A stretch of DNA of 64,000 bases from Vicinamibacterales bacterium (GTDB lineage Bacteria; Acidobacteriota; Vicinamibacteria; Vicinamibacterales; UBA8438): positions 2,530,377 through 2,594,376 of the forward strand of contig OZ244838.1 of assembly GCA_965220695.1 (NCBI GenBank), read 5' to 3'. Positions 1 to 64,000 of this stretch are shown one piece after another (positions within the stretch are counted from its first letter, which is position 1; the number at the start of each line of letters is the position of its first letter). The notes under the pieces were generated by a model. That model worked only from the letters and a program-made list of their open reading frames with translations. It was not told the origin of the DNA and did no database searches. Made by a program: the position numbers and the translations under genes.

Positions 1-435
1 TTCTTCCCGCCGGACGCCGCCCGGGGCGGCATCGACCTCGACGCGCTGGTCGTCGTCCGTCTGCCGGTCGCCGCTCAGTTGCCGCGCGCCGCCGAACACC
101 TGCTGCGCTCGGGCGCTTTCGGTCTGCTGGTGCTCGATCTCGGCGAGACGGCCCCCGTGCCGATCCCGATGCAGATGCGTCTGCTCGCGCTCGCCAGGCG
201 GCACGACGCGGCCGTGCTGTTCCTGACGCGCAAGCGGAGCGACGCGGCGTCGCTGGGCGCCCTGATCTCGCTCAGGGCGGAGGCGCGGCATACGCAGATC
301 GAACCGGCGGCCGGCCGCGGCAAGGAGACCGGCGTCAGCACCTTCACCTGCCAGGCCCTGATCCTCAAGGACAAACGCCGCGGCCCCGGGTGGACCCATG
401 TCGAGGTGCGCCGTGGACCGGATGGCTTGTGTTGA
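1..435 (+). CDS. imuA: ImuA-like (RecA/SulA-fold) SOS mutagenesis protein, C-terminal part; 5' end outside window
   Basis: Frame 1 is open from base 1 to the stop at 433-435 (track ORF 79..435 is its tail). It lies directly upstream of and overlapping an ImuB-like gene followed by DnaE2, the canonical imuA-imuB-dnaE2 order. Motif GAFGLLVLDLGE resembles the ImuA core. Assignment is mostly by synteny. Confidence 0.55.
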   Translation, partial: FFPPDAARGGIDLDALVVVRLPVAAQLPRAAEHLLRSGAFGLLVLDLGETAPVPIPMQMRLLALARRHDAAVLFLTRKRSDAASLGALISLRAEARHTQIEPAAGRGKETGVSTFTCQALILKDKRRGPGWTHVEVRRGPDGLC

Positions 436-1936
436 CGTCCCGGCGCTGCCCCTGCAGTTGTTGATCAGCCGTCATCCCGACTGGACGGATCAACCGGCCG
501 CGGTGATCGAGCGCGATACGCCGCACGGCGCGATCCTCTGGATCAACGAGCCGGCGCGGCGGGCCGGCGTGCTGGCGGGCATGTCGTACGCGACCGGGCT
601 GGCGCTGGCCGGCGACCTGCGGGGCGCCGAGATCACAACCGACGAGATCGCCACCGGCGGGGCGGCGATCACCGCGCTGCTCAGGCGCTTTACACCGCAC
701 ATCGAGCCGTCGGACAGTCACCCCGGCGTGTTCTGGCTGGACGCCTCCGGACTGCAGCCGCTCTTCGCCTCGCTGACGGCGTGGGCCGGGCAGATTCAGG
801 ATCACCTGCGGGGCGCCGGCTTCCGCAGCCGGATCGCGGTCGGGTTCACCCGCTTCGGGACGTATGCCACTGCCAGAACCGGCCGTGACGCCGACCGCCA
901 GGAGCGGAACGGGGTCACCGTGTTCCGCAACGCCGCCGCCGAACGGCGCGCCGCGCGCCAGGTGGCGCTCACCCGGCTCGACCTCGATCCGAAGTTGCGC
1001 GATGTCCTGGGCAAGCTCGGCGTGCACACGGTCGGCGCGTTCGTCAACCTGCCGGCCGCCGGCATCAGGACACGGTTCGGCGCCGCCGCGCACCGTCTGC
1101 ATCGACTGGCCGCCGGCGACCTCGCCCTGCCGTTGCAACCGCAGCCGGCTGTCGAGCCCCTGACGAGCCATCTCGATCTCGATGCGCCCGAGACCGACGT
1201 CCATCGACTTCTGTTCCGCATCAAGCATGCGCTCGATCCGTTGCTCGGCGCCCTGGCGGCGCGGAAAGAGGCCCTGACCGCGCTCGAACTCCGGTTGCGG
1301 TTGGAGAGCAGGGCCGGCGCACCCCGCGCAGAGCAGATCGAAAACATCCGGACGGCGGCGCCGACGCTGGACAGCCGGCAGATCCTCAATCTGGTGCGCC
1401 TGCGGGTCGAGCACCGTCCCCTGCCGGCCAGCGTGACGGAGATCGATCTCCTGGCGACCGCGGTACGGGCCACCCGCGAACAGGTGCGGCTGTTCCAGTC
1501 GCAGTCACGACGGGACCTGCGCGCGGCAGACCGCGCCGTGGCCCGCATCAGGGCCGAGTTCGGCGAAGGGACCGTGGTCCATGCCAGTCTGACCGACGGG
1601 CACCTGCCGGAAGCGATGTTCGCCTGGCGCCCGCTCGAACAGGTGGCGCGTCCGACCCCGCACCGGGTCAGCGTCCCCCCCCTGGTCCGCCGCCTCTTCA
1701 CGCAGCCCCGCCGCCTGCCGTCGCGGCTGCGGCACGAACCGGACGGGTGGATGTTGCGCGGCGTCCAGCATGGCCACGTCATGCGGCTGCATGGCCCGTA
1801 CGTGGTGTCCGGCGGCTGGTGGCGCAGCGCCGTGCATCGGGAGTACTACTTCGCCCGCACCCGGGACGACGCCTGGAGCTGGGTCTACTACGACCGCCGG
1901 CGGCGGGCCTGGTTCCTCCACGGTACCGTGGAATGA
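398..1936 (+). CDS. imuB: ImuB, Y-family-polymerase-like accessory protein of the DnaE2 mutasome
   Basis: 512-aa ORF. N-terminus MACVDVPALPLQLL (second ATG at 422) resembles the ImuB/Y-family start. It sits between imuA-like and dnaE2. The stop TGA 1934-1936 overlaps an ATG (ATGA). Confidence 0.8.
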   Translation: MSRCAVDRMACVDVPALPLQLLISRHPDWTDQPAAVIERDTPHGAILWINEPARRAGVLAGMSYATGLALAGDLRGAEITTDEIATGGAAITALLRRFTPHIEPSDSHPGVFWLDASGLQPLFASLTAWAGQIQDHLRGAGFRSRIAVGFTRFGTYATARTGRDADRQERNGVTVFRNAAAERRAARQVALTRLDLDPKLRDVLGKLGVHTVGAFVNLPAAGIRTRFGAAAHRLHRLAAGDLALPLQPQPAVEPLTSHLDLDAPETDVHRLLFRIKHALDPLLGALAARKEALTALELRLRLESRAGAPRAEQIENIRTAAPTLDSRQILNLVRLRVEHRPLPASVTEIDLLATAVRATREQVRLFQSQSRRDLRAADRAVARIRAEFGEGTVVHASLTDGHLPEAMFAWRPLEQVARPTPHRVSVPPLVRRLFTQPRRLPSRLRHEPDGWMLRGVQHGHVMRLHGPYVVSGGWWRSAVHREYYFARTRDDAWSWVYYDRRRRAWFLHGTVE

Positions 1937-2038
1937 GCAGTCATGCCGCAGTCTGGGCAAGAGCAGCTACTTGTTCCCGGGTGCCGTGAAATGAGCAGTT
2001 ATGCCGCCGTCTGGTGCAAGAGCAACTACTCGTTCCTG
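1926..2038 (+). repeat. Tandem 57/58-bp duplication of the imuB-stop/dnaE2-start junction
   Basis: ccgtggaATGAgcagtcatgccgcagtctgg-gcaagagcagctacttgttcccgg (1926-1980) versus ccgtgaaATGAgcagttatgccgccgtctggtgcaagagcaactactcgttcctgg (1983-2038). About 85% identity, with a 1-nt deletion in the first copy. Confidence 0.85.
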
Positions 2039-5000
2039 GAGGGAGCGTCCCACCCGGAAGAGCTGGTCGAGCAGACGCATGCGCTGGGACTGCGCGCCCT
2101 CGCGCTGACCGACCGGGATGGCGTGTATGGCGTCGTCCGCGCCCACGTCCGGGCCCGCGAGCTGGGCGTCCATCTGATGCTCGGCGCCCAGATGACGCTG
2201 ACCGGCGGCGCGCACGTGATCCTGCTCGCCATGGACCGCGGCGGCTATGCCAACCTCTGCCGGCTGATCACCAGGGGACGGTTGCGTCATGCCAAGGGCG
2301 CCTGCAGCGTGACCCGGGACGATGTGTGCGAGCTCGCCGGCGGTCTGATCGCCCTCTGGCGCGGCGCGGACGACTGTCCGGCCGACACGGCGGCGAACCA
2401 CGACACGGCGCTGCCCGGCCCGCTGCGGGACGCGTTCGACGATCGGCTCTACGCGTTGCTGGCCCGGCACCGCCGCGCCGGCGACGTGCCGCGGGAAGGC
2501 CGGCTGCGCACGCAGGCGCGCGCCGCCGGCATCCCCCTCGTCGCCGGCGCCGAGGTGCTCTATCACACACCGGCGCGCCGCGACCTGCAGGACGTCCTGA
2601 CCTGTATCCGACACGGCACGAGCCTCTACCGCGCCGGGCGCCGCACGCGGGCCAACGCCGAGCACGACCTCAAGGCGCCGGCCGCGTTCGGCACGCTCTA
2701 CGCCGACGACCCGGCCGCCGTCGAGCGCACGCTCGAGATCGCCGCCCGCTGCACCTTCTCGCTCGGCGAGATCCGCTATCGCTATCCCTCCGAGCGGTTG
2801 CCGGACGGCGCCAGCTCGTCGAGCTGGCTGCGCCAACTGACCGAGCAGGGCGCGCGGCGGCGCTTCGGCGGTGTCATCCCCGCCACGGTGGCGGCGCAGA
2901 TCGCCAGGGAACTCGCGCTGATCGACGAGCTCGACTATTGCGGCTACTTCCTCACCATGTGGGAGATCGTCGAGTTCTGCCGCCGCCACGGCATCCTGTG
3001 CCAGGGACGGGGCTCGGCCGCCAACTCGGCGGTCTGCTACTGCCTGGGCATCACGGCGGTCGACCCGACCCGGGTCGAGTTGCTGTTCGAGCGGTTCCTG
3101 TCCCGTGAACGCGCCGAACCGCCCGACATCGACCTCGACATCATGCACGAGCGGCGTGAAGAGGCGATCCAGTTCGTCTACGCGAAGTACGGACGCGACC
3201 ACGCCGCCATGGTGGCCAACGTGATCCGCTACCGGTCGCGCTCGGCCGTGCGTGAGGTCGGCAAGGCCCTGGGACTGCCCGACACGGCGGTGGACCGACT
3301 GGCCAAACGGCTCTTCCATTCCGAGACCCTCGATCAGCGCGCCGTCGCGCAGGTGGGGCTCGACACCGGCAACCCGGCCCACATGCACCTGCTGCGGCTC
3401 GCCGACGAGATCACGGACTTCCCGCGGCATCTCTCGATTCATCCCGGCGGCTTCCTGCTGGGACACGAACCGGTGCACGACCTGGTGCCGATCGAGAACG
3501 CGGCGATGGACGGCCGCACCGTCATCCAGTGGGACAAGGAAGACCTGGAGGACCTCGGGCTGTTCAAGGTCGACCTGCTGGGCCTGGGCGCGCTCACCCA
3601 GCTCGATCTCTCGTTCACGCTGCTCGAACAGCACTACGGGCGCACGCTGTCGATGGCCACGATTCCGGAAGGCGACCAGGCCACCTACGACATGATCTGC
3701 CGCAGCGACACCGTCGGGGTGTTCCAGATCGAGAGCCGGGCCCAGATGGCGATGCTGCCGCGGCTCAAGCCGCGCACCTACTACGACCTGGTGATCGAGA
3801 TCTCGATCGTCCGTCCCGGCCCGATCACCGGCGGCATGGTGCACCCGTATCTCAGGCGCCGGAACGGTGAAGAGCCGGTCGTGTATCCCCACGCCTGCCT
3901 CGAACCGGTGCTGCGCAAGACCCTGGGCGTGCCGCTCTTCCAGGAACAGGTGATGCAACTGGCGATGGTGGCGGCCGACTACACCCCGGGCGAAGCAGAC
4001 CAGTTGCGCCGCGACATGGCGGCCTGGCGGCGCAGCGGGCGCATCGAACGCCACCGCGACCGGCTCATCACCCGCATGACGGCCAAGGGCATCGAGCCGG
4101 CGTTCGCCGAGCAGGTGTTCGACCAGATCCGCGGGTTCGGCGAGTACGGCTTTCCGGAAAGCCATGCCGCCAGCTTCGCGCTGATCGCCTATGCCACCTC
4201 CTGGCTGCGGCGCCACTACCCCGATGTCTTCACCTGCGCACTGCTCAACGCGCAGCCGATGGGGTTCTACGCCCCGGCCACCATCGTCGACGACGCCAAA
4301 CGGCACGGCACCGGGATACGGCCGATCGACATCACCCGCAGCGCGTGGCGCTGCACCCTTGAGCCGCACACCGAGCGATTCGCGGTGCGCATGGGCGTGC
4401 GGTATGTCAAGGGGCTGTCCGAATCGCGCGACTGGACCCGCATCGAGACCGCCCGCCAAGCGGCGCCGTTCACCTCGATAGACGACTTCGTGTCGAGGAC
4501 CGGGCTCGCTGAACCGACCTTGAGCCGCCTGGCCGAGGCCGGCGCCTTCGCGGTGCTGCAAGGACGCCGCCGCGACGCGCTATGGGCGGTGCACGGTCTC
4601 GCGCGCACCCCCGCCTCTGCCCTGCTCGGCAGCCCCGCCGAGGACGACACCCCCGCCTTCGAGGCGCTGGACCTGCGGGAGAGCATCGCGTGGGACTATC
4701 GCAGCAGCGCACACAGCCCGCGGGGGCACCCGCTGGCGACGTTGCGCGAGGCGTTGACGGCGCAGCGTCTGCCCGACGCCCGCACCGTCGCGTCGATGCC
4801 GGATGGACGGCAGACCCGCTACGCCGGTCTCGTCATCTGCCGCCAGCGCCCCGCCACCGCGGCCGGCGTCGTGTTCATGACGCTGGAAGACGAAACCGGG
4901 TTCGTGAACGTGGTGATCTGGAAGACCGTGTTCGACGAGCACGCGTTGATTGGCAAGACCGCCTCGTTCCTCGGCGTCACCGGCCGCATCCAGCGGGCGG

Positions 5001-5089
5001 ACGGCGTGGTGCACCTGGTGGCGGACACGCTGTGGCCGCCCGAGCTCGACCAACGGCCAGACGCGGTGCACAGCCGCGACTTTCACTGA
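1991..5089 (+). CDS. dnaE2: Error-prone DNA polymerase DnaE2 (Pol III alpha-type, PHP plus polymerase core)
   Basis: Track ORF 1943..5089. Homology-style start [26 protein letters not shown] at ATG 1991 (the typical DnaE2 N-terminus). Motifs [22 protein letters not shown]. Follows imuB. Confidence 0.9.
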
Positions 5090-5210
5090 GACCGATCACC
5101 TGCCGGAGCACCGTCAGCCGGACACTGCGCGATCGGGGCCGGCGGGCGTCACCCGCGCCAAAGACTCCAGGATCACCGCGATGGGATGCTTGTCCGCGCC
5201 CGGCGTCTCC

Positions 5211-6455
5211 TCACTCGGGATTCGTGATGACGACCGGCGTGTTGTGCGCCAGCGTGAAGTTGCCGTCGACCACGACGAGTTCACCCGCGCTGACACCGCG
5301 CAACGCCGCGTCGTCAGGCAGGATCTCCGTCTCGGCGCCGTTGGTCTCACCGAGCCCCACGTATTCCCATTCGGCGACATTGCCGCGCACCACCATGACG
5401 AGCGGCCGGTCGTCGCTGTAGAGCACCGCGGCGTTCGGGACGATCAGTCGATCCGGGAGCACCCTCCCTGTCATGGTGACCCGAACGTGCGAGCCTGAAC
5501 GCAACGGCGGTTGCCCGGACTCCACCGACAGGGTGACCAGGCCGACGCGACGCGTCGCATCGACGAGCGGTGAGATCCGCAGAATCCTGCCGTCCAGCAT
5601 CCGGTCAGGATCCGCTGCCGGCTGCATCGTCGCGCGGCCTCCGGGCAGGAGGCTGGCCAGGTCCGCTTCCAGCACCTCCGCATGCACCTCCACCTCGTCG
5701 AGGTCGACGAGCGTCAGCAGCGGCTCACCGGCGCCAACGACCTGTCCCACCTGCACGGCCACCTCGGCCACGGTCCCGGCGAACGGCGCGCGGACCACGC
5801 ACCGGTCGATCCGCAACTCGGCCTCCTCGATCGCGACCTCGGCGGCCGAAAGGCCAACGTCCGCCCGGATTGACCGGTCCCGTTGCTCCGGCTCGCCCAG
5901 CGCGCCGAGGTCGCGCGCACGCCTGGCGGCTTCCAGTTCGCGTCGCGGGATCAACCCGCGCGCGAACAGCCGTTCCATCTCGTCGAACTCCGCCGCCGTG
6001 ACGCCGCCGGGTTTCCAGAGTCCACCGGCCACATCGTCCTGTCCGATCCCGCGCGACGCGTACTGCATCAGGGCGCGCTGCCGGTCGGCATTGGCCCGCC
6101 GCAGGCTCAGCTCCGCGTCGCGGCAGTCGAAGCGTACCAACAGATCGGCCGCCGCTACGCGGGCGCCTTCCGGCCACGGCAACTCGACGACCGCGGCCCC
6201 CGCGCCGCTCACCAGCTCCAGCAGGCGCGTCGCCCGCACCTCGCCGTCCACCGCAACGGAGTGGACGAGATCGCCCCGCCGAGCCGGGGCGACGGTTACC
6301 GGCACGGCCTGCCGCTCCTGGTCGCGCTCGACGGCAGGCGCGCGCGCCGGCGGATCGGCCGCGGACTCCGTGGATCCGACCGAACATGCGCCGCTGGCGG
6401 CGACGGCGCCGAGACCCAGGAGCATCCCGAGCCGTCTCACGCGCGTGGTCTCCAT
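5211..6455 (-). CDS. RND efflux periplasmic adaptor (HlyD/MFP family) lipoprotein
   Basis: 414-aa ORF. Signal plus Cys (LGAVAASGACS), a coiled-coil-like Ala/Arg/Glu-rich middle and a beta-barrel C-terminus. Last gene of the RND operon. Confidence 0.8.
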   Translation of the reverse strand: METTRVRRLGMLLGLGAVAASGACSVGSTESAADPPARAPAVERDQERQAVPVTVAPARRGDLVHSVAVDGEVRATRLLELVSGAGAAVVELPWPEGARVAAADLLVRFDCRDAELSLRRANADRQRALMQYASRGIGQDDVAGGLWKPGGVTAAEFDEMERLFARGLIPRRELEAARRARDLGALGEPEQRDRSIRADVGLSAAEVAIEEAELRIDRCVVRAPFAGTVAEVAVQVGQVVGAGEPLLTLVDLDEVEVHAEVLEADLASLLPGGRATMQPAADPDRMLDGRILRISPLVDATRRVGLVTLSVESGQPPLRSGSHVRVTMTGRVLPDRLIVPNAAVLYSDDRPLVMVVRGNVAEWEYVGLGETNGAETEILPDDAALRGVSAGELVVVDGNFTLAHNTPVVITNPE

Positions 6456-6491
6456 GCTTCCCTCTACAGACTCCTGGCAGCGCGTCAGACG

Positions 6492-9400
6492 TTACGCAGG
6501 CGCGACCCGCCCGCTTCGACGCACCAGCCGTTTCACCTGCTCGCCCGCCATGTACAACGACGGCACGACAGCGAGCACCAGAATACTGGACGTCACCAGG
6601 CCGCCGACGGCCGATCGGGCCAGGTCAGACCAGAGATCAGGCTGTCCGGTCTGCGGCTGATCCCACAGCATCGGGAGCAGGCCGAGTGCGGTGGTTGCCG
6701 ACGTGAGGAGGACCGGCCGGACGCGGTCGATCGTCCCTTGCGTGGCTGCGGCGAACGCGCTCGACCCCGCGCGTCGCAGTTGGCTGATCCGGTCCATGAG
6801 CAGCACGCCGTTGTTGTCCACGATCCCGACGAGCAGAATCACCCCGATGTAGCCCGACGACGTGAAGCTCGCACCGGTCCAGAGGTACGTGTAGCAGACG
6901 CCGATGAGCGCCAGGGGAATCGTCGCCAGTACGATGACCGGGTGCCACAGGCTCTCGTACAAGACGGCAAGCACCATGAAGATCACGACCACGGCCGCCG
7001 CGAGCGCGAGGGTGAGCATCCGCGACTCGTCGTCCGTCACCAGGTACTCGTCGAGCCGATGCACCGAGAAGCCGGGGGGCGGCCGGATCGCCTCGAACAC
7101 CTGTTGTTCGTACTCACTGGCAAGTTGCGGCGGTCCCTGATAGTCCCACGAGACCGTCACCCTGTACTCCTGGTCCCGTCGATCGATCCCGTCCGGCACG
7201 AGCTGTTCCCGTACGTCTGCAAATTGCTCGATGCGCGCCGGCGCGCCGTAGCGCACGGGAGCGGTCAACCGCAGCAGCGAGTCGACATCCTGCCGGTCCG
7301 CGCCAGCGATCCTGAACTCCGTGACCTCGGGCAGCCGGTCGTCGCCCTCGAACCCGTACGCCCGGGGCGTCGCGCGCGCGCTGGCGAGCGATACGAAATC
7401 GAGAACGTCCTGCGGGTCCGCCCCGAGCCGCCGGATACCGGCGGGCCGCAGCGACAACGCCAGTTCGCGCTGCGACAGGTCGAGGCTGCCCATCGTGGTG
7501 TTACCGCGCGTCGATGTCGTGACGCGATACTCGACCACGCGCGGACTCAGGCGGGCCTGCCGGCCGATCGCGCCGGCCAACTCGACGGCGCTGTCCAGGG
7601 TGTAGCCCCGCACCTGCAGGCGGCTGTTGTGCGACGCGGGGAAGGCGAGCAGAGGGCCGGCCTGGAACGGGTCGCCGTACCCGGTCACGTTGACCGACAC
7701 GCGCGCGAACGCCGCGGCCTGCTCCACGAGGCGCCGGCGTGCGACAAAAGGCAGGCCGCGCGCCAGTTGCTCGTCCGAGAATGTCACCTCCAGCCGGGCC
7801 GTCTGGCCGTCGACCTCCACCCAAACGTCGCCGACGTCCTCGGCGGCGCGGTCCGACAGCAGCGCGTCCTCGAACGTCCGAATGACCTGATCCGTCCGCG
7901 CCGGGTCGGTGCCGCTCGGTGTCTGCACCTCAACCTGCAGCCGCTCCGTGACCGGCGGCTCGAGAAACCGGCCGCGCGGGACGTCCTGCCAGAACCGCCA
8001 CCCCCCGTGGGCGCACAACGCGGCGGCGACGAGTGGCGTCACCCACCAATAGCGGACGACGAGCGCAACGGGACGCCGGAGCCGGCTCGGCCGGCGCGCG
8101 CCGGACGCCGCCGCCACGTTGGCGGGCAGCCATCGGACGCCGGCCGCCGGCACGATGAACCACGACACGACGACCGACGCCGCCAGCAGGGCAGTCAGGA
8201 CCAGCGCGAGCGGCGCGAACGTCACACCGAGCCGCCCCTCGAAGTAGATGAACGGCAGGAAGACACCGACCGTGGTCAACTGCGCGAAGAAGAGGGGCCG
8301 CGCCACCTCCGCGGCGCCGTCCACCACGGCGCGGCGGGTCGGCTCACCCCGCGACAGCCTGGTCGCGACGTTCTCGACGATGACGACCGCGTTGTCGACC
8401 AGCATCCCGAGACCGAGCGCCATCGCGGCCAGCGTGAGGATGTTGATCGACAGGCCCGCTCGCGTCATGAACGACAGTGTGAGCGCCGCGGTGGCGCCGG
8501 CGGTCAACAGCAGCAGCAACGGCGTCCGGAGGTTACGGAACACGACGAGCAAAGCCGCGGCCACAAACCCCAGGATCCAGACCAGCCGGCGGCCGAGCGA
8601 GCCGAGCTCCGCGCGAATCCGGTCTGCGCCGTCGCGGGTGATGAAGTGTCGGAGGTCGCCCGGCAGCGCGGCGATGCGCGTCGAGAGCAACGCCCGCACG
8701 CGGTCCGACAGCTCCAGCACGTTGGCGCCGGGCTCCCGCTCCAGCACCAGCGCGACGCGCGGCTGGCCCTGGAACCGGTATTCCCGATCGGGTGGCGCCG
8801 ACTGGCGTCGCACCGACGCCACATCGTCGAGGCGCACGCGCCCGTCGAAACCCGGCAGCCTCAGGGCGCGCAGCGATTCGAGCGTCTGCGCGGACGCCTC
8901 GACAACGACCTCCAGCCGACGCTCGGAGCGATCGACGTAGCCGGCGTGCCTCTGGCGCACGGCGTCCAACACGAAGGCTCTGACCGTAGCGGGCGCCAGC
9001 GCGAGCTGGTTCAGCGCATCCGGATCAAGTTCCACCGCCAGCAACTCGCGCCGGCCGCCGAGCATCGTGACGCGCGCGATCCCCTCCAACGCGACGAGAC
9101 GGCTCTGGAACTCGTCTCGCACCGTGCGGCGTAACGCCTCCGGCGACAGCGCGCCCGTCAGGAAGACGGTCAGGAATGCCTCCTGGCGCAGCTCCGGCGG
9201 CACGTATTGCAGCAGCCGGGGCGCACGGGCGCCGACCGGCCAGTCCCGTTCGAACACGCGCAGCGCGTCGCGCAGGGCGAGCCGACCGACGTCGAGCCGT
9301 GCCTCCGGGTCGAAAAACACCCGCACGACGGCGCGTCCGCGCTCTGTTCTCGACGCGACGCTTCGCACGCCCGCGAGACGCGAGGCTGCCGCCTCGACCC

Positions 9401-9587
9401 GCGAGGTCATCGCCGCCTCCATCGCCGGCGGCGCCGCGCCCGGCCACGTCAGGTCGACGTCGACGGCCGGATAGCTCAGCTCCGGCATCAACTCGATCGA
9501 CACCTGCGTCGCGTCGAAGACAGCGAGCACGCCAAGGGCGAGAGCGGCCATTCCGACGGTGACCGGATGCGCCGCCGCCCACCGCAT
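6492..9587 (-). CDS. RND (AcrB/MdtC-type) inner-membrane efflux permease
   Basis: Track ORF 6492..9974. The probable start is ATG 9587 (MRWAAAHPVTVGMAAL...), 8 nt after the stop of the upstream RND gene. 12-TM/large-loop architecture. AcrB-like motifs (VIVENV, LLVGIVDNNGVLL). Confidence 0.85.
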   Translation of the reverse strand: MRWAAAHPVTVGMAALALGVLAVFDATQVSIELMPELSYPAVDVDLTWPGAAPPAMEAAMTSRVEAAASRLAGVRSVASRTERGRAVVRVFFDPEARLDVGRLALRDALRVFERDWPVGARAPRLLQYVPPELRQEAFLTVFLTGALSPEALRRTVRDEFQSRLVALEGIARVTMLGGRRELLAVELDPDALNQLALAPATVRAFVLDAVRQRHAGYVDRSERRLEVVVEASAQTLESLRALRLPGFDGRVRLDDVASVRRQSAPPDREYRFQGQPRVALVLEREPGANVLELSDRVRALLSTRIAALPGDLRHFITRDGADRIRAELGSLGRRLVWILGFVAAALLVVFRNLRTPLLLLLTAGATAALTLSFMTRAGLSINILTLAAMALGLGMLVDNAVVIVENVATRLSRGEPTRRAVVDGAAEVARPLFFAQLTTVGVFLPFIYFEGRLGVTFAPLALVLTALLAASVVVSWFIVPAAGVRWLPANVAAASGARRPSRLRRPVALVVRYWWVTPLVAAALCAHGGWRFWQDVPRGRFLEPPVTERLQVEVQTPSGTDPARTDQVIRTFEDALLSDRAAEDVGDVWVEVDGQTARLEVTFSDEQLARGLPFVARRRLVEQAAAFARVSVNVTGYGDPFQAGPLLAFPASHNSRLQVRGYTLDSAVELAGAIGRQARLSPRVVEYRVTTSTRGNTTMGSLDLSQRELALSLRPAGIRRLGADPQDVLDFVSLASARATPRAYGFEGDDRLPEVTEFRIAGADRQDVDSLLRLTAPVRYGAPARIEQFADVREQLVPDGIDRRDQEYRVTVSWDYQGPPQLASEYEQQVFEAIRPPPGFSVHRLDEYLVTDDESRMLTLALAAAVVVIFMVLAVLYESLWHPVIVLATIPLALIGVCYTYLWTGASFTSSGYIGVILLVGIVDNNGVLLMDRISQLRRAGSSAFAAATQGTIDRVRPVLLTSATTALGLLPMLWDQPQTGQPDLWSDLARSAVGGLVTSSILVLAVVPSLYMAGEQVKRLVRRSGRVAPA

Positions 9588-9595
9588 GAGCGGCG

Positions 9596-12500
9596 TCAGC
9601 ACGTCACGGCCTCGCGGCGCGGCGCCGGCGCCAGCACGTCGTACAGCACCGGGACGACACAGATCGACAGGACCGTGCCGGCGAGGAGCCCGCCAATCAG
9701 CGTCAGCGCCAGCGCCCGCTGCAGCTCGTGGGCCGGCGCGGTGGTCAGCGCCAGCGGCGCGACCGCCAGCACGGTCGTGACCGTCGTCATCAGGATCGGC
9801 CGCACGCGCAGCAGTGCCGCCGCGATGATGGCCTGTCGCGCGCCGCCCGGTTCGGCGTCGCGGTGTTTCAGGCGGATGAAGTCGACCATGACGACGGCGT
9901 CGTCCACCCCGATCCCGATCAGCACCGCGGCCGCCATGATCGTGAAGACGTTCACGGTCAGGCCGAACACCCACCAGGTGGCGACGACGCCGGCCAGCGT
10001 CAGCGGCACGGCGAGGAGCACGACGAACGCCAGGCGGACCGACTCGAACTCTGCCGACAGGCAGATCGCAACGAGCACCAGTGCGATAATCAGGACCCAG
10101 CGAAACGAGGCGAGCGACTCGGCGGCGTCGGCGCTCCGTGTCCGCACCTGTACGCGGACGTCGGGCGGCAGCGAAAGCTGCGCCAGCGCCTCGCCCAGAC
10201 GGCGCTCCAGGCCGGCCCGGGCCAGACCGTCCGGCGCCAGGCTCACCGTCAGCACCCGGCGGTGGTCGCGCCGAGTGATTTCCGCCGCCGCCGCGTCCGC
10301 CACGGGCGTACCGAGCAGGCCGAGCGGCACCTGCGGCCGGCGCGCCGCGGCCCCGCCCTCGCGGCCCTCGACCAGGCCGCGCCGCGGCACGATCGGGATT
10401 CGGTCGAGCGACGACGCGGGGCTCGCGCCGTGTTCCAGCGAATGCCGCAAGACCACCTGCAACGGCGGGTCCCCGATGCGGAGCTGGGCGACCGTGTCCC
10501 CACGCGTGACGTAGCCGATTTGTTCCGCGGTCTCAGCCGCCGAGAGGCCGAACGCGCCCAGAGCGTCCTGGTCGAGGTTCAGCCGGACTTGCGACACGGG
10601 GTCCGGCGGCGCGGCGACGACCCGGCCGAGATCGCCGCGGTCGTCGACGAGCGCGGCGAACGCATCCGCAAGCCGCCGCAACTCCGCCAGGTCGGCGCCC
10701 GAAAAGGCGACATCGATCGGGCCGGCCAGCAAGCCGAGGACATCGTGCAGCGGCGTCCGGGTGGGCTCGACCCGCACGTCGAAACCCGGTAGCCGCCGCT
10801 CGACCGCGCGCCCGAGATCGCCCACTCCCGCCGAGTCCGCCACATGGAACTGCGCCCGCACCGCGGCGCGGCGCATCCATCCGTCGCCAGTCAGGTCATT
10901 GACCGCCTGCAGGCCCGCCGTGGTCAGCACCTGCTCGGCGTCCGTCGCCGCCTCGATGGTCGCTTCGAGCGTGGCGGCGGCCAGCTCCAGATGCTCGATC
11001 GCCATGCCGTGGCGCGGGTCCGCCGCCACGCTGACGTCGCCGGTGTCGACCGGTGGCGCCACCTCGCGCGGCGTCCGAAGCACCCCGACGGCGGCCGCGA
11101 CCACTAGCGCCGCGGCGGCCGAGAGCGTCAGCCACCGGCGCCGCAGCAGCACGCCGAGCAGCCGTCCGAGAACCGTGGTCCACGGCTCCTTGGGCGCCCG
11201 CACCGGCCCCCGTCCCGCCAGGAGCGCCGACAGCGCCGGGACGAGGGTCAACGACACGACCCACGCCACCACGACCGCCACGCTCACCGTGACCGCCTGG
11301 TCGCGGAAGAGCGCGCCGGCGAAGCCGCCGACCGCGACCACCGGCAGGAAGACGACCAGCGTGGTGACGGTCACGCTCGTGATCGGCGCCAACACCTGCG
11401 ACGTCCCGGCCGTCGCGGCGGCGGCCGGCGCGAAGCCTTGTTCGCGATGCCGCTGGATGTTCTCGACGACGATGATCGCCGTGTTGACCAGCAGGCCGAC
11501 GCCAACTGCCAACCCGCCCAGGGAAATGACGTTGATCGAGATGTCGAGCCAGTCCATCGCCGCCAGGGCGCCGAGCACCGCCACCGGAACGACGATGCCG
11601 ATCACGACCGACTGCCGCCAGTCGCCCAGGAAGAAGAAGAGCACGCCGAAAGCGAGCGCGCCGCCCAGGACAACGGAGGTCAACGCCCCGCGCAACGCGT
11701 CACGGATGAAGCCGGCCTGCGCGTAGGCGACGTCGAGCCCGATATCCGGGTGCTGCGCACGGAACTCGTCGAGCAGGCCGGTGACCGCGTCGGTCAGCGC
11801 CAGGGCGTTGCCGGAGGCGTCCTTGTAGAGGCGGATCCCGACGACCGGCCGGCCCGCGAAGCGCAGCACCGAATCCGGCTCGCTCGGCGCCATGCCGACG
11901 CGGGCGACGTCGGCGAGCAGCACGCGGGGGTCTGCGCCTGGCTCGGAGACGACGACCGTCGCGAAGTCCGACACCGACTCGACGAGGGCAGGCACGCGCA
12001 GGCTGTAGCGATACGGTCCCTTTCGGAGCGTGCCGCTCTCCGGGACCGTCACCGCCCGGCGCAGCGCCTCCGCGATCTCCGCCGGCGCGACGTCCAGCAG
12101 GCGCGCCCGGGCGGGGTCGATCTCCACCAGTACCCGCTCGTCCCGGGCGCCGGCCAACTCGGCGCTGGCAACGCCCGGAATCTGCTCCAGCCGCGGCCGG
12201 AGAAGCTCGCGAATCGCCTTGCTGAGGGCGATCAGGCGCCACGCCTCCTGCGCGCCGGCCGCCGGCGCCAGCGACACGCCGTACCCGGCCCAATCCAGGT
12301 CGCCGCTCGAGCCGCCGTTACGCGGATCGCTGGTTGACGCCGCCAACACCAGGAACGGACGGTTTCCCGGATCCCACCGTCGCACCGTGGGGGGCGCCGC
12401 CGCCTCCGGCAAACCGTAGCGCACCTCGTCCAGCCGTTCCCGGACGTTGAGAATGGCGATGTCGACGTCTGTCATCCAGGGGAAGGTCAGCGTGATCACG

Positions 12501-12775
12501 GCGATCCCGTCGCGTGACATCGAGGCGACATCCTGCACGCCGGGGACGCCGCCGAGCGCCTGCTCGATCGGAATCGTCACCAGCTCCTCAATCTCGGCCG
12601 CGGGCGCGTCCTCCATCCGCACCTGCACCGAAACCTGCGGCAACTCAAGCGAGGGCAGAAGGTCGACCGGGATCCGCAGGCAGGCGACGACCCCGAACAG
12701 GACCACCGCCAGGGCGCCCATGCTCGCGCCGATCGGCCGCGCGACAAAGGTGCGAATCATCGCGTTCCGCTCCAA
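9596..12775 (-). CDS. RND (AcrB/MdtB-type) inner-membrane efflux permease
   Basis: 1059-aa ORF. N-terminus MIRTFVARPIGASMGALAVVLFG. AcrB-like motifs (AIIVVENI, GIGVDDAVVMVD). Tandem with a second RND permease, as in MdtBC-type heteromeric pumps. Confidence 0.85.
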   Translation of the reverse strand: MERNAMIRTFVARPIGASMGALAVVLFGVVACLRIPVDLLPSLELPQVSVQVRMEDAPAAEIEELVTIPIEQALGGVPGVQDVASMSRDGIAVITLTFPWMTDVDIAILNVRERLDEVRYGLPEAAAPPTVRRWDPGNRPFLVLAASTSDPRNGGSSGDLDWAGYGVSLAPAAGAQEAWRLIALSKAIRELLRPRLEQIPGVASAELAGARDERVLVEIDPARARLLDVAPAEIAEALRRAVTVPESGTLRKGPYRYSLRVPALVESVSDFATVVVSEPGADPRVLLADVARVGMAPSEPDSVLRFAGRPVVGIRLYKDASGNALALTDAVTGLLDEFRAQHPDIGLDVAYAQAGFIRDALRGALTSVVLGGALAFGVLFFFLGDWRQSVVIGIVVPVAVLGALAAMDWLDISINVISLGGLAVGVGLLVNTAIIVVENIQRHREQGFAPAAAATAGTSQVLAPITSVTVTTLVVFLPVVAVGGFAGALFRDQAVTVSVAVVVAWVVSLTLVPALSALLAGRGPVRAPKEPWTTVLGRLLGVLLRRRWLTLSAAAALVVAAAVGVLRTPREVAPPVDTGDVSVAADPRHGMAIEHLELAAATLEATIEAATDAEQVLTTAGLQAVNDLTGDGWMRRAAVRAQFHVADSAGVGDLGRAVERRLPGFDVRVEPTRTPLHDVLGLLAGPIDVAFSGADLAELRRLADAFAALVDDRGDLGRVVAAPPDPVSQVRLNLDQDALGAFGLSAAETAEQIGYVTRGDTVAQLRIGDPPLQVVLRHSLEHGASPASSLDRIPIVPRRGLVEGREGGAAARRPQVPLGLLGTPVADAAAAEITRRDHRRVLTVSLAPDGLARAGLERRLGEALAQLSLPPDVRVQVRTRSADAAESLASFRWVLIIALVLVAICLSAEFESVRLAFVVLLAVPLTLAGVVATWWVFGLTVNVFTIMAAAVLIGIGVDDAVVMVDFIRLKHRDAEPGGARQAIIAAALLRVRPILMTTVTTVLAVAPLALTTAPAHELQRALALTLIGGLLAGTVLSICVVPVLYDVLAPAPRREAVTC

Positions 12776-12777
12776 CT

Positions 12778-13311
12778 TCAGATGGCGGGAGGTTCCTCGT
12801 TCAACTGCTTGGGCGAGTGCGGCCTACCATCACCACGGTCCGCCTGTTTCAGACAGATGCCGCGCGCCTCAAGTGTACGCTCGACACACGCGATCGCGTG
12901 ATCGTTGCGGACCAGATGCTGGTGGAGCAGGTAATCGGCAACCGATGGCGGCGCCGAACCGTTCCGCCGATATTCGAGACCACCCCTGTCGAGAAGAGCC
13001 GCCGCGGTCCGGGGATCGCACGCGGAGAGCTCTGCCGCCGGGTCCCACCGCTCGCCGCCGTGCGATCTGACAATGAGCCTCAAAAGGCGCGCGAAGTCAA
13101 GCGACTCCTTCGTACGCTGACCGGCCGCAGTACACCGGGCGCGCACCGTGCTCACGCTGGCGCCGAGGAACTGTCCCCAGCTCGCCAATGTCTGCGGATC
13201 CGAGTCGCAGTCCAACGTTCGTACAACGAGCGATGCCCAACTGGCGTATGCGTTCACTTTCTGCACCTGCGGAAGACTCAATGGACGACGACGCATTCCT
13301 GTCCATGCCAC
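12778..13311 (-). CDS. Hypothetical protein with a possible helix-turn-helix; first gene of the RND operon
   Basis: 177-aa ORF (GTG 13311, alternative ATG 13296). Its stop is 2 nt before the RND start. The segment TLASWGQFLGASVSTVRARC looks HTH-like. No family recognised. A 128-bp internal piece is copied at 20738 and 22262. Confidence 0.45.
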   Translation of the reverse strand: MAWTGMRRRPLSLPQVQKVNAYASWASLVVRTLDCDSDPQTLASWGQFLGASVSTVRARCTAAGQRTKESLDFARLLRLIVRSHGGERWDPAAELSACDPRTAAALLDRGGLEYRRNGSAPPSVADYLLHQHLVRNDHAIACVERTLEARGICLKQADRGDGRPHSPKQLNEEPPAI

Positions 13312-13610
13312 GTCAACGACAGCTTCGACACGCCGGAAGCCTATAAGGTCGTGCGAGGTATCGTCAAGTCGTCTTCGCCACGAACCAGGTACAGAACGAA
13401 GGCCTTCGGCGATACGAAAGATGAATTATGCCTATGCCATAATTAAATTATGCCTGCCGTTACGCCTACAGTGTTGCGCGTACTGTCAAGTCGTGTGATA
13501 TTGCGACGAATATTGCGAACGATATTGCTTGATGGCGAGAAGATTCGTGTTGAAAATATGCTTGTTTGATCTGGCGTCGCAAGGCGACATCGGAGGACAA
13601 GGAGGTTGTG
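13312..13610. promoter_or_regulatory. AT-rich divergent intergenic control region with short direct repeats
   Basis: The lowest-GC stretch of the window, lying between divergent genes. ATATTGC occurs three times at an exact 12-bp period (13498, 13510, 13522). AATTATGCCT occurs twice, 22 bp apart (13424, 13446). GGAGG at 13601 precedes ATG 13611. Confidence 0.4.
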
Positions 13611-13841
13611 ATGTGCAGAGTCATGAGGACGTGGCGGACGGAGTTCGTAATGGTGTTGCTTGCCCTTTGCTTGGTTGCCACCGCTACGGCAACGGTGACG
13701 GCGCAGATTGAATCGGAGTACCCCTGTCTCTTGTGGTTTGAGGGAATTGCCGAGGTCGACATCGACGAAGGTTGCCACTTCGTGCCCGGTGGCGAAGGAT
13801 GCGTGTATTGCTATATGCAAATAAACATAACCGTAGAATAG
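13611..13841 (+). CDS. Small secreted Cys-rich acidic peptide (76-aa precursor, ~46-aa mature)
   Basis: ATG 13611 is preceded by GGAGG. Signal-like MCRVMRTWRTEFVMVLLALCLVATATATVTA, then QIESEYPCLLWFEGIAEVDIDEGCHFVPGGEGCVYCYMQINITVE (4 Cys). Codon usage is more AT-rich than the neighbours. No family recognised. Confidence 0.5.
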   Translation: MCRVMRTWRTEFVMVLLALCLVATATATVTAQIESEYPCLLWFEGIAEVDIDEGCHFVPGGEGCVYCYMQINITVE

Positions 13842-13920
13842 ACTGTCGGACAACGTGGACATCACAACAGGGCGCACCGATGGGTTTGCAGGGTGCGCCG
13901 CGCGTGACGGGAGTGGGGCG

Positions 13921-15171
13921 ATGCGAACGACACGGAGCCGGTGCGGCCGGGCAACCGGTCGCAGAGCGCGCTCTTCGCGCGGATCCTTCGTGATCGGTTC
14001 CCACCGGCAGTGCGTCCGTCTGGGGCTGCTTGGCGCGGCACTGGTAACGGCCTGCGCCGGGCCGACGCAGCCGCATGCGATCGATGCGCAAGGCCGCCCG
14101 GCGGTCATTGATGAGAGGATTACGATTACGTGGCCGGTGGGTGTGCCCTCGGGAGTGATCGCTAACATTGAGATTTGCGGCGATCGCGCGTATCTGCGTG
14201 TGGCTCGGCAGCAAGTGATCCGCGTGGTTGACCTCGCTGCAGGACGGGTGGTGGGGCAGATCGGCCGCGGCGGTGAAGGGCCCGGCGAGTTGCGGTCCCC
14301 GACAGGTCTCATGGTGGATTGCGCCCGCGGGAGGCTCTATGTCGGCGAGGGTCCCTCCGGCATCACCGTCTATCGCCTTTCGGACGGGGAGTACGTGCGA
14401 AAATATTTCCAGCCGGATACCTTCGGGTTGACCGTCGGGTCTCCGATGTTTCTGTCGCCGGACGGCGCACGCCTGTTTGCGGGAGGATTGTGGGCGGCAT
14501 CAATGGAGCGATGGCGGGGCTTCAACCGCCGCCCGCAGGATGAAGTGCTGGCAGGGATGCAATTGGGCTTGGCCGTGTCCCTGGCGGACGGCGCCGCGAC
14601 ACCGTTGTTGTCGGGCCCGATCGAAACCACCTGTATCGGTTTGTTCGAGAACTGCCGTACCGTGACGATAGCGCGTGTGGACGGCGCGTCGGACCCGTGG
14701 GTCGTTGCGCAGGCCACCGCGACCTCGCTCGGCGTGTACGACCACGACGGTGCGCTGGTGCGCACCATCGACGTGCGGTCGCCGTCGTTTCTGCGCGACG
14801 GGTCCCGCGCGCAGCGCATGAGCCGCGACGGCGGCGGGCTGGTGGCCATGGCGGATTGGGGCCTGACCAACAGCACCATCCGGATGGTCTACGCATTCGG
14901 GAATGTTATCGCCACCGTGCACCGACATCATGCAGTGGAGTACAACCAGCTGGGAACGATGCAGTACAACGTCTTCATGAACCTGCACTCGCACGATGGG
15001 GATGCGCTTGTCAGTGACATCCGCCTGCCGGGTCTTCCGCTGGGACGCGACGACACGCACCTGCTGTTCATCGACTGGGGGCAGGCCGGACGCAGGATGG
15101 CCTTCGACGCGGTGGACCTCGTGCGCGTGCCGGTCCTGGCCGGCGAGGCCGGCTTCGTGCGGGGCGAATAG
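13921..15171 (+). CDS. NHL-repeat-like beta-propeller lipoprotein, paralog 1 of 5
   Basis: Track ORF 13855..15171. ATG 13921 (MRTTRSRCGR...) is conserved in all five paralogs. Lipobox-like LGAALVTAC. NHL-like motif GQIGRGGEGPGELRSP. Conserved Cys pairs (ICGDRAY, DCARGRL, TCIG..ENCRTV). Confidence 0.7.
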   Translation: MRTTRSRCGRATGRRARSSRGSFVIGSHRQCVRLGLLGAALVTACAGPTQPHAIDAQGRPAVIDERITITWPVGVPSGVIANIEICGDRAYLRVARQQVIRVVDLAAGRVVGQIGRGGEGPGELRSPTGLMVDCARGRLYVGEGPSGITVYRLSDGEYVRKYFQPDTFGLTVGSPMFLSPDGARLFAGGLWAASMERWRGFNRRPQDEVLAGMQLGLAVSLADGAATPLLSGPIETTCIGLFENCRTVTIARVDGASDPWVVAQATATSLGVYDHDGALVRTIDVRSPSFLRDGSRAQRMSRDGGGLVAMADWGLTNSTIRMVYAFGNVIATVHRHHAVEYNQLGTMQYNVFMNLHSHDGDALVSDIRLPGLPLGRDDTHLLFIDWGQAGRRMAFDAVDLVRVPVLAGEAGFVRGE

Positions 15172-15172
15172 C

Positions 15173-15736
15173 ATGGAGGACTCGTTGGATGCACCCGGAT
15201 CCACGACCGGCACGTCGACGGCGGCAACTGCCGACGGCGAGGCGGCGAGGTCGACGGTCGCCGGCCGTACGGTCGGGCGGCCCCGTTCCAGGTTGCGTGT
15301 GGCGGCCAGACTGCTGTTGGGGGCGCTGATCCTCGTGTCCGTCGGCGTGCTCATCAGCGACTACCGGCGGCAAGTCACCTGGACACGGGATCTGGCGGCG
15401 GCGTATGCGTTCGTCGCGGACCATCCCGAGGTGTCACGGTATCTCCCCTGCTTTTGCGGTTGCGGTCAACAGGCGGGACATTCGTCCGTGGACAGTTGCT
15501 TCGTGAGTCGACGGGACGATGCAGGGAACGTCGTCTCCGAGAACGCACACGCCAGAACCTGACCGGTGTGCGTCGACATCGCGCGTGTCGCGATGCGGAT
15601 GCACCAAGGCGGCGACACGGTTTCCGAGATTCAAGGCGCCATCGATGGAGCATACGGGGCGACGAATGTCCTCAGAACCGACACCCCGGCATGGCCAGAC
15701 CAGCGACCGGCCGCGGAGGCCGAGACGCCGCAGTAG
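15173..15736 (+). CDS. Membrane-anchored PCYCGC-family protein with in-frame TGA at 15560-15562 (candidate selenocysteine, U-P-V-C), copy 1
   Basis: ATG lies 1 nt after the NHL-1 stop (TAGcATG). TM helix RLRVAARLLLGALILVSVGVLI. AYAFVADHPEVSRYLPCFCGCGQQAGHSSVDSCF matches the PCYCGC signature. The track ORF stops at TGA 15560, but the frame stays open 57 more codons (PVCVDIARVAMRMHQGGDTVSEIQGAIDGAYG...) to TAG 15734-15736. A hairpin follows the TGA. Confidence 0.6.
15568..15604 (+). promoter_or_regulatory. SECIS-like hairpin 6 nt downstream of TGA 15560
   Basis: GUGCGUC/GGAUGCAC outer stem (7 bp, one G-U), a 2x2 internal loop, CAUCGCG/CGCGAUG inner stem (7 bp) and apical loop CGUGU at 15584-15588, i.e. 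22-26 nt after the UGA. Identical in all three copies. Confidence 0.5.
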
Positions 15737-15860
15737 TGGCAGGTGGACCTGGCACCGGAGGCTATATGGCTCGACACGTTCCAACCGCATGGTCCTCAGC
15801 GGCCCATAGCAGTCCGTGGTGAAACCCGCGTTGCACCGAGATCGGCGATGCGCGCGCTGA

Positions 15861-16147
15861 GCAAGACCTGTAGGGGCAACCCTTGTGGTTGCCCTGTTGT
15901 ACGCAAGACCTGTAGGGGCAACCCTTGTGGTTGCCCTGTTGTACGCAAGACCTGTAGGGGCAACCCTTGTGGTTGCCCTGTTGTACGCAAGACCTGTAGG
16001 CGCAACCCTTGTAGTTGCCCTGTTGTACGCAAGACCTGTAGGGGCAACCCTTGTGGTTGCCCTGTTGTACGCAAGACCTGTAGGCGCAACCCTTGTAGTT
16101 GCCCTGTTGTACGCAAGACCTGTAGGGGCAACCCTTGTGGTTGCCCT
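15861..16147 (+). repeat. Tandem array of 7 x 42-bp REP-like hairpin units
   Basis: Unit gcaagacctgtaGGGGCAACCcttgtGGTTGCCCtgttgtac (8-bp stem, 5-nt loop). Copies start at 15861, 15903, 15945, 15987, 16029, 16071 and 16113. Copies 4 and 6 carry the same two substitutions (taggCgcaacccttgtAgttgccc). Confidence 0.9.
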
Positions 16148-16197
16148 CTTCGTCAGCAGGAACAACGACGCGCAGCAGGATGCAGCGTGAAACAGCA

Positions 16198-16257
16198 GAA
16201 TTCAGCGGGGAAAGGCTGAATTCAGCGGGAGAGCTCAGAATTCAGCGGGGATCGAAC
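16198..16257 (+). repeat. Tandem array of 3 x 20-bp GAATTCAGCGGG units
   Basis: GAATTCAGCGGG at 16198, 16218 and 16238, plus a degenerate fourth unit. The core (C)TGAATTCAG is palindromic and AT-rich relative to the genome. Confidence 0.85.
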
Positions 16258-16429
16258 GCAGCGGGGCTTTTGCCACGGACTGCTACTAACCGCCTGATCA
16301 GGTCACCGTCTCCGAGCTCCCGCACTGCAGATGACGCGAACGAGGATCAGCGTTCCCCTCCTCTACTCCATCTCATCCTCGTTCAGAGCCGTTGCCGGCC
16401 CCAACCGATTCAGACCGCCGTCGGGCGCC

Positions 16430-16620
16430 TCACAAACTGTATCCGTCCGGCGAGTACGCGACGGCCTCCGGGAAGTAGATGTTCTCGATGATGGATCGAC
16501 CCATGTAGACGGGCGAGGTCGCGGTCCTGTTCCGAGCCAGGGTCCGCATGAACGCGTTCTCGTCCTTCGGCGCCGGGATGCCCACCTCAAGGCAGATGCG
16601 GACTATGCCGGGGACGACGC
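16430..16620 (-). pseudogene. Dead 3'-terminal fragment of the alpha/beta hydrolase gene found intact at 26805..27962
   Basis: Track ORF 16430..16639 ends ...GIVRICLEVGIPAPKDENAFMRTLARNRTATSPVYMGRSIIENIYFPEAVAYSPDGYSL. The intact gene's C-terminus reads ...GIVRTCLEVGIPAPEDENAFMRTLARNRTATSPVYMGRSIIENIYFPGAVAYSPDGYSF. No N-terminal part is present. Confidence 0.85.
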
Positions 16621-16657
16621 GCGCCGGCAGAGGGTACACCGATGGGTCCGTAAGGAG

Positions 16658-16702
16658 TCTGCGCCGTCAGTAGGTTGTAAGCTGTATTCTCTGCGGCGCA
16701 GA
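16658..16702 (+). promoter_or_regulatory. Conserved leader element with 9-bp inverted repeat upstream of NHL paralogs 2-5
   Basis: TCTGCGCCG-(27 nt AT-rich: tcagtaggttgtaagctgtattctctg)-CGGCGCAGA. Near-identical blocks lie ahead of the starts at 19462, 20983 and 22503. Function unknown. Confidence 0.3.
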
Positions 16703-16738
16703 TTCCACGAGCGCGCCGCGCGAGAGGGACGCGGAACG

Positions 16739-17998
16739 ATGCGAACGACACGGCGTCGATGTGGCCGGGCGTGGCGGGTGATCGGCTACCGTGGGCACTC
16801 TCAGGGCAGGTCGTCCGTTGTCGGTTCGCACCGGCATTTTGTTTACCTGGGGCTGCTTGGCGCGGCACTGGTGACGGCCTGCGGCGGACCGACGCAGCCG
16901 TATGCGGTCGATGCGCAAGGGCGTCCGGCGGTCATTGATGACAGGATGACGATAACGTGGCCGGTGGGCGTGCCCTCGGGGCTGATTGCTAGCATCGAGA
17001 CCTGCGGCGGTCGCGCGTATCTGCACGTTGCTGGGCAGCAAGTGTTCCGCGTGGTTGACCTCGCCGCCGGGCGGGTTGTGGGGCAGATTGGCCGCGGCGG
17101 CGAAGGGCCCGGCGAGTTGCGGCAGCCGATAAGTCTCCTGGCGGATTGCGCACGCGGGAGGCTCTTCGTCGGCGAGGCTCCGGCCGGCATCACGGTCTAT
17201 CGCCTTCCGGACGGGGAGTACCTGCGAGAATTCTCCCTGCCGTGGCGTACGTTCGGGTTGTCTACCTTTACTCCGATGTTTCTGTCGCCGGACGGCGCAC
17301 GCCTGTTTGCGGGCGGGTTGTGGGCATCAAGAGATCGATGGCAGGGCTTTAGCCGGCGCCCGCAGGATGAAGTGCTGGCGGGGATGCAATCGGGTCTGGC
17401 CTTGTCCCTGGTGGACGGCGCGGCGGCGCCCTTGTTCTCGAGCCCGATCGAACCCGCCTGCATCGGATCGCAAAACGACTGTCGCACCGTGGCGATAGCG
17501 CGTGTGGAGGGGGCGCCGGACCCGTGGATCGTCGCGCAGGCCACCGCGACCTCGCTCGGCGTGTACGACGACGACGGTGCGCTGGTGCGCACCATCGACG
17601 TGCGGTCGCCGTTGTTCCTGCGCGACGGGTTCCGCGCGCGGCGCATGAGCCGCGATGGCGGGGGCTTTGCGGCCATGGTGGATTGGGGCCTGACCAACAG
17701 CACCGTCGGGAACGTCTACGCATTCGGGGACGTGATCGCCACCGTGCACCGACATCATGCAGTGGAGTACAACCAGCCGGGGCCCCTGCAGTACAACGTC
17801 CTCATGAACCTGCACTCGCACGATGGGGATGGGCTGGTCAGCGACATCCGCCTGCCGGGTCTTCCGCTGGGACGCGACGACACGCACCTGCTCTTCATCG
17901 ACTGGGGGCAGGCTGGACGCAGGATGGCCTTCGACGCGGTGGACCTCGTGCGGGTGCCGGTCGTGGCCGGCGAGGCCGGCTTCGTGCGGGGCGAATAG
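16739..17998 (+). CDS. NHL-repeat-like beta-propeller lipoprotein, paralog 2
   Basis: Track ORF 16331..17998. Conserved ATG 16739 (MRTTRRRCGRAW...), LGAALVTAC lipobox, GQIGRGGEGPGELRQP. High identity to paralog 1. Confidence 0.7.
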   Translation: MRTTRRRCGRAWRVIGYRGHSQGRSSVVGSHRHFVYLGLLGAALVTACGGPTQPYAVDAQGRPAVIDDRMTITWPVGVPSGLIASIETCGGRAYLHVAGQQVFRVVDLAAGRVVGQIGRGGEGPGELRQPISLLADCARGRLFVGEAPAGITVYRLPDGEYLREFSLPWRTFGLSTFTPMFLSPDGARLFAGGLWASRDRWQGFSRRPQDEVLAGMQSGLALSLVDGAAAPLFSSPIEPACIGSQNDCRTVAIARVEGAPDPWIVAQATATSLGVYDDDGALVRTIDVRSPLFLRDGFRARRMSRDGGGFAAMVDWGLTNSTVGNVYAFGDVIATVHRHHAVEYNQPGPLQYNVLMNLHSHDGDGLVSDIRLPGLPLGRDDTHLLFIDWGQAGRRMAFDAVDLVRVPVVAGEAGFVRGE

Positions 17999-17999
17999 C

Positions 18000-18542
18000 A
18001 TGGAGGACTCTGTGGACGCACCCGGATCCACGACCGACACGTCGACGGCGGCGAGTTCGACGGTCGCCGGCCGAACGGTCGGGCGGCCCCGTTCCAGGAT
18101 GCGTGTGGCGGCCAGACTGCTGTTGGGGGCGCTGATCCTCGTGTCCGCCGGCGTGCTCATCAGCGACTACCGGCGGCAAGTCACCTGGACGCGAGATCTT
18201 GCGGCGGCGTATGCGTTCGTCGCGGACCATCCCGAGGTGTCACGGTATCTCCCCTGCTTTTGCGGTTGCGGTCAACAGGCGGGACATTCGTCCGTGGACA
18301 GTTGCTTCGTGAGTCGACGGGACGAGGCAGGGAACGTCGTCTCCGAGAACGCACACGCCAGAACCTGACCGGTGTGCGTCGACATCGCGCGTGTCGCGAT
18401 GCGGATGCACCAACGCGGCGACACGGTTTCCGAGATTCAAGGCGCCATCGATGGAGCATACGGGGCGACGAATGTCCTCAGAACCGACACCCCGGCATGG
18501 CCAGACCAGCGACCGGCCGCGGAGGCCGAGACGCCGCAGTAG
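18000..18542 (+). CDS. PCYCGC-family candidate selenoprotein, copy 2 (in-frame TGA 18366-18368)
   Basis: ATG lies 1 nt after the NHL-2 stop. Same architecture as copy 1, with a 7-aa deletion in the N-terminal tail. The frame continues from the TGA to TAG 18540-18542. Confidence 0.6.
18374..18410 (+). promoter_or_regulatory. SECIS-like hairpin after TGA 18366
   Basis: Sequence identical to the hairpin at 15568-15604. Confidence 0.5.
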
Positions 18543-18664
18543 CGGCGGGTGGACCTGGCGCCGGAGGCTATGGTTCGACCCGCTCCAACCGCATGGTCCT
18601 CAGCGGCCCATAGCAGTCCGTGGTGAAACCCGCGTTGCACCGAGATCGGCGATGCGCGCGCTGA

Positions 18665-18825
18665 GCAAGACCTGTAGGGGCAACCCTTGTGGTTGCCCTG
18701 TTGTACGCAAGACCTGTAGGGGCAACCCTTGTGGTTGCCCTGTTGTACGCAAGACCTGTAGGCGCAACCCTTGTAGTTGCCCTGTTGTACGCAAGACCTG
18801 TAGGGGCAACCCTTGTGGTTGCCCT
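18665..18825 (+). repeat. Tandem array of 4 x 42-bp REP-like hairpin units
   Basis: Units start at 18665, 18707, 18749 (variant type) and 18791. Same consensus as the array at 15861. Confidence 0.9.
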
Positions 18826-18875
18826 CTTCGTCAGCAGGAACAACGACGCGCAGCAGGATGCAGCGTGAAACAGCA

Positions 18876-18975
18876 GAATTCAGCGGGGAATGGCTGAATT
18901 CAGCGGGTGAGCTCAGAATTCAGCGGGGAAAGGCTGAATTCAGCGGGAGAGCTCAGAATTCAGCGGGGATCGAAT
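18876..18975 (+). repeat. Tandem array of 5 x 20-bp GAATTCAGCGGG units
   Basis: GAATTC at 18876, 18896, 18916, 18936 and 18956, plus a degenerate terminal unit. Confidence 0.85.
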
Positions 18976-19158
18976 GCAGCGGGGCTTTTGCCACGGACTG
19001 CTACTAACCGCCAGATCCGGTCACCGGCTCCGAGCTCCCGCACTGCAGATGACTCCAACGAGGATCAGCGTTCCACTCCTCTACTCCATCTCATCCTCCT
19101 TCAGAGCCCTTGCCGGCCCCAACCGATTCGGACCGCCGCCGCCGCACCGTCGGGCGCC

Positions 19159-19340
19159 TCAGAAACTGTATCCGTCCGGCGAGTACGCGATGGCCCCCGG
19201 GAAGTAGATGTTCTCGATGATGGAGCGACCCATGTAGACGGGGGACGTCGCGGTCCTGTTTCGAGCCACGGTCGGCATGAACGCGTTCTCGTCCTCCGCC
19301 GCCGGAATGCCCAACTCGAGGCAGGTGCGGACTATGCCGG
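19159..19340 (-). pseudogene. Second dead 3'-terminal fragment of the alpha/beta hydrolase gene
   Basis: Track ORF 19159..19368 ends ...GIVRTCLELGIPAAEDENAFMPTVARNRTATSPVYMGRSIIENIYFPGAIAYSPDGYSF. Confidence 0.85.
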
Positions 19341-19461
19341 GGACAACGCGGGACGGCACAGGGTGCACCGATGGGTCCGCAAGGAGTCTGCGCCGTCAGT
19401 ATGTTGTAAGCTGTATTTTCTGCGCCGCAGATTGCGTCGCGCGAGAGGGGCGCGGAACGAA

Positions 19462-20736
19462 ATGCGAACGACACGGAGCCGATGTGGCCGGGCGTGGCGG
19501 GTGATCCGCTACCGTGGGCACTTTCGGCGCAGGTCGTCCGTTGTTGGTTCCCACCGGCATTTCGTTTGCCTGGGACTGCTTGGCGCGGCGCTGATAGCGG
19601 CCTGCGGCGAGCCGAGGCAGTATGCGGTCGATGCTCACGGGCGTCCGGCGGTCATTGACGATCGCGTGACGATAACGTGGCCGGTGGACGTGCCCTCGGG
19701 ACTGATCCTTCTTGCCGCGACCTGCGGTGATCGCATGTATCTGCGCGCGACAGGCCAGCAACGCGCGTCTCGCCAGCAAGTGATCCGCGTGGTTGACCTC
19801 GCCGCCGGACGGGTGGTGGGGCAGATCGGCCGAGGCGGCGAAGGGCCCGGCGAGTTGGAACAGCCGACAACTCTCCTGGCGGATTGCGCACGCGGGAGGC
19901 TCTTCGTCGGCGACCCTCCGGCCGGCATCAAGGTATATCGCCTTCCGGACGGGAAGTATCTGCGAGATTTCTCCCTGCCGTGGCGTACGTTCGGGTTGTC
20001 CACTTTGACTCCGATGTTTCTGTCGCCGGATGGCGCACACCTGTTTGCGGGCGGGTTGTGGGCATCAACAGATCAATGGATGGGCTTCAACGCGCGTCCG
20101 CAGGATGAAATGCTGGCGGCGATGCAATTGGGCTTGGCCTTGTCCCTGGCGGACGGCACGGCGGCGCCGTTGTTCTCTGGTCCGGTCGAAACTGCCTGCA
20201 TTGGATTGCCCGAGAACTGCCGCACGGTGACGATAGCGCGTGTGGACGGGGCGCCGGACCCGTGGATCGTCGCGCAGGCCACCGCGACCTCGCTCGGCGT
20301 GTACGACGACGACGGGGCGCTGGTGCGCACCATCGACGTGCGGTCGCCATCGTTCCTGCGGGACGGATCCCGGGCGCGGCGCATGAGACGCGATGGTGGG
20401 GGCTATGCGGCCATGGTGGATTGGGGCCTGACCAACAGCACCATCCGGAACGTCTACGCATTCGGGGACGTGATCGCGACCGTGCATCGGTATCACGCCA
20501 CGGAGTACAACCAGCAGGGGCCCCTGCAGTACAACGTCTTCATGAACCTGCACTCGTACGATGGGGATGGGCTGGTCAGCGACATCCGCCTGCCGGGTCA
20601 TCCGGTGGGCCGCGACGACACGCACCTGCTCTTCATCGACTGGGGGCAGGCCGGACGCAGGATGGCCTTCGACGCGGTGGACCTCGTGCGCGTGCCGGTC
20701 CTGGCCGGCGAGGCCGGCTTCGTGCGGGGCGAATAG
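19462..20736 (+). CDS. NHL-repeat-like beta-propeller lipoprotein, paralog 3
   Basis: Track ORF 18907..20736. Conserved ATG 19462 (MRTTRSRCGRAW...). Carries a short internal duplication (LRATGQQRASRQQVIRVVD) that is shared with paralog 4. Confidence 0.7.
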   Translation: MRTTRSRCGRAWRVIRYRGHFRRRSSVVGSHRHFVCLGLLGAALIAACGEPRQYAVDAHGRPAVIDDRVTITWPVDVPSGLILLAATCGDRMYLRATGQQRASRQQVIRVVDLAAGRVVGQIGRGGEGPGELEQPTTLLADCARGRLFVGDPPAGIKVYRLPDGKYLRDFSLPWRTFGLSTLTPMFLSPDGAHLFAGGLWASTDQWMGFNARPQDEMLAAMQLGLALSLADGTAAPLFSGPVETACIGLPENCRTVTIARVDGAPDPWIVAQATATSLGVYDDDGALVRTIDVRSPSFLRDGSRARRMRRDGGGYAAMVDWGLTNSTIRNVYAFGDVIATVHRYHATEYNQQGPLQYNVFMNLHSYDGDGLVSDIRLPGHPVGRDDTHLLFIDWGQAGRRMAFDAVDLVRVPVLAGEAGFVRGE

Positions 20737-20737
20737 C

Positions 20738-20865
20738 GGGGATTGCACGCGGAGAGTTCGGCTGCCGGGTCCCACCGCTCGCCGCCGTGCGATCTGACGA
20801 TGAGCCTCGGCACGCGGGCGAAGTCAAGCGACGCCTTCGTACGCTGGCCGGCCGCAATACACCGG
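20738..20865 (-). pseudogene. 128-bp internal fragment of the 12778..13311 gene, copy A
   Basis: Aligns to 13011-13138 (ggggatYgcacgcggaga...gtcccaccgctcgccgccgtgcgatctgac...acaccgg). Starts 2 nt after the NHL-3 stop. Confidence 0.8.
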
Positions 20866-20982
20866 ATCGGCACAGGGTGCACCGATCGGTCGGCAAGGAG
20901 TCGGCGCCGTCAGTATGTTGTAAGTTGATTTCTTGCGACGCAGATTCGCCGCTTGCGCCGCGCGAGAGGGGCGCGGAACGAA

Positions 20983-22260
20983 ATGCGAACGACACGGAGC
21001 CGATGTGGCCGGGCGTGGCGGGTGATCGGCTACCGTAGGCACTCTCAGCGCAGGTGTTCCGTGATCGGTTCCCACCGGCAGTTCGCCTGTCTGGGGCTGC
21101 TTGGCGCGGCGCTGGTGACGGCCTGCGCCGGACCGACGCAGCCGTATGCGGTCGATGCGCAAGGGCGCCCGGCGGTCATCGACGATCGGGTGACGATAAC
21201 GTGGCCGGCGGGCGTGCCCTCGGGACTGATCGTTCTTGCCGCGACCTGCGGTGATCGCGTGTATCTGCGCGCGACTGGCCAACAACGCGCGTCTCGCCAG
21301 CAAGTGATCCGCGTGGTTGACCTCGCCGCCGGACGGGTGGTGGGGCAGATCGGCCGCGGCGGCGAAGGGCCCGGCGAGTTGCAGCAGCCGACAACTCTCC
21401 TGGCGGATTGCGCACGCGGGAGGCTCTTCGTCGGCGACCCTCCGGCCGGCATCAAGGTCTATCGCCTTCCGGACGGGGAGTACCTGCGAGATTTCTCCCT
21501 GCCGTGGCGTACGTTCGATTTGTCCACCTTGACTCCGATGTTTCTGTCGCCGGATGGCGCACGCCTGTTTGCGGGCGGGATGTGGGCATCAACAGAACAA
21601 TGGCTGGGCTTCAACGCGCGCCCGCAGGATAAATTGCTGGCGGGGATGCAATTGGGCTTGGCCTTGTCCCTGGCGGACGGCGCGGCGGCACCGTTGTTCT
21701 CTGGTCCGGTCGAAACCGCCTGCATTGGATTGCCCGAGAACTGCCGCAACGTGACGATAGCGCGTGTGGACGGGGCGCCGGACCCGTGGATCGTCGCGCA
21801 GGCCACCGCGACCTCGCTCGGCGTGTACGACGACGACGGCGCGCTGGTGCGCACCATCGACGTGCGGTCGCCGTCGTTCCTGCGCGACGGGTCTCGCGCG
21901 CGGCGCATGAGCCGCGATGGCGGGGGCTATTCGGCCATGGTGGATTGGGGCCTGACCAACAGCACCATCCAGGACGTCTACGCATTCGGGGACGTGATCG
22001 CCACCGTGCATCATTATCACGCCACGGAGCGCAACCAGCAGGGGCCCCTGCAGTACAACGTCTTCATGAACCTGCACTCGCACGATGGGGATGGGCTGGT
22101 CAGCGACATCCGCCTGCCGGGTCATCCGGTGGGCCGCGACGACACGCACCTGCTCTTCGTCGACTGGGGGCAGGCCGGACGCAGGATGGCCTTCGACGCC
22201 GTGGACCTCGTGCGCGTGCCGGTCCTGGCCGGCGAGGCCGGCTTCGTGCGGGGCGAATAG
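20983..22260 (+). CDS. NHL-repeat-like beta-propeller lipoprotein, paralog 4
   Basis: Track ORF 20953..22260. Conserved ATG 20983. Same motifs as the other paralogs. Confidence 0.7.
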   Translation: MRTTRSRCGRAWRVIGYRRHSQRRCSVIGSHRQFACLGLLGAALVTACAGPTQPYAVDAQGRPAVIDDRVTITWPAGVPSGLIVLAATCGDRVYLRATGQQRASRQQVIRVVDLAAGRVVGQIGRGGEGPGELQQPTTLLADCARGRLFVGDPPAGIKVYRLPDGEYLRDFSLPWRTFDLSTLTPMFLSPDGARLFAGGMWASTEQWLGFNARPQDKLLAGMQLGLALSLADGAAAPLFSGPVETACIGLPENCRNVTIARVDGAPDPWIVAQATATSLGVYDDDGALVRTIDVRSPSFLRDGSRARRMSRDGGGYSAMVDWGLTNSTIQDVYAFGDVIATVHHYHATERNQQGPLQYNVFMNLHSHDGDGLVSDIRLPGHPVGRDDTHLLFVDWGQAGRRMAFDAVDLVRVPVLAGEAGFVRGE

Positions 22261-22261
22261 C

Positions 22262-22388
22262 GGGGATCGCACGCGGAAAGCTCTGCTGCCGGGTCCCACC
22301 GCTCGCCGCCGTGCGATCTGACGATGAGCCTCAAGGCGGGCGAAGTCAAGCGACTCCTTCGTACGCTGGCCGGCCGCAATACACCGGG
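22262..22388 (-). pseudogene. 128-bp internal fragment of the 12778..13311 gene, copy B
   Basis: Aligns to 13011-13138. Starts 2 nt after the NHL-4 stop. Confidence 0.8.
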
Positions 22389-22502
22389 CCGGCACAGGGT
22401 GCACCGCTGGGTCCGCAAGAAGTCTGCGCCCACAGATGTTGTAGGCTGTATTTTCTGCGGCGCAGACTCCCCGAGTGCGCCGCGCGAGAGGGGCGCGGAA
22501 CG

Positions 22503-23771
22503 ATGCGAACGACACGGCGCCGATGTGGCCGGGCGTGGCGGGTGACCGGGCACCGTGTGCGCTCTCAGGGCAGGTCGTCCGTTGTCGGTTCGTACCGGCA
22601 TTTTGTTTACCTGGGGCTGCTTGGCGCGGCGCTGATAACGGCCTGCGCCGAGCCGAGGCAGTATGCGGTCGATGCGCACGGGCGTCCGGCGGTCATCGAC
22701 GAACGGGTGACGATAACGTGGCCGGTGGGCGTGCCCTCGGGACTGATCAACGGTGTCGAGACCTGCGGCGATCGCGCGTATCTGCACGTGTCTCGGCAGC
22801 AAGCGATCGGCATCCGCGTGGTTGACCTCGTCGCCGGACGGGTGGTGGGGCAGATCGGCCGAGGCGGCGAAGGGCCCGGCGAGTTGCGGCAACCGATAAG
22901 TCTCCTGGCGGATTGCGCACGCGGGAGGCTCTTCGTCGGCGAGGCTCCGGCCGGCATCACGGTCTATCGCCTTTCGGACGGGGAGTACCTGCGAGAATAC
23001 CCCCTGCCGCGGCGTCCCTTCACCTTCGGGTTTTCCACCCTTACTCCGATGTTTCTGTCGCCGGACGGCGCACGCCTGTTTGCGGGCGGGTTGTGGGCAT
23101 CAAGAGAACGATGGCAGGACTTCAGTTGGCGCCCGCAGGATGAAGTGCTGGCGGGGATGCAATCGGGTCTGGCCTTGTCGCTGGCGGACGGCGCGGCGGC
23201 GCCCTTGTTCTCGAGCCCGATCGAACCCGCCTGCATCGGATCGCACAACGACTGCCGCATCGTGACGATAGCGCGTGTGGACAGGGCGCCGGACCCGTGG
23301 ATCGTCGCGCAGGCCACTGCGACCTCGCTCGGCGTGTACGACGACGACGGCGCGCTGGTGCGCACCATCGACGTGCGGTCGCCGTCGTTCCTGCGCGACG
23401 GGTCCCGCGCGCGGCGCATGAGCCGCGATGGCGGGGGCTTTGCGGCCATGGCGGATTGGGGCCTGACCAACAGCACCATCCGGAGGGTCTACGCATTCGG
23501 GGACGTGATCGCCACCGTGCACCGACATCATGCAGTGGAGTACAACCAGCCGGAATACCTCCAGTACAACGTCTTCATGAACCTGCACTCGCACGATGGG
23601 GATGGGCTGGTCAGCGACATCCGCCTGCCGGGTCTTCCGCTGGGACGCGACGACACGCACCTGCTGTTCATCGACTGGGGGCAGGCCGGACGCAGGAACG
23701 CCTTTGATGAAGTGGACCTCGTGCGCGTGCCGGTCCTGGCCGGCGAGGCCGGCTTCGTGCGGGGCGAATAG
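22503..23771 (+). CDS. NHL-repeat-like beta-propeller lipoprotein, paralog 5
   Basis: In frame within track ORF 21786..23771. Conserved ATG 22503 (MRTTRRRCGRAW...). The upstream part of the track ORF is an out-of-context read-through across paralog 4. Confidence 0.7.
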   Translation: MRTTRRRCGRAWRVTGHRVRSQGRSSVVGSYRHFVYLGLLGAALITACAEPRQYAVDAHGRPAVIDERVTITWPVGVPSGLINGVETCGDRAYLHVSRQQAIGIRVVDLVAGRVVGQIGRGGEGPGELRQPISLLADCARGRLFVGEAPAGITVYRLSDGEYLREYPLPRRPFTFGFSTLTPMFLSPDGARLFAGGLWASRERWQDFSWRPQDEVLAGMQSGLALSLADGAAAPLFSSPIEPACIGSHNDCRIVTIARVDRAPDPWIVAQATATSLGVYDDDGALVRTIDVRSPSFLRDGSRARRMSRDGGGFAAMADWGLTNSTIRRVYAFGDVIATVHRHHAVEYNQPEYLQYNVFMNLHSHDGDGLVSDIRLPGLPLGRDDTHLLFIDWGQAGRRNAFDEVDLVRVPVLAGEAGFVRGE

Positions 23772-23772
23772 C

Positions 23773-24336
23773 ATGGAGGACTCGTTGGACGCACCCGGAT
23801 CCACGACCGGCGCGGCGACGGCGGCAACTGCCGACGGCGAGGCGGCGAGGTCGACGGTCGCCGGCCGTTCGGTCGGGCGGCCCCGTTCCAGGTTGCGTGT
23901 GGCGGCCAGACTGCTGTTGGGGGCGCTGATCCTCGTGTCCGTCGGCGTGCTCATCAGCGACTACCGGCGGCAAGTCACCTGGACACGGGATCTGGCGGCG
24001 GCGTATGCGTTCGTCGCGGACCATCCCGAGGTGTCACGGTATCTCCCCTGCTTTTGCGGTTGCGGTCAACAGGCGGGACATTCGTCCGTGGACAGTTGCT
24101 TCGTGAGTCGACGGGATGAGGCAGGACACGTCGTCTCAGAGAACGCACACGCCAGAACCTGACCGGTGTGCGTCGACATCGCGCGTGTCGCGATGCGGAT
24201 GCACCAACGCGGCGACACGGTTTCCGAGATTCAAGGCGCCATCGATGGAGCATACGGGGCGACGAATGTCCTCAGAACCGACACCCCGGCATGGTCAGGC
24301 CAGCGACCAGCCGCGGAGGCCGAGACGCCGCAGTAG
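23773..24336 (+). CDS. PCYCGC-family candidate selenoprotein, copy 3 (in-frame TGA 24160-24162)
   Basis: ATG lies 1 nt after the NHL-5 stop. The frame continues from the TGA to TAG 24334-24336. A few substitutions relative to copy 1 occur on both sides of the TGA. Confidence 0.6.
24168..24204 (+). promoter_or_regulatory. SECIS-like hairpin after TGA 24160
   Basis: Sequence identical to the hairpin at 15568-15604. Confidence 0.5.
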
Positions 24337-24896
24337 CGACAATCTCCCCGCTGCCTGCAGCTTCCACCGGTAGTATCCAACAGGCGCTGCCTGCGAACCA
24401 GGGGTTTCTTGGACAATTGCGGGCGACAGGGTGCTCGCGGGAAGAGTGTCGAGATGAGGAAGCAAGATCAGCGGCCGCTGATGTCCCTGACACTGTCAAC
24501 CGCACGTCTGGCGGTAGCGTCATCCTGCTGGATCGGCCGAAGGTGGGCCGCACGGACTCATGGGCGCGGGCTCGGCGCGAACCCAGCCAACTGCGAGGAG
24601 CGACGGATGGAGGCACGGTGCCGGGGCTCCGACCTGACCTTCCCGGAAGTAATCGATGACTTCGTGCGAAGACAGGAGCGGCTGTAATCCGGCGGATCGC
24701 CTCGGCGGACTTCGTCCGGCTACCGCCGTGCGAGTCCAACCTGTGTGTTCCGCGAGGGTTCGAACGTCGGCCGAACATCGGTTTGTGGGCGGCACGCCGC
24801 CGTGCTGCCGTATAATGCAGCCATGAGATGGGGTGCAACGTTGGAGCCGGCGCATCCTGGGGCCGAGAAGAATCAGGGCCGTCGAGGCTTGAAGAA

Positions 24897-25580
24897 ATGA
24901 CTGAGCCCGAGCTGATTCCCTTTGATATACAGCGTTCTGACATCTCCATTCAAGGGACGTTCGAGTCAGAGTTGTGGTGTCTTTTTCACGATGTGCCGCG
25001 ACTCTATTCCGGGCTGCTGCACGGGTTGCAGGACACCGGGATCACGCCAAACAGTATCAAGGTTGACAACGGAGACGGGAGCCTCGGTGGCTACAATGTC
25101 CAGTTCTGGCTGATCGATTTTCGTGTCATGGTGAGGGTCCGCCTCGACCGGTTCGAGATCGACTCTCGGAACATCGCGCAGTCGGACATAGCTCCGGTGG
25201 AGCATGTTCTGGTGGGGCTGGTCGATGCACTTGCTGCGTCAACATCAGGCTTTCGGGTGGCGAACTACACCGTGGATCTTCACTTGCACGGTGATGCCAT
25301 AGGCGTGGACCGAAATGAGTATCTGAGCCGCTTCGTGAAGAACGCTCCTGATCTCGGACCGAGCCTCGGTTCAGGATGCGTGTTCTATTTTGGCGATCAG
25401 CCTGGCGCAGCGCTCAGGACTGTGTCGGTAGACTTGTCGGGTGTGGTGCCGGGTAAGGTCTATGTGCGGCTTTATGCTTCCTTGGATGGTGCTATCGCTC
25501 CCGGAGATCTGAGGACGGTGGTGGAGAAGGAAGCGAAGGACAGCTTGGCTGCGATGGGCCTGAAAGCACAGGGGAAGTAG
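24897..25580 (+). CDS. Hypothetical protein (227 aa), lower-GC insert
   Basis: Track ORF 24828..25580. ATG 24897 (MTEPELIPFDIQ...) is preceded by GAGG. Composition is noticeably more AT-rich than the flanks. No family recognised. Confidence 0.5.
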   Translation: MTEPELIPFDIQRSDISIQGTFESELWCLFHDVPRLYSGLLHGLQDTGITPNSIKVDNGDGSLGGYNVQFWLIDFRVMVRVRLDRFEIDSRNIAQSDIAPVEHVLVGLVDALAASTSGFRVANYTVDLHLHGDAIGVDRNEYLSRFVKNAPDLGPSLGSGCVFYFGDQPGAALRTVSVDLSGVVPGKVYVRLYASLDGAIAPGDLRTVVEKEAKDSLAAMGLKAQGK

Positions 25581-25586
25581 CAGTCA

Positions 25587-26330
25587 GTGGTTCAGAACAT
25601 GCCTTCGCGGATTGGCGCGTTGATCGAGTGGCGACAATCGGCGATTCCCCCGTTCGGAACGCCGATTCCAGGGCAATCGCCTTCTCCGCAGCCGGGACCG
25701 CGCTGTTTTGGGTCTCCTCCGGTTGCAAGGCAGACTTCGGCGAGCGAACGGCGGTCGGGGTTCCTGCCTGGTGCGATCGGCGATTCTGCCTTCTTTGAGG
25801 AGGCAAGACTCGCGTGGGGCGGACTGGTTTCCGACAGCCGGCAAGTTCTTGGACGCATGCCCAGAGTGGCTGCAGCCGGCCGTGTATTGACTGTAGGCCT
25901 TGGGCCGTGGTCTCGCGAAACATCGACGCCTGAGTTGCTGTCCGAGCTGATGAAGTCGCCGGTCGCGCACGGGGAGACTGCAGCCTGGCAAACCAGGACT
26001 TTACCGATGGCGTCTGTCATCTGGTCCCTGGTCGAGCGTCAGCAGGTTGGAGCTGCCAGGCAACTCTTGTCGTCGTTGCCCGACGCGCTTGAGTATCGAC
26101 GGCTACGTTCGCTCCTGCGGCGACCACGCACCTGGTCGGCACCAAGAAGGGATCGAGAGCGGTCGGTAGATTTTCGGTGGCTGCGCCAGCACAGCCGCGA
26201 CTACGTCGGGCGGTGGGTCGCCCTTGCCGGCGGAAACCTACTGGCTGAGGCCGATTCTCTTCACGCGCTGCGCAGTCAACTCCGACAAGGCGCTCCACAG
26301 GCGAGGCCTCTGATCCACTTCATTAGGTAG
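25587..26330 (+). CDS. Protein with C-terminal DUF5678-like domain (start uncertain; alternative ATG 26007)
   Basis: The C-terminus FRWLRQHSRDYVGRWVALAGGNLLAEADSLHALRSQL...PLIHFI resembles the small W..H...Y.G.WVAl.g domain often found next to retropepsin-like proteases. The N-terminal 140 aa are low-complexity and may not be coding. Confidence 0.4.
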   Translation: MVQNMPSRIGALIEWRQSAIPPFGTPIPGQSPSPQPGPRCFGSPPVARQTSASERRSGFLPGAIGDSAFFEEARLAWGGLVSDSRQVLGRMPRVAAAGRVLTVGLGPWSRETSTPELLSELMKSPVAHGETAAWQTRTLPMASVIWSLVERQQVGAARQLLSSLPDALEYRRLRSLLRRPRTWSAPRRDRERSVDFRWLRQHSRDYVGRWVALAGGNLLAEADSLHALRSQLRQGAPQARPLIHFIR

Positions 26331-26334
26331 CCTG

Positions 26335-26790
26335 ATGCCGATGCTGGAACTTGAGGGAAAGCCGTTCAGCGTCGGGCGGGCTACGTATCTCGACACGCCC
26401 CCGGCTTCGCCGGGCGCGTCTTCCAGGATCTACGTCAAGATCGAGTTCGAAGGAGAGGACGGCCCCGTGATGCCTTTGGCGCTTCTCGACACCGGCGCCG
26501 AATGGTCTGTACTGGAGCGCGAGATTGCCGAGAGCGTTGGCTTGACAGGTGCTGATGGGCAGGCGATTACGTTAAGGCACAAGAACGGCGAGAGTTCTGG
26601 AAAGCTCGTCAAGGCGAACGTCCGACTTCTCGCCGATGAGGGCGAAGACCTTGTGGTGGAGGCAACGGTGTTTGTCCCCGACGAGAATCACGACGTCGGC
26701 GGCACATTCGTGGGTTACACGGCGTTGCTAGAGCAGGTGAGGCTCGGGCTCGATCCTCAGAACAATCAGATCTACTTCGGCAGATATTGA
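26335..26790 (+). CDS. Retropepsin-like (clan AA) aspartic protease
   Basis: 151-aa ORF with the catalytic-type motif LLDTGAEWSVL (D-T-G-A). Size is typical of single-lobe bacterial retropepsin-like proteins. Confidence 0.65.
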   Translation: MPMLELEGKPFSVGRATYLDTPPASPGASSRIYVKIEFEGEDGPVMPLALLDTGAEWSVLEREIAESVGLTGADGQAITLRHKNGESSGKLVKANVRLLADEGEDLVVEATVFVPDENHDVGGTFVGYTALLEQVRLGLDPQNNQIYFGRY

Positions 26791-26804
26791 GACCGTCGGG
26801 CGCC

Positions 26805-27962
26805 TCAGAAACTGTATCCGTCCGGCGAGTACGCGACGGCCCCCGGGAAGTAGATGTTCTCGATGATGGAGCGACCCATGTAAACGGGGGACGTCGCGGT
26901 CCTGTTCCGAGCCAGAGTCCGCATGAACGCGTTCTCGTCCTCCGGCGCCGGGATGCCCACCTCGAGGCAGGTGCGGACGATCCCGGCCATCTCCTCGGGC
27001 TCGTCGCGTTGCAGGTAGTGGTTGGCCGTGGGCAGCAGCCAGTAGCTGCTCTCCGCCGCCCGCTTGTCGAGATAGTTGTACCAGATGTGATTGCCGATGC
27101 GGGGCGGGTTCACCGTGTCCAGAAGCCCCCAGATGAGCGCCGTCGGGATCGGGCTCTCGCGCAGGGTGTCCAGCCAGCGGTACTCGTTCGCTGTTCGCTC
27201 AAGCAGGTACTTGCCGACATACAGCCGTGCGCCGATCCCGTCGTTGAACGCCTGGATGTCAGCGTAGGCGACCTGCCGCGGCGTGCCTTCCGTCACCCGC
27301 GGCCGGGCCTGCTGCGCCCGGATCAGCTCGGGACCTCGCACGGCGTCCTGAATCGCGTACTGGCCCGGGCTGAGGTTGGCCAGGGGCAGAAAGAGCCCGC
27401 CGTTGGATATGAAGTGATAGGTGATCTCGTAGGCCCTCTCCTCACGCGCCAGGTAGTTGCCCAGAAAGGCGAAGCCGACGCTGCCGCCGCGATCGTGGGT
27501 CAGGAGATGGAACCGGGACAGTCCCACGACCTCCCGGACGAAGTGATCGACGAGCTTCGCGTCGTCCTCCAGCATGTACGAATAGCCGTCTTGCGGCTTG
27601 TCCGAGAAGCCGAAACCGGGAAAGTCGAGGACAGCGACGAAGTAATCCTCTTCCAGGAAGGGAATCATCTCCCGGAAGTCGAAACTCGACGTGGGATAGC
27701 CGTGCAGAATCAGCAGCGCCGGGTTGGCGCGGTTCCCGAAGGTCCGGTAGAAGACATTGACTCGACGGCCCTCGTTGTTGGGCGTCGTCGAGGTCCACTC
27801 GAAGTACTCTCCGGAGCGGTACCACTCTTCGGCGAGCGGGGAATAGAATGTGAAATCGGTCTGGGGAGCGCGCGTCTGCGAGCCGATCACGGTCGCACTC
27901 GCGTAGGGGCTCACGAGCGCCGGACCCGCGGCCGCGAGCTTCAGGAATGAACGTCTATCCAT
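26805..27962 (-). CDS. Tat-exported alpha/beta hydrolase
   Basis: 385 aa. Twin-arginine-like leader MDRRSFLKLAAAGPALV. LILHGYPTSSFDFREM and HDRGGSVG (nucleophile-elbow-like) motifs. Its 3' end is the source of the fragments at 16430 and 19159. Confidence 0.75.
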   Translation of the reverse strand: MDRRSFLKLAAAGPALVSPYASATVIGSQTRAPQTDFTFYSPLAEEWYRSGEYFEWTSTTPNNEGRRVNVFYRTFGNRANPALLILHGYPTSSFDFREMIPFLEEDYFVAVLDFPGFGFSDKPQDGYSYMLEDDAKLVDHFVREVVGLSRFHLLTHDRGGSVGFAFLGNYLAREERAYEITYHFISNGGLFLPLANLSPGQYAIQDAVRGPELIRAQQARPRVTEGTPRQVAYADIQAFNDGIGARLYVGKYLLERTANEYRWLDTLRESPIPTALIWGLLDTVNPPRIGNHIWYNYLDKRAAESSYWLLPTANHYLQRDEPEEMAGIVRTCLEVGIPAPEDENAFMRTLARNRTATSPVYMGRSIIENIYFPGAVAYSPDGYSF

Positions 27963-28301
27963 TGCACCTGCCTCTCAGTCGTTGGTCGGTCGGTCCGGGC
28001 GGCCCGTGCTGCCGGACCCATGTTCGCGTTCCCGGCGTCGATGGGCCTCGGGCCGTGACATCATCTTCATCCCGCGCTGCCGCACTGTCAACGTGAGGCC
28101 GCGTCGTCGCCGGCGAGAGCGAGACGATTGAGCACGCTGCAGACAGGCGATACCATAGTTGGCTGGGTGGCCGGAATCTGCGCCGGGGATCCGGTGCGCC
28201 GCGACGGTGGAGGCCAGCCCACCTGCTTGGAGAATCGACTTCCTGCGGTGGTGGGGGGTCGTCCGGACACACGGCCAGCCCACATGCCTGGAGATTCAAC
28301 G

Positions 28302-29495
28302 ATGACATATGGACACGTCCTGAGGGCGATGACGATAGTGCTTGCGGTCGTCGGCGCCGCCGCCGCGCAAACGCCGGAGACGGTGCAGCCGGCGCACGAC
28401 AACCTGGAGCCGGGCACGCGCACCGACGACCTGGGCATCACCATCGGCATCCCGGTGGAGCATCCCGGACGCCGCTACCCGGCGTCGCACGAGTTTCCCA
28501 CCGGGCCCGAGATCGGCGAGCGCCTGCCGACGTTCACGCTGCCCAACCAGCAGGGCCGGCTCATCGACTATCACGCCGATCGGGGCGACTCGAAATCGAT
28601 TGTGGTGTTCTATCGCTCGGCGGTGTGGTGACCGTACTGCCGCACGCAGCTGGTCGAGCTGCAAGACAACCTGGACCTCTTCGAGGACGCCGGCATCCGC
28701 GTCTACGGCATCAGCTACGACCGCCCGGGCCAGCTCCTGGCCTTTGCCGAGCAGTACGACGTGACCTACGACCTGCTGTCGGACGTCGATTCGGCGGTGA
28801 TTCGGGAGTTCGGCATCCTCAACACGCTGATCTCTCCCGACGACCCTGAACAGGCGGCCGGACGCAGTTTCCATGGCGTGCCGTTCCCGGGTGTCTACGT
28901 GACGGACGAGCACGGCGTGGTCACGGAGAAGTTCTTCCACCGCCACTATGCGACGCGTGAATCGGCGGGCAGCATCCGCGACTCGGCGCTGGGCGAGATT
29001 CTGGCGCGTCACGAGGTGCCGGCCGTCGAGCTGGGCACCGACCAGGTGCGGATCTCCGCCTTCCTGTCCGATACCTCGCTGAAGTTCGAGACCCAGTCGA
29101 CGATCTACGTGCGGTTCGAGCTCGAAGAGGGCCTGCACATGTATGGCCGGCCGCTGCCCGACGGGTACATCGCCTCGGGGGCCACCATACCGGACACGCC
29201 CGGGTTGCGAGTGGGGGCCGCGCGATACCCGCCGACCCACCCTCGGGAGTTCCCGGAGCTGGGGGTCACGCTCAACGTCTACGAGGGGGTTGTCGACGTC
29301 GCGATTCCGGCGACGCCGAATTCCGAGCTGTTCAACCCCGGGGGCCAGGACCAGCCGGAGGAACTGATCGTCCCGGTGTCGGTGCTGTTCCAGGTCTGCA
29401 GCGAGACGATCTGCTACACACCGCGGACGGAGACGGTGTCGCTGACGCTGCCTGTCGCGCCCCTGCTGAGGCCCGGCGCTCCGCGAGCACGGTAG
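28302..29495 (+). CDS. Secreted redoxin/AhpC-TSA-type thiol:disulfide oxidoreductase selenoprotein (Sec at TGA 28629-28631) fused to a DsbD-N-terminal-like domain
   Basis: Track ORFs 28128..28631 and 28761..29495 are in the same frame, separated only by the TGA. The context IVVFYRSAVW-[TGA]-PYCRTQLVELQ is the W-C-P-x-C redoxin active site with Sec replacing the first Cys. Signal peptide MTYGHVLRAMTIVLAVVGAAAAQ. C-terminus ...FQVCSETICYTPR is DsbD-alpha-like. Confidence 0.8.
28646..28662 (+). promoter_or_regulatory. SECIS-like hairpin after TGA 28629
   Basis: GCAGCU-GGUCG-AGCUGC (6-bp stem). The GGUC-containing loop begins 21 nt after the UGA, reminiscent of the E. coli fdhF SECIS loop. The stem is short, so this is tentative. 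Confidence 0.4.
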
Positions 29496-29616
29496 CGGCT
29501 ATCGGTGTGCCGGCCGGCGTGAGAGCGTGACCTGGCGCTACACGAGCACGGTAGCACCCCAGGCCGGCGCCGGCGCCGGCGTCGGAGGTGACCTGGTGCT
29601 CCGCGCGCACGGTAAG
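29471..29616 (+). repeat. About 2.5 copies of a ~60-bp tandem repeat seeded by the last 25 nt of the Sec-redoxin gene
   Basis: gcccggcgctccgcgagcacggtagc (29471-29496), gacctggcgctacacgagcacggtagc (29529-29555), gacctggtgctccgcgcgcacggtaag (29590-29616). Confidence 0.6.
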
Positions 29617-29654
29617 AACCGATGCGACCAGGGCGACATCGAACCGAGGTGAGC

Positions 29655-30794
29655 ATGACGCCGATTCCGCCCGTTCGAAACGGCCGCTTCCGATTGATGT
29701 TGGGCCCGGTCGTGCTGCTTGGCCTCGCCGCCTGCGGCCCGACCGGCGGCGGCGGGAGCGACGCCGCCGGCGAGCCGGACGCTCCCGCTACAGAGACCCT
29801 GGCCGAGCGCCCGCCGGTCGACGGGGCCGAGTATCGTGAACTGGACGTCAACGGCATCCGGATGCGCGTGGTCGAGCAGGGCGAGGGCCCGCTGGTGCTG
29901 CTGGCGCACGGGTGGCCCGAGTCCTGGTACTCGTGGCGGCACCAACTCCCCGCGTTGGCTGCCGCCGGCTACCATGCCGTCGCGCCGGACATGAGGGGCT
30001 ATGGCGGCAGCGATGCGCCGCCCGCCGTGGAAGACTACGACATCTTCCACCTTTGTGGTGACCTGGTCGGACTGATCGAGGCGCTGGGTGAAGCACAAGC
30101 GGTGCTGGTCGCGCATGACTGGGGCGCGGTGGTCGCGCGCGACTGCGTGCGTCTCGAGCCGGACCGCTTCTCGGCCGTCGTCAACATGAGCGTGCCGTTC
30201 GGCGGTCCGGGGCCGACGTCGCCGATCGAGAACATGAAGCGGCGATACGGCGACAACTTCTACTACATCCTCTACTTTCAGGAGTTGGACGCGGACGGGA
30301 ACGGCGTGGCCGACGCCGAGTTCGACGCCGACCCCCGTGGCATCCTGAGCCGGTTGTATCTGACCGGCGCCACCCGGCGTCCGCCGCAGGTCACCGACCC
30401 CCTGAGGTCGGCGGGCGGCATGATTCCCCGGTCGGGAGAGCCCACGGACTTTCCATCGTGGATCGACGCCGGCGAACTGGATTACTACGTCGAGGAGTTC
30501 ACCCGCGCCGGTTTTCGCGGCGGTATCAACTACTACCGCAACTTTCATCGGAACTGGGAGCTGACGCGGGAACTTCAGGACGTGCCGGTGTCGCAGCCGG
30601 CGATGTTCATCGCGGGGGAGAACGATGGTGTGATCGGCGGCGCCACCCGGGAAGTGCTCACCACCCGGCTGCGCCAGGCGGCGACCGACCCCCGCGGCGT
30701 CCACGTGCTCCCCGGCGCCGGTCACTGGGTGCAGCAGCAGGAGCCGCAGGAGGTGAACCGCCTACTCCTCGATTTCCTGGAGGGGTTGCGCTAG
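29655..30794 (+). CDS. Epoxide-hydrolase-like alpha/beta hydrolase lipoprotein
   Basis: Track ORF 29622..30794. ATG 29655 follows GAGG. Lipobox LLGLAAC. LLAHGWPESWYSWRHQ and VAHDWGA motifs typical of EH-type alpha/beta hydrolases. Confidence 0.8.
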   Translation: MTPIPPVRNGRFRLMLGPVVLLGLAACGPTGGGGSDAAGEPDAPATETLAERPPVDGAEYRELDVNGIRMRVVEQGEGPLVLLAHGWPESWYSWRHQLPALAAAGYHAVAPDMRGYGGSDAPPAVEDYDIFHLCGDLVGLIEALGEAQAVLVAHDWGAVVARDCVRLEPDRFSAVVNMSVPFGGPGPTSPIENMKRRYGDNFYYILYFQELDADGNGVADAEFDADPRGILSRLYLTGATRRPPQVTDPLRSAGGMIPRSGEPTDFPSWIDAGELDYYVEEFTRAGFRGGINYYRNFHRNWELTRELQDVPVSQPAMFIAGENDGVIGGATREVLTTRLRQAATDPRGVHVLPGAGHWVQQQEPQEVNRLLLDFLEGLR

Positions 30795-31091
30795 ATCAGA
30801 TTGTCCTCACGGCTCCGACCAGGTCAGGTCAACGGGTTGGCGGTCGCAAATCCTCCCGGCGCTGGTGGCGGCCGGGTGCATCTTGTTCCCGGTGTTGCTG
30901 AACCGGTCGCTCCCGCCAGGAGCGTTCGACCAGCTTTTCGAGGGGTGAGCCGCGCCCGCCCCGTTCCCTGCGTGGACCGATCCTGCGCGTGCGCCAACGC
31001 CTGCAACCCCCTATAATCGGGCGAACAACGTCCATGACGCGGGTCGCGGCGCTCGCCCCGCCACGCCCGCGTGGTCAGGAGGCAGGCACAG

Positions 31092-31592
31092 ATGAGCGAT
31101 GTCCAATTGACGGTCAACGGGAGCACGCGCACCGTCGATATCGACCCGTCGACGCCGCTGTTGTACATCCTGCGCAACGACCTCGGTATGCGCGGTCCGC
31201 GCTTCGGGTGCGGCCTCGGGCAGTGCGGCGCGTGCACCGTGATCATCGACGGCAGCGCTGTCCGGTCGTGCGTCACCCCGACCTCCAGCGTGCAGGGCGC
31301 CATCACCACGCTCGAGGGACTCTCTGAAGAGGGCCGGCTGCATCCGGTCCAGCAGGCCTGGATCGAGGAGCAGGTGCCGCAGTGCGGTTTCTGTCAGAAC
31401 GGCCAGATCATGACCGCCAAGGCGCTGCTGGACCGCAATCCCACCCCTACGGACAGCGAGATTCGCGAGGGGATGAACGGCGCCCTGTGCCGGTGCATGA
31501 CCTACTACCGCGTGCAGGCCGCGATCAAACGTGCCGCCGGCGCGCTGGCGGCGGATCGTTCGGGGCCGGACGGAAAGCAGGTGAACGCATGA
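31092..31592 (+). CDS. (2Fe-2S)-binding small subunit of a molybdopterin-dependent oxidoreductase (IorA/aldehyde-dehydrogenase type)
   Basis: ATG 31092 follows AGGAGG. GCGLGQCGACTV and CGFCQNG...CRC cluster motifs. Confidence 0.85.
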   Translation: MSDVQLTVNGSTRTVDIDPSTPLLYILRNDLGMRGPRFGCGLGQCGACTVIIDGSAVRSCVTPTSSVQGAITTLEGLSEEGRLHPVQQAWIEEQVPQCGFCQNGQIMTAKALLDRNPTPTDSEIREGMNGALCRCMTYYRVQAAIKRAAGALAADRSGPDGKQVNA

Positions 31593-33967
31593 TCCCCTTC
31601 ACGAGCGTCCCCGCTCAGATTGAAGACCTGCTCGAGCGCCGGGCTCCGACTCCCTCGCGTCGAACGTTTCTCAAGACCTCCGGCCTGTTCGTGGTCAGCG
31701 TCGGTGCGGCAGCCGTCGCCGGTCCGTGGCAGACCCGGGCGCAGGCCCAGCGTGCGGGCGGACCGTTCCCCGATCCGGACTTTCGCCAGCTCGATTCCTG
31801 GATCGTGATCCACGAGGACGGCACCGCGACGTTCCTTGTCGGAAAGACCGATCTCGGCCAGGGCACCGGGACCGCGTTCCGGCAGATGATGGCCGACGAA
31901 CTGGACATCGCCTACGACCGCACCAGCCTCATCATGGGCAGCACCGATGTGACGGTCGACCAGGGCGGCTCGGGCGGGTCCGACGCCATCCAGCGCGACG
32001 GCTGGCCGGCGCGGCGGGTCGCGGCAGAGGCGCGGCGGGTGCTGCTGGCGCTGGCCGCCGACCGGCTCGGCGTAGCGGTCGACCAGTTGACGGTCCGCGA
32101 GGGGGTGATCGCGGTCGCGGCGGTTCCGTCCAGACGCGTCACCTATGGCGCCTTGATCGGCGGACGCCGATTCAACGTCACGCTGGCCGGCGCCAACGTC
32201 AACGCCGCAACCGGCGAGGCGGAACTCAAGTCGGTGCAGGAACTGCGCATCGTGGGCCGGTCAATCCCCCGCTACGACATTCCGGCCAAGGTCGATGGCT
32301 CGCTGACGTGGGCCGTGGACGTGCGGCTCGCCGGCATGGTCCACGCGCGCAACGTCAAACCGCCGCTGGCTGGCGCCCAACTGGCCGGCATCGACGAGTC
32401 GTCGGTGCGGGACCTGCCCGGGTTCGTCCAGATCGTGCGCGAGGGCAACTACGTCGCAGTCGTGTGCGAGCGGGAGGAACAGGCGATTCAGGCCGCCCGG
32501 CAGCTCCGCGCCGAGTGGGTTCCGCCGGCGGACGCCCCGTTCCCGACCTCTGAGGATCTGTACACCTACATGCGCACGGCGACGCCCATGTCGACCTCGA
32601 GATCGGATGTCGCCGGCGATCCCGACGGCGCGCTGCGCCGGGCGGCACAGGTGGTCGAGGCCGAGTACGAGTTCCCGTTTCAGGGCCACACGGCGATCGG
32701 CCCGGCGCACGCAACGGCCGACCCGTCGAACGGCGGGATGACGATCTACTCCAACGACATGAAATCGTACGGGCTGCGCAACGGTGTCGCCGAATTCCTG
32801 GGCCTGCCGCGGGACCGGGTGCGTGTCGTCTGGATGGATGGCCCGCAGGCGTACGGCCGCACCGCCGCCGATGACGCCGGCTTCGAAGCCGCCTTCCTGG
32901 CCCGCCAGATCGGCCGGCCGGTTCGCGTGCAATGGATGCGGGACGAGGAAACGGCGTGGGATACCAAGGGCCCGGCCTACACCTGCCGCCTCCGCGGCGG
33001 GCTGGACGCCGCGGGTCGCCTCACGGCACTGGACTACGACGGGCGCGCCGCCGACTACAACCACGTCGGGTACAACGATCCCGACACCGTGTTGATCGCG
33101 CAGCTTACCGGACGCCGGCGGACCTCCCCGGCGAGAGGTCGAGCCGATGGCCCCAACGACCTGTACACGGTATCGAACCGGCGCAGCACCGCGCACGTGG
33201 TGAGCCTGCCGCTCGTCTGGGAGACGCCGTTGCGCACCGGCAACCTCCGGGACCCCAATGGACCGCAGGTCACCTTCGCCTCCGAGTCGTTCATCGACGA
33301 ACTGGCGGCTGCCTCGAACGCCGACCCGGTCGAGTTCCGCCTGCGTCTCCTCGGGGCCAGCCGTGAAGACGACGCACAGTTCAAGCGCGCCCGCTCGATC
33401 GCGGTCGTCACCGCCGCGGCGGACGCCTATGGATGGCAGACGCGTCCATCACCAGGGCCGCTCGGCGCCGGCACGATGCTGACCGGGCGCGGCATCGCCT
33501 ACGCCTACCGCAGCCAGACCGTGCTCGCCGAAATCGCCGAGGTGGAGGTGAATCGCGACACGGGCCACGTCCGGGTCAAGCGGCTCGTCTGCGCGCACGA
33601 CTGCGGGCTGGTCATCAATCCGGAAGGCCTGCGCCGCACCGTCGAATGCGGCATGCTCCACACGGTGAGCCGGGCCCTGCACGAGGAAGTGCAGTTCGAT
33701 ACCGAGAAAGTCACGAGCGTGAACTGGACGTCCTCCCCCACCCTGACGCATGCCGATGCGCCGGCGCAGATCGACGTCATCATCGTGAACGGCGACCCCA
33801 ACCCCGAGCGGCCCGATCTGCCGCACTACGGAGCCGGCGAGGCGGCCTGCAAGCCCACGGTGGCGGCGATCGCCAACGCCATCCACGACGCCACCGGCGT
33901 CCGCATTCGCCGGGCGCCGTTCAGGGCTGCCCGGGTGCTGGCCGCGCTGCAGACGGCACGGCTGTAA
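31589..33967 (+). CDS. Molybdopterin-binding large subunit (IorB/aldehyde oxidase-xanthine dehydrogenase family), Tat-exported
   Basis: ATG 31589 overlaps the small-subunit stop (ATGA). Tat-like SRRTFLKTSGLFVV. About 790 aa, typical for IorB-like subunits. Confidence 0.8.
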   Translation: MIPFTSVPAQIEDLLERRAPTPSRRTFLKTSGLFVVSVGAAAVAGPWQTRAQAQRAGGPFPDPDFRQLDSWIVIHEDGTATFLVGKTDLGQGTGTAFRQMMADELDIAYDRTSLIMGSTDVTVDQGGSGGSDAIQRDGWPARRVAAEARRVLLALAADRLGVAVDQLTVREGVIAVAAVPSRRVTYGALIGGRRFNVTLAGANVNAATGEAELKSVQELRIVGRSIPRYDIPAKVDGSLTWAVDVRLAGMVHARNVKPPLAGAQLAGIDESSVRDLPGFVQIVREGNYVAVVCEREEQAIQAARQLRAEWVPPADAPFPTSEDLYTYMRTATPMSTSRSDVAGDPDGALRRAAQVVEAEYEFPFQGHTAIGPAHATADPSNGGMTIYSNDMKSYGLRNGVAEFLGLPRDRVRVVWMDGPQAYGRTAADDAGFEAAFLARQIGRPVRVQWMRDEETAWDTKGPAYTCRLRGGLDAAGRLTALDYDGRAADYNHVGYNDPDTVLIAQLTGRRRTSPARGRADGPNDLYTVSNRRSTAHVVSLPLVWETPLRTGNLRDPNGPQVTFASESFIDELAAASNADPVEFRLRLLGASREDDAQFKRARSIAVVTAAADAYGWQTRPSPGPLGAGTMLTGRGIAYAYRSQTVLAEIAEVEVNRDTGHVRVKRLVCAHDCGLVINPEGLRRTVECGMLHTVSRALHEEVQFDTEKVTSVNWTSSPTLTHADAPAQIDVIIVNGDPNPERPDLPHYGAGEAACKPTVAAIANAIHDATGVRIRRAPFRAARVLAALQTARL

Positions 33968-34374
33968 TGCGTGGACAGGCAGAAACCCCCGTTCATTCGT
34001 CGACAGCAGATGATGGGCCGCTGCGAGCCGCGGCAGACGTCACCGATGCGAGACCGACAGGAGATTATGGAGGCCCTCCGGTCCAACACGCCAAGCCGGC
34101 CCCGAGCGGATTGACTCCCCCGTCATGCACCTTGGCCGGGCGTCAACGGCGGAAGGGGAGCCGGGATGGACCGGGTTGATCGGTGATACAAGGCAGTGCG
34201 GCGAGCGACGCAGGCACCGACCGGATCCGGTGGCGTTCGGCGTCGGAAGCACCGGCGCGCGGATGGGGTGGTACGCGCCGGCGTGAGCAGCATCGCGATG
34301 AGCACGCTCGTCCAGGCCGTGTGTCGCGTCGCGCTGACTTGAAACGTTGACAATCCCACCCCGTACGGCGGGAT

Positions 34375-34806
34375 TCATGATTCCGCTTCGTTGAATGGGT
34401 TCAGGACCTGAACCGACCCGAACATCTGTCCGTGGTTGAGGTCTTCCGAGTAGATCACCGACGCGCCGCCCTTCCTGGCAGCGACGACGATCAGGGCATC
34501 CCAAAACGAGAGCTGGTGCCGGTGTCCCACGTCGACGGCTTCGAGGACGGCCGCGCCGTCATTGACGACAGGATCCCACGCCAGATAGTCGGCAACCAGG
34601 GTCCTGGCTTCTTCCTGCGGGACGGACGGTCGAGCCTTGCGCCGAACGTTGACGTATAACTCCTGCAAGACCTGCGTGCTCAGGATCCCGCTGCCTTCGT
34701 TCCACAGCTTCTCCACGAGATCACGTGCGCGACCGTGCTTCCACCCAGACGCCCGGTCGTACGCGTAGACGAGCACGTTGGTATCAACGAAGGTCTTCAC
34801 GATCAT
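34375..34806 (-). CDS. vapC: PIN-domain toxin VapC
   Basis: MIVKTFVDTNVLVYAYD... with conserved acidic residues (D at positions 8/9, SFWDALIV, SEDL). Overlaps the upstream antitoxin gene. Confidence 0.8.
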   Translation of the reverse strand: MIVKTFVDTNVLVYAYDRASGWKHGRARDLVEKLWNEGSGILSTQVLQELYVNVRRKARPSVPQEEARTLVADYLAWDPVVNDGAAVLEAVDVGHRHQLSFWDALIVVAARKGGASVIYSEDLNHGQMFGSVQVLNPFNEAES

Positions 34807-35032
34807 GCACCTCGTCGCGGCTGAGGGGGCGCTTCCCTCCCATGTCGTAGCCCTGCCGCAGACGAGGCAACGCCCGCCGCCTGGCCGCCGCGTAGGCCTC
34901 ATCGCCTCGGACCAGCGTCTCCAGTTGCTCCGCGACGAGACGGCTGAGCGACGTCCCGCGTCGCGCCGCGAACACCTTGGCGTCCCGGGCCAGATCCGCG
35001 TCGACCTTGATCGTGATGTTCGTGCCGTTCAA
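34784..35032 (-). CDS. vapB: Ribbon-helix-helix-type antitoxin (VapB-like)
   Basis: 82 aa, MNGTNITIKVDADLARDAKVFAARRGTSLSRLVAEQLE. Immediately upstream of vapC. Confidence 0.65.
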   Translation of the reverse strand: MNGTNITIKVDADLARDAKVFAARRGTSLSRLVAEQLETLVRGDEAYAAARRRALPRLRQGYDMGGKRPLSRDEVHDREDLR

Positions 35033-35437
35033 CGGTCTCTTCTCAGGTAATCACGTGGTACCGGTAGTCTGGCACGGTAACCGTGCAGCACAGTATACGT
35101 GCGATGCCGCTCACACGCAACCCGGGCTCTTATGAGCCAGGCACGGGCGGGGCAGACCCGCGACCCGGTGTTCCGGTTCGTTCGCGACCGGTTGCTCGCC
35201 GGCGACCCGCAGACGGTGCGCGGTTCAGCAGGTGTTCGGTTTCCGCACGCCGCACACGGCGCGGTATCACCTGGAGAAGCTCGTCGCCGAGCGGGCCTGC
35301 CGTCCATGGTCGTACATGTAAGCGAGGTTCGGCAGCATCGCGGCGAACGCGATCCATACGGGAGTCTTCGTGTCCTGCATGGAACAGAAGGGCGGCGACA
35401 CCGTCGTACGGCTGAAGAGGCGCCTGCTGACTTGGCG

Positions 35438-35541
35438 CTAGCAGCCCGTGGTGAAACCCCGCGTAGCACCGAGATCTGGTCGTAACAATGCTGCGCCCGC
35501 TAAGCAAGACCTGTAGGGGCAACCCTTGTGGTTGCCCTGTT
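35438..35541 (+). repeat. Solo copy of the left IR motif plus one REP-like hairpin unit
   Basis: cTAGCAGCCCGTGGTGAAACCCCGCGTAGCACCGAGATC (35438-35476), then gcaagacctgtaGGGGCAACCcttgtGGTTGCCCtgtt (35504-35541). Same sequences as at 15807/15861. Confidence 0.85.
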
Positions 35542-35561
35542 CGTCACCCGGGTCTCGGCGG

Positions 35562-37016
35562 CTAGCGCGGGTCGGCGCTCAGGACCGGCTCCACCAGGAT
35601 CCGGGCGCCCGGCGACGGTTGATCGTCACGGTCGTACACCACCGGTGCAGCACCCCCCCACCAGTTGTGCTGCGCGGTCATCCGGAACCCTGACACGCGT
35701 AGCGCCCCTCGCTCGTTGTCGAGAAACCGGTTGTTGCCGCGGCTTCCCAGGACGCCGCCGCCCAGATCGACGATGACGGCATGGCCGCCTCCGCCCCGGT
35801 CGTTCAGCGTGAACCCGTATCCGGAGGTCCCGATCACGTCGGTGTCCTCCACGAGCAACGTCGTGCTGCCTCCGCTGTCGGGCGCACCCTGCAGGTTCAG
35901 CGAGATGCCGCCGCCCCCCTGCCGTGGATTGCCGCCGATGATTCGGGTGTTCCTGATCACGTATGACAGCCTGGAGTTCCGTCCGGAATTCGAGAACTGA
36001 ATCGGGTCGGTCACGGCGTTCTCAATCACGCTGTCGAGTATCGTCAGCGTCAGCGTGCAGCCCGTGCACCAGTTGGCCTCGTCCGGACGCGGCCGGCCGA
36101 ACATGTACGCCTCGATGCCGGTATTCGACTGGTTGCCTTCCTGGTTGGTGTTGTTGAAACGGTAGTTGCGGACCAGCATGACCTGCTCGGACTGCCCCAT
36201 CAGATACGGAATGATGCTGTCGGAATTGCGCTCGCCGCGACCGATATTGTCCGCCACCGAGTCGAGGATGACGGTCTCCACGCGGCTGCGATCCTGGGTG
36301 CGCACGAAATAGGCCCGCCCACCGAGATCGGAGAACTCGTTGCGCTGGAAGCGGTACCGGCCGCGACTCTCGCCAGACTGGAAGACGCGGATGGCGCCCA
36401 GGTCTTCACCGTCGGCGAAGCTGCTGTCTTCTATCCTGACGCCGTCCCGCATCCCGGTGCTCGCGTCGAGGCTGATCGCATAGACCAGCCCCCGCTCATC
36501 CTCGACATGCGCGGCGGCGTTCCCCGAAAAGGTCGTATGGTGAATGAAGGCGCCGGAATAGTCCGTCCCCGCTCCCGAGATGGCGTGGTTGCCCAGGTCG
36601 ACGAAGTGGATACCGGCCACTTCGTTCCCTCGGGACAGCTCTACCATGACACCGCCCGGCAGCGGCGCGGTGCTGGTGAGGCGCACGCGGCCGGCCGGAT
36701 CCGCAGACATCTCGCCGTCCGATCCGATGCCAATCAGCCGCTGCCCCGGCTTGAGCCGGATTCCGCCGTCCAGCACGCTGTCGCTGGAAAGCAGATAGAT
36801 GGTGTCGCCGGCAGCGGACGCCGCCTCGACGTCCGGCAGCGAGCGGAAGGGCCGGCGGCGGCTGCCGTCGCTATCCGGGCGCGCGTCGGCAGAGACGTAG
36901 TAGACCGCGCCTCCGATCTGATCTGACGGCTGGCCCTGGAAACTGGCCGGGCGCGAGAGAAACATGCACGACACGAGCACGCAGCACACCGTCGTGGACG
37001 AGAGCGACCGCGTCAT
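35562..37016 (-). CDS. Secreted right-handed parallel beta-helix (pectate-lyase-fold) repeat protein
   Basis: Track ORF 35562..37253. ATG 37016 follows AGGAGG. Signal-like MTRSLSSTTVCCVLVSCMFLS. Gly/Asn/Asp-rich periodic repeats typical of beta-helix proteins. Confidence 0.6.
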   Translation of the reverse strand: MTRSLSSTTVCCVLVSCMFLSRPASFQGQPSDQIGGAVYYVSADARPDSDGSRRRPFRSLPDVEAASAAGDTIYLLSSDSVLDGGIRLKPGQRLIGIGSDGEMSADPAGRVRLTSTAPLPGGVMVELSRGNEVAGIHFVDLGNHAISGAGTDYSGAFIHHTTFSGNAAAHVEDERGLVYAISLDASTGMRDGVRIEDSSFADGEDLGAIRVFQSGESRGRYRFQRNEFSDLGGRAYFVRTQDRSRVETVILDSVADNIGRGERNSDSIIPYLMGQSEQVMLVRNYRFNNTNQEGNQSNTGIEAYMFGRPRPDEANWCTGCTLTLTILDSVIENAVTDPIQFSNSGRNSRLSYVIRNTRIIGGNPRQGGGGISLNLQGAPDSGGSTTLLVEDTDVIGTSGYGFTLNDRGGGGHAVIVDLGGGVLGSRGNNRFLDNERGALRVSGFRMTAQHNWWGGAAPVVYDRDDQPSPGARILVEPVLSADPR

Positions 37017-37489
37017 GGCTGTGCCTCCTGGCGATGTTGGCGTCGAGGCGGTGATCCTACGCAGACCGCCGCCGAGAAGCAAGGCGAGCCGGCGGGTGGT
37101 CCCATCCTCCTCGTCATGAGCGATCCGGCCGTTGGGCTCCGACACGTGCCGAACGAATCGCGGCGCTACGCAGGCAACGTCACGGCAACGTCTGGTCGAT
37201 GCTGGCGGGCGACCACGAGCTGTGCTATGTGTATCTGCCAACGGCGCCGTCACAACGACTACTGCGGCGCCACCGACGGGGCGACCATCTGTTCCCGGAA
37301 TCGATCATCGCGGTCGACATCGGCGGGGGTCTGCGCCTGGCGGCATTCGCGTTGGTGGAACGATCGACTCGATGCCGTTTGAGCGGCCGGCTGTGACGAC
37401 CAGGAGAGGTTGTGCGCAGCAGGGACCGTCGGGCACGCCACCCGGGAACTTCATGACGAGGGCCTCGAGGCCCGCTGAAAGGTAGAGAC

Positions 37490-38422
37490 ATGCGACGTCT
37501 GGCGCTACCGCCGCTCACTGCCCTCGCGCTCGGGCTGGTCGTCTGGACCGCCAACCTCAACGCGCTGCAGGAGCCGCACCCGCCGATCGAGGTGCACCGG
37601 ATCACCGACAAGCTGCACATGCTCGGGTCGGGATCGACGACCGGCGGCAACATCGCCCTGTTCATCGCCGAGCGCGGCGTGGTGCTGGTGGATACCAAGA
37701 ACGAAGGCTACGGCCCGGACATCCTCGAACACGTGCAACGGCTCACCGACAAGCCGGTGACGACCATCATCAACTCGCACGTCCACTACGACCACAGCGG
37801 CGCCAACACCGAGTTTCCCGAAACCGTGCACTTCGTGGCGCACGAGAACATCAGACGCCACATGGCGCGCACCGACTGTCAGCCGATACCGACCAACTGC
37901 GACGATTTCCAGGGCGAGAACGCGAAGTACCTGCCGTCGACCACCTTCTCGGACCGGTTGACGCTGTTCGCCGGTGGCCCCGACCAGATCGATCTCTATT
38001 ATTTCGGTCGCGGCCATACCGACGGCGACACCTTCATCGTGTTCAAGGCGGCGCGGACCATGCACACCGGCGACATGTTCCTGGGCAAGCTGCTTCCGTT
38101 CATCGACGCCGAGAACGGCAACGGCGGCAGCGCCATCGAGTTCGGGAGGACCCTGACCCGGCTCATCAGCACCGTGCAGGATGTCGATACCATCATCACC
38201 GGCCACTGGGATACCCCGCTCGCCTGGAGCGACCTGGTGGATTACCGGGCGTTCTACATGGATCTGTACGACCAGACCCGTCGGGGCATCGACGCGGGGC
38301 TCAGCGCCGACGAGATGATTGCCGCGTACACCAAGCCGGCGCGGTTCAGCGACTACACGGCGGCCCCACAGGGCACGTTCAGCGTGGCGGCCATCGTGAA
38401 CTACATCTACGAAGGACGCTGA
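37490..38422 (+). CDS. Secreted MBL-fold metallo-hydrolase
   Basis: Signal peptide. HVHYDHSGAN (HxHxDH) and GHTDGD motifs. Confidence 0.8.
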   Translation: MRRLALPPLTALALGLVVWTANLNALQEPHPPIEVHRITDKLHMLGSGSTTGGNIALFIAERGVVLVDTKNEGYGPDILEHVQRLTDKPVTTIINSHVHYDHSGANTEFPETVHFVAHENIRRHMARTDCQPIPTNCDDFQGENAKYLPSTTFSDRLTLFAGGPDQIDLYYFGRGHTDGDTFIVFKAARTMHTGDMFLGKLLPFIDAENGNGGSAIEFGRTLTRLISTVQDVDTIITGHWDTPLAWSDLVDYRAFYMDLYDQTRRGIDAGLSADEMIAAYTKPARFSDYTAAPQGTFSVAAIVNYIYEGR

Positions 38423-38637
38423 TTCGAAACGGGCGGCGCCGCCTGAGATCGCATTCCGTATCGCTCCTCGCACCGTCAACAGCCGGCTTCGTCTTCGCGC
38501 CGCCGCGCTGGTGCCCGGCGGGGATGGTGGACGGCCGGCAGTCCGACCGGCAGTTCCGCCGGGCGTTTGACGTGGGAAGCCCGGAGACGGATGACGATGG
38601 GCGACGAACGAGCCGGAACGGGTACGCGGGTACGCCG

Positions 38638-39498
38638 ATGACAGCGCGCATGCGGGGCAAGGTCTGTCTGGTGACGGGCGCCAATGCAGGTATCGGGAAG
38701 GCGGCCGCGCTCGGTCTTGCGCGGCAGGGCGCAACGGTCGTGCTCCTGTGCCGTAGCGAGCCCCGCGGTCAGGAGGCGTTGGAGGAAATCGAACGGCGCT
38801 CCGGGAACGGCTCCCTCGCGCTGCTCGTCGCTGATCTCGCGTCCCGGCGGCGGGTCCGCGCAGCGGCGGATGAATACCTGCAACGGTTCGAGCGCCTTGA
38901 CGTGCTGGTGAACAATGCGGGTGTGCTCGCGGGACGCGAGCGTCAAGTGAACGAGGACGGGCTGGAAGTGACGTTTGCGGTGAATCACCTGGCGCCGTTT
39001 CTGCTCACCAATCTGCTGCTCGATCGCCTCAAGGCCTGCGCCCCGGCGCGCATCGTCACGGTCGCATCCAGCGCGCACCGGCGAACCCCGCTCGACTTCG
39101 ACAATCTGCAGCACGAGCGCGACTATTCTCCCTGGCGTGCCTACTGCCGGTCGAAACTGGCGAATGTGTACTTCACCTATGAGCTGGCGCGCCGCCTCGA
39201 GGGAACCGGAGTGACGGCCAATTGTCTGCACCCGGGGTTGGTCTCCACCCATTTGTTCCGCGACCTGACCGGGTGGCTGCGCGCGGCGCTCTGGCTTTCT
39301 GGCCCGATGCTGTTGAATCCGGACCGGGGCGCCGATACCACGGTCTATCTCGCCGGCGCGCCCGAGGCGGCGGACGTGACGGGGCAGTATTTCGAGAAGC
39401 GGAAACCGGTTCGGTCGTCGCCCGACTCCTACGAGACGGACGCGGCGCGCCGGCTCTGGGAGGTCAGCGCAGCGTTGACGGCTTCAGGCGAACCCTAG
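38638..39498 (+). CDS. SDR-family oxidoreductase (retinol-dehydrogenase-like)
   Basis: Track ORF 38524..39498. ATG 38638. GKVCLVTGANAGIGKA (TGxxxGxG), NNAG, YCRSK (YxxxK). Confidence 0.85.
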   Translation: MTARMRGKVCLVTGANAGIGKAAALGLARQGATVVLLCRSEPRGQEALEEIERRSGNGSLALLVADLASRRRVRAAADEYLQRFERLDVLVNNAGVLAGRERQVNEDGLEVTFAVNHLAPFLLTNLLLDRLKACAPARIVTVASSAHRRTPLDFDNLQHERDYSPWRAYCRSKLANVYFTYELARRLEGTGVTANCLHPGLVSTHLFRDLTGWLRAALWLSGPMLLNPDRGADTTVYLAGAPEAADVTGQYFEKRKPVRSSPDSYETDAARRLWEVSAALTASGEP

Positions 39499-40075
39499 CA
39501 GCCCGCCTCCCCGTCTTGCCGCGGCTTCGCCACCGGCACGGCCATCCCGCTCGCGGCAGCATCGGGTCGGACGCCTTCGATGGGGAGCCGCATTCTGGCA
39601 ACGGTCGTCGAGCGAAATCGGCCGGCAAAGCATCCGCAGGGTCGGCGGGGGGCGCAGGCACCGACACGGCCATTCGAGATTCCGAACGCGCCCGCGTGCA
39701 ACGTTCGTGTTCGTCGAACCGGAGGAGGCAACGCAGAGCGCCCTACGGACCTGGGGCGTGCAGCATGCGGGGTTGTGGGCCGCTCTGCTGGCGGCAGGGC
39801 GCGCTGTCGATAGCGAAGCCGATGATCGCGTGGCTGTCTCCGAGGGTGCCGGAATGAGCCCGTTGCCCGCTCATCCGAAGGGGGCGTTGGCCGGCAAACC
39901 GGATGCGCGATGGACGCTCGCCACCGACGCCGCATCATGGCTTGATCGGTGCGGCGACTCGACGATGCCGGCGGCCCGAAGAATCGGAGGTACAATTGCC
40001 GCCGATGGCCGTGGCGTCAACTGGGTTCTCGGACGAAACCGCGTGACCAAGCGTGGCCAGCCAGGTGGTCTGAAT

Positions 40076-40351
40076 ATGCGAGAACGACGTGTCGGCATTC
40101 GCGATCTCAAGTCCAAGCTGAGCGAGTACATCCGGGACGTGCAGGCCGGGGCCACTATTGTCGTCACGGATCACGGACGTCAAGTGGCGCGCATAGTCCC
40201 CGAGACGGACTCCAACGAACAGCGGCTCGCAGCGTTGAGGGCGACCGGTGCGTTTCTGTGGAGTGGACGCCGGCTGCGCGTGACGAAACCAGATGTTCGC
40301 GTGCGAGGCATTGGCAGCGTGAGTGAGATTGCCATCGAGAACCGCGGGTGA
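40076..40351 (+). CDS. Phd/YefM-type antitoxin
   Basis: MRERRVGIRDLKSKLSEYIRDVQAGATIVVTDHGRQVARIVP. Its stop overlaps the following PIN toxin start (GTGA). Confidence 0.75.
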   Translation: MRERRVGIRDLKSKLSEYIRDVQAGATIVVTDHGRQVARIVPETDSNEQRLAALRATGAFLWSGRRLRVTKPDVRVRGIGSVSEIAIENRG

Positions 40352-40788
40352 CCTTCCTGTATCTCGACACCAGTGGACTCGTAAAGCGCTACGTGGCGGA
40401 AGCGGGTTCCGACGAGGTCATCGCCGCGATGGCAAGGGCGGACGCAGTCGTAACGTCACTCGTCACGCGCACCGAAGTGTCGGCCGCGATTGCCAAGGCC
40501 GTCCGTCGCCGCGTCCTTGATGACGACGGTGGGCGGCGCGCACACCGCAGATTTCTGGACGAGTGGCCGGATTTCTGGAGAATGCCTGTCACTGACGCGC
40601 TCGTGGCGCGTGCCGACACCTTGGCTTGGGACCACGGGCTGCGGGCGTACGATGCGATTCAACTTGCCGCTGCGCTCACGTGCAGGGAGACGATCGCCAC
40701 TCTCGGCGCGCATGCGCTGTTCGCCACGTTCGACCGTCAGCTTCGTGACGCTGCTCTGGCGGCCGGACTGGACACGTGGCCGGAGTGA
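40348..40788 (+). CDS. vapC: PIN-domain toxin VapC
   Basis: MTFLYLDTSGLVKRYVAEAGSDEV..., AYDAIQLAAAL, FATFDRQL. Typical PIN acidic residues. Confidence 0.8.
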   Translation: MTFLYLDTSGLVKRYVAEAGSDEVIAAMARADAVVTSLVTRTEVSAAIAKAVRRRVLDDDGGRRAHRRFLDEWPDFWRMPVTDALVARADTLAWDHGLRAYDAIQLAAALTCRETIATLGAHALFATFDRQLRDAALAAGLDTWPE

Positions 40789-40941
40789 ACGGCTCGAAGC
40801 CATTCCGCGTCGGCCGCGCGTTTATCGAGCCCGACCGCGGGCTCCCGATGTGGTTCTGGAATGATCGATGCGGATGACGGCGGTAATCGCCACGCTGCGC
40901 TCGTGGGTGAAATGTCTCTGGCCTTTCGCACTTGCTACCGG

Positions 40942-41247
40942 CTACGAGCGGCGCCTTGTTTCGAACAACACCGATGGACTCAATGGCGCTCCATAGAGAC
41001 TCGATAGAGACTCGATGGAATTCTGAACGTCGAGGTCGTCGGCGTCGATTGACAGCGCTTCGAGCGGCGTGAGCGTTGTACTCACGAAGCGCAGCCGCGG
41101 GCCGAACTCGGCCCGCGGAACCAAAACCGACCCTCGGGATCCTACGCCCCAGGCCCTCAACGTGTCGTATAGGGCCTCCACGAAAACAGGATCCTCCGCC
41201 GCAGCAGCCACAGCCGCATGCTGGCGTCGAAGTGCGATTGCATTCAC
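40942..41247 (-). pseudogene. Remnant of an unknown gene disrupted by an 11-bp tandem duplication
   Basis: atagagactcg occurs twice (40993-41003, 41004-41014). Removing one copy joins ...DVQNSIESL to WSAIESIGVVRNKAPLVAGSK..., which is read in another frame of the track (ORF 40676..41254). Confidence 0.35.
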
Positions 41248-41409
41248 GTGGCACGCCAGCTGCTCGTGCCTCGTAAACGGACCGTGGTCGACGAAGTGGT
41301 CGAGCCAGCGGGGAAACTTGGCAACAAGAAACGGCAGGAGCGCGATCTATTGGGGTTTTCGCGGATCTGTATACGGACTCTACGACCGCCAGCGTGTCCG
41401 ACGATCGGT

Positions 41410-42615
41410 TTACTGGATTACGGAATCGCGTTCGACGTAGGCCATTTCCATCGGGAGCCCGAGTTCATCCCGCGGTGGCCGGGACGGCAGGGTCCGGATT
41501 TCGGCGTCGTCAGCCGCCGCCGTCACCGCGGCGATCATCGCGTCCAAGATGTCGTCCCGAGCGACGCTCCGGGGGCGCCGTTCCAGCATTCCCTCAGTTT
41601 CCCGCGCGGCCGAGGGATGGACCCGCTTCAGCACCCCGATGCGTTCCTGGAATCCCTGCTCGTGCTTCTTGCCGTGCTGCATCGGCCTGCGTCCCGCCAA
41701 CGCCCAGAAGCAGAGTTCCGGATGGACCTCACGGACGATCCGACGAGCCTTGGCGTCATCGCGGAGCAGGCGATCGACCTCCCTGCACTTGGGAACGATG
41801 GCCCACGCCTGCTTGCTGAGACTCTTGCCCGTCGCCTCCCGACTGCGCCGCTTGGCGTCCTCGTAGTCAACGGCGTCCAGGACGGCCCGCGCCGGCGCGG
41901 GAAACACGCTGCTGGCGCGGGGGCCAAGCGTGCGGCGGGCGAGTTGGTCGCACTCCCGCCCACCAGGTCCGTCCGGCAGTCCTATGGGAATATCGATGAA
42001 GAGGCGAGCGGGTTCGCGTGCGTCGCGCACCAGGTCCTGAACAGCCCGCACGACTCCGCAATGCGTGGTTCCGGCCGGCTCCAGCGCAACGTAGAACCAA
42101 CCCGCCGAGCACCCGTCGACGCCGATCGCCAGGGCCGGCGCGGTTTGGCCGTCGGGCGACCGCGGCTCGCCGTTCTGCGGCTCGACGGTCTCCGCGAGCC
42201 ACCGCTCGACGTGGGCGGCGAACTCCTCGAAGTCGTCGAGCGAACCCGTCAGTATTCCGGCGATCAGCTCGAGGTCGACGTCGAGATAGCCGTGCACGAG
42301 GACGTTGCGGAAGCCTGCGACCCCACGGAAACGCGCGCCGAACTGCGCCGGCAGCACCTTGGCCTCGACGAGGCAGTCGATGGACGAGCCGTAACTCGTC
42401 GGGTCGAACCCGGCGGCGGCGCTGAGATAGCTCGCAACTTCGAGGGTGTTCTGCGCGCACAGTTGAAGGCCGCGCTCGATCGTCCATCGCCGGTCGGAGT
42501 CGGCGCGGAGCGAGAGCGCCGAAACGCCCGCGTGCCGGCGCAAGGCCGCGAGCGCCCGCCGCAGCGCGGCGAGATGCCGGTCCACCACCCGCCGGTCGGC
42601 CCGGCCCGGGGTCAC
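41410..42615 (-). CDS. hepT: HepT (DUF86, HEPN RNase toxin) fused to a DUF429 (RNase-H-like) domain
   Basis: The N-terminal ~140 aa carry the R-x4-H HEPN motif (GFRNVLVHGY). The C-terminal ~250 aa begin AIGVDGCSAGWFYVAL..LFIDIPIGLP, typical of DUF429. The GTG start overlaps the mntA stop. Confidence 0.65.
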   Translation of the reverse strand: MTPGRADRRVVDRHLAALRRALAALRRHAGVSALSLRADSDRRWTIERGLQLCAQNTLEVASYLSAAAGFDPTSYGSSIDCLVEAKVLPAQFGARFRGVAGFRNVLVHGYLDVDLELIAGILTGSLDDFEEFAAHVERWLAETVEPQNGEPRSPDGQTAPALAIGVDGCSAGWFYVALEPAGTTHCGVVRAVQDLVRDAREPARLFIDIPIGLPDGPGGRECDQLARRTLGPRASSVFPAPARAVLDAVDYEDAKRRSREATGKSLSKQAWAIVPKCREVDRLLRDDAKARRIVREVHPELCFWALAGRRPMQHGKKHEQGFQERIGVLKRVHPSAARETEGMLERRPRSVARDDILDAMIAAVTAAADDAEIRTLPSRPPRDELGLPMEMAYVERDSVIQ

Positions 42616-43058
42616 CGTTTATCTCCGCCGGCTGCGAACCGCCGCGCGGCGTCCATCTTCTCCATCTGCGGCAGGAAATCGAAGTACCGCGAGAGTGCCC
42701 GGCCCGTGCGAATCGTCGTTGCCCGCAGGTCGCGGGAGAGCAGGCGAACGCCGTCCCGCAGCACCCGGTGATAGAGCAGGATCGGCGCCCGGTTGAGCAC
42801 GACGACGTCGATCGCGTTGGTCCCGAGCGCGGCCATGAGGTGCGCCGTCAGGTCCGCCTGATAGCCGAAGAGGCCGGCCTCGGCGCGTGCATCGTCGACG
42901 TAGACCGCGACGTCGACATCGCTATCCCGATGCGCGTCGCCGCGCCCCCGGGAACCAAAAAGATAGGCCTCGAGGATCTCCGCCCGCGGCTTCAGCGCCC
43001 GCGCCAAACGCTCTGCGAGCGCCTGGTCGGCCGGCTCGCATTCCATGTATCGCATCAT
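42612..43058 (-). CDS. mntA: MntA-type nucleotidyltransferase antitoxin
   Basis: Track ORF 42612..43148. The internal ATG gives MMRYMECEP.... LFGSRGRGDAHRDSDVDVAVYV (GSxxRG..DxD minimal NTase motif). Confidence 0.75.
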   Translation of the reverse strand: MMRYMECEPADQALAERLARALKPRAEILEAYLFGSRGRGDAHRDSDVDVAVYVDDARAEAGLFGYQADLTAHLMAALGTNAIDVVVLNRAPILLYHRVLRDGVRLLSRDLRATTIRTGRALSRYFDFLPQMEKMDAARRFAAGGDKR

Positions 43059-43454
43059 GTGCCATCGAGTCCAACGGAGCAAGTGGCCGGCCCTGGACGC
43101 GACGCCGACACTGCGAGCGGTGGCCGACCTCGATGTCGAACGCCGCACGCGTGGTTAGTCTCCTCGGCCGCGAGTACTCTTGAGAATCGGCTTGACGCGA
43201 CCTCCGCCTGGGTCTCATAGTATGCAGAACGCCTACGGTCGTTCGTCGGTCCACTAACCAGAGCGAGGAGGGCGCCGGTGTCCGTTCGTTCCGCCGTTGC
43301 TGGTCCCGTTCCAACCGCTGCTTTTGCGGCTCCTCACCCGGACCTCGCCTCGGCCTCTCCCTCTGACAGGCCGAGAAGGTCTTCACACCTCGCATAGAAT
43401 CGTGACGCCCTCAAGGACATCGCATTGACGTTTGGGAAAGCGAAGGAGGTACAC

Positions 43455-46400
43455 ATGAAGTCGCGCGTCTTCGGCGTATTCGGTCTTTCCTTGCTACTGC
43501 TCGTTCCGTCGGCAGCGCTGGCTCAGGATAGCGGCATTGCGGGCGGCGTCAACGACTCCACCGGCGGTGCCCTGCCAGGCGTCACGGTCGAGGTCGCCAG
43601 CCCGGTGATGATCGAGGGGTCTCGTGCGGCCGTCACCGATGGCCAGGGCCGCTATGCGGTGACCCTTCTACGCCCTGGCACCTATACGGTGACATTTACA
43701 CTGCCGGGTTTCTCCACGGTGATCCGCGAAGGGATCGAGCTCCAGGCGGCGTTCACCGCAAATGTCGACGTCCAGCTCAGCGTGGGGGCGGTCGAAGAGA
43801 CCGTCACGGTCTCGGGTGCGTCGCCGACCATCGACATCCAGCGAGTGCAGCAGCGTCAGGTTGTGACCAATGAGGTGATCGATGCGCTACCGATGAACAA
43901 GGATTGGGCGCAGATCGGGGCCCTGACGGTTGGCATCACACCGACGACCCAAGATGTGGGCGGGGCCCGCCAGGGCAACCACTCGTATCTCTCTGCGCAC
44001 GGCAGTGATGCTCGAGACGGGATGCGCCGGATGGACGGAATGGCCATGGGCATGCTGTCGTGTGGCTACTCCTGCACAGTGCTGCTGGCGAACGACTCCA
44101 ACACGGAAGAGCTGTCCTACGAGGTCGGCGCGATTTCGGCCGAGGTGTCGATCGGCGGCGTCACGGTGAACATCATTCCCAAGGAGGGCGGGAACGTCTT
44201 CAGTGGGGACGCGTTCGGCAACTTCTCGAACAGCTCGATGCAGGGGAACAACCTGAGTGAGGAGTTGCTCGCATCCGGTCTCCGGAAGCCAGACGGCATC
44301 GAGGACATTTGGGACACCCACCTGACGCTCGGCGGGCCGATCCTCCAAGATAAGCTCTGGTTCCACGGGTCCTATCGCTACTGGGGCATCAGCTTGTCCC
44401 CGGCCGACACCTTCCATGACGTCGATCCACTCGACTACGTCTACGAGCCCGACCTCACGCGGCCCGGGTTCGGCGAGCTCAAGATCCACAGCGCCAGCCT
44501 GCGGTTGACGTATCAGGCGAACCAGAGGAACAAGTTCTCCGCTTACTACAACACCCAGCCAAAGCGCAGTCCGATGGGGAACCCGACGGCCCTTCGGACG
44601 CCGGAGTCGCAGCATGACCAACGCAATCCGGTGAACTACCACGCGACGACCACCTGGACCAATACGCTGAGCAGCCGGATCCTCATCGAGGCCGGCGCGT
44701 CGGTGCAGACGACAACCGCGACGACGGATCCGCAGGTGGGCGCCCCGCCGATCCACGCCGCCCGGGAGTTGACCACCGGTGTACGGTTCCGCGCGCGCGG
44801 CGTACATAACCGCTGGAACGAAGTCCACCGCTCCTACAAGGGCGCGGTGTCGTATGTCACCGGGTCGCACTCGCTCAAGGCCGGCTTTACCCTCGACGAA
44901 GGCCGCTGGGCCCGCGGCTCGCAAACCTTTGCGCCGACCGACAGCGAGCTGCTCCTGTTCAACGGCTCGCCCGTGGCCATCATCGCACATGCCACGCCGT
45001 ACACGGTGAACGTCGACCTGAAGGCCGACCTCGGGTTCTACGTGCAGGACACCTGGACGATCGACCGGATGACGCTGAACCTGGGTGTGCGGTGGGACTA
45101 TCTCCGCCAGGATGTTCCCGAGCAGGACACGTCGGCGTTCGCGAATCAACCGTTCGGGTCGAACCCGCCCGGCACCTGGGCGCCGAGCCGCCACTACGAC
45201 GCCATTCCGAAAGCCGCGAACTGGACCGACCTCGGCCCGCGCCTCGGCGTCGCGTATGATGTCTTTGGCGACGGGCGGACCGCCATCAAGGGGTCGGTCA
45301 GCCGGTATCTGCGGGTGGACACGATCGGGCTGTCGGCCAATCTGAACCCGGTCAACTCGTCGGTCAACGCGACCACCCGGAGTTGGCGGGATACGAACGG
45401 TGATTTCTTCCCCGACGAGAACGAGCTGGGGCCGTTCGACAACGCGTCGTTCGGGCAGACGATCATCCGGACGACCTTCGACGACGACGTCCGCAGCGGG
45501 TTTGGTAACCGTCGCAACAACTGGGAGTATTCGATTGGGATCGAGCAGGAGATCCTGCCGCGGACGTCGGCCGAGGTGTCGTTCTGGCGGCGCGTCCAAG
45601 GCAACTTCTCGGTGGTCGACAACATCCTTGTCGACCCGGGCGATTTCGACGAATACTGTGTCACGGCGCCGGTCGACCCGCGGCTGCCCGACGGCGGCGG
45701 GAACGAGATTTGCGGACTCTATGATGTGTCGCCGGACAAGTTTGGCCAGGTGCAGAACGAGGTCATACTGGCGGACCAGCTTGGTGCCTCGATGGATCAG
45801 GTGTTCGACGGCATCGACTTCAGCATCAACTCGCGGGTCAGCGGGGACCTGTTTTTCTACGGTGGAGTCAGCGTGGGCCGCAGCCGGTTCAATGATTGCA
45901 ACGCGCGGGTCGACAGTCCGAGCGTGGTGCCGGTCGCCGTGCAGTCCGGCGGGGCCGGGTCGGGCGGAGGTTGGGATGTCAGAGACAGGGACAACCCCGA
46001 CCTGCGGCTGCCGGTTGGACATCACTGCGACGTCAATCCGCCGTTCTTCCAGCCCACATGGAAGCTGAGCGGGGCCTACACGCTGCCCTATGACATTCAG
46101 TTGGCAGCGTTCTTCCAGAACCTGCCGGGCGTCCCGATCCTGGGAACGTGGAACGTGCCGAACGCCCTGATCGAGCCGTCGTTGGGGCGACCCCTGGCGG
46201 GTGGGGCGAGAACCGCGACCGTCGAGTTGGTCGAGCCTGGCACGCTGTACGCCGACCGCATCACGCAGATGGACCTTCGCGTGGCGAAGATCATCTCGCT
46301 GGGTGGCGCCAGGCGACTCAAGGTGATGCTCGACGCCTACAACCTGTTCAACGGCACCGGGACGACCGGCATCAACAACCGTTACGGGTCGCGATGGCAG

Positions 46401-46460
46401 AGCCCGACACAGGTCCTGCTGGCCAGGTTTATCAAACTCGGCGCGCAGTTCAATTTCTAG
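43455..46460 (+). CDS. Outer-membrane CarboxypepD_reg-domain / TonB-dependent-receptor-like protein
   Basis: ATG 43455 follows GGAGG. Signal peptide. GALPGVTVEV....TDGQGRYAVTLLRPGTYTVTFTLPGF (carboxypeptidase-regulatory-like fold). About 1000-aa beta-barrel with C-terminal ...GAQFNF. Confidence 0.75.
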   Translation: MKSRVFGVFGLSLLLLVPSAALAQDSGIAGGVNDSTGGALPGVTVEVASPVMIEGSRAAVTDGQGRYAVTLLRPGTYTVTFTLPGFSTVIREGIELQAAFTANVDVQLSVGAVEETVTVSGASPTIDIQRVQQRQVVTNEVIDALPMNKDWAQIGALTVGITPTTQDVGGARQGNHSYLSAHGSDARDGMRRMDGMAMGMLSCGYSCTVLLANDSNTEELSYEVGAISAEVSIGGVTVNIIPKEGGNVFSGDAFGNFSNSSMQGNNLSEELLASGLRKPDGIEDIWDTHLTLGGPILQDKLWFHGSYRYWGISLSPADTFHDVDPLDYVYEPDLTRPGFGELKIHSASLRLTYQANQRNKFSAYYNTQPKRSPMGNPTALRTPESQHDQRNPVNYHATTTWTNTLSSRILIEAGASVQTTTATTDPQVGAPPIHAARELTTGVRFRARGVHNRWNEVHRSYKGAVSYVTGSHSLKAGFTLDEGRWARGSQTFAPTDSELLLFNGSPVAIIAHATPYTVNVDLKADLGFYVQDTWTIDRMTLNLGVRWDYLRQDVPEQDTSAFANQPFGSNPPGTWAPSRHYDAIPKAANWTDLGPRLGVAYDVFGDGRTAIKGSVSRYLRVDTIGLSANLNPVNSSVNATTRSWRDTNGDFFPDENELGPFDNASFGQTIIRTTFDDDVRSGFGNRRNNWEYSIGIEQEILPRTSAEVSFWRRVQGNFSVVDNILVDPGDFDEYCVTAPVDPRLPDGGGNEICGLYDVSPDKFGQVQNEVILADQLGASMDQVFDGIDFSINSRVSGDLFFYGGVSVGRSRFNDCNARVDSPSVVPVAVQSGGAGSGGGWDVRDRDNPDLRLPVGHHCDVNPPFFQPTWKLSGAYTLPYDIQLAAFFQNLPGVPILGTWNVPNALIEPSLGRPLAGGARTATVELVEPGTLYADRITQMDLRVAKIISLGGARRLKVMLDAYNLFNGTGTTGINNRYGSRWQSPTQVLLARFIKLGAQFNF

Positions 46461-46558
46461 CGTTCGGCGGAGTCTGGTGTTCATCGTCGGCTCGCGTCCC
46501 CGAGGGGCGCGGGCCGGCGTGAGCTGATAAACGCGCAACACCGGAGGGAGCAACACCG

Positions 46559-47599
46559 ATGACAATTCGTTATCTCGCGTCTTGGCTCGGTGCGGTCATG
46601 GTCGTCGCATGGCTCGTGCCTGGGACCGCCGTCGCGCAGCAGGCAGCCCCGGAGGCCTGGAGTGCCCCGCGCACGGTTGATGGTCACCCGGATCTCCAGG
46701 GCGTTTGGGATTTCGGTACCATCACTCCGCTCGAGCGCCCCGCCGAGTTCGCCGGCAAGCAGGTGCTGACCGACGACGAGGCGGCAGCGTTCGAGCAGCA
46801 GGTCGCTGAGACTCGCGTCGACGCACCGCCGCCGTCCGGCAGCGTCGGTTCCTACAACCAGCTCTGGTTCGACCGCGGCACCCGGGTCGTGGAAGGCAAG
46901 CGCACGTCGCTGATCATCGATCCTCCCGATGGGAGACTGCCGACCCTTCAACCGGGTGTGCTGAGATACGTCAGCGCCGATCGTGCCGACAGCGAGAGCG
47001 TACCGGTCGCGTCGGACCCCGTCAGGATTCGGACCGGCGGGGTCGTGATACCGGGGGGACCCGAAGAGCGCGGGTTGGCCGAGCGCTGCCTGCTCGGATT
47101 CAACACCGGCCCGCCCGTCATTCCGAGCGCGTACAACAACAACATTCAGATCTTCCAGACCAACGACCATGTCGTCATCCTGCACGAGATGGTCCACGAC
47201 TTCCGGATCGTCAAGTTGAACGATGGTCGACGGCTCCCCGAGAACATTCGTCAGTGGATGGGTGGCCCTGAAGGGTACTGGGACGGGGACACGCTGGTGG
47301 TCGAGAGCCGGAACTTCACCGACAACACCGCCAGCTTGAACCCCGCTCCGGGCACCGCGCTGGGGTCCGGTCTGACCTTGCACCTCACCGAGCGGTTCAG
47401 TCGTGTGGGCGCCGACGCCCTGCTCTACGAGTTCACGGTCGACGACCCCGAGACGTTCACGCAGTCGATCACGGCGGCGATTGCCATGTCGAGGAACGAG
47501 AACACGCTGTTCGAGTACGCCTGTCACGAAGGCAACTACGGGTTGCTGAACTCGATGCGTGGCGCGCGCGAGGCCGAACAGAGGGAAGGGGTTGAATAG
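46559..47599 (+). CDS. Conserved secreted hypothetical protein (paralog of 56026..57093)
   Basis: Signal peptide. Motifs shared with the paralog: PDLQGVW, YNNN.QI.QT.DHVVI..EMVH..RI, GDTLVVE, FEYACHEGN. Confidence 0.6.
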   Translation: MTIRYLASWLGAVMVVAWLVPGTAVAQQAAPEAWSAPRTVDGHPDLQGVWDFGTITPLERPAEFAGKQVLTDDEAAAFEQQVAETRVDAPPPSGSVGSYNQLWFDRGTRVVEGKRTSLIIDPPDGRLPTLQPGVLRYVSADRADSESVPVASDPVRIRTGGVVIPGGPEERGLAERCLLGFNTGPPVIPSAYNNNIQIFQTNDHVVILHEMVHDFRIVKLNDGRRLPENIRQWMGGPEGYWDGDTLVVESRNFTDNTASLNPAPGTALGSGLTLHLTERFSRVGADALLYEFTVDDPETFTQSITAAIAMSRNENTLFEYACHEGNYGLLNSMRGAREAEQREGVE

Positions 47600-47643
47600 G
47601 AATCCGGACTCAGACTCCCGTCCCTGTGCAAGGAGCTGGCATC

Positions 47644-49242
47644 ATGCGTGAAGGCCTGCTTGCGATCGCCGTCGTGATGTGTCTGAGCGGGTGTTCGCGC
47701 TCCGACACCGTTGGCGACGCGCCCGGCATGGCCGGCGACCGTGCAGTCGTCACTGTCGCCGGCGGGCAGATCGCTGGTGCGCAGACCGACGGTACGGATG
47801 TACGGGTCTACAAGGGGATCCCGTTCGCGGCGCCGCCGGTCGGCGAGCTTCGTTGGCGACCACCGCAGCCGGTCGAGCCATGGGAGGGGGTCCGGGACGC
47901 GACGGCGTTTGGACCGGCCTGTCTGCAAACACTCCGTCCGGTCGATCACTTCTACGGCCAGATGGTCGACGAGATGGGAGAGGACTGTCTCTACCTGAAC
48001 GTCTGGACCGCGGCCCAGCCCGACGACCCCGCGCCGGTGATGGTCTGGATCCACGGTGGCGGACTGTCGAGTGGACACGGCGGCGAGGCAACCTACGACG
48101 GTACGGCACTGGCCGGGCGTGGCGTGGTTCTGGTCACCATCAACTATCGGCTCGGTCCCCTGGGGTATCTGGCACATCCGCTGTTGGCGGCCGAATCCGA
48201 GCACGAGGCGTCGGGCAACTACGGCACGCTCGACCAGGTCGCGGCCCTCGCCTGGGTTCGGGACAACGTTGCGATGTTCGGCGGCGATCCGGGGCGGGTG
48301 ACTATCTTCGGCGAGTCGGCCGGTTCCTGGAGCGTCAACCACATGATGGCGACACCGCTGGCCAAGGGACTGTTCCACCGGGCCATCGGGGAGAGCGGCG
48401 GCGGTTTCGGGTCGTTCGGGACGGCGTACTCGCGGTCGGAGATGGAGGCGGTGGGCACGCACTTCGCGTCGAGGCTACTGGGCGAAGATGTGTCGGCATC
48501 GCTCGAAGCGATGCGCTCGAAAAGCGGTGAAGCGGTGATGGCGGCGCGCGGAGAGGTCCGGTTTTCGCCGAACGTCGATGGCCGCGTGTTCCCCGATTCC
48601 ATCTACAACATCTTTGCGGCCGGCCAGCAGAACGACGTGCCGGTCATCGTCGGGTCCAACGCGGACGAAGGGAGCGGGAGAAACGAGCCGACGGCGCTCG
48701 CCGACTATCGCGCGGACGCGCACCGCACCTACGGTGGTCTCGCCGAGCAATACCTGGCGACCTATCCGGCCGAATCCGACGCGGCGGCGGTGATCGGCCG
48801 TATGGACACCTACACCGATCAGAGTTTTGGCTGGGAGATGCGAACCTGGGCCCGGATGATGGACACGGTGCCCTCGGACGCGTACTACTACTTTTTCAGC
48901 CGGGTCGCTCCGGGTCCGGCTGCCGAACGCAGCGGCGCGTTCCATGCGGCGGAGATCGTCTACGTCTTCGACAATCTCGGCAACAGTCCCTATCCCTATT
49001 CCAACCGGGACTACGACGAGACCGACCGCCATCTCTCAGACGTTATTGCCTCGTATTGGGTCAACTTCGCCACGACCGGCGATCCCAACGGCGAGGGCCT
49101 GCCGGTCTGGCCCGCCTACACGCGGGACGCCGATGAAGCGTTGGAGTTCGGCGACACTGTAGCGGTCCGCCGCGGCATCCGGAGAGATCGCCTGGACTTC
49201 ATGGACGCGTACTACGCGGCGCAGCGCGGTGAGACCAACTGA
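47644..49242 (+). CDS. Carboxylesterase type B lipoprotein
   Basis: Track ORF 47626..49242. ATG 47644. Lipobox MCLSGCS. EDCLYLNVW, GESAGS nucleophile elbow. Confidence 0.85.
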   Translation: MREGLLAIAVVMCLSGCSRSDTVGDAPGMAGDRAVVTVAGGQIAGAQTDGTDVRVYKGIPFAAPPVGELRWRPPQPVEPWEGVRDATAFGPACLQTLRPVDHFYGQMVDEMGEDCLYLNVWTAAQPDDPAPVMVWIHGGGLSSGHGGEATYDGTALAGRGVVLVTINYRLGPLGYLAHPLLAAESEHEASGNYGTLDQVAALAWVRDNVAMFGGDPGRVTIFGESAGSWSVNHMMATPLAKGLFHRAIGESGGGFGSFGTAYSRSEMEAVGTHFASRLLGEDVSASLEAMRSKSGEAVMAARGEVRFSPNVDGRVFPDSIYNIFAAGQQNDVPVIVGSNADEGSGRNEPTALADYRADAHRTYGGLAEQYLATYPAESDAAAVIGRMDTYTDQSFGWEMRTWARMMDTVPSDAYYYFFSRVAPGPAAERSGAFHAAEIVYVFDNLGNSPYPYSNRDYDETDRHLSDVIASYWVNFATTGDPNGEGLPVWPAYTRDADEALEFGDTVAVRRGIRRDRLDFMDAYYAAQRGETN

Positions 49243-49380
49243 ACCGGACATGACGCGACGTCGGTGGCGGATTCGAGTCAGGCAGGCGGCGAGTCGTAGA
49301 ACAGATGTAGGATGAGGCTGAGGACTAGGCGACCATGCGCGCGGCTGGGGAAACCCCGTGAGGGCTCACGGAGGACACCG

Positions 49381-50868
49381 ATGAAGCGAAGAGAGATCGT
49401 GGCGACCGTTGTCGTGATGGGTCTGTCGTTGGCCGCGGCACACCAGGCGGGCGCGGCCGCGGAAACACCCACATACAACGCGGACGTCGGGCCGATTCTG
49501 CTCGACAACTGCGCCAACTGCCATAGGCCGAACCAGGTTGCGCCGATGACGCTGCTGTCCTACAAGGATGCCCGACCGTGGGCCCGGGCGATCAAGGCCA
49601 AGGTCGCGGCGCGTGAAATGCCGCCGTGGTTTGCGGACCCGCGCTTCGGGACGTTCTCGAACGACATCAGCCTGAGTGACGATGAGATAGCCACGATTGT
49701 CGCCTGGGCTGACGGAGGCGCACCCGAGGGCGACGGCCCAGCGCCGGAGCCGCCCCAGTTCTCAGAGGCCGGCTGGAGCCACCCCTCGGGGCTGGACCCG
49801 GATTTCGTGATCGATTTCCCGATCGAGTGGCACGTCGCTCCGGACGGCGAGACACCGAACTTCAACCTCTACACGGCGCTGCCGTTTGACGACGTCAGGC
49901 TGGCGTCGGCGGCGCAGGTGCTTCCGGGCAACTTCGCCGCGACGCACCACATCACGACCGCCCTCGTCAACATGCCGCCGGGGATGAAGCTCGGCACCGG
50001 TCCGGCCTGGCCGGGTGGGCCCGTGGTCGATTACGTGCCGGTCCCCGACGAGAATGCCGACGCAGAGGCGGTGGCCGCGGCGGCGGCCGCGCTGGGTGTG
50101 AACCGGAACGAGAGGGGCGAGGATGTCGACCGGGCCCGCGGTGAAGGATTTGGTCCGTATATTCCGGGTGTGGGTGCCGATGTATCGCGCCCGGGTCAGG
50201 CTCGGAAGATTCGCGGGGATCTTTTCGACTACGTCGTGTGGAACCTGCACTATCAGGCGACCGGCAAGCCTGAAACGGCACGGCCGTCGATCGCGGCCTG
50301 GTGGGCCACCGAGGAGGCAACCAGTCTCGAGCGCAGCCTCAAGCTGCGCGAGCACACGTCCGAAGGCCGGCAACTGGTGGCCGAGCCGCCGCTTTCACGC
50401 GAGGAGCAACTGGCGCTGGCCAGGACTCGCCAGATCGGCCAGGGGCTGAGCCCGCTGCTTGATCCGATTCCGCCGCATCACGGGAATTGGACGGTCACCG
50501 GTATCGGCGCGTTTCAGAACGATGCCACGATCCATGCCCTGTTCATTCACGCGCATCTGCGCGCCAAGGACTTCACGTATGTGCTGACCTACCCGGACGG
50601 TCGCGAGAAGATTCTCCTGCGGGTGCCGAATTACAGCTTCGATTGGCAGTTCGAGTATCAGCTCACAGAACCAGTCAAAGTGCCGGCCGGCAGCACGGTC
50701 AAAGCGGTCGCTCGCTACGACAACTCGCGGGCAAACCGGTTGAACCCGGCGCCGCAGAAAGAAGTGTACTGGTCGGAACAAAGCTGGGACGACATGTTCA
50801 ATGTCAGCGTTCGGTACACGTTGGACGGAGAGATCCTGGCGGCGGACGGCACTCAGGGCCAGAACTGA
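49381..50868 (+). CDS. Secreted c-type-heme-motif protein with PHM/copper-monooxygenase-like C-terminal region
   Basis: ATG 49381 follows GGAGG. Signal peptide. CANCH heme-binding motif in a PSCyt1-like context (VGPILLDNCANCHRP). HAHLRAKDF and FDWQFEYQ resemble the copper type II monooxygenase fold. The domain call is tentative. Confidence 0.45.
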   Translation: MKRREIVATVVVMGLSLAAAHQAGAAAETPTYNADVGPILLDNCANCHRPNQVAPMTLLSYKDARPWARAIKAKVAAREMPPWFADPRFGTFSNDISLSDDEIATIVAWADGGAPEGDGPAPEPPQFSEAGWSHPSGLDPDFVIDFPIEWHVAPDGETPNFNLYTALPFDDVRLASAAQVLPGNFAATHHITTALVNMPPGMKLGTGPAWPGGPVVDYVPVPDENADAEAVAAAAAALGVNRNERGEDVDRARGEGFGPYIPGVGADVSRPGQARKIRGDLFDYVVWNLHYQATGKPETARPSIAAWWATEEATSLERSLKLREHTSEGRQLVAEPPLSREEQLALARTRQIGQGLSPLLDPIPPHHGNWTVTGIGAFQNDATIHALFIHAHLRAKDFTYVLTYPDGREKILLRVPNYSFDWQFEYQLTEPVKVPAGSTVKAVARYDNSRANRLNPAPQKEVYWSEQSWDDMFNVSVRYTLDGEILAADGTQGQN

Positions 50869-50966
50869 CCCACCGCGTGGTGAATCGCCTCCTCCTCCTC
50901 CTCGAGTTCCTGGAGAGGTTGCGCTGGCAGTCCGGTCAGGCGCGGAATCACTCGAACGAGTCTTCG

Positions 50967-52430
50967 TCAATCGAGGGTAATTACGCCGACAGTCCCCTCG
51001 ATGTCGATGGTCGTGCCGAACTCCCGTGACAGGCGCTGCATCCGCTCGAGAATCTCTCGTGCCTTGTCCGGTTGCGCAATGCGAGGAATGCCGAGCCTGG
51101 AGTCCGGTCCATCTGCGCCCAACTCGGTAGGGTATAGCCGCACCTCGGTCAGTTCGCCGTCTGCGTAGCGGCTGACTGCCACCAGGCTCTCCAGCGATTG
51201 AGTCGACCCTCCGAAATTCCTCGCGAAATTCTGTCGTGGCGATTGTTGATTTGCGTTTGTTTGTCCCAACTGCTCGGGGAGGTTCCACTGCGCCTCGCGG
51301 AAGAACTCACCGAGGCCGTAGAAGATGGGCTTGCCCTTGTAGATTTCGACCCCGCGCAGCAACTGCACGCCGTGACCGACGAAGGCATCGGCGCCGACGT
51401 CGATGGCCTGGTGGGCCAGGTCCTTGTAGAACTCCGGCGGCCTGGTGCTGAGATGCATCTGCTCGAGGACCGATTGGCCCTGGTGGATATGCGCCGTTGC
51501 GACCACGAAATCGGCGTACCGCTTGGCATTGCGGATGCTTCTCAGGGTGCGCGAGAGATCGTTCGGATTGATGGTGTAGTCGATGGTGCCAGGAGTCTCG
51601 CCGGGTCGTGCGGCACGATACGTCGGATCTTCCCTGCCGGAACTGGAGGCGGGAAACCGCACTCTGTCAGACGGCTCGTTGGTCGGCAGGGGCCGTGGAT
51701 TGTCGTAGTTCGACCTGAACTCCAGAAACTGGTCACGCACCTGTTTCAGTGACGCCAACTGTTCTTCCGAGACGACGAGGGTCTCGGAATAGTTGAGCAT
51801 GTTCAGCCCCGGACGCCCGCCCAGGTTGCCTACCTGCGGCGTCGCCGCCAGGCGCCGGAACTCCCGCCAGAGCGGTGCATGCATACCCACCATGGCTACC
51901 CGACCCTGTGGCAATTCCAGGTATGCGGGCGCCGCCGCTTCATCCAGGTTCCTGCCGGTTCCGGCATGGACGATGCCGGCTTCGTCCAGCAGGACATTCG
52001 TGGAGAACATCCCCGCTGCCTCGGCATCGAACAGGTGGTTCTGGGCACGGTTCACCATGTCGAATCCTATCGCCTTCAAGTCGGCGGCAACTCGATGGCT
52101 GCCGATGAAGCCGTTCAAGGGCCCGTCGAAATCCCGCAGATTGGCGAGTTCTCCTTCCATGTTTCCCACCGCGAGATCAGCTTCGCGAATGAGTTGCAGC
52201 GCCGCCTGCACGGCATCGTCCGCCAACTGGGAGGCTGGACGCCGCATCATCAGGTCGCCGACGCTGGCGAGCTCGAAATTCCCCGGAATCGTCATAGCCA
52301 TGTCCCGTGGATTGAGTGGTGGCAACTGCGTTTGGGCTACGACAGAGAGAGAACACACTATCAGTCCCGCCAGCAGGCCGAGTCGTAACACCGCTGGGCG
52401 TAGAATCCGGGTAACACAAACTACCAGCAT
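50967..52430 (-). CDS. CapA-family (PGA_cap metallophosphatase-like) protein
   Basis: ATG follows AGGAGG. Signal/anchor. VGNMEG, ATAHIHQG, VGHGVQLLRGVEIYKGKPIFYGLGEFF resemble CapA motifs. Confidence 0.6.
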   Translation of the reverse strand: MLVVCVTRILRPAVLRLGLLAGLIVCSLSVVAQTQLPPLNPRDMAMTIPGNFELASVGDLMMRRPASQLADDAVQAALQLIREADLAVGNMEGELANLRDFDGPLNGFIGSHRVAADLKAIGFDMVNRAQNHLFDAEAAGMFSTNVLLDEAGIVHAGTGRNLDEAAAPAYLELPQGRVAMVGMHAPLWREFRRLAATPQVGNLGGRPGLNMLNYSETLVVSEEQLASLKQVRDQFLEFRSNYDNPRPLPTNEPSDRVRFPASSSGREDPTYRAARPGETPGTIDYTINPNDLSRTLRSIRNAKRYADFVVATAHIHQGQSVLEQMHLSTRPPEFYKDLAHQAIDVGADAFVGHGVQLLRGVEIYKGKPIFYGLGEFFREAQWNLPEQLGQTNANQQSPRQNFARNFGGSTQSLESLVAVSRYADGELTEVRLYPTELGADGPDSRLGIPRIAQPDKAREILERMQRLSREFGTTIDIEGTVGVITLD

Positions 52431-52577
52431 GATTCCTCCTCTGGTGCGGCCGGCCGACGCCCTTCAGATGCCGCAAGTGCAACTCCAGATAGACACGGCA
52501 GACCTGCACGACCCGCGGCAGACGTCACCACTGCGCTGATCGAGCAGAAAACCCGGTCGTGGCCCGGGCGCCACGCG

Positions 52578-53465
52578 CTACCCGCTGAGGTGCTCCCGGA
52601 AGAAGCCGACGGTGAGGTTCCAGGCCTGCGCGGCGGCCGCCTCGTTGAAGCGCGGCGTCGAGTTGTTGTGGAAACCGTGCAGCGTGCCCTCGAACATGCG
52701 CATCTCGTAGGTCGCGCCGTTCGCCTGCAGCGCCGCCTCGTAGGCGGGCCACATCGCGTTGATGCGCCGATCGGTGCCCGCATAGATGATCAGCATGGCG
52801 GCTTCGATCTGCGGCACATCCTCGGTCGCGGCGGCGGCGCCGTAGAACGGCACGCCGGCATCGAGGTCCGCACCCAGCGCGACGGCGAGGCGATTGGTCA
52901 TGCCGCCGCCCCAGCAGAACCCCGTGGCGCCGAGCCGCCCGTTGGACAACGCATGGGCCTTGAGATACCGGGCGCTGTTGATCATGTCCTGGTCCAGTTG
53001 ATCCGGCTCGAGGCTGCGCTGCAGGACGCGGCCGTCATCGTCGTTGCCGGGATAACCGCCGACCGGAGACAACCCGTCCGGGGCCAGCGCCAGGAACCCG
53101 GCCACCCCCGCGCGCCGGGCGACATCCTCGATGTGCGGGTTCAGCCCGCGGTTCTCGTGCATGACCAACACCGCCGGAAACGGTCCCTCGCCGGCAGGTT
53201 GCACGAGATACCCGCGCATCGTCCCCGACGTACCGCCGGGCGAGGGGTACTCGACGTAGGCGCCCTTCATCCGCGAATCGGTGAAGGAGATCTGCTGCGC
53301 CTCGGCATAGCGGGGCATCAGGGCCTGCGCCATCCAGAGCGCGGACACGCCGCCGATCGTCATGGCCGCCGCACGGCTGAGAAACTCGCGCCGGTCGATG
53401 TGGCCGTGGCAATACTCGTCGTAGAGATCGAACACCCGCGGGTCGATTTTCTGTGGGTCTGTCAT
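52578..53465 (-). CDS. Tat-exported dienelactone hydrolase
   Basis: Track ORF 52578..53606. ATG 53465 follows GGAG. DRREFLSRAAAMTIGG Tat leader. VLVMHENRGLNPHIEDV, GFCWGG nucleophile motif. Confidence 0.8.
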   Translation of the reverse strand: MTDPQKIDPRVFDLYDEYCHGHIDRREFLSRAAAMTIGGVSALWMAQALMPRYAEAQQISFTDSRMKGAYVEYPSPGGTSGTMRGYLVQPAGEGPFPAVLVMHENRGLNPHIEDVARRAGVAGFLALAPDGLSPVGGYPGNDDDGRVLQRSLEPDQLDQDMINSARYLKAHALSNGRLGATGFCWGGGMTNRLAVALGADLDAGVPFYGAAAATEDVPQIEAAMLIIYAGTDRRINAMWPAYEAALQANGATYEMRMFEGTLHGFHNNSTPRFNEAAAAQAWNLTVGFFREHLSG

Positions 53466-53710
53466 CGGTTGCGCTCCTCTCGATGGGCACACCACCCGGC
53501 ATGCCGTACCGCACCCCGGTTCCGGGCACCCGGCTCGAGGCGCCTCGATACACGCCTCGTTGACCGGCTCGCTGGTTCCGGACGCTCTGCGCGCCGGCCC
53601 GGCCATTCCCCCTGTGTCAGGCTACCGGGATTCTACCCAATCACCGCGGGAGCGTGGTCGGTTTTCTCATCCTGTCCGCGAGCGTCCCGTGTCGGCGCCC
53701 GTCTACGGTC

Positions 53711-53990
53711 GCGGCAATCGGGCAACCACAAGGGTTGCCCCTACGGTGCCATTGCGGGCCACGGCGGGCGCGGCAACCGGGCAACCACAAGGGTTGCCCC
53801 TACGGTGCCATTGCGGGCCACGACGGGCGCGGCAATCGGGCAACCACAAGGGCTGCCCCTACAGTGTCATTGCGGGCCGCGTCGGGCGCGGCAATCGGGC
53901 AACCACAAGGGCTGCCCCTACAGTGTCATTGCGGGCCGCGTCGGGCGCGGCAATCGGGCAACCACAAGGGTTGCCCCTACGGTGCCACGC
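53711..53990 (-). repeat. Tandem array of ~5 x 59-bp units containing the same REP hairpin core in inverted orientation
   Basis: Unit gcggcaatcGGGCAACCacaagGGTTGCCCctacggtgccattgcgggccacggcgggc, starting at 53711, 53770, 53829, 53888 and 53947. The core is the reverse complement of the 15861 unit core. Confidence 0.9.
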
Positions 53991-54010
53991 GGGGCTCTTG
54001 CCGCGGGCCG

Positions 54011-55093
54011 CTAGAACCGGTAGCGGGCCACCGCCGCTTCGTCCCAGTCCATGCCGAGCCCCGGACCACGAGCGGTGACGTGGCCGTCTGCAACCCGCGG
54101 CGGGTCGGCGAGCACGGCGCCGGCCAGGTCCAGGAATTCGAGATAGTGCGCCAGGGGCGTCACCGGCAGGACGTGGGCGCTGGCCTCGATGAACAGGTGG
54201 CTGGACACCGGCACGGCGGCCGCCGCGGCCTGGCCCATGGCGCGCAGCCAGCCGGTCACGCCGCCGATCTTCATCAGGTCCGGCATGCAGACATCGCACG
54301 CGCCGGCGGCCAACGCGTGAGCCATGTCGTGACCGAACCACCAGTTCTCACCGGTCTGAATCGGCACCGGTGACGCCGCGCGGACGCGGGCATGTCCGGC
54401 CAGATCTTCGGCGGGCACCGGCTCTTCGACCCACGCGAGGTCGAAGCGGGCCAGCGCCTCGATGCGGCGCAGCGCCTCGGGCGCCGTCAACGACTGGTTG
54501 TAATCGACCATCAGCCGCACGTCCGGACCGATCACCGCGCGGACGGCGGCCACGTTCTTCAGATCCCAGGCCAGATCTCCGACCCCGATCTTGATCTTGA
54601 TCGCGCGGAAGCCCTGTTCGACGCTGTCTTCCAACGCCCTGGCGTCCTTGACCGCATCGACCACGCCGAAGCTGTCGTAGGCGGGTACCGGCGCCGCCTG
54701 CCCGCCGAGCAGTTCGACCACCGGCCGATTCCGGGCGCGGCCCTGCATGTCCCACAGCGCCATGTCGAGCCCGGCCAGCGCCATGCCGACCAGACCCTGG
54801 CGACCCATCAGGCGGAAGCGCGCGGCCAGCTCGTCGTACATCGCAGCCGGAGATGCCGGACGGCCGCGCACGACCGCGTCCAGGTCGTCGAGCAGCACCT
54901 GCAAGGCCCGCAACGTGAGAGTGGTGTAGCCGAAGATGTAGGCCCGCCCGGCCGGACCTTCCTCCGATGCAAGGTCGATCAGCAGCAGGGGCGACACCGG
55001 GATCTCCCCGGACGCCGTCCGCAACGGTCGGGCCAGCGGCGCCGCAACCGCCCGCGCCGTCAACGCGCGGATGGTCAACGCAGAGTCGAACAT
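54011..55093 (-). CDS. Enolase-superfamily enzyme (mandelate racemase/muconate lactonizing family)
   Basis: Track ORF 54011..55123. ATG 55093 follows GGAG. KIKIG, MVDYNQ, VEEP, Q.GE metal-ligand-type motifs. Confidence 0.8.
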   Translation of the reverse strand: MFDSALTIRALTARAVAAPLARPLRTASGEIPVSPLLLIDLASEEGPAGRAYIFGYTTLTLRALQVLLDDLDAVVRGRPASPAAMYDELAARFRLMGRQGLVGMALAGLDMALWDMQGRARNRPVVELLGGQAAPVPAYDSFGVVDAVKDARALEDSVEQGFRAIKIKIGVGDLAWDLKNVAAVRAVIGPDVRLMVDYNQSLTAPEALRRIEALARFDLAWVEEPVPAEDLAGHARVRAASPVPIQTGENWWFGHDMAHALAAGACDVCMPDLMKIGGVTGWLRAMGQAAAAAVPVSSHLFIEASAHVLPVTPLAHYLEFLDLAGAVLADPPRVADGHVTARGPGLGMDWDEAAVARYRF

Positions 55094-55139
55094 GGCAGTC
55101 TCCACAAAAGACATCGGGAGCAATTCGCAGCCGCGCCGC

Positions 55140-55565
55140 TCAGAGCGAACCTCGCCGCACCACCCACTCCATGGGCTGGCTCGTGACGACCGAGATAGCG
55201 TCGAAGTCTGCGTCGTAGTGGAGTACCGTCATGCCCGCCGCCTCGGCGGCGGCCGCAACGATCAGGTCCGGTATCGGCAGGCGGTGCCGCCCTCGGCCGG
55301 CAAGCATTCCCTGGACATCGATCGCCCGCCGGAAGATCGCCTCCGTCAATGCGACGCGCCGATACGCGAGTTCCCTCCTGGCACGAGTGCGCGCGTGCTC
55401 ATCCTGATTGCGGGTCGAGTAGAGCACCTCGAGATCGATGATCGCGCACGTCGCTGCCTCACCCGCTTTGATGATGGGCCCGACCCGCGCCTGGACGCGC
55501 GAATGCTGCATGCGGGCCAGCGCACTCTTGTCAACCAGATACGGTGGACCGGTCAGGAACGCCAC
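55140..55565 (-). CDS. vapC: PIN-domain toxin VapC
   Basis: 141 aa. YLVDKSAL..., IIDLEVL, PDLIVAAAAE, HYDADFD. Confidence 0.8.
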   Translation of the reverse strand: MAFLTGPPYLVDKSALARMQHSRVQARVGPIIKAGEAATCAIIDLEVLYSTRNQDEHARTRARRELAYRRVALTEAIFRRAIDVQGMLAGRGRHRLPIPDLIVAAAAEAAGMTVLHYDADFDAISVVTSQPMEWVVRRGSL

Positions 55566-55762
55566 GCTTTCGTCATGATGTTCTCGTTGGCGAGGTCGAG
55601 CCCGTCCATGTCCTCGAGCGCCCGGATCTCCTGACGGCGCGCTTCTCCGCGCACGACTTCACGCAACGCACCGTCGATCGTGTCCTTGATCGACGACGTC
55701 CCGAGCAGATGCCGCACCTGCTCGATGAGGTGATCGTCGATATCGACGCTGGTCTTTCTCAT
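55553..55762 (-). CDS. vapB: VapB-type antitoxin (Rv0623/PSK-like)
   Basis: Track ORF 55553..55813. The internal ATG gives MRKTSVDIDDHLIEQVRHLLGTSSIKDTIDGALREV. Overlaps the vapC start. Confidence 0.75.
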   Translation of the reverse strand: MRKTSVDIDDHLIEQVRHLLGTSSIKDTIDGALREVVRGEARRQEIRALEDMDGLDLANENIMTKAWRS

Positions 55763-56025
55763 ATGTGATCGTCCCCTGACACCGTGGCTCCATGATATCG
55801 CACACGCGGACATTCGATATCAATGCCATGGCCGCGCGAATCAGCAGCAACCGCGAGGATACGCGCGCAATGAGGCCGACACGCGAGATCGGCCAGTCTG
55901 GGATCACTCCATCCGCAACCGCCCGCCGAACGAACTGCGCGGGGTCGTCGGGCACGAAGATGAGAATGCGGAGGGATGCCGCATAATGGGCGTCTGTTCG
56001 CCGGATATGCGCGGAGTGACGACAA

Positions 56026-57093
56026 ATGTGGAGCAAACCTGGCCGCTGGCCGACAACGAAGGCACGGATAACGACTTCCACCGTTTCAGTCGCGGGTCTG
56101 GCCATCGCCTGCGCAGCACTGGCGGCGCCGGCGATGGGACAGTCAGCCTCGACGGCGCCGCGCACGGCGTACGGCGACCCGGACATCCAGGGGCTGTTCA
56201 CGTTTCGCACCCTGACCCCGCTGCAGCGTCCGGTCATCGATGCCGGCGCGTCGGCGCTGCTGGCGGGCAGGGACGCGCTCACCGCGGAGCAGGCGGCCGA
56301 GTACGAAGCCTCACGGCGCCGTGAGCTCAATCGCGACACGCAGAATCTCGAGGTCCACGCACCGGGTGTGCGCTACCAGTCCCGCGCGGAGGGCGGTGTC
56401 GGCGGATACAACGAGTTCTGGTACGAGCGCGGCATCGAGCTGACCCGCGACAAGCGCACGTCGCTGATCGTGGACCCCCCTGACGGCCGGGTGCCCTACC
56501 GCCAGGCGTATCAGGCCGCGGCGCGGATTCGAGGGGCGAACATCAGCAACGGTTTCGCCGACTCCTACACCGATCGCAGCCTCTCCGACCGCTGTCTGCT
56601 GGGGTTCAATGCCGGTCCGCCGATGGTGTCCAGCGCCTACAACAACAACGTCCTGATACTACAGACGCCGGACCATGTCGTGATCGTGAACGAGATGGTG
56701 CACAACGCACGCATCATCCCGCTCGACGGCCGTCCCCACGGCCGACTCAGGCAATACTCGGGCGATTCCCGCGGCCACTGGGAAGGGGACACGCTGGTGG
56801 TCGAAACGACGCACTTCCTGCGCGAGACCAGCCTCGGCGGGTCGAGTCGGGACACCTCCCTGGTCGAGCGCTTTCGACGCCTGGACCCCGATGCCGTGAT
56901 GTACGAGTTCACGGTCGAGGATCCGAACGGCTATACACGCCCCTGGACCGCGCGCATGCCGCTGCGCCGCACCGACGGGCCGCTGTTCGAGTACGCCTGC
57001 CACGAGGGCAACATCGGCCTCGCGGGCATTCTCGCCGGCGCCAGGCGCCTGAACATCCAGCGGGTGCCGCCCGCCGCCGATCCGCAGCCATGA
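56026..57093 (+). CDS. Conserved secreted hypothetical protein (paralog of 46559..47599)
   Basis: Signal-like AGLAIACAALAAPAMG. Shares the motifs PDIQGLF, YNNNVLILQTPDHVVIVNEMVHNARI, GDTLVVE, FEYACHEGN. Confidence 0.6.
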   Translation: MWSKPGRWPTTKARITTSTVSVAGLAIACAALAAPAMGQSASTAPRTAYGDPDIQGLFTFRTLTPLQRPVIDAGASALLAGRDALTAEQAAEYEASRRRELNRDTQNLEVHAPGVRYQSRAEGGVGGYNEFWYERGIELTRDKRTSLIVDPPDGRVPYRQAYQAAARIRGANISNGFADSYTDRSLSDRCLLGFNAGPPMVSSAYNNNVLILQTPDHVVIVNEMVHNARIIPLDGRPHGRLRQYSGDSRGHWEGDTLVVETTHFLRETSLGGSSRDTSLVERFRRLDPDAVMYEFTVEDPNGYTRPWTARMPLRRTDGPLFEYACHEGNIGLAGILAGARRLNIQRVPPAADPQP

Positions 57094-57824
57094 GCGCCTC
57101 TGCCCGCGCCGGCGCCGCGCTGGCGGCCATCCTGACGTTCGGCGCCGCGGGTCAGGTGAGCGGACCGGGCGCGCAGTCCGCCGGACCCCGATTCGTCACT
57201 CACACGATCGCAGCGGAGTTGAGCGGCGGCTACCAGCCGATCGTCGTGGACCTCAATCGCGACGGGCGTCCGGACGTCATCGGATTGTCGACCAGACTCG
57301 ACGAACTGGCCTGGTTCGAAAACCCGGGCTGGGAGCGGCATGTCCTGACCACCGGCCTGAACCGTGCAATCAATCTCGCGGCGCGGGATCTCGACGACGA
57401 CGGCATTCCCGAACTGGTGGTCGCTCACGAGTTTGGCACATCGCACGGGGCCAGCCTGGGCATCCTGTCGCTCCTGACGCATCAGGGCGACCCGACCAGA
57501 CCCTGGACGGTCCGGGAGATCGATCGCACACCGACCGCCCACCGCCTGCGCTGGGCCGATATCGACGGCGACGGGCGGGATGCAGTCGTCACCGGCGACC
57601 GGGGCGATGTGCGCAGCCTGTATCTGTACACGGCGACCGACGCCGAGGGCGCCGACTGGTCGCGTCAGATCATCGATGATGGCGGCATGTCGCCATCGGG
57701 CTGCGCGCCGAGACCCCGGTCGGACTGTTCCGGGTCGACATCGGCTTTCCGCTGTCACGCACCGGCGATGACCCGCTCGCGCGCTGGTTCTTCTCGCTCG
57801 GGCAGACGTTCTAGCAGCCCGTGA
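57090..57824 (+). CDS. FG-GAP/VCBS-repeat protein, apparently frameshifted near 57686
   Basis: VDLNRDGRPDVI, DLDDDGIPELV, DIDGDGRDAVV repeats. After ...SRQIIDDGG the frame turns Arg/Ser/Pro-rich (junk-like). A different frame reads HVAIGLRAETPVGLFRVDIGFPLSRTGDDPLARWFFSLGQTF and ends at TAG 57812-57814. Confidence 0.45.
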   Translation: MSASARAGAALAAILTFGAAGQVSGPGAQSAGPRFVTHTIAAELSGGYQPIVVDLNRDGRPDVIGLSTRLDELAWFENPGWERHVLTTGLNRAINLAARDLDDDGIPELVVAHEFGTSHGASLGILSLLTHQGDPTRPWTVREIDRTPTAHRLRWADIDGDGRDAVVTGDRGDVRSLYLYTATDAEGADWSRQIIDDGGMSPSGCAPRPRSDCSGSTSAFRCHAPAMTRSRAGSSRSGRRSSSP

Positions 57825-57866
57825 TAGAAGCCCCGCCGGTACCCGGAGCTGGGTCCCTGCGTCACG

Positions 57867-59852
57867 ATGCCGAGCATCGATCCGGGTACAATCAGACGCC
57901 TCGTGGCTGACGAGCAGACCCCTTTGCCGTTCGTCTCTCCCACCGAGTCCCCCGCCGAAGCGACGCTGAAGGCGATGACGGCCGGGATTCTCTTCGGGAT
58001 CCTGTTCGGCGCAGCCAACGCCTATCTGGGGCTGCGGGCGGGGTTGACGATCTCGACGTCGATCCCGGTGGCGGTGATGACGGTGGCGCTCTTTCGAGCG
58101 CTCCGCGCCGGCGGTGTCCAGAGCGGCATCCTCGAGGCCAACCTCTCGCAGACCGTCGGGTCGGCCTCCAGTTCGGTCGCCAGCGGGGTGATCTTCACGT
58201 TGCCGGCGCTCTTCCTCTGGGGTTTCGACACCAACCTCCTGCAGATCACCATCCTGGCGATGAGTGGGGGGCTTCTTGGCGTCCTCTTCATGATCCCGCT
58301 CAGGCCGTTTCTGATTGTGCGGGAGCACCGAAATCTGCCCTATCCCGAGGGCACCGCCTGTGCCGAGGTGCTCAAGGCCAGCCAGATGGGAGGCGCACGC
58401 GCCCGCAACGTGTTCCTCGGGCTGGGACTCGGGGCGCTGTTCAAGGGCGTCACCGGCTGGATGCGGGCCGTGCCGGACGAGCTCCAGATCTCCATTCCGT
58501 TTCTCAGGAAGGGCCAGCTCGGCACCGCGGTGAGCGCCGCCCTCTTCGGCGTCGGCTATATCCTGGGCCCTCGCATCGCCACGATCATGGTCGGCGGCGG
58601 ACTGCTGTCCTGGCTGGTCATCATCCCGGCGATGGCGTGGTGGGGCGAGGGCCGGATGGTGCCGCTCTATCCCGAGACGACGCTGGTGATCGATGAGATG
58701 ACGCCGAGTCTGCTCTGGACCCGCTATGTTCGCTATATCGGAGCGGGTGCGGTTGCCACCGGCGGCCTGATCACGCTGGTCCGGAGCGTTCCCACCATGG
58801 TCGCAAGCTTCCGGATCGGCTCGCGGCAGATTCGGGAGCGGCTCACGGCCGGGGCGGGCACCGCCCTTCTTCGGACCGAGCGGGACCTCTCGCTCGGCGT
58901 CGTGGGGTTCGGCGCTCTGGCGATCTTTGCCATCCTCGCCGTTGTGCCGATGGCGTTCAGCAGCATCGAGGTGGCTGCCGGGCGTGCCCTGGCGGCGCTG
59001 CTGGTCGTCGTCTTCGCCTTCTTCTTCGTGACCGTCAGCTCCCGGATTGTGGGACTCGTGGGTGTGACGTCGAACCCGACCAGCGGGATGACGATCGCCA
59101 CCTTGCTCGGTACGTCCTCGTTGTTCCTGCTGCTCGGCTGGACCGACGACGCCGGCAAGGTGGCCGCACTGACGGTTGGTGCCGTTGTCGCCATCGCCGC
59201 GTCGATCGCGGGCGACACGTCGCAGGATCTGAAGACCGGTTTCCTGCTCGGGGCGACGCCGCGGCGTCAGCAGATTGGCGAGCTGGTGGGGGTGATGACC
59301 TCCGCGGCGTTCGTGGCGTTGACGCTGCTGCTCCTGGCCCGGGCGTATGGTTTCGGCGGCGCAGAGCTCCCCGCCCCCCAGGCGATGCTGATGCGGCTCG
59401 TCATCGACGGGGTGCTCAGCCAATCGCTCCCCTGGACCCTCGTCGCCGTCGGCGCTGGAATCGCCATCGTCGTCGAGCTGCTGCGGATCCCGTCGCTGCC
59501 GTTCGCGGTCGGCGTCTATCTCCCGGTTTCGACGATGATTCCGGTCTTCCTCGGCGGGTTGCTCCGGATGATCCTCGAGCGCGGTGCCGCTACGAGCGGG
59601 GAGCGGGCCGCCCGGCGAGACCGGGGGATCCTCTTTGGGTCCGGTTTGGTGGGTGGGGAAGGATTGATCGGGGTGGTGATCGCCGGTGCGGCCGGCTATG
59701 CGGTCTCTCGAGGGCGGACGCCCTGGAGCCTGGGAGACGCCTGGGCCGGCGCGGCGGCGGAGTGGCTCGCGCTCCTGCTGCTCGTCGGGCTCATCGTCGG
59801 CTTCTGGCGACTCGCGGCGCCTCGGGCCGCCCGACCACACGGGAGGGCCTAG
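57867..59852 (+). CDS. OPT-family oligopeptide transporter
   Basis: 661 aa, multi-TM. GILFGILFGAANAYLGLRAGLTISTSIP and PYPEGTACAEVL resemble OPT-superfamily motifs. Confidence 0.8.
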   Translation: MPSIDPGTIRRLVADEQTPLPFVSPTESPAEATLKAMTAGILFGILFGAANAYLGLRAGLTISTSIPVAVMTVALFRALRAGGVQSGILEANLSQTVGSASSSVASGVIFTLPALFLWGFDTNLLQITILAMSGGLLGVLFMIPLRPFLIVREHRNLPYPEGTACAEVLKASQMGGARARNVFLGLGLGALFKGVTGWMRAVPDELQISIPFLRKGQLGTAVSAALFGVGYILGPRIATIMVGGGLLSWLVIIPAMAWWGEGRMVPLYPETTLVIDEMTPSLLWTRYVRYIGAGAVATGGLITLVRSVPTMVASFRIGSRQIRERLTAGAGTALLRTERDLSLGVVGFGALAIFAILAVVPMAFSSIEVAAGRALAALLVVVFAFFFVTVSSRIVGLVGVTSNPTSGMTIATLLGTSSLFLLLGWTDDAGKVAALTVGAVVAIAASIAGDTSQDLKTGFLLGATPRRQQIGELVGVMTSAAFVALTLLLLARAYGFGGAELPAPQAMLMRLVIDGVLSQSLPWTLVAVGAGIAIVVELLRIPSLPFAVGVYLPVSTMIPVFLGGLLRMILERGAATSGERAARRDRGILFGSGLVGGEGLIGVVIAGAAGYAVSRGRTPWSLGDAWAGAAAEWLALLLLVGLIVGFWRLAAPRAARPHGRA

Positions 59853-59868
59853 CAGCCTGCGCGGCGTG

Positions 59869-60279
59869 CTACGTCCTCGCGGTCACGCGCTCGATATATG
59901 TCAGTGCGGCGCGCGTCAGGAACGCCGACCGCGTCATCCCGCTGATCTTCGCCGCAGCGTCGATGATCCCGAGCGCGGTCGCTGGGATTGACACGTTCAG
60001 TCGCACCGCTCGAAGCGGCGGCGCGTCGCTTTCGAGGTCGACGTCGACCACGCCGACAAGATGGCCGGGCGGCAGGTCGACCGGCTCTTCAGCGCTCGGC
60101 AATCCGACCGGCTGGCCGATCTCGATCAGCGTCTGCACATGGCATCGGATGGCCTCGGCGGCGTTGTTGATCGCGTCGGCCAGCGTGTCGCCTGCGGACG
60201 TGCAGCCGGGCAGGTCCGGCACCGTCACGTCGTAGCCGACACCCGGCTCGCTGCCGTCAAGCACAATCAGATATCGCAT
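59869..60279 (-). CDS. hicB: HicB-family antitoxin with C-terminal RHH
   Basis: MRYLIVLDGSEPGVGYDVTVPDLPGCTSAGDTLADAINNAAEAI. C-terminal SIPATALGIIDAAAKISGMTRSAFL. Confidence 0.8.
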   Translation of the reverse strand: MRYLIVLDGSEPGVGYDVTVPDLPGCTSAGDTLADAINNAAEAIRCHVQTLIEIGQPVGLPSAEEPVDLPPGHLVGVVDVDLESDAPPLRAVRLNVSIPATALGIIDAAAKISGMTRSAFLTRAALTYIERVTART

Positions 60280-60512
60280 TAACGGTTCCTCCAGTCCCAG
60301 GCGGCCTGCTTGTAGATATTCCGCAGCGTGCCGACGCGGATGTCCTTGCGCGGGTGCGGCACCGTCACGACGCCAAGCTTCGCGTTGTGTGCGTAGTGAT
60401 GATGGCTCCCACTCACGCGCACGCGATACCAGCCATCACGCACCAGCCGCCTGATGATTGCCGCGCTGTGAGTGTGTGTAAAATTACACACTTCGGCGCA
60501 GCGTGTAAACAA
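60279..60512 (-). CDS. hicA: HicA-family mRNA interferase toxin
   Basis: ...IIRRLVRDGWYRVRVSGSHHHYAH...VTVPHPRKDIRVGTLRNIYKQAAW. The TAA stop overlaps the hicB ATG (TAATG). The start is uncertain. Confidence 0.75.
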   Translation of the reverse strand: MFTRCAEVCNFTHTHSAAIIRRLVRDGWYRVRVSGSHHHYAHNAKLGVVTVPHPRKDIRVGTLRNIYKQAAWDWRNR

Positions 60513-60524
60513 AAAATACCGGTT

Positions 60525-62153
60525 TTATTGTGTTTTCTCGTTCGATGTTCGTGCCACTCGTCGCGGATTGGGGCTGTGTCGGCGTCGAGGATGCCCCGTA
60601 AGGCCGTCTGCCGCGCCTGTCGGCCGATCGGGCTGATCCGACATCAAGCGGCGGACTTCCTCGGCATCCACGTCGGACGGCAGGCCGAACCCGCGTCCAT
60701 AGCCGAACAGCTCCGCCACCGTCTTCGATCCGAAGCGGTTGTCGAGCAGCTCCAGATGATCGGCCGTCACGAGGGCGGGATGCGGCACGCCGCACGCGTG
60801 GCTCAACGCGAGCACGTCTTTTCTGAGCGCCACGACGTAGTTGGCGAGCCGCGCCGCCTTGAGGGTCGGGTCGAGGCCGCGAATCAGCCAGGGATTCTGG
60901 GTCGTAATGCCGGTGGGACAGTGGTTCGTGTGACACCGCTGGGCCTGGATGCAGCCGATGGCGAGCAGCGCTTCCCGTCCCACGTTGATCAGATCGCAGC
61001 CGAGCGCGAACGCAAAGACGGCGGCCTCCGGGAACCCGAGCTTGCCTGACCCGGCGAACACCACCTGCTGGTGGAGCCCTTCCTCGTGAAAGATCTTCTG
61101 CACGCGGCTGAATCCGATCTTGAACGGCAGCGCCACGTGGTCGGTGAACACGAGCGGCCCGGCGCCCGTACCGCCTTCGCCCCCGTCGATCGTGATGAAG
61201 TCGACACCGCGGGTACCCGTCGACATGAGTCGCGCGAGGTCGGTCCAGAAGGTCGATTCGCCGACCGCCGACTTGATACCGACCGGCAACCCGGTTGCCG
61301 CCGCGAGGGACTCGGCGAAATCGAGCAGCTCGTCCGCGTTCCCGAAGGCGCTGTGCCCGGTTGGGCTGGCGCAATCGCGATCGCGCGGAATGCCGCGGGT
61401 CTCGGCAATCTCCACGCTGATCTTCGCCTGCGGCAGCAGACCGCCGACGCCCGGTTTCGCGCCCTGACTCAGTTTGATCTCGATCGCGCGAATCTGGGGA
61501 CAGCGCTCGACGGTCTCTTTCAGCCGCGTCATGCTGAAGCGGCCGTCGGCGTCACGGCAGCCAAAGTACCCGGTGCCAAGCTGCCAGACGAGATCCCCGC
61601 CGTGCAGGTGATACGGCGAGACGCCCCCTTCACCGGTGTTGTGCAGGCAGCCGGCGATCCTCGACCCGCCGTTGAGCGCCTCGACCGCGGGGCCACTCAA
61701 CGATCCGAAGCTCATGCCCGAGACGTTGACGATCGACGTCGGGCGGAACGCCTTCGCGCGCCCGCGCGCCGCGCCAAGCACTTTCGCGCACGCGATCGTG
61801 AACAAGGGGTCGTAGGCCGGATCTCCGGGAACGGGCGTCCGCAGCGGAAACGTGTTGTGCTTGATGACGAGGAAATTGGGCTGCAACTCCATGTCCTGGT
61901 CGGAGCCGAACCCGAAGTAGTTGTTCTCCCGCTTCGAAGACGTGTACACCCAGCGCCGCTGGTCGCGGCTGAACGGCCGCTCCTCGTTGTTGCTCGTCAC
62001 GATGTATTGACGCAACTCGGGGCCGACGGCTTCAAGCCAATAGCGGAAGTGCCCGATAATCGGGAAGTTCCTGAGAATCGCGTGCTGGCGCTGCACGAGA
62101 TCGTACGCCACGACGGCGGCCAGCAGCCCGAGCGCGCTGAAGAGCAGGACCAT
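60525..62153 (-). CDS. FMN-binding glutamate-synthase-family (GltB domain 2-like) membrane-anchored protein
   Basis: 542 aa. N-terminal TM. SGMSFGSLS, IEIKLSQGAKPG.GG.LP, ITIDGGEGGTGA, CHTN.CPTGI motifs. Confidence 0.85.
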   Translation of the reverse strand: MVLLFSALGLLAAVVAYDLVQRQHAILRNFPIIGHFRYWLEAVGPELRQYIVTSNNEERPFSRDQRRWVYTSSKRENNYFGFGSDQDMELQPNFLVIKHNTFPLRTPVPGDPAYDPLFTIACAKVLGAARGRAKAFRPTSIVNVSGMSFGSLSGPAVEALNGGSRIAGCLHNTGEGGVSPYHLHGGDLVWQLGTGYFGCRDADGRFSMTRLKETVERCPQIRAIEIKLSQGAKPGVGGLLPQAKISVEIAETRGIPRDRDCASPTGHSAFGNADELLDFAESLAAATGLPVGIKSAVGESTFWTDLARLMSTGTRGVDFITIDGGEGGTGAGPLVFTDHVALPFKIGFSRVQKIFHEEGLHQQVVFAGSGKLGFPEAAVFAFALGCDLINVGREALLAIGCIQAQRCHTNHCPTGITTQNPWLIRGLDPTLKAARLANYVVALRKDVLALSHACGVPHPALVTADHLELLDNRFGSKTVAELFGYGRGFGLPSDVDAEEVRRLMSDQPDRPTGAADGLTGHPRRRHSPNPRRVARTSNEKTQ

Positions 62154-62332
62154 CGGTCCATTCTACGGGAGACGCGGCCAGCCGCGGTGTTGGCGCCTGA
62201 AAACCCCGGGCTGCAGGAGCACGTCACCGTTTCGGCGGACACTGGACGGCAATCGGTGCGAAAACTGGTAGACTCGCCGTGATCACGCACGAAGAGTTCA
62301 CGACCCGCGGAGCCACCCCCAGGGAGCAGACC

Positions 62333-63208
62333 ATGTGCGACGAATACACCCAGAAGGATGCCGATGAATTCCTCCGCCGCTCGGGGGTGACGCGACGCGA
62401 GTTCGGCCAGATCTCGGCGGCAGCGGGCCTCGCGGCGATGCTCCCCGGCATCGCGAATGCCCAGGCGGTCACCGAGACCGACGTGGAAGTCACCACCCCG
62501 GACGGCGTGGCCGACTGCTACCTCGTGCACCCGGCGACCGGCCGGCATCCCGCGGTCCTGGTCTGGCCCGACATCCTCGGCCTGCGCCCGGCGTTCCGCG
62601 CCATGGGCAGGCGTCTGGCCGAGTCCGGCTACACCGTGCTGACGGTCAACCCCTTCTACCGGGACGCGCGGTCACCGGTCGTCGAGGAAGGCGCCAGCTT
62701 TGCAGACCCGGAGACCCGCAACATCGTGTTTCCGATGGCGGGCAATCTCAACGCCGACACCCACTTCACGGACGCCAGAGCGTTCGTGAGCTTTCTCGAT
62801 CAGCAGTCAGCGGTGGATACCGGCAGGAGAATCGGCACCACCGGCTACTGCATGGGTGGCCCGATGGTGATGCGAACGGTGGCGGCCGTCCCCGATCGGC
62901 TGGGCGCCGGCGCGACCTTTCACGGTGGGGGCCTGGCGACCGACGCCGACGACAGTCCGCATCTGCTGATTCCGGACACCACCGCGCACATGCTGCATTG
63001 CGTGGCGGAGAATGACGACGAGAACAACCCCGACGTCAAGAACATCCTGCGCGAGGCGTACGACGCCGCGGGCATCCCGGCGGAGATCGAGGTCTATGCC
63101 GGCGCCATGCACGGCTGGTGCCCGCCCGACATGCCGGTCTACAACGAGGCGCAGGCCGAACGGGCATGGAGCCGGATGCTGGTGCTCTTCGAAACGGCGC
63201 TGGCATGA
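62333..63208 (+). CDS. Tat-exported dienelactone hydrolase
   Basis: Track ORF 62279..63208. ATG 62333 follows GGGAG. TRREFGQISAAAGLAAM leader. GYCMGG nucleophile motif. HGW near the C-terminus. Confidence 0.8.
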   Translation: MCDEYTQKDADEFLRRSGVTRREFGQISAAAGLAAMLPGIANAQAVTETDVEVTTPDGVADCYLVHPATGRHPAVLVWPDILGLRPAFRAMGRRLAESGYTVLTVNPFYRDARSPVVEEGASFADPETRNIVFPMAGNLNADTHFTDARAFVSFLDQQSAVDTGRRIGTTGYCMGGPMVMRTVAAVPDRLGAGATFHGGGLATDADDSPHLLIPDTTAHMLHCVAENDDENNPDVKNILREAYDAAGIPAEIEVYAGAMHGWCPPDMPVYNEAQAERAWSRMLVLFETALA

Positions 63209-63262
63209 CAGGCCGGCGTGCCGCCTCGTCTCGCCGCGCCAACCGCGGCGCCGGTGCCCGGC

Positions 63263-64000
63263 TTAGCGGGCGGTATAGGTCTGACTGAAACCGTTGCGGC
63301 TGTTCGTGACGGTGAATGTACCGTCCCCGCTCACCGACGCCCGAATCCAATGGCCCTCGCAGGCGTCGGTCTCGTCCAGGTTGGCGATCATCTCAACCGC
63401 CGTGTTGTGCGCCGGGTCCGGATCGAGCAGTGAACGATGACCCTGCCAGATGCCTTCGATGCCCGGACTCCGTGTCATCCGCTCGTAGTGAGCGGTCGAG
63501 ACCTCGCGGAATCCGGGTGACGTGCCTCCGAGTCCCTTCCGCGGACCGTTGTTCACGACGATGACCTGCGGCTTGATCGCGAACACGTGCGCCGGCGCAC
63601 CCGCGTCGTCCCAGGCCGCGTGCCGGCTGGTCTGATAAAGCGTGACCTCGCCCACCTTGTTGACGGGACACGCCAGCTCGAACTCCTTGGCCCAGTTGAG
63701 GTCCCCGAGGTCGAGAAACGTGAACCGGCCGTACGTGAAGAGCGCCCCGACGCTGCGCTGATTCTCCGGACTGGCCTGCGGCTTCTGTTCGGCTGTTGCG
63801 CACAGCGGGTTGGGACCGCCGCCGTTGAGGGGCGTCTCGATCAGGCGGCCATCCGACGCGATGACGTCGATCTCGACCGCGCCGAACGGGATGCGCTCTC
63901 CCGCCGCCACGGCGACCCGCTTGTCGCCGCACACGCGCAGATAGGCGTCGACCCATTGCTGGTTGCTCTCTTCGGTATTGGTCCCATGGTCGAGACAGCG
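63263..64000 (-). CDS. MBL-fold (ComEC-type lactamase_B-like) hydrolase, C-terminal part; 5' end outside window
   Basis: The frame is open to the window edge. FTFLDLGDL...VGEVTLYQTSRHA...PQVIVVNNGPRKG resembles the ComEC-like MBL hydrolases of soil bacteria. Confidence 0.5.
   Translation of the reverse strand, partial: RCLDHGTNTEESNQQWVDAYLRVCGDKRVAVAAGERIPFGAVEIDVIASDGRLIETPLNGGGPNPLCATAEQKPQASPENQRSVGALFTYGRFTFLDLGDLNWAKEFELACPVNKVGEVTLYQTSRHAAWDDAGAPAHVFAIKPQVIVVNNGPRKGLGGTSPGFREVSTAHYERMTRSPGIEGIWQGHRSLLDPDPAHNTAVEMIANLDETDACEGHWIRASVSGDGTFTVTNSRNGFSQTYTAR

Follow-up and report, generated by a model that had tools for sequence, protein, structure and literature searches.

The DNA analysed here, a stretch of 64 kb referred to as the window, contains a lineage-restricted gene module. 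Two genes make up its invariant core, the first for a small peptide predicted to be exported by Sec, the second for a lipoprotein with an NHL-like, six-bladed β-propeller. Usually two more proteins are encoded with them: a PCYCGC/CYCXC protein, predicted to be periplasmic and anchored in the membrane, and X, which is regulator-like and predicted to be cytoplasmic. The interpretation that we tentatively favour is that of a dispensable, fast-evolving envelope module that matures, binds and exports a disulfide-rich peptide, in which the PCYCGC protein supplies the thiol/selenol redox or metal function.

Neighbourhood conservation was directly apparent. The peptide gene precedes the propeller gene in approximately 12 independent loci, and a PCYCGC gene accompanies them in 10 of the 11 that are informative. 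Linkage of propeller and PCYCGC genes is maintained at 35–75% protein identity. Peptide, propeller and PCYCGC genes occur together in RND-type loci (L007, L001, L003/4 and L010) and in ADOP-type loci (L002, L011/12, L013/14 and L015); in L007 all of the genes are clustered and point the same way, X immediately preceding ACR-ACR-peptide-propeller-PCYCGC(Sec)-MFP. An efflux machine, either paired RND permeases with a membrane-fusion protein (MFP) or an ADOP/MacB-type permease, adjoins the module in nearly all loci with enough flanking sequence. The sequence-only reading of this DNA had proposed a two-component pair of propeller and PCYCGC protein, and the co-occurrence of the two beyond the window bears out their association. 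The PCYCGC gene is missing or truncated in L020 and L008, however, so the pair is not obligate and the core can exist without it. The loci outside the window lineage are probably also from Acidobacteriota; the host of the window is a soil acidobacterium (Vicinamibacterales).

Table 1. Features of the module and its surroundings, in window coordinates
Feature	Position	Strand	Evidence and remarks
RND membrane-fusion (periplasmic adaptor) protein, last of divergent pump operon	5211..6455	-	HlyD_3/HlyD_D23; TIGR01730 RND_mfp 141 bits
RND permease 2	6492..9602	-	ACR_tran E 5e-127; generic multidrug/MdtB-like NCBIfam
RND permease 1	9596..12775	-	ACR_tran E 1e-175; NCBIfam generic multidrug RND
Gene X, 177-aa cytoplasmic regulator-like protein	12778..13311	-	Conserved module member
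Cys-rich secreted peptide	13611..13841	+	Good Shine-Dalgarno, signal peptide, homologues upstream of propellers
Propeller lipoprotein copy 1, NHL-like, DUF5128-related	13921..15171	+	Alternative GTG start 13990
PCYCGC/CYCXC putative selenoprotein copy 1, TGA 15560-15562	15173..15736	+	PF13798, NF041379, Cys in homologues
SECIS-like hairpin	15568..15604	+	14 pairs, 5-nt G-containing loop, 9 nt after U of UGA
REP-like 42-nt palindromic element, tandem array, part of unit junction	15861..16147	+	6.8 copies
α/β-hydrolase 3'-end fragment, duplicated; type A junction scar	16418..16611		93.8% identity, native copy 26793-26986
Propeller lipoprotein copy 2	16739..17998	+	
PCYCGC putative selenoprotein copy 2, TGA 18366-18368	18000..18542	+	
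42-nt REP-like array	18665..18825	+	3.8 copies
Second hydrolase 3'-end fragment, duplicated	19146..19340		94.4% identity to 26792-26986
Propeller lipoprotein copy 3, no PCYCGC after	19462..20736	+	
Gene X internal fragment, duplicated; type B junction scar	20737..20865		89.9% identity, native 13010-13138; tblastn
Propeller lipoprotein copy 4, no PCYCGC after	20983..22260	+	
Second gene X fragment, duplicated	22261..22389		93.9% identity to 13010-13140
Propeller lipoprotein copy 5	22503..23771	+	
PCYCGC putative selenoprotein copy 3, TGA 24160-24162	23773..24336	+	
Periplasmic AhpC/TSA + DsbD_N selenoprotein, WUPYC, TGA 28629-28631	28302..29495	+	AhpC-TSA E 1.7e-27, DsbD_N E 3.8e-12

The layout of the window is given in Table 1. 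Its five propeller and three PCYCGC ORFs are all intact, with dN/dS below 1; the propeller genes share 82–94% nucleotide identity in pairwise comparison (a divergence of 6–18%). A PCYCGC gene with an in-frame TGA follows propeller copies 1, 2 and 5 only, and at each of these junctions a single base, C, lies between stop and start (TAG-C-ATG), as had been described. Since two of the five units lack a PCYCGC gene, the previously suggested fivefold amplification of the unit holds for the propeller, and the pair has been amplified threefold. A different sample, assembled independently (L022) and 99.7–99.9% identical, has five propellers and three PCYCGC genes in the same layout; this agreement and the divergence of the copies show that the array did not arise through misassembly. 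Copy-number turnover was evident directly in three strains of about 97% identity, which have 5, 3 and 3 propeller copies and 3, 0 and 1 intact PCYCGC genes, respectively. Several loci also contain pseudogenes and IS elements.

The Cys-rich secreted peptide reported to precede the unit is indeed encoded there, with a signal peptide and a good Shine-Dalgarno sequence. Homologues lie directly upstream of the propeller gene in the window lineage (L005/L008 and L024) and in L007, L001, L002, L003, L010, L011, L013, L015, L018 and L020. The leader is conserved (W-R/K-x-E, a hydrophobic segment and an AxA cleavage site) and represents a Sec-type signal, not a double-glycine or RiPP leader. The mature peptide, of about 45 aa, is hypervariable around a four-Cys framework. 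This can be read directly from the window and L008 genes, which are 95% identical in promoter and leader and 42% identical in the mature part, within flanks of 95–98% identity; L024 carries a third, different allele. In ADOP-type loci the mature peptide has a conserved His/Asp-rich motif, HYHDGADHCDSGG (H-x-H-x-G-A-D-H-C-D-S-G-G), which suggests metal binding; RND-type peptides, that of the window among them, do not have it.

The propeller had been described as an NHL propeller lipoprotein with four conserved Cys. A lipobox, L[VI][TA]AC, is present in each of the five window proteins, and four Cys (C86, C134, C238 and C245) are invariant among 36 diverse family members. The Pfam NHL model PF01436 did not match the window propellers, and PF17170 (DUF5128, '6-bladed beta-propeller') matched marginally, with 25.1 bits against a cutoff of 22.9. 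The family profile nevertheless matched NHL domains (Thin/TRIM) in the PDB (E 1.7e-5), in agreement with a fold search. At E<=1e-30 the propeller family has 88 cluster representatives, among them large multi-repeat NHL proteins; its motifs are RSPxFxRDG and LVSDIRLP, and S287, F290, W313, N317, S318, N354 and D366 are invariant. Variation between the paralogues is clustered in loops at aa 78–99 and 160–176. Their dN/dS is 0.43–0.84, and because these values are below 1, positive selection is not demonstrated.

The best structural matches were the Bacteroides propeller lipoproteins DUF4221 BVU_1028 (3s9j; E 1.8e-11) and BF0058 (4raa; E 5.7e-9). Like the window family, the Bacteroides six-bladed propellers (Pfam DUF5128/DUF4934) are uncharacterised exported lipoproteins, but identity is just 12–14%, and the window family is set apart by its four invariant Cys, its two motifs and its partner genes. 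NHL propellers are also joined to thiol-redox domains, as in human NHLRC2 and bacterial redoxin-NHL fusions. These share with the window the association of an NHL-like propeller with a CxxC-type protein. They are fusions, however, whereas the window has separate genes and a propeller without a PF01436 match, and the PCYCGC partner, for which a PDB fold search gave no fold match, is not of the thioredoxin fold, unlike NHLRC2-type partners.

As proposed earlier, each of the three window PCYCGC genes encodes one predicted transmembrane helix and five Cys in addition to the TGA position (PCFCGC...C...H...UPVC); the suggested extracytoplasmic location of the proteins is also supported, by prediction. 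Copy 1 matches PF13798 with an E value of 2.9e-22. The TGA very probably encodes Sec, since alignment places Cys at this position in about 24 homologues, 10 others were called as ending exactly there, and a stable hairpin follows in Sec forms only (z of about -3, compared with -0.3 to -1.3 in Cys forms). The hairpins of the other two copies lie at 18374-18410 and 24168-24204, and sequence 3' of the TGA is conserved in the window genes. The alternation of Sec and Cys forms, visible directly in the alignment, makes it very probable that Sec replaces the first Cys of the CxxC in the window lineage. No tRNA and no sel genes were found within the 64-kb window.

In the structural model (pLDDT 89.5) a long N-terminal helix precedes a small domain, and the CxxC begins helix 103–117. 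No variation is seen at the residues C, C, C, H, C and H, and both CxxC positions are Cys (or Sec) wherever covered; two invariant His together with six Cys/Sec resemble a metal site more closely than they do a plain dithiol oxidoreductase. Unlike the propellers, the window PCYCGC copies remain 96–98% identical.

This selenoprotein is not in itself new. The family is already described (PF13798; NCBIfam NF041379; OS_HP4): a selenoproteome review of 2026 lists PF13798 with UxxC as 'CYCXC family protein (OS_HP4)', with credit to Zhang & Gladyshev 2007. The window proteins share with it the PF13798 domain (79.6 bits), the PC[YF]CGC motif and the UxxC/CxxC Sec position, but reach 61 bits with the NF041379 'CYCXC family (seleno)protein' model, against an equivalog cutoff of 90, and thus form a separate subfamily. 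They have an N-terminal transmembrane anchor, whereas Bacillales members are lipoproteins with a lipobox. Gene neighbourhood and function are unreported for the CYCXC family; the window proteins are tied to a peptide, a propeller and a pump.

Four Sec candidates had been counted in this region, and all four TGA sites are present; they represent three paralogues and one unrelated neighbour. The latter, the redoxin-DsbD_N protein, falls into a class of selenoproteins that has been recognised for a long time ('Prx-like thiol:disulfide oxidoreductase'), and its TGA and flanks are conserved in the relative L005. As its gene is absent from the other loci of the module and accompanies it in the window lineage only, it is considered a neighbour and not, as had been supposed, a member.

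The start of RND permease 2 is probably near 9602 (the listed ORF extends to 9974), by comparison with 1036-aa orthologues. Gene X is found in eight lineages; it is 46–51% identical to the gene preceding PCYCGC in L002, L011, L013 and L020, and occurs in L007 and L009 as well. X had no Pfam, NCBIfam or PDB match. In L011 its homologue is fused to a REC domain and makes up the C-terminal (output) portion of a response regulator. The sequence-only reading had overlooked the most informative context, namely the pumps, X and the fact that the propeller's invariant partner is the peptide.

Pump type bears on an alternative that we regard as rather unlikely, in which the module would assist the efflux pump in handling metals or metalloids (Cu, Hg, Cd, Zn, Se/As). 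The PCYCGC protein and the Cys/His-rich peptide would then be CusF-like periplasmic metallochaperones, the propeller a scaffold, and the RND/ADOP pump the means of metal removal. The association with pumps, the His motif of the ADOP-type peptides and the eight conserved potential ligands of the PCYCGC protein (Cys3-His-Cys-His-Sec-x-x-Cys, two being His) would fit such a role, and predicted metal-binding UxxC selenoproteins exist (cation ATPases, CopZ-like and MerT-like; 2026 selenoproteome review table). Although the MFP gives weak CzcB/CusB-type matches, the window RND permeases score 233–293 bits with the CusA/CzcA model (cutoff 701) and are best classified as multidrug/Mdt-like; the module's pumps are thus of the generic multidrug RND or the ADOP kind and not heavy-metal types. 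RND-type peptides lack the His motif, no metal sensor clearly linked to the module (MerR, ArsR or CopY-type) is conserved in it, and neither peptide hypervariability between strains of about 97% identity nor frequent component decay is expected of a metal-homeostasis factor. The RND scores and the hypervariability weaken the metal/metalloid rationale offered earlier, and it is more likely that the module handles a peptide than that it detoxifies metals.

In methylamine dehydrogenase, a propeller (MauB), a small Cys-rich subunit (MauA) and thiol-redox accessories (MauD/MauE) come together, and quinohemoprotein amine dehydrogenase may be compared. An analogous periplasmic hetero-oligomeric enzyme or binding complex, with the propeller as large subunit, the peptide as small subunit and the PCYCGC protein as disulfide-forming accessory, seems improbable here. 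Joint encoding of a propeller, a small disulfide-rich secreted partner and a membrane-associated thiol-redox accessory is common to both systems; the order peptide-propeller and the Cys in both proteins are invariant, a membrane-anchored Cys-rich accessory adjoins them, and the invariant propeller residues suggest a functional site. However, the module's proteins resemble MauA, MauB, MauD and Qhp proteins neither in sequence nor in fold, there is no homology to MauE, and no redox partner or electron acceptor (cytochrome or cupredoxin) is conserved. As many as five propeller genes share a single peptide gene, whose hypervariability is not expected of a cofactor-bearing subunit, and the pump linkage is left unexplained.

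That the genes have no joint function, being neighbours by common descent in a recombination-prone region with amplification as neutral or decaying segmental duplication, is very improbable. X/hydrolase junction scars, REP-like arrays and IS elements do point to a recombination hot spot, and several copies in relatives are truncated. The association persists, however, at 25–45% protein identity, in two gene orders and with two pump types, the ORFs are intact with dN/dS below 1, and the translational coupling (TAG-C-ATG) is conserved.

The window may also be compared with loci for the production, immunity and export of peptides. Enterotoxin STII, which is disulfide-bonded, leaves the periplasm through MacAB-TolC, MacB-like DarBCD exports darobactin, lantibiotic loci encode a LanI lipoprotein with LanFEG, and bacteriocin clusters include dedicated thiol-disulfide oxidoreductases. 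The module follows the same logic: its peptide is small and variable behind a conserved leader, its lipoprotein partner occurs in several diverged copies, a MacB-type or RND pump is adjacent, a thiol-redox protein is presumably devoted to it, and its make-up turns over between strains. None of its components is homologous to those of the systems named, however, and no part of it matches known bacteriocin, immunity, pheromone or RiPP families.

What is new is the gene context: peptide, propeller, PCYCGC protein, X and adjoining efflux pump. If the module handles a peptide, as we favour, the peptide would reach the periplasm via Sec. The PCYCGC protein, with its UxxC at a helix N-terminus and its Cys3/His/Cys/His cluster, may be devoted to thiol/selenol redox (or metal-thiolate) chemistry and set the disulfide state of peptide and/or propeller. 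The peptide would be bound by the propeller lipoproteins, whether to confer immunity or to chaperone or present it, and the pump would expel it across the outer membrane. Unequal recombination in the window, giving five propellers and three propeller-PCYCGC units, may have produced diverged binding variants for a peptide that could be bacteriocin-like or a signal.

Contigs carrying close relatives of the propeller lipoprotein, together with those carrying relatives of the PCYCGC protein, were surveyed for the genes surrounding them. It is apparent that one gene set recurs, in two arrangements. In the RND type (the window and its lineage, L005/L008 and L024, as well as L007, L009, L001, L003/4 and L010), two RND permeases and an adaptor are present, and the genes for a small peptide, the propeller and PCYCGC, in that order, are embedded in or adjoin the pump genes. 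In L007 the series ACR-ACR-peptide-propeller-PCYCGC(Sec)-MFP is entirely co-directional, with the gene for the regulator-like protein X just upstream. In the ADOP type (L002, L011/12, L013/14, L015 and L020, with L017 and L018 in part), the order is X, PCYCGC, small peptide and propeller, after which comes a duplicated MacB-like permease of the ADOP family. Among the 11 loci with enough sequence, 10 contain PCYCGC and one, L020, does not, so that the proposed pairing of NHL-like and PCYCGC genes does recur beyond the window. No description of the peptide-propeller-PCYCGC-X-pump neighbourhood was found in the literature searchable here (PCYCGC, PF13798, DUF5128, DUF4221, BF3164 and ADOP). It is this conserved neighbourhood, of a known general kind (a pump-linked peptide or envelope accessory module), that is the chief new result.

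Several further observations were made in the surveyed loci. In L007 the genes directly upstream of the cluster are those for a repressor of the BlaI/CopY family and an M56 peptidase resembling BlaR1; the two may be an envelope-signal sensor for it. In L023, from another strain, a single propeller and PCYCGC pair, with a fragment of X, lies between IS240-type transposase genes and adjoins a PadR-ADOP pair; this setting suggests that the propeller-PCYCGC unit can move. An apparent propeller-PCYCGC fusion in L001 (P0012) was rejected as a frameshift, the PCYCGC match being in a different frame of an 11x long-read contig.

Coordinates of the features discussed are collected in the table. The region comes from a genome with a G+C content of 67%, and the public relative nearest to it is OZ253576.1, a MAG of the Vicinamibacterales (Acidobacteriota), with flanks that are ~97% identical.

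Features of the window and of related loci (window coordinates unless a locus is named)
Feature	Position	Strand	Remark
ImuB-like (IMS family) gene, then DnaE2-type error-prone DNA polymerase III alpha gene	398-5089		Beside RND operon
RND operon	12775 down to 5211	-	Immediately upstream of array
Gene X	12778-13311	-	177 aa; immediately upstream of array, beside RND operon
Small peptide gene	13611-13841	+	
Propeller copy 1	13921-15171	+	Complete paralogous ORF
PCYCGC after copy 1	15173-15736	+	About 187 codons
Propeller copy 2	16739-17998	+	Complete paralogous ORF
PCYCGC after copy 2	18000-18542	+	About 187 codons
Propeller copy 3	19462-20736	+	Complete paralogous ORF
Propeller copy 4	20983-22260	+	Complete paralogous ORF
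Propeller copy 5	22503-23771	+	Complete paralogous ORF
PCYCGC after copy 5	23773-24336	+	About 187 codons
REP-like palindrome	15861-16147, 18665-18825, 35513-35541, 53716-53980 (-)		GTAGGGGCAACCCTTGTGGTTGCCC
Short tandem repeat	16195-16251, 18873-18969		GCAGAATTCAGCGGGGAAAGC
Three-gene insert	24337-26790		Between third PCYCGC gene and hydrolase gene
Redoxin	28302-29495	+	AhpC/TSA + DsbD_N
Segment missing in L008	33971-35549		~1.6 kb
HepT-like RNase domain + DUF429	41410-42615	-	Single ORF
BlaI/CopY-family and BlaR1-like genes	L007, 617-2444		
Propeller-PCYCGC pair	L023, 8160-11750		
Response regulator	L011, 5787-6581		X-like C-terminal output domain

The five propellers (about 393-425 aa) share 82-94% nucleotide identity, and the three PCYCGC genes 96-98%. 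Behind propeller copies 1, 2 and 5, the TAG stop codon is followed by one base and then by the ATG of PCYCGC, and each of the three PCYCGC genes contains one in-frame TGA; copies 3 and 4 have no PCYCGC gene behind them. The fivefold amplification attributed to the pair thus holds for the propeller, the partner being present at three of the five copies. L022, a long-read assembly made independently from a different sample and 99.7-99.9% identical to the window, shows the identical layout of five propellers and three PCYCGC genes, and the sole difference between the two arrays is the count of 42-nt repeats. Because L022 was assembled independently, the array is real; the divergence of the copies and the matching layout rule out repeats created in assembly. 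Ahead of propeller copies 2 and 3 sit pieces of the α/β-hydrolase gene (native copy at 26.8 kb), taken from its 3′-end; pieces of gene X sit ahead of copies 4 and 5, and tandem 42-nt palindromic elements trail PCYCGC copies 1 and 2. These junction scars indicate that unequal recombination occurred at least twice.

The palindromes belong to a REP-like element (GTAGGGGCAACCCTTGTGGTTGCCC) scattered through the genome, with 17 matches observed vs 0 expected. Its tandem arrays repeat every 42 nt (x6.8 and x3.8) or every 59 nt (x5), and array length varies between the window and the 99.8%-identical L022. A further tandem repeat of ~20 nt (GCAGAATTCAGCGGGGAAAGC), the arms of which are inverted and contain EcoRI sites, is situated straight after the 42-nt arrays.

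The propeller had been described as an NHL β-propeller lipoprotein. Pfam PF01436 (NHL repeat) gave no match to it at E≤1, yet in the PDB the family profile picked up Thin and TRIM through their NHL domains (E values from 1.7e-5 to 8e-3), and a Foldseek search with the model reached those of Brat and TRIM at about 1e-8. The protein thus counts as NHL-like and lies outside the Pfam NHL family. The AF2 model (pLDDT 72.6) predicts a β-propeller, for which the top fold matches are the Bacteroides lipoproteins DUF4221 and BF0058, NHL and WD40 propellers coming next. A marginal match to PF17170 (DUF5128, 6-bladed β-propeller; 25.1 bits vs 22.9) covers a single blade region, residues 79-161. By pattern matching alone, a lipobox (L-V/I-T/A-A-C; bacterial lipoprotein criterion, a signal peptide ending [LVI][ASTVI][GAS]C) is present in all five copies and most homologues. 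C86, C134, C238 and C245 are invariant in 36 diverse family members. Close relatives are few (19 in a word-indexed search); at E≤1e-30, a full HMMER search of 1.84 billion cluster representatives returned 88 hits, which include some large multi-repeat NHL proteins. Bacteriocin, RiPP and defence families in Pfam, NCBIfam and PADLOC yielded nothing relevant for the propeller.

Assignment of the partner to the PCYCGC family was confirmed with PF13798 (79.6 bits against a gathering threshold of 25, E 2.9e-22, residues 73-172). The protein carries the motif PCFCGC at residues 92-97. Across 35 aligned homologues C93, C95, C97, H103, C109 and H126 never vary, and the residues facing U130 and C133 are Cys. 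Its score against NCBIfam NF041379, 'CYCXC family (seleno)protein' (OS_HP4), was 61.3 bits (E 7e-17), under the curated cutoff of 90, which places it by sequence as related to, but outside, that equivalog. A 2026 selenoproteome review already lists PF13798 as a UxxC selenoprotein family, crediting Zhang & Gladyshev 2007, so the selenoprotein itself is not new, and the window PCYCGC extends a described family by a new subfamily member. For a Cys-form homologue, AlphaFold predicts (pLDDT 89.5) a long N-terminal helix, made up of TM and stalk, and a small domain in which the CxxC occupies the N-terminus of a helix. Foldseek found no significant match for this confident model in the PDB; the best, the CcmH N-terminal domain (E about 2), was not counted as evidence, and pyruvate kinase, the sole match in a PDB sequence search, was judged spurious. 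Among curated models, no bacteriocin, RiPP or defence family matched PCYCGC.

Reading of the in-frame TGA as a putative Sec is upheld by several features of the sequence. Position 130 is Cys in about 24 full-length homologues; 10 homologues are called truncated exactly before it, and are therefore taken to be Sec forms cut at the TGA. Conservation continues downstream of the TGA, and a predicted hairpin of 14 pairs, with a G-containing pentaloop (CGUGU), starts 9 nt past the UGA. This SECIS-like hairpin is kept in L007, L009 and L023, and is near-invariant in the Sec forms of L007 and L009, the proteins of which are ~60% identical. Its stability corresponds to a z of about -3 in Sec forms vs about -0.3 to -1.3 in Cys forms, which have no such hairpin. 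The structure derives from in silico folding with one compensatory pair, and the Sec form of L015 is less clear. Rfam, at gathering thresholds and at E≤1, gave no SECIS family or other RNA in the region; ARAGORN found no tRNA, and hence no tRNA-Sec, in the 64-kb window, and no selA, selB, selC or selD was found there. Sec and Cys forms of PCYCGC both occur in RND-type and in ADOP-type loci.

The small peptide gene is directly upstream of the propeller in all loci examined. The encoded leader is conserved (W-R/K-x-E, a hydrophobic segment and an AxA site), and the Cys framework is C-x11-17-C-x5-7-C-x2-3-C, with a two-Cys variant in L018. Neither the peptide nor X matched any family in Pfam, NCBIfam or PADLOC. 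X shares homology with a REC-domain response regulator of L011, over the C-terminal half of the latter, and on this basis is probably a cytoplasmic regulator; a designed WD40 repeat, the sole PDB match of the X profile, was rejected as low-complexity-like. The X-like output domain of the L011 regulator, itself without a Pfam or NCBIfam match, may be an undescribed DNA-binding output domain.

Copy numbers were compared among three strains with flanks about 97% identical. The window has five propellers and three intact PCYCGC genes, L024 three and one, and L008 three and none, one PCYCGC gene in L008 being truncated just ahead of the PCFCGC motif. For the peptide gene, the window and L008 share 95% identity in promoter and leader, vs 42% over the remaining signal peptide and mature peptide and ~60% after the stop codon; in L024 the gene is disrupted, and its mature sequence is a third one, unrelated to the other two. 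Propeller paralogues show dN/dS values of 0.43-0.84, and their differences cluster within a handful of loops, at aa 78-99 and 160-176. The loci commonly contain IS elements and pseudogenised components. This strain turnover, the hypervariable peptide and the decay argue for an accessory locus tied to conflict or communication, and not for a housekeeping metal system.

The reading that we tentatively prefer, at somewhat less than even chances on the sequence evidence, is of a module centred on the secreted peptide and its propeller partner. In it, PCYCGC would act in the periplasm as a thiol/selenol redox or metal-thiolate component and X as the regulator, and the adjoining pump would provide either passage through the outer membrane or self-protection. 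The pump genes of the window encode a pair of ACR_tran permeases and a single MFP. Neither the window nor L007 yielded a gene for an outer-membrane factor; in L007 a 243-aa ORF behind the MFP, TolC-like by eye, was set aside for want of Pfam support. MacB-type and RND pumps draw their substrates from the periplasm; the disulfide-bonded enterotoxin STII leaves through MacAB-TolC, and darobactin through DarBCD.

A bolder version of the peptide-centred reading is doubtful. It posits a new class, in the Acidobacteriota, of putatively Sec-exported, hypervariable disulfide-framework peptides, which PCYCGC, as a dedicated non-thioredoxin selenoprotein oxidoreductase, would mature, which arrays of diversifying propeller paralogues would bind in an 'immunity/receptor' role, and which RND or ADOP pumps would expel. 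Also unlikely is metal handling by the module, which the sequence-only reading had stressed along with metalloids. The conserved His residues of PCYCGC and the HYHDGADHCDSGG motif of ADOP-type peptides favour metals, but the peptide is hypervariable and the pumps are generic multidrug RND, not CusA/CzcA: against TIGR00914 (HME RND; cutoff 701 bits) the two permeases score 233 and 293, with generic multidrug RND models scoring higher. Less likely than metal handling are an enzyme complex resembling MauA/MauB/MauD, which is improbable, and the mere co-inheritance of neighbours, the least probable of all.

The redoxin, an AhpC/TSA and DsbD_N protein with the motif WUPYC, is unrelated to PCYCGC. 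Its gene, a second kind of Sec gene in the window that is conserved in a relative, lends indirect support to the presence of Sec-decoding genes in this genome. The protein is an ordinary member of the long-known Prx-like selenoprotein class; as a candidate member of the module it was rejected, being absent from every non-orthologous locus. Other features of the window were noted. The three-gene insert, of lower G+C content (about 61-63%), encodes a retropepsin-like aspartyl protease of 151 aa and two proteins, of 250 aa and 247 aa, that match no family (weak DUF5678). L022 carries the insert, the 97% relative L008 lacks it, and PADLOC finds nothing in it. The segment missing in L008, where the flanks are joined directly, ends at a REP-like element. 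The ImuB-like and DnaE2-type genes are a mutagenesis cassette beside the RND operon. A HepT-like RNase domain and DUF429 share a single ORF.

PF13798/CYCXC is a recognised family without known function, and the neighbourhood described here provides its first testable functional context. The Sec-to-Cys switches inside one small family are a natural experiment on why Sec is used. Acidobacteria encode orphan ADOP permeases by the dozen, along with numerous RND pumps, and an accessory module beside some of them offers a way in. The bolder version of the peptide-centred reading, if true, would give a first function to the PCYCGC/CYCXC selenoproteins, to the propeller family and to at least some of these orphan ADOP permeases. 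Multi-copy lipoprotein partners alongside a hypervariable Cys-framework peptide are the signature of interbacterial competition or signalling loci, which are almost unexplored in the Acidobacteriota, an abundant, hard-to-culture soil phylum.

Follow-up and report, generated by a model that had tools for sequence, protein, structure and literature searches.

How does a bacterial genome come to carry five similar lipoprotein genes in a row, and what might such a row provide? The question is raised by the window analysed here, a stretch of 64,000 nucleotides from a Vicinamibacterales bacterium whose genome is a MAG of a soil Acidobacteria lineage.

Five intact propeller genes

The following propeller lipoprotein paralogs lie head to tail in the window:

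13921..15171, plus strand: paralog 1, 416 aa, lipobox LVTAC; its ortholog in the sister species G001 has a dS of 0.037 (copy G1_c)
16739..17998, plus strand: paralog 2, 419 aa
19462..20736, plus strand: paralog 3, 424 aa, with a private 18-nt (6-aa) tandem duplication at 19744-19779
20983..22260, plus strand: paralog 4, 425 aa, with the same private 18-nt duplication at 21268-21303
22503..23771, plus strand: paralog 5, 422 aa, ortholog of the middle copy of G001 (dS 0.056 to G1_b)

All five ATG codons (13921, 16739, 19462, 20983 and 22503) are exactly where the initial annotation had placed the starts. ATG is the sole start kept in every paralog and is followed by a conserved MRTT N-terminus; the alternative Val start of the database gene calls is GTT in three of the five. 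The open reading frames are intact throughout, and all five copies keep the 60+ invariant residues of the family, as scored on an alignment with a single G001 copy. Pairwise identities between paralogs amount to 78-91% for protein and 84-94% for DNA. Chance is excluded as the source of the array, because the repeats are kilobases long with 80-98% identity. The internal duplication of paralogs 3 and 4 is indeed shared and private, being missing in all six propeller copies of the two relatives compared, and comprises 6 rather than the 7 residues first counted.

From start to start, the periods are 2818, 2723, 1521 and 1520 bp. The 2.81-kb period previously assigned to both long units describes the first; the second lacks about 95 bp of that length, chiefly because it holds 3.8 instead of 6.8 copies of a 42-nt repeat.

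Two duplication classes and their junctions

The units between and around the propellers are composed of the following elements:

15173..15736, plus strand: PCYCGC/CYCXC selenoprotein gene, copy 1; the in-frame TGA at 15560-15562 forms a UxxC motif and is followed by a hairpin
18000..18542, plus strand: PCYCGC selenoprotein gene, copy 2; TGA at 18366-18368
23773..24336, plus strand: PCYCGC selenoprotein gene, copy 3; TGA at 24160-24162, behind paralog 5
15861..16161, plus strand: REP-like array of about seven 42-nt hairpin repeats, found by TRF
18665..18825, plus strand: REP-like array of about four 42-nt repeats
16418..16611, unstranded: scar of the hydrolase 3' end at the right end of unit A1, 94% match to 26793-26986; A junction between 16611 and 16612
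19146..19340, unstranded: second such scar at the right end of unit A2, 94% match to 26793-26986; A junction between 19340 and 19341
20737..20865, unstranded: B-junction filler, a copy of 13011-13140 joined 1 nt past the stop codon of paralog 3
22261..22389, unstranded: second B-junction filler, a copy of 13011-13140
12778..13311, minus strand: gene of 177 aa, family unassigned, directly upstream of the first RND permease (the 12778 gene)
24342..26792, plus strand: segment of two unknown genes and a retropepsin-like aspartyl protease gene (Pfam Asp_protease_2)
26805..27962, minus strand: intact alpha/beta hydrolase gene with a Tat signal (Pfam and NCBIfam), parent of both A-junction scars

Units 1 and 2 (type A) each consist of a propeller gene, a PCYCGC gene with an in-frame TGA, a 42-nt repeat block and a 194-nt 3' fragment of the hydrolase gene. 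Units 3 and 4 (type B) contain a propeller gene and about 130 nt that are 87-92% identical to positions 13011-13140 within the 12778 gene. Both compositions had been recognized in the initial annotation, as had the PCYCGC partner behind the last propeller. The 12778 gene itself, whose interior is the source of both fillers, is intact and conserved in G001, and has no match in Pfam, NCBIfam or PADLOC. The segment at 24342..26792, with no PADLOC match either, is found in the position of the repeat block and spacer of units A1 and A2 and of G001; it replaced them later and does not belong to the repeat unit. The repeats belong to a wider population: 145 + 149 matches of their hairpin core GGGGCAACCCTTGTGGTTGCCC, with up to 4 mismatches, are spread over the 5.8-Mb genome, often in tandem, which is the pattern of a short, dispersed palindromic REP-like unit.

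Class A duplications have their right end within the hydrolase gene, while those of class B end 1 nt past the propeller stop codon and carry the 130-nt filler. Their left ends are 13 nt apart, at two adjacent CCGG motifs. At the A joint the hydrolase sequence ...CCGG meets GGACAAC...; the B joint reads TAGC followed by GGGGATC (position 13011 of the 12778 gene) on its first side and ...ACACCGG followed by GCCGGCACAGG on its second, with the common motif CCGGGC. Microhomology (CCGG or CCGGGC) is thus found at both junction classes. Together with the head-to-tail order and the novel joints with pieces of flanking genes, this is the signature of tandem segmental duplication by illegitimate recombination.

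The sequence comparison shows that the array was built by at least two illegitimate duplications, each mediated by microhomology. In class A, a block was copied from the propeller into the first 194 nt reached of the neighbouring hydrolase gene. In class B, the propeller was copied alone, and 130 nt templated from the 12778 gene close by served to patch the joint.

Copy number, age and selection

Among relatives, propeller copies number 3, 3, at least 4, at least 3 and 1, with a remnant in addition; the copy-number variation expected in the initial annotation does occur, from one to five. Orthologs of two or three paralog lineages are present in G001, which has three intact propellers and a truncated local PCYCGC gene. 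A phylogeny of the paralogs, proposed with that annotation, groups P1 with G1_c (100% support), P3 and P4 with G1_a (93%) and P5 with G1_b and M_b, the last with a node support of only 63% and pairwise dS of 0.056-0.08. Copy order differs as well: in G001 the ortholog of paralog 1 comes last.

Are the copies simply redundant? They might all do the same job and drift, their number being a by-product of a recombination-prone locus. Gene-wide dN/dS of 0.4-0.9 is in line with such neutral birth-and-death, and the diversifying selection initially considered gains no significant support. Independent pairs give an omega of 0.44-0.52, with no significant gene-wide excess over 1, and in residues 120-186, the sole stretch with pN/pS >1, independent pairs range from 0.5 to 1.4 (P(omega > 1) of at least 0.34). 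Variable sites are not enriched in loops either (odds ratio 0.69, P = 0.14), one to three copies suffice in relatives, and decayed copies or remnants occur in four of them (L013, L019, L022 and L025). Yet the five copies here and the three of G001 have all stayed intact despite a divergence deeper than the species split, the invariant family residues are kept in each of the five, and variable sites cluster in the first two-thirds of the protein (38% of sites, compared to 20% in the last third). We hold neutral redundancy to be unlikely, although it is the likeliest of the three alternatives.

A recent adaptive amplification for gene dosage in this genome, of the transient tandem type, is suggested by the head-to-tail layout, the short periods (1.52 kb) and the differing copy numbers among relatives. 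Dosage selection, as first proposed, predicts near-identical copies; those found here have diverged. The synonymous divergence between paralogs (dS 0.10-0.32) exceeds the between-species level seen in flanking orthologs (0.04-0.07), and even paralogs 3 and 4, the closest pair, differ at 9% of residues. The B junction is present twice in G001 and the A junction in lineage L015, and the five copies are stably present in two strains. Because of the shared junctions and the excess of paralog dS over flanking dS, the array is old rather than recently amplified for dosage, which makes this scenario highly improbable. Both duplication classes predate the split from the sister lineages; of the at least two rounds with different breakpoints that had been proposed, the breakpoints stand, while the rounds are not recent events in this genome.

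An assembly artefact, in which strain variants or a collapsed or expanded repeat of the MAG were stitched into a false array, can hardly be credited when the same five-copy layout recurs in an independently assembled contig from another sample (L014, 12x coverage, 99.7-99.85% identity), as a comparison among strains or MAGs was meant to reveal, when DNA differences of 6-16% from copy to copy are some 30 times larger than those between strains in the flanks (0.15-0.3%), and when the discrete junction scars are common to two other lineages. The array is a real, inherited tandem family, its five lipoproteins being periplasmic beta-propellers.

Mosaic units and gene conversion

The comparison with strain L014 also offers a view on ongoing change. 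Paralogs 1, 3 and 5 are identical between the two genomes, and the first repeat array (15861..16161) has about five fewer 42-nt units in L014. In paralog 4, nine substitutions fall inside 39 nt, all nine equal to the bases of paralog 3. This is a gene-conversion tract from P3 to P4 in L014, caught between two strains.

Traces of recombination are also found on a larger scale. Unit A is uneven: its PCYCGC and repeat part shows 92-98% similarity, the 5' half of the propeller 70-81%. Later recombination has thus made the units mosaic, and they are not clonal. Along the same lines, PCYCGC copies show a dS of 0.035-0.074, compared to 0.11-0.25 for their partner propellers. Constraint instead of conversion could partly explain the similarity of the 3' part, and the mosaic structure blurs the exact order of duplication events.

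As the sequence comparison shows, birth-and-death took over after the duplications, with unequal crossing-over and deletion altering gene order and the number of copies (1 to 5). Through non-allelic gene conversion, the PCYCGC genes and the propeller's 3' third stay similar; its 5' two-thirds, under relaxed purifying selection, drift apart.

A propeller of uncertain family

The paralogs had been labelled NHL proteins. The predicted fold agrees with a beta-propeller, and the label itself is weak: none of the five matches Pfam NHL (PF01436) at E <= 0.01, and the ScyF NHL model gives a partial match of 26 bits against a cut-off of 350. PF17170 (DUF5128) is reached by paralog 1 with 25.1 bits (cut-off 22.9), over model positions 45-127 of 321 only, and paralogs 2-5 remain under the cut-off with 18.9-22.7 bits. 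The propeller profile matches repeats of giant NHL-like proteins at positions 60-170 only. The AF2 model of paralog 1 (pLDDT 73, pTM 0.76) is a beta-propeller, with the DUF4221 protein 3s9j as top Foldseek match (E = 7e-11, TM 0.53/0.59). Compared to the Brat NHL domain 1q7f, TM is 0.48/0.67, and WD40 and other propellers match equally well. The lipobox L-[VI]-[TA]-A-C, which marks lipoproteins, is found in all five paralogs and across the family, and four Cys are invariant.

The best structural match is thus to the six-bladed DUF4221/DUF5128 propellers of Bacteroides (PDB 3s9j BVU_1028 and 4raa BF0058), which are likewise lipoproteins. These Bacteroides families form multi-copy arrays beside small peptide genes. 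The differences are considerable: sequence identity is about 12% across different phyla, the Pfam match spans no more than about 80 of the 321 positions and is above the cut-off in one paralog only, and the propeller is partnered here, in efflux operons, by a PCYCGC selenoprotein and a Sec-signal peptide with four Cys.

The selenoprotein partner

PCYCGC copy 1 is coupled to its propeller gene through TAGcATG. When the TGA is read through, PF13798 scores 79.6 bits, compared to 42.7 if translation stops there, and the match runs across the TGA (profile positions 53-151 of 153). The NCBIfam equivalog cut-off of NF041379 (90 bits) is not reached by the protein, with 61.3 bits. The L020 homolog has Cys in place of Sec (CKVC instead of UPVC), a 14-bp hairpin follows 6-8 nt past the UGA, and the genome encodes tRNA-SeC(tca) and SelA. 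Selenocysteine decoding of the TGA is plausible on these grounds; the hairpin itself, with a z-score of -0.3 to -0.6, is non-significant in this GC-rich sequence.

The CYCXC/PCYCGC (seleno)protein family (OS_HP4; PF13798, NF041379) has been catalogued (PMC13188914). The partner gene shares its PCxCGC motif and UxxC site; it differs in being triplicated, in its translational coupling to a propeller lipoprotein gene and in a score below the equivalog cut-off.

A proposed module linked to efflux pumps

Upstream of the propellers, two further features complete the locus:

13611..13841, plus strand: small secreted peptide of 76 aa, with a signal peptide and a mature part of about 45 aa with four Cys, heading the array
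5211..12775, minus strand: RND efflux operon, divergent from the array, with two AcrB-type permeases in tandem (12775-9596 and about 9974-6492) plus a membrane-fusion protein (6455-5211); Pfam ACR_tran and HlyD_3, NCBIfam RND_permease_2 and RND_mfp

There is one peptide gene only for the five propellers. Peptide genes of like pattern stand directly upstream of the propeller in G001, L018, L019, L020 and L021, six contexts in total. The mature part of the peptide has diverged strongly between this genome and G001, with a pS of 0.80 versus 0.04 in flanking genes. A PCYCGC gene adjoins the propeller in L018 and L020, and efflux genes do so in L018, L019, L020 and L022. In remoter relatives the propeller comes after such a four-Cys peptide and is usually accompanied by a PCYCGC gene, the set being embedded in RND or MacB efflux operons. 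The pairing of propeller and PCYCGC is not obligatory, as paralogs 3 and 4 are without such a partner.

From this gene neighbourhood we infer a conserved extracytoplasmic module of a Sec-exported four-Cys peptide, a propeller lipoprotein and a membrane-anchored PCYCGC (UxxC) selenoprotein. Most likely the propeller has the peptide, or else a pump substrate, as its periplasmic ligand, and the selenoprotein most likely performs thiol/disulfide or soft-metal chemistry on it. Such a module linked to efflux pumps is undescribed.

Two known systems offer analogies. Quinoprotein amine dehydrogenase sets include a propeller as heavy subunit, a light subunit that is small and Cys-rich, and a thiol-redox helper anchored in the membrane, such as MauD. 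As here, a propeller is combined with a small Cys-rich polypeptide that is secreted and with a thiol-redox partner in the periplasm. However, haem and radical-SAM maturases are lacking, the peptides are hypervariable and the module is tied to efflux pumps; TTQ or CTQ cofactors are unlikely in the peptide since no Trp is conserved. Tripartite pumps of the MacAB-TolC type, on the other hand, export small disulfide-bonded peptides with Sec signals from the periplasm. Here, too, the gene for a Cys-rich peptide with a Sec signal lies beside RND/MacB pump genes; propeller and selenoprotein are without counterpart there.

An old family, still reshuffled

The locus as a whole is probably best understood as an old five-gene tandem family, shaped by two duplication classes and birth-and-death, that takes part in the module proposed above. 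The array is an ordinary gene-family expansion that is still being reshuffled. Known tandem families evolve by unequal crossing-over and gene conversion, in the birth-and-death or concerted manner, and arise by microhomology-mediated duplication with templated filler. With them it shares head-to-tail units, scars of neighbouring genes, microhomology at the joints, a templated insertion at one joint, copy-number variation among relatives and a conversion tract between two strains. There is no essential difference to these families, and both junction classes here are older than the species. If the proposed function is true, the extra copies would supply diverged binding variants and not more dose. 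The array itself offers a clean bacterial example of such tandem-family evolution in an uncultured soil lineage.

Structure and age of the array

The array is an old tandem family of lipoprotein genes. At least two microhomology duplications created it, and unequal recombination together with gene conversion continues to reshape it. The source genome, of which the window covers bases 2530377-2594376, is closed, a single contig of 5.8 Mb with about 67% G+C, and the closest relative in our collection is the Vicinamibacterales (Acidobacteriota) MAG chromosome OZ253576.1, referred to as the sister genome G001. Self-comparison of the window reveals a segment of about 1.25 kb in five head-to-tail copies, and intact ORFs, each opening with ATG, begin at exactly the five positions named in the initial annotation (13921, 16739, 19462, 20983 and 22503; paralogs 1 to 5). 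A purine-rich GGGAG/GAGAGGG lies 8–14 nt 5' of each ATG. Database calls in relatives set the start at a Val codon about 23 codons downstream, a choice we rejected: the codon reads GTT in three paralogs, which leaves the ATG as the sole start common to all five. All five copies open with the same 15 nt, ATGCGAACGACACGG. The proteins measure 416–425 residues and share 78–91% identity (84–94% at the DNA level), and no further close copy was found elsewhere in the source genome.

Start-to-start distances are 2818, 2723, 1521 and 1520 bp, and there are two unit types, as had been proposed. Past the propeller gene, units 1 and 2 (type A) contain, in this order, a PCYCGC gene, the 42-nt repeat block, a spacer and a scar of 194 nt, whose source comprises the final 60 codons plus 12 nt of a minus-strand alpha/beta-hydrolase gene (26805-27962). 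Units 3 and 4 (type B) are made up of the propeller gene and a filler from a minus-strand gene of a family without a name, and paralog 5 again has a PCYCGC gene downstream. The proposed 2.81-kb period fits unit 1; unit 2 is shorter, mostly because it holds 3.8 instead of 6.8 repeat copies. The private duplication reported for paralogs 3 and 4 is present as an 18-nt tandem, and thus adds six residues rather than seven.

Features of the array units
16418-16611 and 19146-19340: type A scars, 194 nt, 94% identical to 26793-26986
20737-20865 and 22261-22389: type B filler, about 130 nt, copied from 13011-13140 inside the minus-strand gene 12778-13311
15861-16161 and 18665-18825, also 35504 and 53720-53956: 42-nt repeats

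The 42-nt repeat carries a hairpin, GGGGCAACCC-TTGT-GGTTGCCC, with about 290 copies (up to 4 mismatches) dispersed genome-wide, frequently arranged in tandem with varying period. We therefore rejected the idea of a mobile element private to the locus: the hairpin belongs to a genome-wide REP-like family. Two strains that are 99.8% identical have different numbers of the repeat in unit 1 (about 7 versus about 2). Within the array region no sigma-70-like promoters were found, terminator-like sites occur at chance level only, and there is no match to Rfam families.

Could the five copies be an assembly artefact? Comparison among strains and MAGs, suggested as a check with the initial annotation, recovered the five-copy layout in the same gene order on a 160-kb contig of 12x coverage (L014), which stems from an independent assembly of another sample (ERZ25072076). 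It is 99.7–99.85% identical to the window, with unit 2 (97.8%) and the numbers of 42-nt repeats as exceptions. Divergence among the paralogs is about 30 times that between the two strains in the flanks, and the same junction sequences are present in the arrays of related genomes. Together, the independent contig, the paralog divergence and the shared junctions exclude, at the level of sequence, an artefact.

The initial annotation had also implied that the amplification is recent, which is wrong. Synonymous divergence (dS) is 0.10–0.32 between the window paralogs, as opposed to 0.038–0.067 for flanking orthologs between window and sister genome. Two copies have orthologous partners: paralog 1 with the last G001 copy (dS 0.037) and paralog 5 with the middle one (0.056). 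A tree that includes the three G001 copies (G1_a, G1_b, G1_c) and those of a further relative (M_a, M_b, M_c) shows the groups (P1, G1_c), (P5, G1_b, M_b), (P2, M_a), (P3, P4, G1_a) and M_c. The type B junction occurs twice in G001 with identical breakpoints, and the type A junction recurs on three contigs of another lineage (L015, L016 and L017) with flanks 97% identical to the window. Both junction classes, along with three or more of the paralog lineages, were thus in place before these genomes diverged, and the five copies therefore represent no recent amplification.

Junctions and the origin of the units

In its native context, the propeller gene is preceded by the final part of a gene for a small peptide (...AGAATAG) and then by ACACCGGACAACCCGGGCCGG..CACAGGGTGCACCG. 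Paralog 1 has this arrangement in front of it, and two L015 copies show it more cleanly. At the A junction, the hydrolase sequence ...ATGCCGG is joined to GGACAAC. The right-hand joint of B connects ...ACACCGG of the 12778 gene with GCCGGCACAGG, 13 nt further in, and both partners read CCGGGC; the left-hand joint (TAGC joined to GGGGATC) lies 1 nt past the propeller stop codon, exactly at the usual site of the PCYCGC start codon. A is thus a simple tandem-duplication joint, while B is a compound one, with a 130-nt filler templated 7.7–9.3 kb away. Short microhomology of this kind is expected for replication-based illegitimate recombination, which both joints would fit by their sequence. In L015 there is a third junction class, in which the PCYCGC codon ...GALIL runs into the peptide-gene tail. 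A 65-nt upstream element (D19) was considered as continued homology to the 12778 gene and rejected, being a weak GC-rich extension; the homology stops at 13140.

Ongoing remodelling

The expected copy-number variation is borne out, with one to five copies among close relatives.

Propeller gene copies per locus ('at least' marks lower bounds)
Window and the near-identical strain L014: 5
L024: at least 4
Sister genome G001: 3
L015 / L016: 3
L025: at least 3
L018: 1
L023, between IS elements: 1
L013 (OZ244051.1), 10001-10623: remnant, final 90 codons

Copy order differs as well: G001 has the ortholog of paralog 1 in last place. The units are mosaic. When unit 1 is compared with unit 2, identity is 70–81% for the 5' half of the propeller gene, 97% for the PCYCGC gene, 98% for the repeat block and 92% for the hydrolase scar. 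The three PCYCGC genes of the window differ by a dS of 0.035–0.074, their partner propellers by 0.11–0.25. Along the propeller gene itself, synonymous divergence falls from 0.20–0.28 in the first 100 codons to 0.06–0.13 in the last 170, a gradient that selection on the protein does not explain and that points to gene conversion of the 3' part. The window and L014 capture such an event: paralogs 1, 3 and 5 are identical, and paralog 4 carries 9 differences within 39 nt, every one of the nine matching the base of paralog 3. This is a conversion tract observed directly between two strains. Paralog 2 has 15 scattered differences, many of them equal to the bases of other paralogs.

On L023 (3631-9714) a single propeller gene is flanked by IS240-type and rve-type transposase genes beside a MacB-type exporter, and this bracketing suggests that the gene can also travel with IS elements. 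G001 contains a 1.8-kb insertion with a 491-residue transposase-like ORF between the 12778-gene ortholog and the peptide gene (L011, its locus contig, 13167-14642), which is missing from the window. At the far end of the array, three genes at 24342-26792 with a lower G+C of 61% encode two proteins of no named family (250 and 247 residues) and a retropepsin-like aspartyl protease of 151 residues. They take the place of the repeat block and spacer, with the last PCYCGC gene on one side and the hydrolase gene on the other, and are present in L014, not in G001. Further downstream, two long ORFs overlap at 29538-30794: NCBIfam identifies the one on the plus strand (29622-30794) as a second alpha/beta hydrolase, and the minus-strand one, with a dN/dS of 1.9 against G001, is probably no gene.

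Selection on the propeller genes

Constraint on the propeller genes is relaxed and uneven. Pairwise dN/dS ranges over 0.35–0.84 for eleven copies and 0.43–0.84 for the five window paralogs, and is 0.44–0.52 in phylogenetically independent pairs; neighbouring genes show 0.10–0.42. Thirty percent of the mature positions vary among the five paralogs (38% in residues 48–252, 20% in residues 253–416), and among these five copies variable sites are not enriched in loops. A sliding window yields pN/pS values of 1.1–1.56 near residues 120–186. The excess falls short of significance both in independent pairs and in each pair taken singly (P ≥ 0.34). Diversifying selection, put forward in the initial annotation, is possible but unproven.

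The propeller lipoprotein and its partners

The precursor begins with a long N-terminus rich in Arg, followed by a hydrophobic stretch and the lipobox L-[VI]-[TA]-A-C. Its n-region (13921-14055 in paralog 1, and the corresponding stretch in paralogs 2 to 5) is unusually long, with about 30 residues and 9–11 Arg/His before the hydrophobic core. Four cysteines are invariant and the C-terminal third is strongly conserved. The AlphaFold model (pLDDT 73, pTM 0.76) is an all-beta propeller whose closest solved structure is 3s9j, a Bacteroides DUF4221 lipoprotein of unassigned function, with Brat-NHL and WD40 propellers scoring nearby. The name NHL in the initial annotation has no Pfam support, the only matches being weak, partial ones to DUF5128 (25 bits) and ScyF-NHL (26 bits). 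A k-mer search gave 19 family matches and an exhaustive profile search 88 representatives at E ≤ 1e-30; the family is present in 3 of 401 Acidobacteriota genomes. We found no functional account in the literature on DUF5128, DUF4221, NVEALA and BF3164, and PADLOC gives no defence family for the propeller, for the 12778 protein or for any of the three inserted genes.

The PCYCGC gene begins 1 nt past the propeller stop (TAGcATG) and contains an in-frame TGA, which aligns with a cysteine in a relative (UPVC in the window versus CKVC in L020). Read-through almost doubles the Pfam score, a hairpin lies 3' of the TGA, and the source genome encodes tRNA-Sec and SelA. CYCXC/OS_HP4 is already on record as a UxxC selenoprotein family (PMC13188914), and this part of the locus is therefore known. 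The G001 array has a single PCYCGC gene, truncated after residue 104, just beyond its PCFCGC motif (G001:C1:969952-970263). A second PCYCGC gene, 48% identical and likewise with an in-frame TGA, is present elsewhere in both the window genome and G001 (outside the window, G000:C1:4395419-4395736).

A same-pattern peptide gene lies upstream of every propeller family member examined. In all cases it encodes a Sec-type signal peptide plus 27–46 residues with four cysteines, C-x11-17-C-x5-9-C-x2-4-C. Between the window (13611-13841) and G001 (L011 12691-12966, minus strand) the signal peptide is nearly identical, and the mature part can be aligned as protein only (pS 0.80, pN 0.50), as opposed to flanks of 97% identity and a flanking-gene pS of about 0.04. 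Saturation amid near-identical flanks argues for old swapped alleles and not merely fast evolution; by sequence, the difference looks like an old allelic replacement.

These genes keep company with efflux systems. In L018 (propeller 74% identical) one strand carries two RND permeases, the small peptide, the propeller, PCYCGC (Sec form) and a membrane-fusion protein. L019 (49%) has RND, peptide, propeller, a decayed transmembrane remnant, perhaps of a PCYCGC-type gene, and a membrane-fusion protein, and L020 (41%) has PCYCGC (Cys form), peptide, propeller and a MacB-type ABC exporter; L021 and L022 provide two more cases. In the window, the same RND-RND-membrane-fusion protein operon, here with the 12778 gene at its head, is transcribed divergently from the array. 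In a third Vicinamibacterales genome, the remnant of L013 is squeezed between an RND permease and a PCYCGC gene, followed by a membrane-fusion protein gene.

Possible function and significance

From this conserved neighbourhood we infer that the propeller lipoprotein would act in the periplasm with the four-cysteine peptide and the membrane-anchored, Cys/Sec-rich PCYCGC protein, and that the set may be an accessory of a tripartite efflux pump. Most plausibly, the propeller would have the peptide or a substrate of the pump as its ligand, the selenoprotein would perform thiol/disulfide or soft-metal chemistry, and additional propeller copies would provide diverged binding surfaces rather than dose. 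Several observations speak against a strict coupling: G001 has three intact propellers and yet a truncated local PCYCGC gene, paralogs 3 and 4 have no PCYCGC partner, and one peptide gene faces five propellers.

A bolder and rather unlikely reading takes the array as the variable arm of an undescribed extracytoplasmic module, attached to a tripartite efflux pump, of hypervariable Sec-exported four-cysteine peptide, cognate propeller lipoproteins and PCYCGC selenoprotein oxidoreductase. The peptide would then be disulfide-rich, bacteriocin-like or signalling; it would mature in the periplasm and leave through the pump, and the propellers, serving as immunity proteins or receptors, would bind it specifically. 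Five copies would constitute a set of specificities, including 'orphans' for the peptide alleles of neighbouring strains. Paralog 1, for example, would sit behind its own peptide allele, and its G001 ortholog would be orphaned at the far end of an array that lies behind an anciently diverged allele.

As a family of a well-known type, the array offers nothing new in kind. It is nevertheless a textbook-quality natural case of how a bacterial tandem family originates and is maintained, displaying two microhomology junction classes (one with templated filler), trans-species persistence, one to five copies and a strain-level conversion tract. The part worth following up is the context, which the initial annotation missed: the conserved, uncharacterised set of four-cysteine secreted peptide, propeller lipoprotein and CYCXC selenoprotein, which in remoter relatives sits within RND or MacB efflux operons. 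Should peptide and propeller pair specifically, a selenoprotein family that is catalogued but unexplained would gain a function, and a new kind of efflux-pump accessory module would be defined in soil Acidobacteria.

Follow-up and report, generated by a model that had tools for sequence, protein, structure and literature searches.

An in-frame TGA in three tandem PCYCGC genes

The 64,000-nt stretch of Vicinamibacterales DNA analysed here (the window) carries a gene for a PCYCGC-domain protein whose reading frame is interrupted by an in-frame TGA at position 15560. Does this codon terminate translation or does it encode selenocysteine (Sec)? And, in the latter case, does the gene belong to a selenoprotein family that is new, as proposed in the original prediction?

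The first gene copy opens at ATG 15173 and runs through ...SENAHART to TGA 15560-15562 (program-listed ORF 15173-15562). Past the TGA, the same frame reads PVCVDIARVAMRMHQGGDTVSEIQGAIDGAYG... for 57 codons, up to TAG 15734-15736. The original prediction had the ORF end at TGA 15560 with 57 further codons to TAG 15734, and its strings match the translation exactly. At 67% GC, a frame that stays open for 57 codons proves little on its own and is not significant; homology carries the case. Three occurrences of the 30 nt surrounding the TGA were found in the window (TGA at 15560, 18366 and 24160), with a chance expectation of none, and the three PCYCGC genes share 97-98% nucleotide identity. Their features, with Sec assignments as predicted, are:

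15173..15736, + strand: predicted PCYCGC/CYCXC-domain selenoprotein gene, copy 1 (187 aa including Sec130)
~residues 44-62, nt 15302-15358, + strand: putative hydrophobic anchor of copy 1, one segment
15446-15463, + strand: P-C-F-C-G-C motif of copy 1
15560..15562, + strand: predicted Sec codon UGA of copy 1 (U130-P-V-C133), matching the leading Cys of the one CxxC in the family
15734-15736, + strand: true stop of copy 1, TAG
18000..18542, + strand: predicted PCYCGC selenoprotein gene, copy 2 (TGA 18366-18368; hairpin 18374-18410, identical to that of copy 1)
23773..24336, + strand: predicted PCYCGC selenoprotein gene, copy 3 (TGA 24160-24162; hairpin 24168-24204, identical to that of copy 1)

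The TGA stands at the first cysteine of the only CxxC

The readthrough translation, with Cys written for the stop, was compared with the PCYCGC profile PF13798 (gathering threshold 25 bits). Its score is 79.6 bits and the match spans profile positions 53-151 of 153; the product stopped at the TGA reaches 43.6 bits over positions 53-106. Both forms exceed the threshold, and readthrough completes the domain. The full conserved set of PF13798 is present in the window protein: P-C-[YF]-C-G-C, His, Cys, His and C-x-x-C, with Sec predicted in place of the first Cys of the CxxC.

To define the column more precisely, the full-length Cys homolog P0004 was used as HMMER query against 1.84 billion cluster representatives, which retrieved 930 family members. 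The best 150 of these 930 were aligned. At the column facing the TGA, which is C82 in P0004, 146 of the 150 sequences have Cys, and 149 of 150 have Cys three residues on, at the partner position C85 of the CxxC. Near-invariant too, in P0004 numbering, are C45, C47 and C49, which form the C-x-C-x-C of 'PCYCGC', as well as H55, C61 and H78, and C82/C85 is the sole CxxC of the PCYCGC domain among these 150 sequences. The PCYCGC pattern with a second C-x-x-C, given in the original prediction, was thus essentially right; the same counts bear out its placing of the TGA at the first Cys of that pair, and the profile scores its view that stopping there loses a conserved part of the domain. Three database proteins (P0009, P0220 and P0223) terminate exactly before the TGA column and another, P0068, shows Trp at this position. 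A Gly at the column in P0150 was considered as a possible hidden TGA and rejected: it is a real Gly codon in a Cys-less variant.

At the DNA level, homologous loci carry either TGA or a Cys codon at this column. TGA is found in the three window copies, in L001/L007 (Vicinamibacterales chromosome OZ244051.1, 65% identity to the window), in two copies at L006, in a Gemmatimonadales MAG (L010), in a Sphaerobacterales MAG (L011), in metagenome contigs L013 and L014, and in L016 and L021/L022. TGC or TGT is found in L005, L009, L012, L015, L018, L020 and L023. The TGA-bearing homologs, at 33-65% protein identity, represent at least seven distinct lineages. The search for orthologs differing at this codon, suggested with the original prediction, even yielded a syntenic pair in which the column is TGA in one member (L021, …HAET-TGA-KVCVDV…) and TGC in the other (L023, …HAET-TGC-KVCIDV…).

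Were the TGA a genuine stop, the locus would encode a 129-aa protein followed by a separate 56-aa peptide starting at GTG 15566. A GTG-initiated ORF is indeed listed at 15566-15736, and public gene calls annotate two products, of 102 aa and 45 aa, for the ortholog in OZ244051.1. However, the GTG start is unconserved, its place being taken by AGC-ATC in L010, GGC-ATC in L011 and ACG-ACA in L013. In all lineages without Cys at the column, the stop aligned with this near-invariant Cys is always TGA and never TAA or TAG. A split at the TGA would moreover sever the CxxC pair and the helix that it caps. Termination at this codon is therefore very unlikely.

The sequence downstream of the TGA is constrained as protein

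The three window copies are too similar to each other to test for selection, a caveat raised with the original prediction that holds for the copies themselves and was overcome with orthologs from other genomes. Differences were counted by the Nei-Gojobori method in the 33 codons that follow the TGA, with the window compared to each of eight homologs. pS is greater than pN in the reading frame, and dN/dS lies between 0.20 and 0.65 in seven of the eight comparisons, the exception being L014 (dN/dS = 1.08). In the two shifted frames, examined for window versus L001 only, pS is lower than pN. Ungapped identity between the window and L001 falls to 17% beyond the true stop. These substitution patterns indicate that the post-TGA peptide is under purifying selection.

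They also bear on the idea that the window genes are pseudogenes, in which a TGC or TGT mutated to TGA and the dead copy was later duplicated. The near-identity of the three copies would fit the copying of one dead gene, and at L006, a contig of 1x coverage, one of the two copies is frameshifted downstream of the TGA. Against this, TGA occurs in several independent lineages (three named orders or phyla plus metagenome contigs), the downstream frame is open and under purifying selection with similarity vanishing past the true stop, and a SECIS-type hairpin accompanies TGA but not TGC/TGT (see below). Decay of a former Cys gene is the least probable of the explanations that we considered for the TGA, and we regard it as extremely unlikely.

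A bSECIS-type hairpin follows the TGA

For bacteria, a 2026 review gives the bSECIS model as a hairpin with a loop of 3-9 nt, an upper stem of 4-16 bp and a G at loop position 1 or 2 that is usually followed by G or U; its spacing to the UGA is 16-37 nt and its MFE does not exceed -7.5 kcal/mol (PMC13188914, Fig. 2A legend). The sequence after the TGA of copy 1 was inspected for such an element, and a two-tier fold was found:

15568..15604, + strand: bSECIS-like hairpin of copy 1, beginning at UGA +6
15568-15574/15598-15604, + strand: lower stem
15577-15583/15589-15595, + strand: 7-bp upper stem, CAUCGCG/CGCGAUG
15584-15588, + strand: 5-nt apical loop CGUGU, beginning 21 nt after the UGA

The same nucleotides encode part of the conserved peptide D-I-A-R-x-A-M, which is itself partly palindromic at the DNA level.

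This hairpin agrees with the model of PMC13188914 in all four respects, namely loop length (5 nt), stem (7 bp), loop G (CGUGU), and spacing with energy (21 nt; -9.7 kcal/mol when the upper stem is taken by itself, -25.3 kcal/mol over 51 nt). Its stability is unexceptional for a GC-rich sequence, with thermodynamic z-scores of 0.04 (81 nt) and -1.78 (51 nt). Since stability discriminates poorly in GC-rich DNA, we relied on register, loop and association with the codon. Nine TGA sequences of the window-type clade were compared: in each, pairing of the upper stem is complete (100%) and the loop reads C-G-N-G-N. L011 and L014 have in common a compensatory double change (G-C to C-G) in the upper stem. 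In a fixed register, the 7-bp stem and the loop G are found together in seven of seven window-type TGA loci and in none of seven Cys loci. One Cys form, L012, has kept the stem with a loop CAUCA and looks like a recent Sec-to-Cys conversion. In a second subclade with a putative Sec codon (L016, L021), the hairpin is weak and non-canonical and falls outside the bSECIS model.

A second selenoprotein gene lies 13 kb away

The original prediction pointed to a nearby redoxin gene with a Sec codon. This gene is confirmed; position 28302 is its ATG, the Sec codon being TGA 28629-28631:

28302..29495, + strand: second predicted selenoprotein gene (signal peptide + AhpC-TSA/Redoxin + DsbD_N; TGA 28629-28631)

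The TGA stands in the context ...VVFYRSAVW-TGA-PYCRTQLVELQ..., giving the motif W-U-P-Y-C, and the readthrough product scores 96 bits against AhpC-TSA/Redoxin and 47 bits against DsbD_N. A hairpin, GCAGCU-GGUCG-AGCUGC (-10.4 kcal/mol), lies 14 nt past the UGA, with the same spacer as the upper stem of PCYCGC copy 1. The distance between copy 1 and this gene is 13 kb. The presence of this gene lends strong indirect support to Sec decoding in the source genome.

Could UGA be read through without Sec, by a near-cognate Trp or Cys tRNA or by leaky termination independent of a SECIS? Components of the Sec machinery were not seen in the 64-kb window: ARAGORN found no tRNA, an Rfam scan gave no match, and a Pfam scan of ~30 ORFs revealed no selA, selB or selD. 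Yet the column is that of a catalytic-type CxxC Cys, the classic position of Sec/Cys exchange. The hairpin fits the bSECIS model, a second W-U-x-x-C gene is present and the family is already recognised for Sec. Readthrough of this kind is thus as improbable as true termination. Genome-wide reassignment of TGA is excluded, as TGA is an ordinary stop for 11 of the 25 long high-GC3 ORFs of the window, including imuB- and dnaE2-like genes; the original prediction had reasoned likewise from these genes.

The Sec/Cys pairs in many lineages, the purifying selection after the TGA, the bSECIS hairpin and the second selenoprotein gene together lead us to conclude that the in-frame TGA very probably encodes selenocysteine.

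The window genes belong to a known selenoprotein family

The only NCBIfam match of the window protein is NF041379, 'OS_HP4_CYCXC: CYCXC family (seleno)protein', and the alignment spans profile positions 10-89 of 90. Its score of 61.3 bits is below the 90-bit equivalog cutoff, as are those of 17 relatives (52-78 bits). Scores under 90 bits point to a sister subfamily that NF041379 does not name. PF13798 is listed with a UxxC motif in the 2026 review (PMC13188914, Table 1) and OS_HP4 is listed with UxxC in a 2022 review (PMC9312934), 'OS' standing for Olavius symbiont, a marine worm symbiont (PMC1976440). The name OS_HP4 is absent from the main text of the 2007 Olavius paper and from that of the 2008 GOS paper, and no entry with the name CYCXC came up when 5.8 billion proteins were searched with a profile.

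PF13798 is therefore an already recognised, though only predicted, selenoprotein family, and the proposal of a new family cannot be kept: NF041379 and the two reviews (PMC13188914, PMC9312934) already catalogue CYCXC/PF13798 as UxxC. Judging from the single CxxC of the domain, the predicted Sec site of the window very probably corresponds to the known OS_HP4 site. By their sequences, the window genes are new, misannotated members of this known Sec family, or a sister subfamily of it, in triplicate. They share with OS_HP4/NF041379 the Pfam domain and the C-[YF]-C-x-C motif and, very probably, the position of the UxxC. They differ in occurrence, the window subfamily being found in soil Acidobacteriota, Gemmatimonadota and Chloroflexota whereas OS_HP4 is named for a marine worm symbiont, and in their predicted N-terminal membrane anchor, three tandem copies and propeller linkage. 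Novelty is modest and lies in the tandem arrangement of three Sec copies, each coupled with a β-propeller lipoprotein gene.

Comparison can be extended to other proteins. The Cys-containing PCYCGC proteins, such as the lipoprotein AOT13_14730 of Parageobacillus thermoglucosidasius (PMC13068155), have the domain, the conserved cysteines and the predicted extracytoplasmic location in common with the window proteins. They differ in having Cys for Sec and no SECIS and, in P. thermoglucosidasius, an Fe3+ substrate-binding protein as neighbour. The peroxiredoxin-like/AhpC-TSA UxxC selenoproteins also have U first in UxxC, and the window member of this group has a SECIS of the same geometry, but their fold is that of thioredoxin and the helical PCYCGC domain is unrelated. 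CcmH, TlpA/ResA and DsbA are comparable only in the way they might work, as small anchored or exported domains with a CxxC at a helix N-terminus. Structure and sequence similarity to them is not significant (Foldseek E >= 2.2, TM 0.28-0.50). The PCYCGC fold is not thioredoxin-like and has an additional C-x-C-x-C/His/Cys/His cluster. A link to TlpA exists in one PCYCGC homolog, L015, fused to a TlpA-like AhpC-TSA/Redoxin domain.

The main value of these observations lies in annotation. Public calls break the genes up, leaving a shortened N-terminal protein and a C-terminal orphan, and NF041379 misses the window subfamily by about 30 bits, so Sec is probably under-counted in PF13798 members of soil Acidobacteriota, Gemmatimonadota and Chloroflexota. 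The window also adds a predicted envelope-located selenoprotein, in triplicate, near a second exported one. We take the source lineage to be one of aerobic soil bacteria. Selenoproteins are rarely retained by aerobic bacteria (PMC13188914).

Predicted architecture and synthesis of the protein

The N-terminus of copy 1 consists of a low-complexity, Arg-rich tail and then a hydrophobic segment (…RLRVAARLLLGALILVSVGVLIS…). Under the positive-inside rule, such an arrangement suggests an N-in anchor that would leave the domain outside the cytoplasm. Many homologs have signal or lipobox N-termini, and the Firmicutes PCYCGC members are lipoproteins (PMC13068155).

An AlphaFold2 model of P0004, built with the 150-sequence alignment, has a pLDDT of 94.4 and consists mainly of helices, plus a single beta-hairpin. 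In it, C82-x-x-C85 occupies the N-terminal end of helix 83-97. Reactive CxxC motifs are usually located at a helix N-terminus in thioredoxin- and Dsb-type proteins. Comparison of the model with the PDB by Foldseek gave nothing significant (best E = 2.2, TM 0.28-0.50); the only thematically related match, a weak one, was the periplasmic CXXC domain of CcmH. A profile search against PDB sequences returned only chance saposin matches.

Synthesis would follow the standard bacterial mechanism. As the ribosome meets UGA 15560, SelB with Sec-tRNA(Sec) would bind hairpin 15568-15604, Sec would be inserted and the 57 codons up to UAG 15734 would then be translated. The product is predicted, from sequence and model, to have a single-pass N-in membrane anchor and a helical PCYCGC domain facing the cell envelope, with Sec130 as the leading residue of a U-x-x-C where an alpha-helix begins. 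The C-x-C-x-C, His, Cys and His set probably holds a metal ion. The U-x-x-C itself may form a selenylsulfide couple that is redox-active, or possibly a pair of ligands for a soft metal, which is the weakest step of the scheme. The three genes would thus encode PCYCGC/CYCXC selenoproteins of ~187 aa; taken as a whole, this explanation is very probable, its functional part being much less so.

Propeller partners and possible function

In the window, the PCYCGC genes stand among five tandem genes for propeller paralogs of ~400-440 aa, with 78-81% amino acid identity:

13855..15171, + strand: propeller paralog 1, partner of copy 1 (DUF5128/NHL-like 6-bladed beta-propeller; lipobox-like N-terminus, …LVTAC…)
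16817..17998, + strand: propeller paralog 2, directly upstream of copy 2 (81% aa identity to paralog 1; coordinates of the tblastn-aligned part, the true start being farther upstream)
19540..20736, + strand: propeller paralog 3, without a PCYCGC gene after it
21061..22260, + strand: propeller paralog 4, without a PCYCGC gene after it
22581..23771, + strand: propeller paralog 5, directly upstream of copy 3

The TAG of the propeller gene is 1 nt before the ATG of each PCYCGC gene, which suggests an operon with translational coupling. The same pairing exists in L006 and L008, with a remnant in L001. In L016, L021 and L023, a propeller 40-41% identical to those of the window is encoded ~1 kb downstream. 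A 413-aa unannotated gene upstream of PCYCGC in L019/L020 was examined as a further propeller candidate and discarded, as it is not homologous to the propeller of the window. Over the family as a whole, no conserved neighbourhood was found; contexts include NRPS genes, regulators, copper genes and RND efflux.

The tandem amplification in soil Vicinamibacterales comprises five propellers and, by prediction, three selenoproteins. The Sec-containing PCYCGC protein and the propeller lipoprotein might form an undescribed two-component extracytoplasmic selenoenzyme module, in which U-x-x-C would give or take electrons, or metal, for a reaction on the propeller. This proposal is speculative and we consider it rather unlikely to be right as it stands. 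The protein itself probably takes part in extracytoplasmic thiol/selenol chemistry with the presumably co-transcribed propeller lipoprotein.

A different function is conceivable, in which U-x-x-C and the C-x-C-x-C/His/Cys/His set form primarily a site for binding or trafficking soft metals (Cu(I), or Hg/Ag) in the envelope and not a redox couple. Six Cys and two His of the domain are near-invariant. The PCYCGC gene of L017 adjoins CtaG, DUF305, DUF3105 and Lgt, the first three of which we take to be copper-associated, and RND/HlyD-CzcB-type efflux genes are neighbours in both L001 and the window. Several known UxxC selenoproteins are metal-binding proteins (PMC13188914, Table 1). The contexts are nevertheless heterogeneous, with no conserved metal operon. 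In L015, where PCYCGC and AhpC-TSA/Redoxin are fused (71.6 and 62.2 bits, respectively), the fused domain also matches SCO1/SenC weakly, at 18.5 bits, far below its Redoxin score. A primarily metal-handling site is possible but doubtful. From motif position in sequence and model, this one fusion and gene linkage, we favour, with low to moderate confidence, a selenylsulfide redox role in the envelope over soft-metal handling. The propeller partner, the fusion to a redoxin and a CxxC that caps a helix give a first handle on the PCYCGC domain; no new category is opened. A CxxC at a helix N-terminus is by itself compatible with a redox or a metal role.

Propeller/PCYCGC gene cluster and its tandem repeats

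The gene for the propeller lipoprotein is present as five tandem paralogs (window 13855-23771), which share 78-81% protein identity. The three PCYCGC genes interspersed among them are 97-98% identical in DNA, and their junctions are identical as well (…gcgaatagcATGGAG). This pattern suggests that the small PCYCGC gene underwent gene conversion or spread recently.

Directly 3′ of PCYCGC copies 1 and 2, although absent behind copy 3, lies a 42-bp tandem array (unit GCAAGACCTGTAGGGGCAACCCTTGTGGTTGCCCTGTTGTAC), accompanied by shorter repeats:

15861-16147: 42-bp tandem array, 6.8 copies, 96% matches
18665-18825: 42-bp tandem array, 3.8 copies, 96% matches
16195-16251 and 18873-18969: accompanying 20-bp repeats

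Every 42-bp unit carries an inverted repeat, GGGCAACC…GGTTGCCC. A CRISPR-like identity was ruled out because the array is devoid of spacers; it may be a REP-like or a terminator array.

The cluster adjoins an efflux gene pair:

5211-9974, minus strand: RND efflux pair, HlyD-family membrane-fusion protein and AcrB-family pump

In L001 (Vicinamibacterales chromosome OZ244051.1), the ortholog has a CzcB-like gene and fragments of RND pump genes as its flanking neighbours (7350-11979). The proximity of RND genes in both places may be synteny only.

The window also carries a second selenoprotein gene:

28302-29495, plus strand: signal peptide, AhpC-TSA/Redoxin domain (W-U-P-Y-C) and C-terminal DsbD_N; predicted Sec codon TGA 28629-28631

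Its SECIS-like hairpin, GCAGCU-GGUCG-AGCUGC, begins 14 nt downstream of the UGA.

Cys-form, truncated and frameshifted PCYCGC homologs

L012 and L015, both from metagenomes, are among the homologs with a Cys codon at the Sec column. The TGC form at L012 (Ga0187777_10012659) keeps the full two-tier SECIS-type stem (3166-3216, z = -5.07), with a CAUCA loop in which neither loop G remains. This stem without the loop G's is likely the footprint of a recent Sec-to-Cys conversion. At L015 (Ga0105237_10088662), the Cys-form PCYCGC domain is naturally fused to an AhpC-TSA/Redoxin domain with the motif C-P-H-C (gene ~1607-2500). The fusion hints, as a Rosetta-stone pointer, at a thiol-redox partnership.

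A truncated and a frameshifted copy were observed at two further loci. The PCYCGC copy of L008 (Vicinamibacterales OZ253576.1, 3001-3400), 87% identical to that of the window, ends within the PCFCGC motif (…VSRYP|HAFAAH…) and gives way to unrelated sequence; the truncation point may be a rearrangement or insertion breakpoint. At L006, which carries two PCYCGC copies, the second (5589-5800) shows a frameshift ~20 codons past the TGA. This frameshift, found on a long-read contig of 1x coverage, is probably an assembly error rather than the mark of a pseudogene.

Follow-up and report, generated by a model that had tools for sequence, protein, structure and literature searches.

A predicted SECIS element behind an in-frame UGA in the triplicated PCYCGC-family gene of a Vicinamibacterales bacterium

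An in-frame TGA with a hairpin directly downstream raises the question of whether the codon ends the protein or is decoded as Sec, and of whether the hairpin is the signal for such decoding or a by-product of the coding sequence in which it lies. We addressed this question for a gene of the PCYCGC family (PF13798) found in three copies in the window, by which we mean the whole 64-kb stretch of Vicinamibacterales DNA that was analysed. The initial annotation, made from the letters of the sequence, had interpreted the hairpin as a bacterial SECIS. The coordinates of all features discussed here are collected in Table 1.

Table 1. Coordinates of the PCYCGC-family genes, the predicted recoding elements and a second candidate gene within the window. 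Nucleotide (nt) numbers count the U of the UGA as 1.
Feature	Position	Strand	Details and basis
PCYCGC-family (PF13798) gene, copy 1	15173..15736	+	ATG 15173, TGA 15560-15562, TAG 15734-15736
PCYCGC-family gene, copy 2	18000..18542	+	UGA 18366-18368, hairpin 18374-18410, core 18383-18401
PCYCGC-family gene, copy 3	23773..24336	+	UGA 24160-24162, hairpin 24168-24204, core 24177-24195
Upstream partner, 6-bladed beta-propeller (DUF5128-like) gene	13921..15171	+	
Predicted Sec codon, in-frame UGA	15560..15562	+	aligned to first Cys of C-x-x-C in 59 Cys homologues
Full hairpin, 37 nt	15568..15604	+	RNAfold, -21.9 kcal/mol
Outer stem, 7 bp, one G.U	15568-15574/15598-15604	+	nt 9-15/39-45; RNAfold
Putative SECIS core, 19-nt inner stem-loop	15577..15595	+	nt 18-36; fold and comparison
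Second candidate selenoprotein gene, AhpC/TSA-DsbD_N fusion	TGA 28629		AhpC/TSA E 1.7e-27, spanning TGA

When copy 1 is read past the UGA, 57 further codons follow up to the TAG at 15734, and the read-through product (with Cys substituted at the TGA) is 187 aa long. This product retrieves a single PF13798 match that runs across the TGA, from profile position 53 to 151 of 153 (E 2.9e-22, 79.6 bits, above the 25-bit gathering threshold). It has one N-terminal transmembrane or hydrophobic helix and the motifs PCFCGCG...H...C...U-P-V-C, in which the TGA stands where a conserved C-x-x-C has its first Cys. GC3 is 0.775 upstream and 0.772 downstream of the TGA. The TAG of the upstream beta-propeller gene ends 1 nt before the ATG at 15173; this gene belongs to an array of five beta-propeller paralogues between 13.8 and 23.8 kb, three of which are followed by a PCYCGC gene. 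The duplicated segments containing the three PCYCGC copies are 97-98% identical. Copies 2 and 3 keep the frame and the same TAG stop and carry amino-acid substitutions on both sides of the TGA.

Positions 15560-15604 read TGA CCG GTG TGC GTC GAC ATC GCG CGT GTC GCG ATG CGG ATG CAC. RNAfold returned the same structure at the same coordinates as had been drawn in the initial annotation, reproducing the 2x2 internal loop that separates the outer and inner stems, the 7-bp inner stem CAUCGCG/CGCGAUG (nt 18-24/30-36) and the 5-nt apical loop CGUGU (15584-15588, nt 25-29). The inner stem begins 14 nt downstream of the UGA and, folded alone, the inner stem-loop has an MFE of -9.9 kcal/mol. The loop residues G26, U27, G28 and U29 lie 23-26 nt past the A of the UGA, as had been claimed, and the peptide assigned to the hairpin region, VCVDIARVAMRMH, is correct on translation. 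Two details needed correction: the 3' arm of the outer stem had been given as GGAUGCAC, whereas the actual arm is the 7-nt GAUGCAC, and the hairpin had been placed six nt after the UGA, where it does begin at the sixth nucleotide but with a spacer of 5 nt. The identity of the hairpin in all three copies was borne out as well, since the 45-nt string of TGA plus hairpin occurs exactly three times, at 15560, 18366 and 24160, with 0 occurrences expected by chance. These identical hairpins do not provide independent evidence, because the three copies are recent duplicates. A reading of the hairpin as a terminator was ruled out, as no U-tract lies 3' of it.

We compared this structure to the bSECISearch model of Zhang and Gladyshev, in the form summarised in PMC13188914. 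The model as given there has an apical loop of 3-9 nt on an upper stem of 4-16 bp (Fig. 2), a G in the first two loop positions that is usually followed by G or U, a distance of 16-37 nt from UGA to loop and an MFE of at most -7.5 kcal/mol. The element agrees with it on all four counts, with a 5-nt loop on a 7-bp stem, a loop starting C-G-U, a spacing of 21 nt (nt 4-24) and an MFE of -9.9 or -21.9 kcal/mol, for the inner stem-loop and the full hairpin respectively. Searches with Rfam matched no SECIS family, whether across the whole window at the gathering threshold or across 15450-15750 with E values up to 10.

The hairpin of the window sequence taken alone rises only marginally above chance. 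Dinucleotide shuffles gave z = -1.78 (12/200) for a stretch of 51 nt, z = -2.51 (6/200) for the 37-nt hairpin and z = -0.96 for the inner stem-loop alone. When the peptide was kept and synonymous codons were redrawn with the window's own codon usage, 22% of draws formed all seven inner pairs, 4.4% formed both stems and 1.1% had an MFE at or below that observed. This marginal significance arises because most of the pairing is set by the peptide: D-[IV]-A-x-x-A-M forces five of the seven inner pairs through first and second codon positions, and only the pairs 21/33 and 24/30 join a third position to a third position. The significance of the hairpin is instead derived from comparative data.

A word-indexed protein search retrieved four relatives. 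Two of these, P0002 (86% identity) and P0003 (65%), have annotated ends reading ...NAHA[KR]T, exactly at the position of the window's TGA, and P0004 (46% identity) is full-length and reads ...HAERCAVCVNV. The DNA encoding P0003, from a 6.87-Mb Vicinamibacterales MAG chromosome, contains a TGA at this site; past it the frame stays open through a C-terminal half that is conserved (PVCIDIARVAMRMH...IQQAIDDAY...TPTP), up to a stop 46 codons on. A genome scan added one MAG each of Gemmatimonadales and Sphaerobacterales (Chloroflexota) with a TGA form and another Acidobacteriota MAG with a Cys form, and a metagenome scan added 80 more loci, with TGA forms present in soil metagenomes. At the aligned site, the codon is TGA in 26 loci, TGC in 62 and TGT in 6, and is TAA or TAG in none. 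After removal of duplicates, 16 distinct TGA forms and 59 distinct Cys forms were left. The TGA forms span three phyla (Acidobacteriota, Gemmatimonadota and Chloroflexota). In a neighbour-joining tree, which is indicative only given the short sequences, they are scattered among the Cys forms in five or more clades. In the TGA homologues the downstream frame is open, the residues typical of the family are kept (x-x-C, M, I, D, T-P..P) and the stop region is conserved. A search of 1.84 billion representatives gave 930 matches, mostly Cys forms, with one truncated form among the best 150 of the 930.

The initial annotation had named two observations that would count against a SECIS, namely Cys orthologues that retain the hairpin and TGA orthologues that lack it, and neither was made. 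All seven inner pairs are formed in 16/16 TGA forms, at the same nucleotides (18-24/30-36) and with a CG[U/G]GN loop (CGUGA in nine, CGUGU in four, and CGGGU, CGGGA and CGUGC in one each). In contrast, seven pairs in the same register are found in 2/59 Cys forms (L013 and L018), whose loops are CAUCA and CAGCA, and a CG[U/G]G loop is found in none. Many Cys forms retain five or six of the seven inner pairs, so that part of the structure comes with the coding sequence itself; 0/59 combine four or more uninterrupted closing pairs with a G at loop position 1 or 2. Two Cys forms serve as controls for the peptide: L012 (DVARDAMQM) has UGUUGCC-AGGGA-UGCUAUG, with five pairs, and L014 (DVAREAMQL) has CGUCGCG-CGCGA-AGCGAUG, with six. 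The MFE of the whole 45-nt stretch past the codon separates the two groups poorly and was rejected as a criterion: it averages -19.1 in Sec forms and -15.8 in Cys forms, and several of the latter reach stronger folds by pairing in another register. Position-specific pairing was used for this reason.

Covariation, which had been proposed as a check, was examined in an alignment of 15 sequences, and compensatory changes were found at two pairs. Pair 24/30, a G-C in 12 sequences, is reversed to C-G in the other 3, and at pair 22/32 one sequence has A-U where 14 have G-C. In addition, pair 19/35 is A-U in 7 and G.U in 8, and the inner stem has 0 unpaired cells in the whole alignment. The structure has a covariation score of 0.192, compared with 0.152 in shuffles, of which 4/500 reach the observed score, and sliding the 3' partners lowers pairing from 88.6% in the actual structure to 12-52%. 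Constraint on the codons follows the same division between the two forms. At the third positions of codons 6-12, Sec forms have an entropy of 0-0.5 bit, which rises to 1.2-1.9 bit beyond the hairpin, and Cys forms have one of 1.0-1.8 bit. The amino acids at codons 9, 11 and 12 vary little among Sec forms (entropy 0-0.3 bit) and far more among Cys forms (1.6-2.6 bit). The Arg codon in the loop is CGU in 15/17 sequences, CGG in 2/17 and never CGC, although in the window CGU accounts for 8% of Arg codons and CGC is the commonest of them. The element lies within coding sequence, directly 3' of an in-frame UGA aligned with Cys, and its structure is kept with covariation in UGA forms and not in Cys forms (16/16 vs 0/59).

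A covariance model was built from 11 Sec forms outside the Vicinamibacterales, with the TGA itself left out. It gives the three window sites 57.1 bits (E 2.7e-15) and the other held-out Vicinamibacterales sites 49.8-52.4 bits, and nothing elsewhere in the window exceeds 14.6 bits. The best Cys form reaches 42.4 bits and the rest at most 35.3, so that the separation from Sec forms is complete; Cys forms score at all because they are homologous coding sequence.

The outer stem did not stand up to the same comparison. On average, 5.4 of its 7 pairs are formed in Sec forms and 5.5 of 7 in Cys forms, and the pairing is formed by the invariant Cys UGC and the next [IV] codon with Met-His AUG CAC; in one Sec form (L010), the outer helix lies in another register. 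Being equally common in both forms, the outer stem is a coding by-product and was rejected as part of a Sec-specific signal, though it may add stability to the hairpin. The initial annotation had taken the whole hairpin as the SECIS, and of this the inner part stands, as the predicted Sec-specific element is the inner 19-nt stem-loop only. With this amendment, the interpretation as a bacterial SECIS is supported, both by agreement with the published bSECIS model in all four respects and by the two comparisons between TGA and Cys orthologues.

We therefore consider it very probable that the UGA at 15560, like those at 18366 and 24160, is a Sec codon in a membrane-anchored PCYCGC/CYCXC protein with a U-x-x-C motif, and that 15577-15595 is its SECIS. 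The basis of this reading is the correspondence of UGA and Cys, the conservation of the frame, the Sec-specific conservation and covariation, and the fit to the bSECIS model, all observed here. The hairpin might instead be a mere by-product of a conserved peptide (C-V-D-I-A-R-V-A-M-R-M-H) in a GC-rich genome, with no role in decoding. The peptide does indeed dictate five of seven inner pairs and most outer pairs, Cys forms have the outer stem as often as Sec forms do, and the single sequence, with its inner stem in 22% of synonymous draws and a dinucleotide-shuffle z of only -1.8, speaks in the same direction. Nevertheless, the R at codon 9 and the A/V-M at codons 11-12 are themselves fixed only in TGA forms, and it is only there that synonymous sites are frozen, while Cys forms with the identical peptide lose pairs and loop. 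With compensatory changes at two pairs and a split of 16/16 against 0/59, the contrast between Sec and Cys forms and the frozen synonymous sites largely refute a by-product, which we regard as very improbable.

It is extremely improbable, in our judgement, that the TGA is a genuine stop that leaves truncated 129-aa proteins or pseudogenes with the downstream frame as a relic. Gene callers do end the proteins at this codon, and the window copies, as recent duplicates, might share one inactivating mutation; but a TGA, and never a TAA or TAG, is found in at least five divergent clades from three phyla, with the downstream frame open and both the conserved residues and the stop region kept, and in the window gene GC3 is equal on the two sides and the Pfam match spans the codon. 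A different kind of alternative accepts the recoding of the UGA through the same SelB-type hairpin and has another amino acid inserted, e.g., Cys by a selC*-like tRNACys(UCA) with a second SelB. Such a system has been proposed for some Deltaproteobacteria, and unusual allo-tRNAs were found in Acidobacteria (PMC7609411), and the sequence holds nothing that distinguishes insertion of Sec from that of Cys. We saw no sign here of such a tRNA or of a second selB, however, and ordinary Sec usage is documented in Acidobacteriota and the family is catalogued as a selenoprotein, which makes insertion of another amino acid highly improbable.

For Sec decoding as such, we infer SelB binding, actual insertion of Sec and the presence of selABCD in the genome. 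The use of Sec is documented in Acidobacteria/Acidobacteriota in Table 2 of PMC1794560 and Table 2 of PMC12013277. Within the 64-kb window, Pfam and NCBIfam annotation of about 30 genes revealed no selA, selB or selD, and ARAGORN detected no tRNA gene, tRNA-Sec included; ARAGORN likewise detected no tRNA-Sec in 23 related loci. We also searched the window for TGA codons with coding-like sequence on both flanks, and this revealed a second candidate, the AhpC/TSA-DsbD_N fusion gene in Table 1. Its TGA lies in the context FYRSAVW-U-PYC, at the W-C-P-Y-C site of the AhpC/TSA domain, and is followed by the 6-bp hairpin GCAGCU[GGUCG]AGCUGC (-10.4 kcal/mol, z -2.26). More than 100 homologue clusters are annotated as starting just past this site, a full-length relative has the Cys form WCSYC, and a 59%-identical homologue keeps both TGA and hairpin, with a C-to-U change that preserves a pair. 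It resembles AhpC/TSA UxxC selenoproteins in its W-U-P-Y-C and its hairpin with a GGUCG loop, and differs from the PCYCGC gene in protein family, in the DsbD_N fusion and in stem sequence. It is likely a second selenoprotein gene and as such would support Sec decoding in this organism. The loop GU occupies nt 25-26 after TGA 28629 and nt 26-27 in the PCYCGC element, 1 nt apart, and these near-equal positions are consistent with one SelB reading both.

By analogy with the established SelB mechanism, a ribosome at the UGA would have the stem-loop 14 nt downstream still folded, and the C-terminal winged-helix domains of SelB would bind its apical loop (G26, U27). SelB.GTP.Sec-tRNASec would thereby be tethered at the A site, Sec would be inserted instead of termination taking place, and the 57 codons to the TAG at 15734 would then be translated. 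As the signal lies within coding sequence, it fixes the stretch D-[IV]-A-R-x-A-M of Sec forms in its amino acids and in the codons used for them. The PCYCGC gene offers a clean natural example of a SECIS that would dictate the amino acids of its own overlap (ARxAM).

The function of the protein can be addressed less directly. The protein probably spans the membrane once or resembles a lipoprotein, and its conserved residues include seven Cys/Sec and one His. Two Sec-form loci (L087 and L010) have the PCYCGC gene downstream of a multicopper oxidase, and two others (L023 and L001) have an RND pump nearby, upstream of the PCYCGC gene. These contexts suggest an extracytoplasmic role, either in handling copper or some other thiophilic metal or in redox reactions. 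We would like to note that the RND pump genes of the window are generic and on the opposite strand, and they were not used as functional evidence for that reason. A PDB sequence search gave weak saposin matches only and no solved structure of a relative. It is conceivable, if rather doubtful, that Sec is ancestral in this branch of PF13798 from soil, that it was exchanged for Cys repeatedly with 'fossil' hairpins left behind, and that the protein serves in extracytoplasmic handling of copper or thiophilic metals. The 19-nt CGUG stem-loop, nearly invariant in Sec forms of three phyla and at least five clades, with stepwise decay in neighbouring Cys forms, would on this account mean that Sec came first. 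If true, selenium use would be linked to metal resistance in aerobic soil bacteria.

The family itself is already known to contain selenoproteins, as PF13798 is listed as one such family and an NCBIfam model is named a (seleno)protein. OS_HP4/PF13798 is catalogued as a UxxC selenoprotein family in PMC13188914, which attributes it to the Olavius symbiont study PMC1976440; the name OS_HP4 is absent from the main text of that study. NCBIfam NF041379, 'CYCXC family (seleno)protein' (OS_HP4_CYCXC, an equivalog), matches the window protein over its whole 90 positions (E 7e-17) at 61.3 bits, below the curated cutoff of 90 bits; seven further Sec forms score 53-78 bits, and the Cys form L013 scores 69.1 bits. 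Like OS_HP4/NF041379, the window protein belongs to PF13798 and has the predicted Sec at the same position of the UxxC motif, as U-P-V-C; unlike it, the window gene is triplicated and paired with a beta-propeller gene. Judging by these scores, the Sec forms tested from soil, Acidobacteriota, Gemmatimonadota and Chloroflexota form a divergent, apparently undescribed branch outside the curated equivalog. The literature on PCYCGC, on PF13798 and on CYCXC is sparse in each case, and in it we found no description of a SECIS for the divergent PF13798 branch.

Since the family is catalogued as a selenoprotein already, ours is a sound but fairly ordinary find, and it leaves the understanding of Sec decoding unchanged. 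It would add Vicinamibacterales, Gemmatimonadales and Sphaerobacterales to the range of CYCXC/OS_HP4, a selenoprotein family that is catalogued yet uncharacterised. It would also correct the annotation of three genes here and of many public homologues, now called as truncated proteins of 100-130 aa plus an orphan 45-aa ORF, and it yields a covariance model specific enough to tell Sec forms from Cys forms.

The PCYCGC element shows no essential difference from bSECIS elements in general. It is unusual in its conservation of primary sequence across phyla, with the loop CG[U/G]GN and the stem C[A/G]UC[G/A]C[G/C], whereas between families, bSECIS elements usually have no sequence in common. The SECIS of E. 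coli fdhF and fdnG, which is experimentally defined, has a bulged U in the upper stem, a GGUC loop and a spacer of 11 nt from the UGA. Similar to it, the PCYCGC element has an upper stem-loop that exposes an apical-loop G-U some 20-25 nt past the UGA, and the presumed contact with SelB is similar in both. In contrast to it, the PCYCGC element has no bulged U, a spacer of 14 rather than 11 nt and the loop CGUGU rather than GGUC. On this analogy, the element would work like a SECIS of the E. coli fdhF type and would represent another subtype.

Besides the PCYCGC-Sec genes (PF13798-family genes with an in-frame TGA read as a predicted Sec codon), the window likely contains a second selenoprotein gene, encoding an AhpC/TSA-DsbD_N fusion. 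Both its TGA and its hairpin are retained in a homologous locus (L092) at 59% identity, and a full-length Cys form of the protein exists (P0092). In more than 100 homologue clusters of this protein, the annotated start lies directly past the TGA site.

Coordinates of features in the window, except the last row, which refers to the homologous locus L005
Feature	Position	Strand	Remarks
imuB-like (IMS family) gene, then dnaE2-like error-prone DNA polymerase III alpha gene	398-5089	+	
Five arrayed paralogous 6-bladed beta-propeller genes, DUF5128-like	13837-23771	+	70-95% nt identity
Tandem array, 42-nt unit, 6.8 copies	15861-16147		directly 3' of PCYCGC copy 1
Tandem array, 42-nt unit, 3.8 copies	18665-18825		directly 3' of PCYCGC copy 2
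~290-nt segment, three copies	16418-16704, 19147-19433, 26793-27079		92% and 73% identity
AhpC/TSA + DsbD_N fusion gene, likely selenoprotein	28284/28302-29495	+	in-frame TGA and hairpin
In-frame TGA of fusion gene	28629-28631	+	inside FYRSAVW-U-PYC
Hairpin 3' of this TGA	28646-28662	+	6-bp, loop GGUCG
HepT-like RNase-DUF429 fusion adjoining nucleotidyltransferase (Polbeta/MNT-like) gene	41410-43154	-	
59-nt unit, 4.8 copies	53706-53987		away from PCYCGC copies
Two PCYCGC copies on L005	1610-1790 and 5589-5770		contig at 1x coverage

On a metagenome contig (L087), a PCYCGC-Sec gene, a multicopper oxidase gene and an AhpC-like ORF adjoin one another (sites 1633 and 2130-2132). The reading frame of this ORF is interrupted by a stop within VLVFYMHAG*GMCRAQL, so the contig has two candidate selenoprotein genes beside a copper oxidase. 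A multicopper oxidase likewise lies upstream in a Gemmatimonadales locus (L010).

All five beta-propeller paralogues share the same C-terminal end and stop (...AGEAGFVRGE-TAG), and three of them are followed after 1 nt by a PCYCGC-Sec gene. Judging by sequence, the 42-nt and 59-nt repeats look like one REP-like hairpin family, because the palindromic core GGGCAACC(N5)GGTTGCCC is common to all of them. The ~290-nt repeat may mark a boundary of the duplicated unit; its third copy lies outside the array and overlaps an alpha/beta-hydrolase gene of the other strand at that gene's 3' end.

Irregular PCYCGC homologues were also seen. One in another Vicinamibacterales sequence (L008, OZ253576.1, about 3001-3309) stops after ...HPEVSRY, immediately before the PCFCGC motif, and is replaced beyond this point by sequence unrelated to the family, as if the copy had been rearranged. 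Both L005 copies carry frameshifts 3' of the hairpin, probably read errors, and in copy 1 the changes C15U and G39U (U of UGA as nt 1) widen the internal loop of the hairpin.

Elsewhere in the window, the HepT-like and nucleotidyltransferase genes probably form a toxin-antitoxin pair of the HepT/MNT kind, in which the fusion to DUF429 is unusual, and the imuB-like and dnaE2-like pair is the usual SOS mutagenesis cassette.
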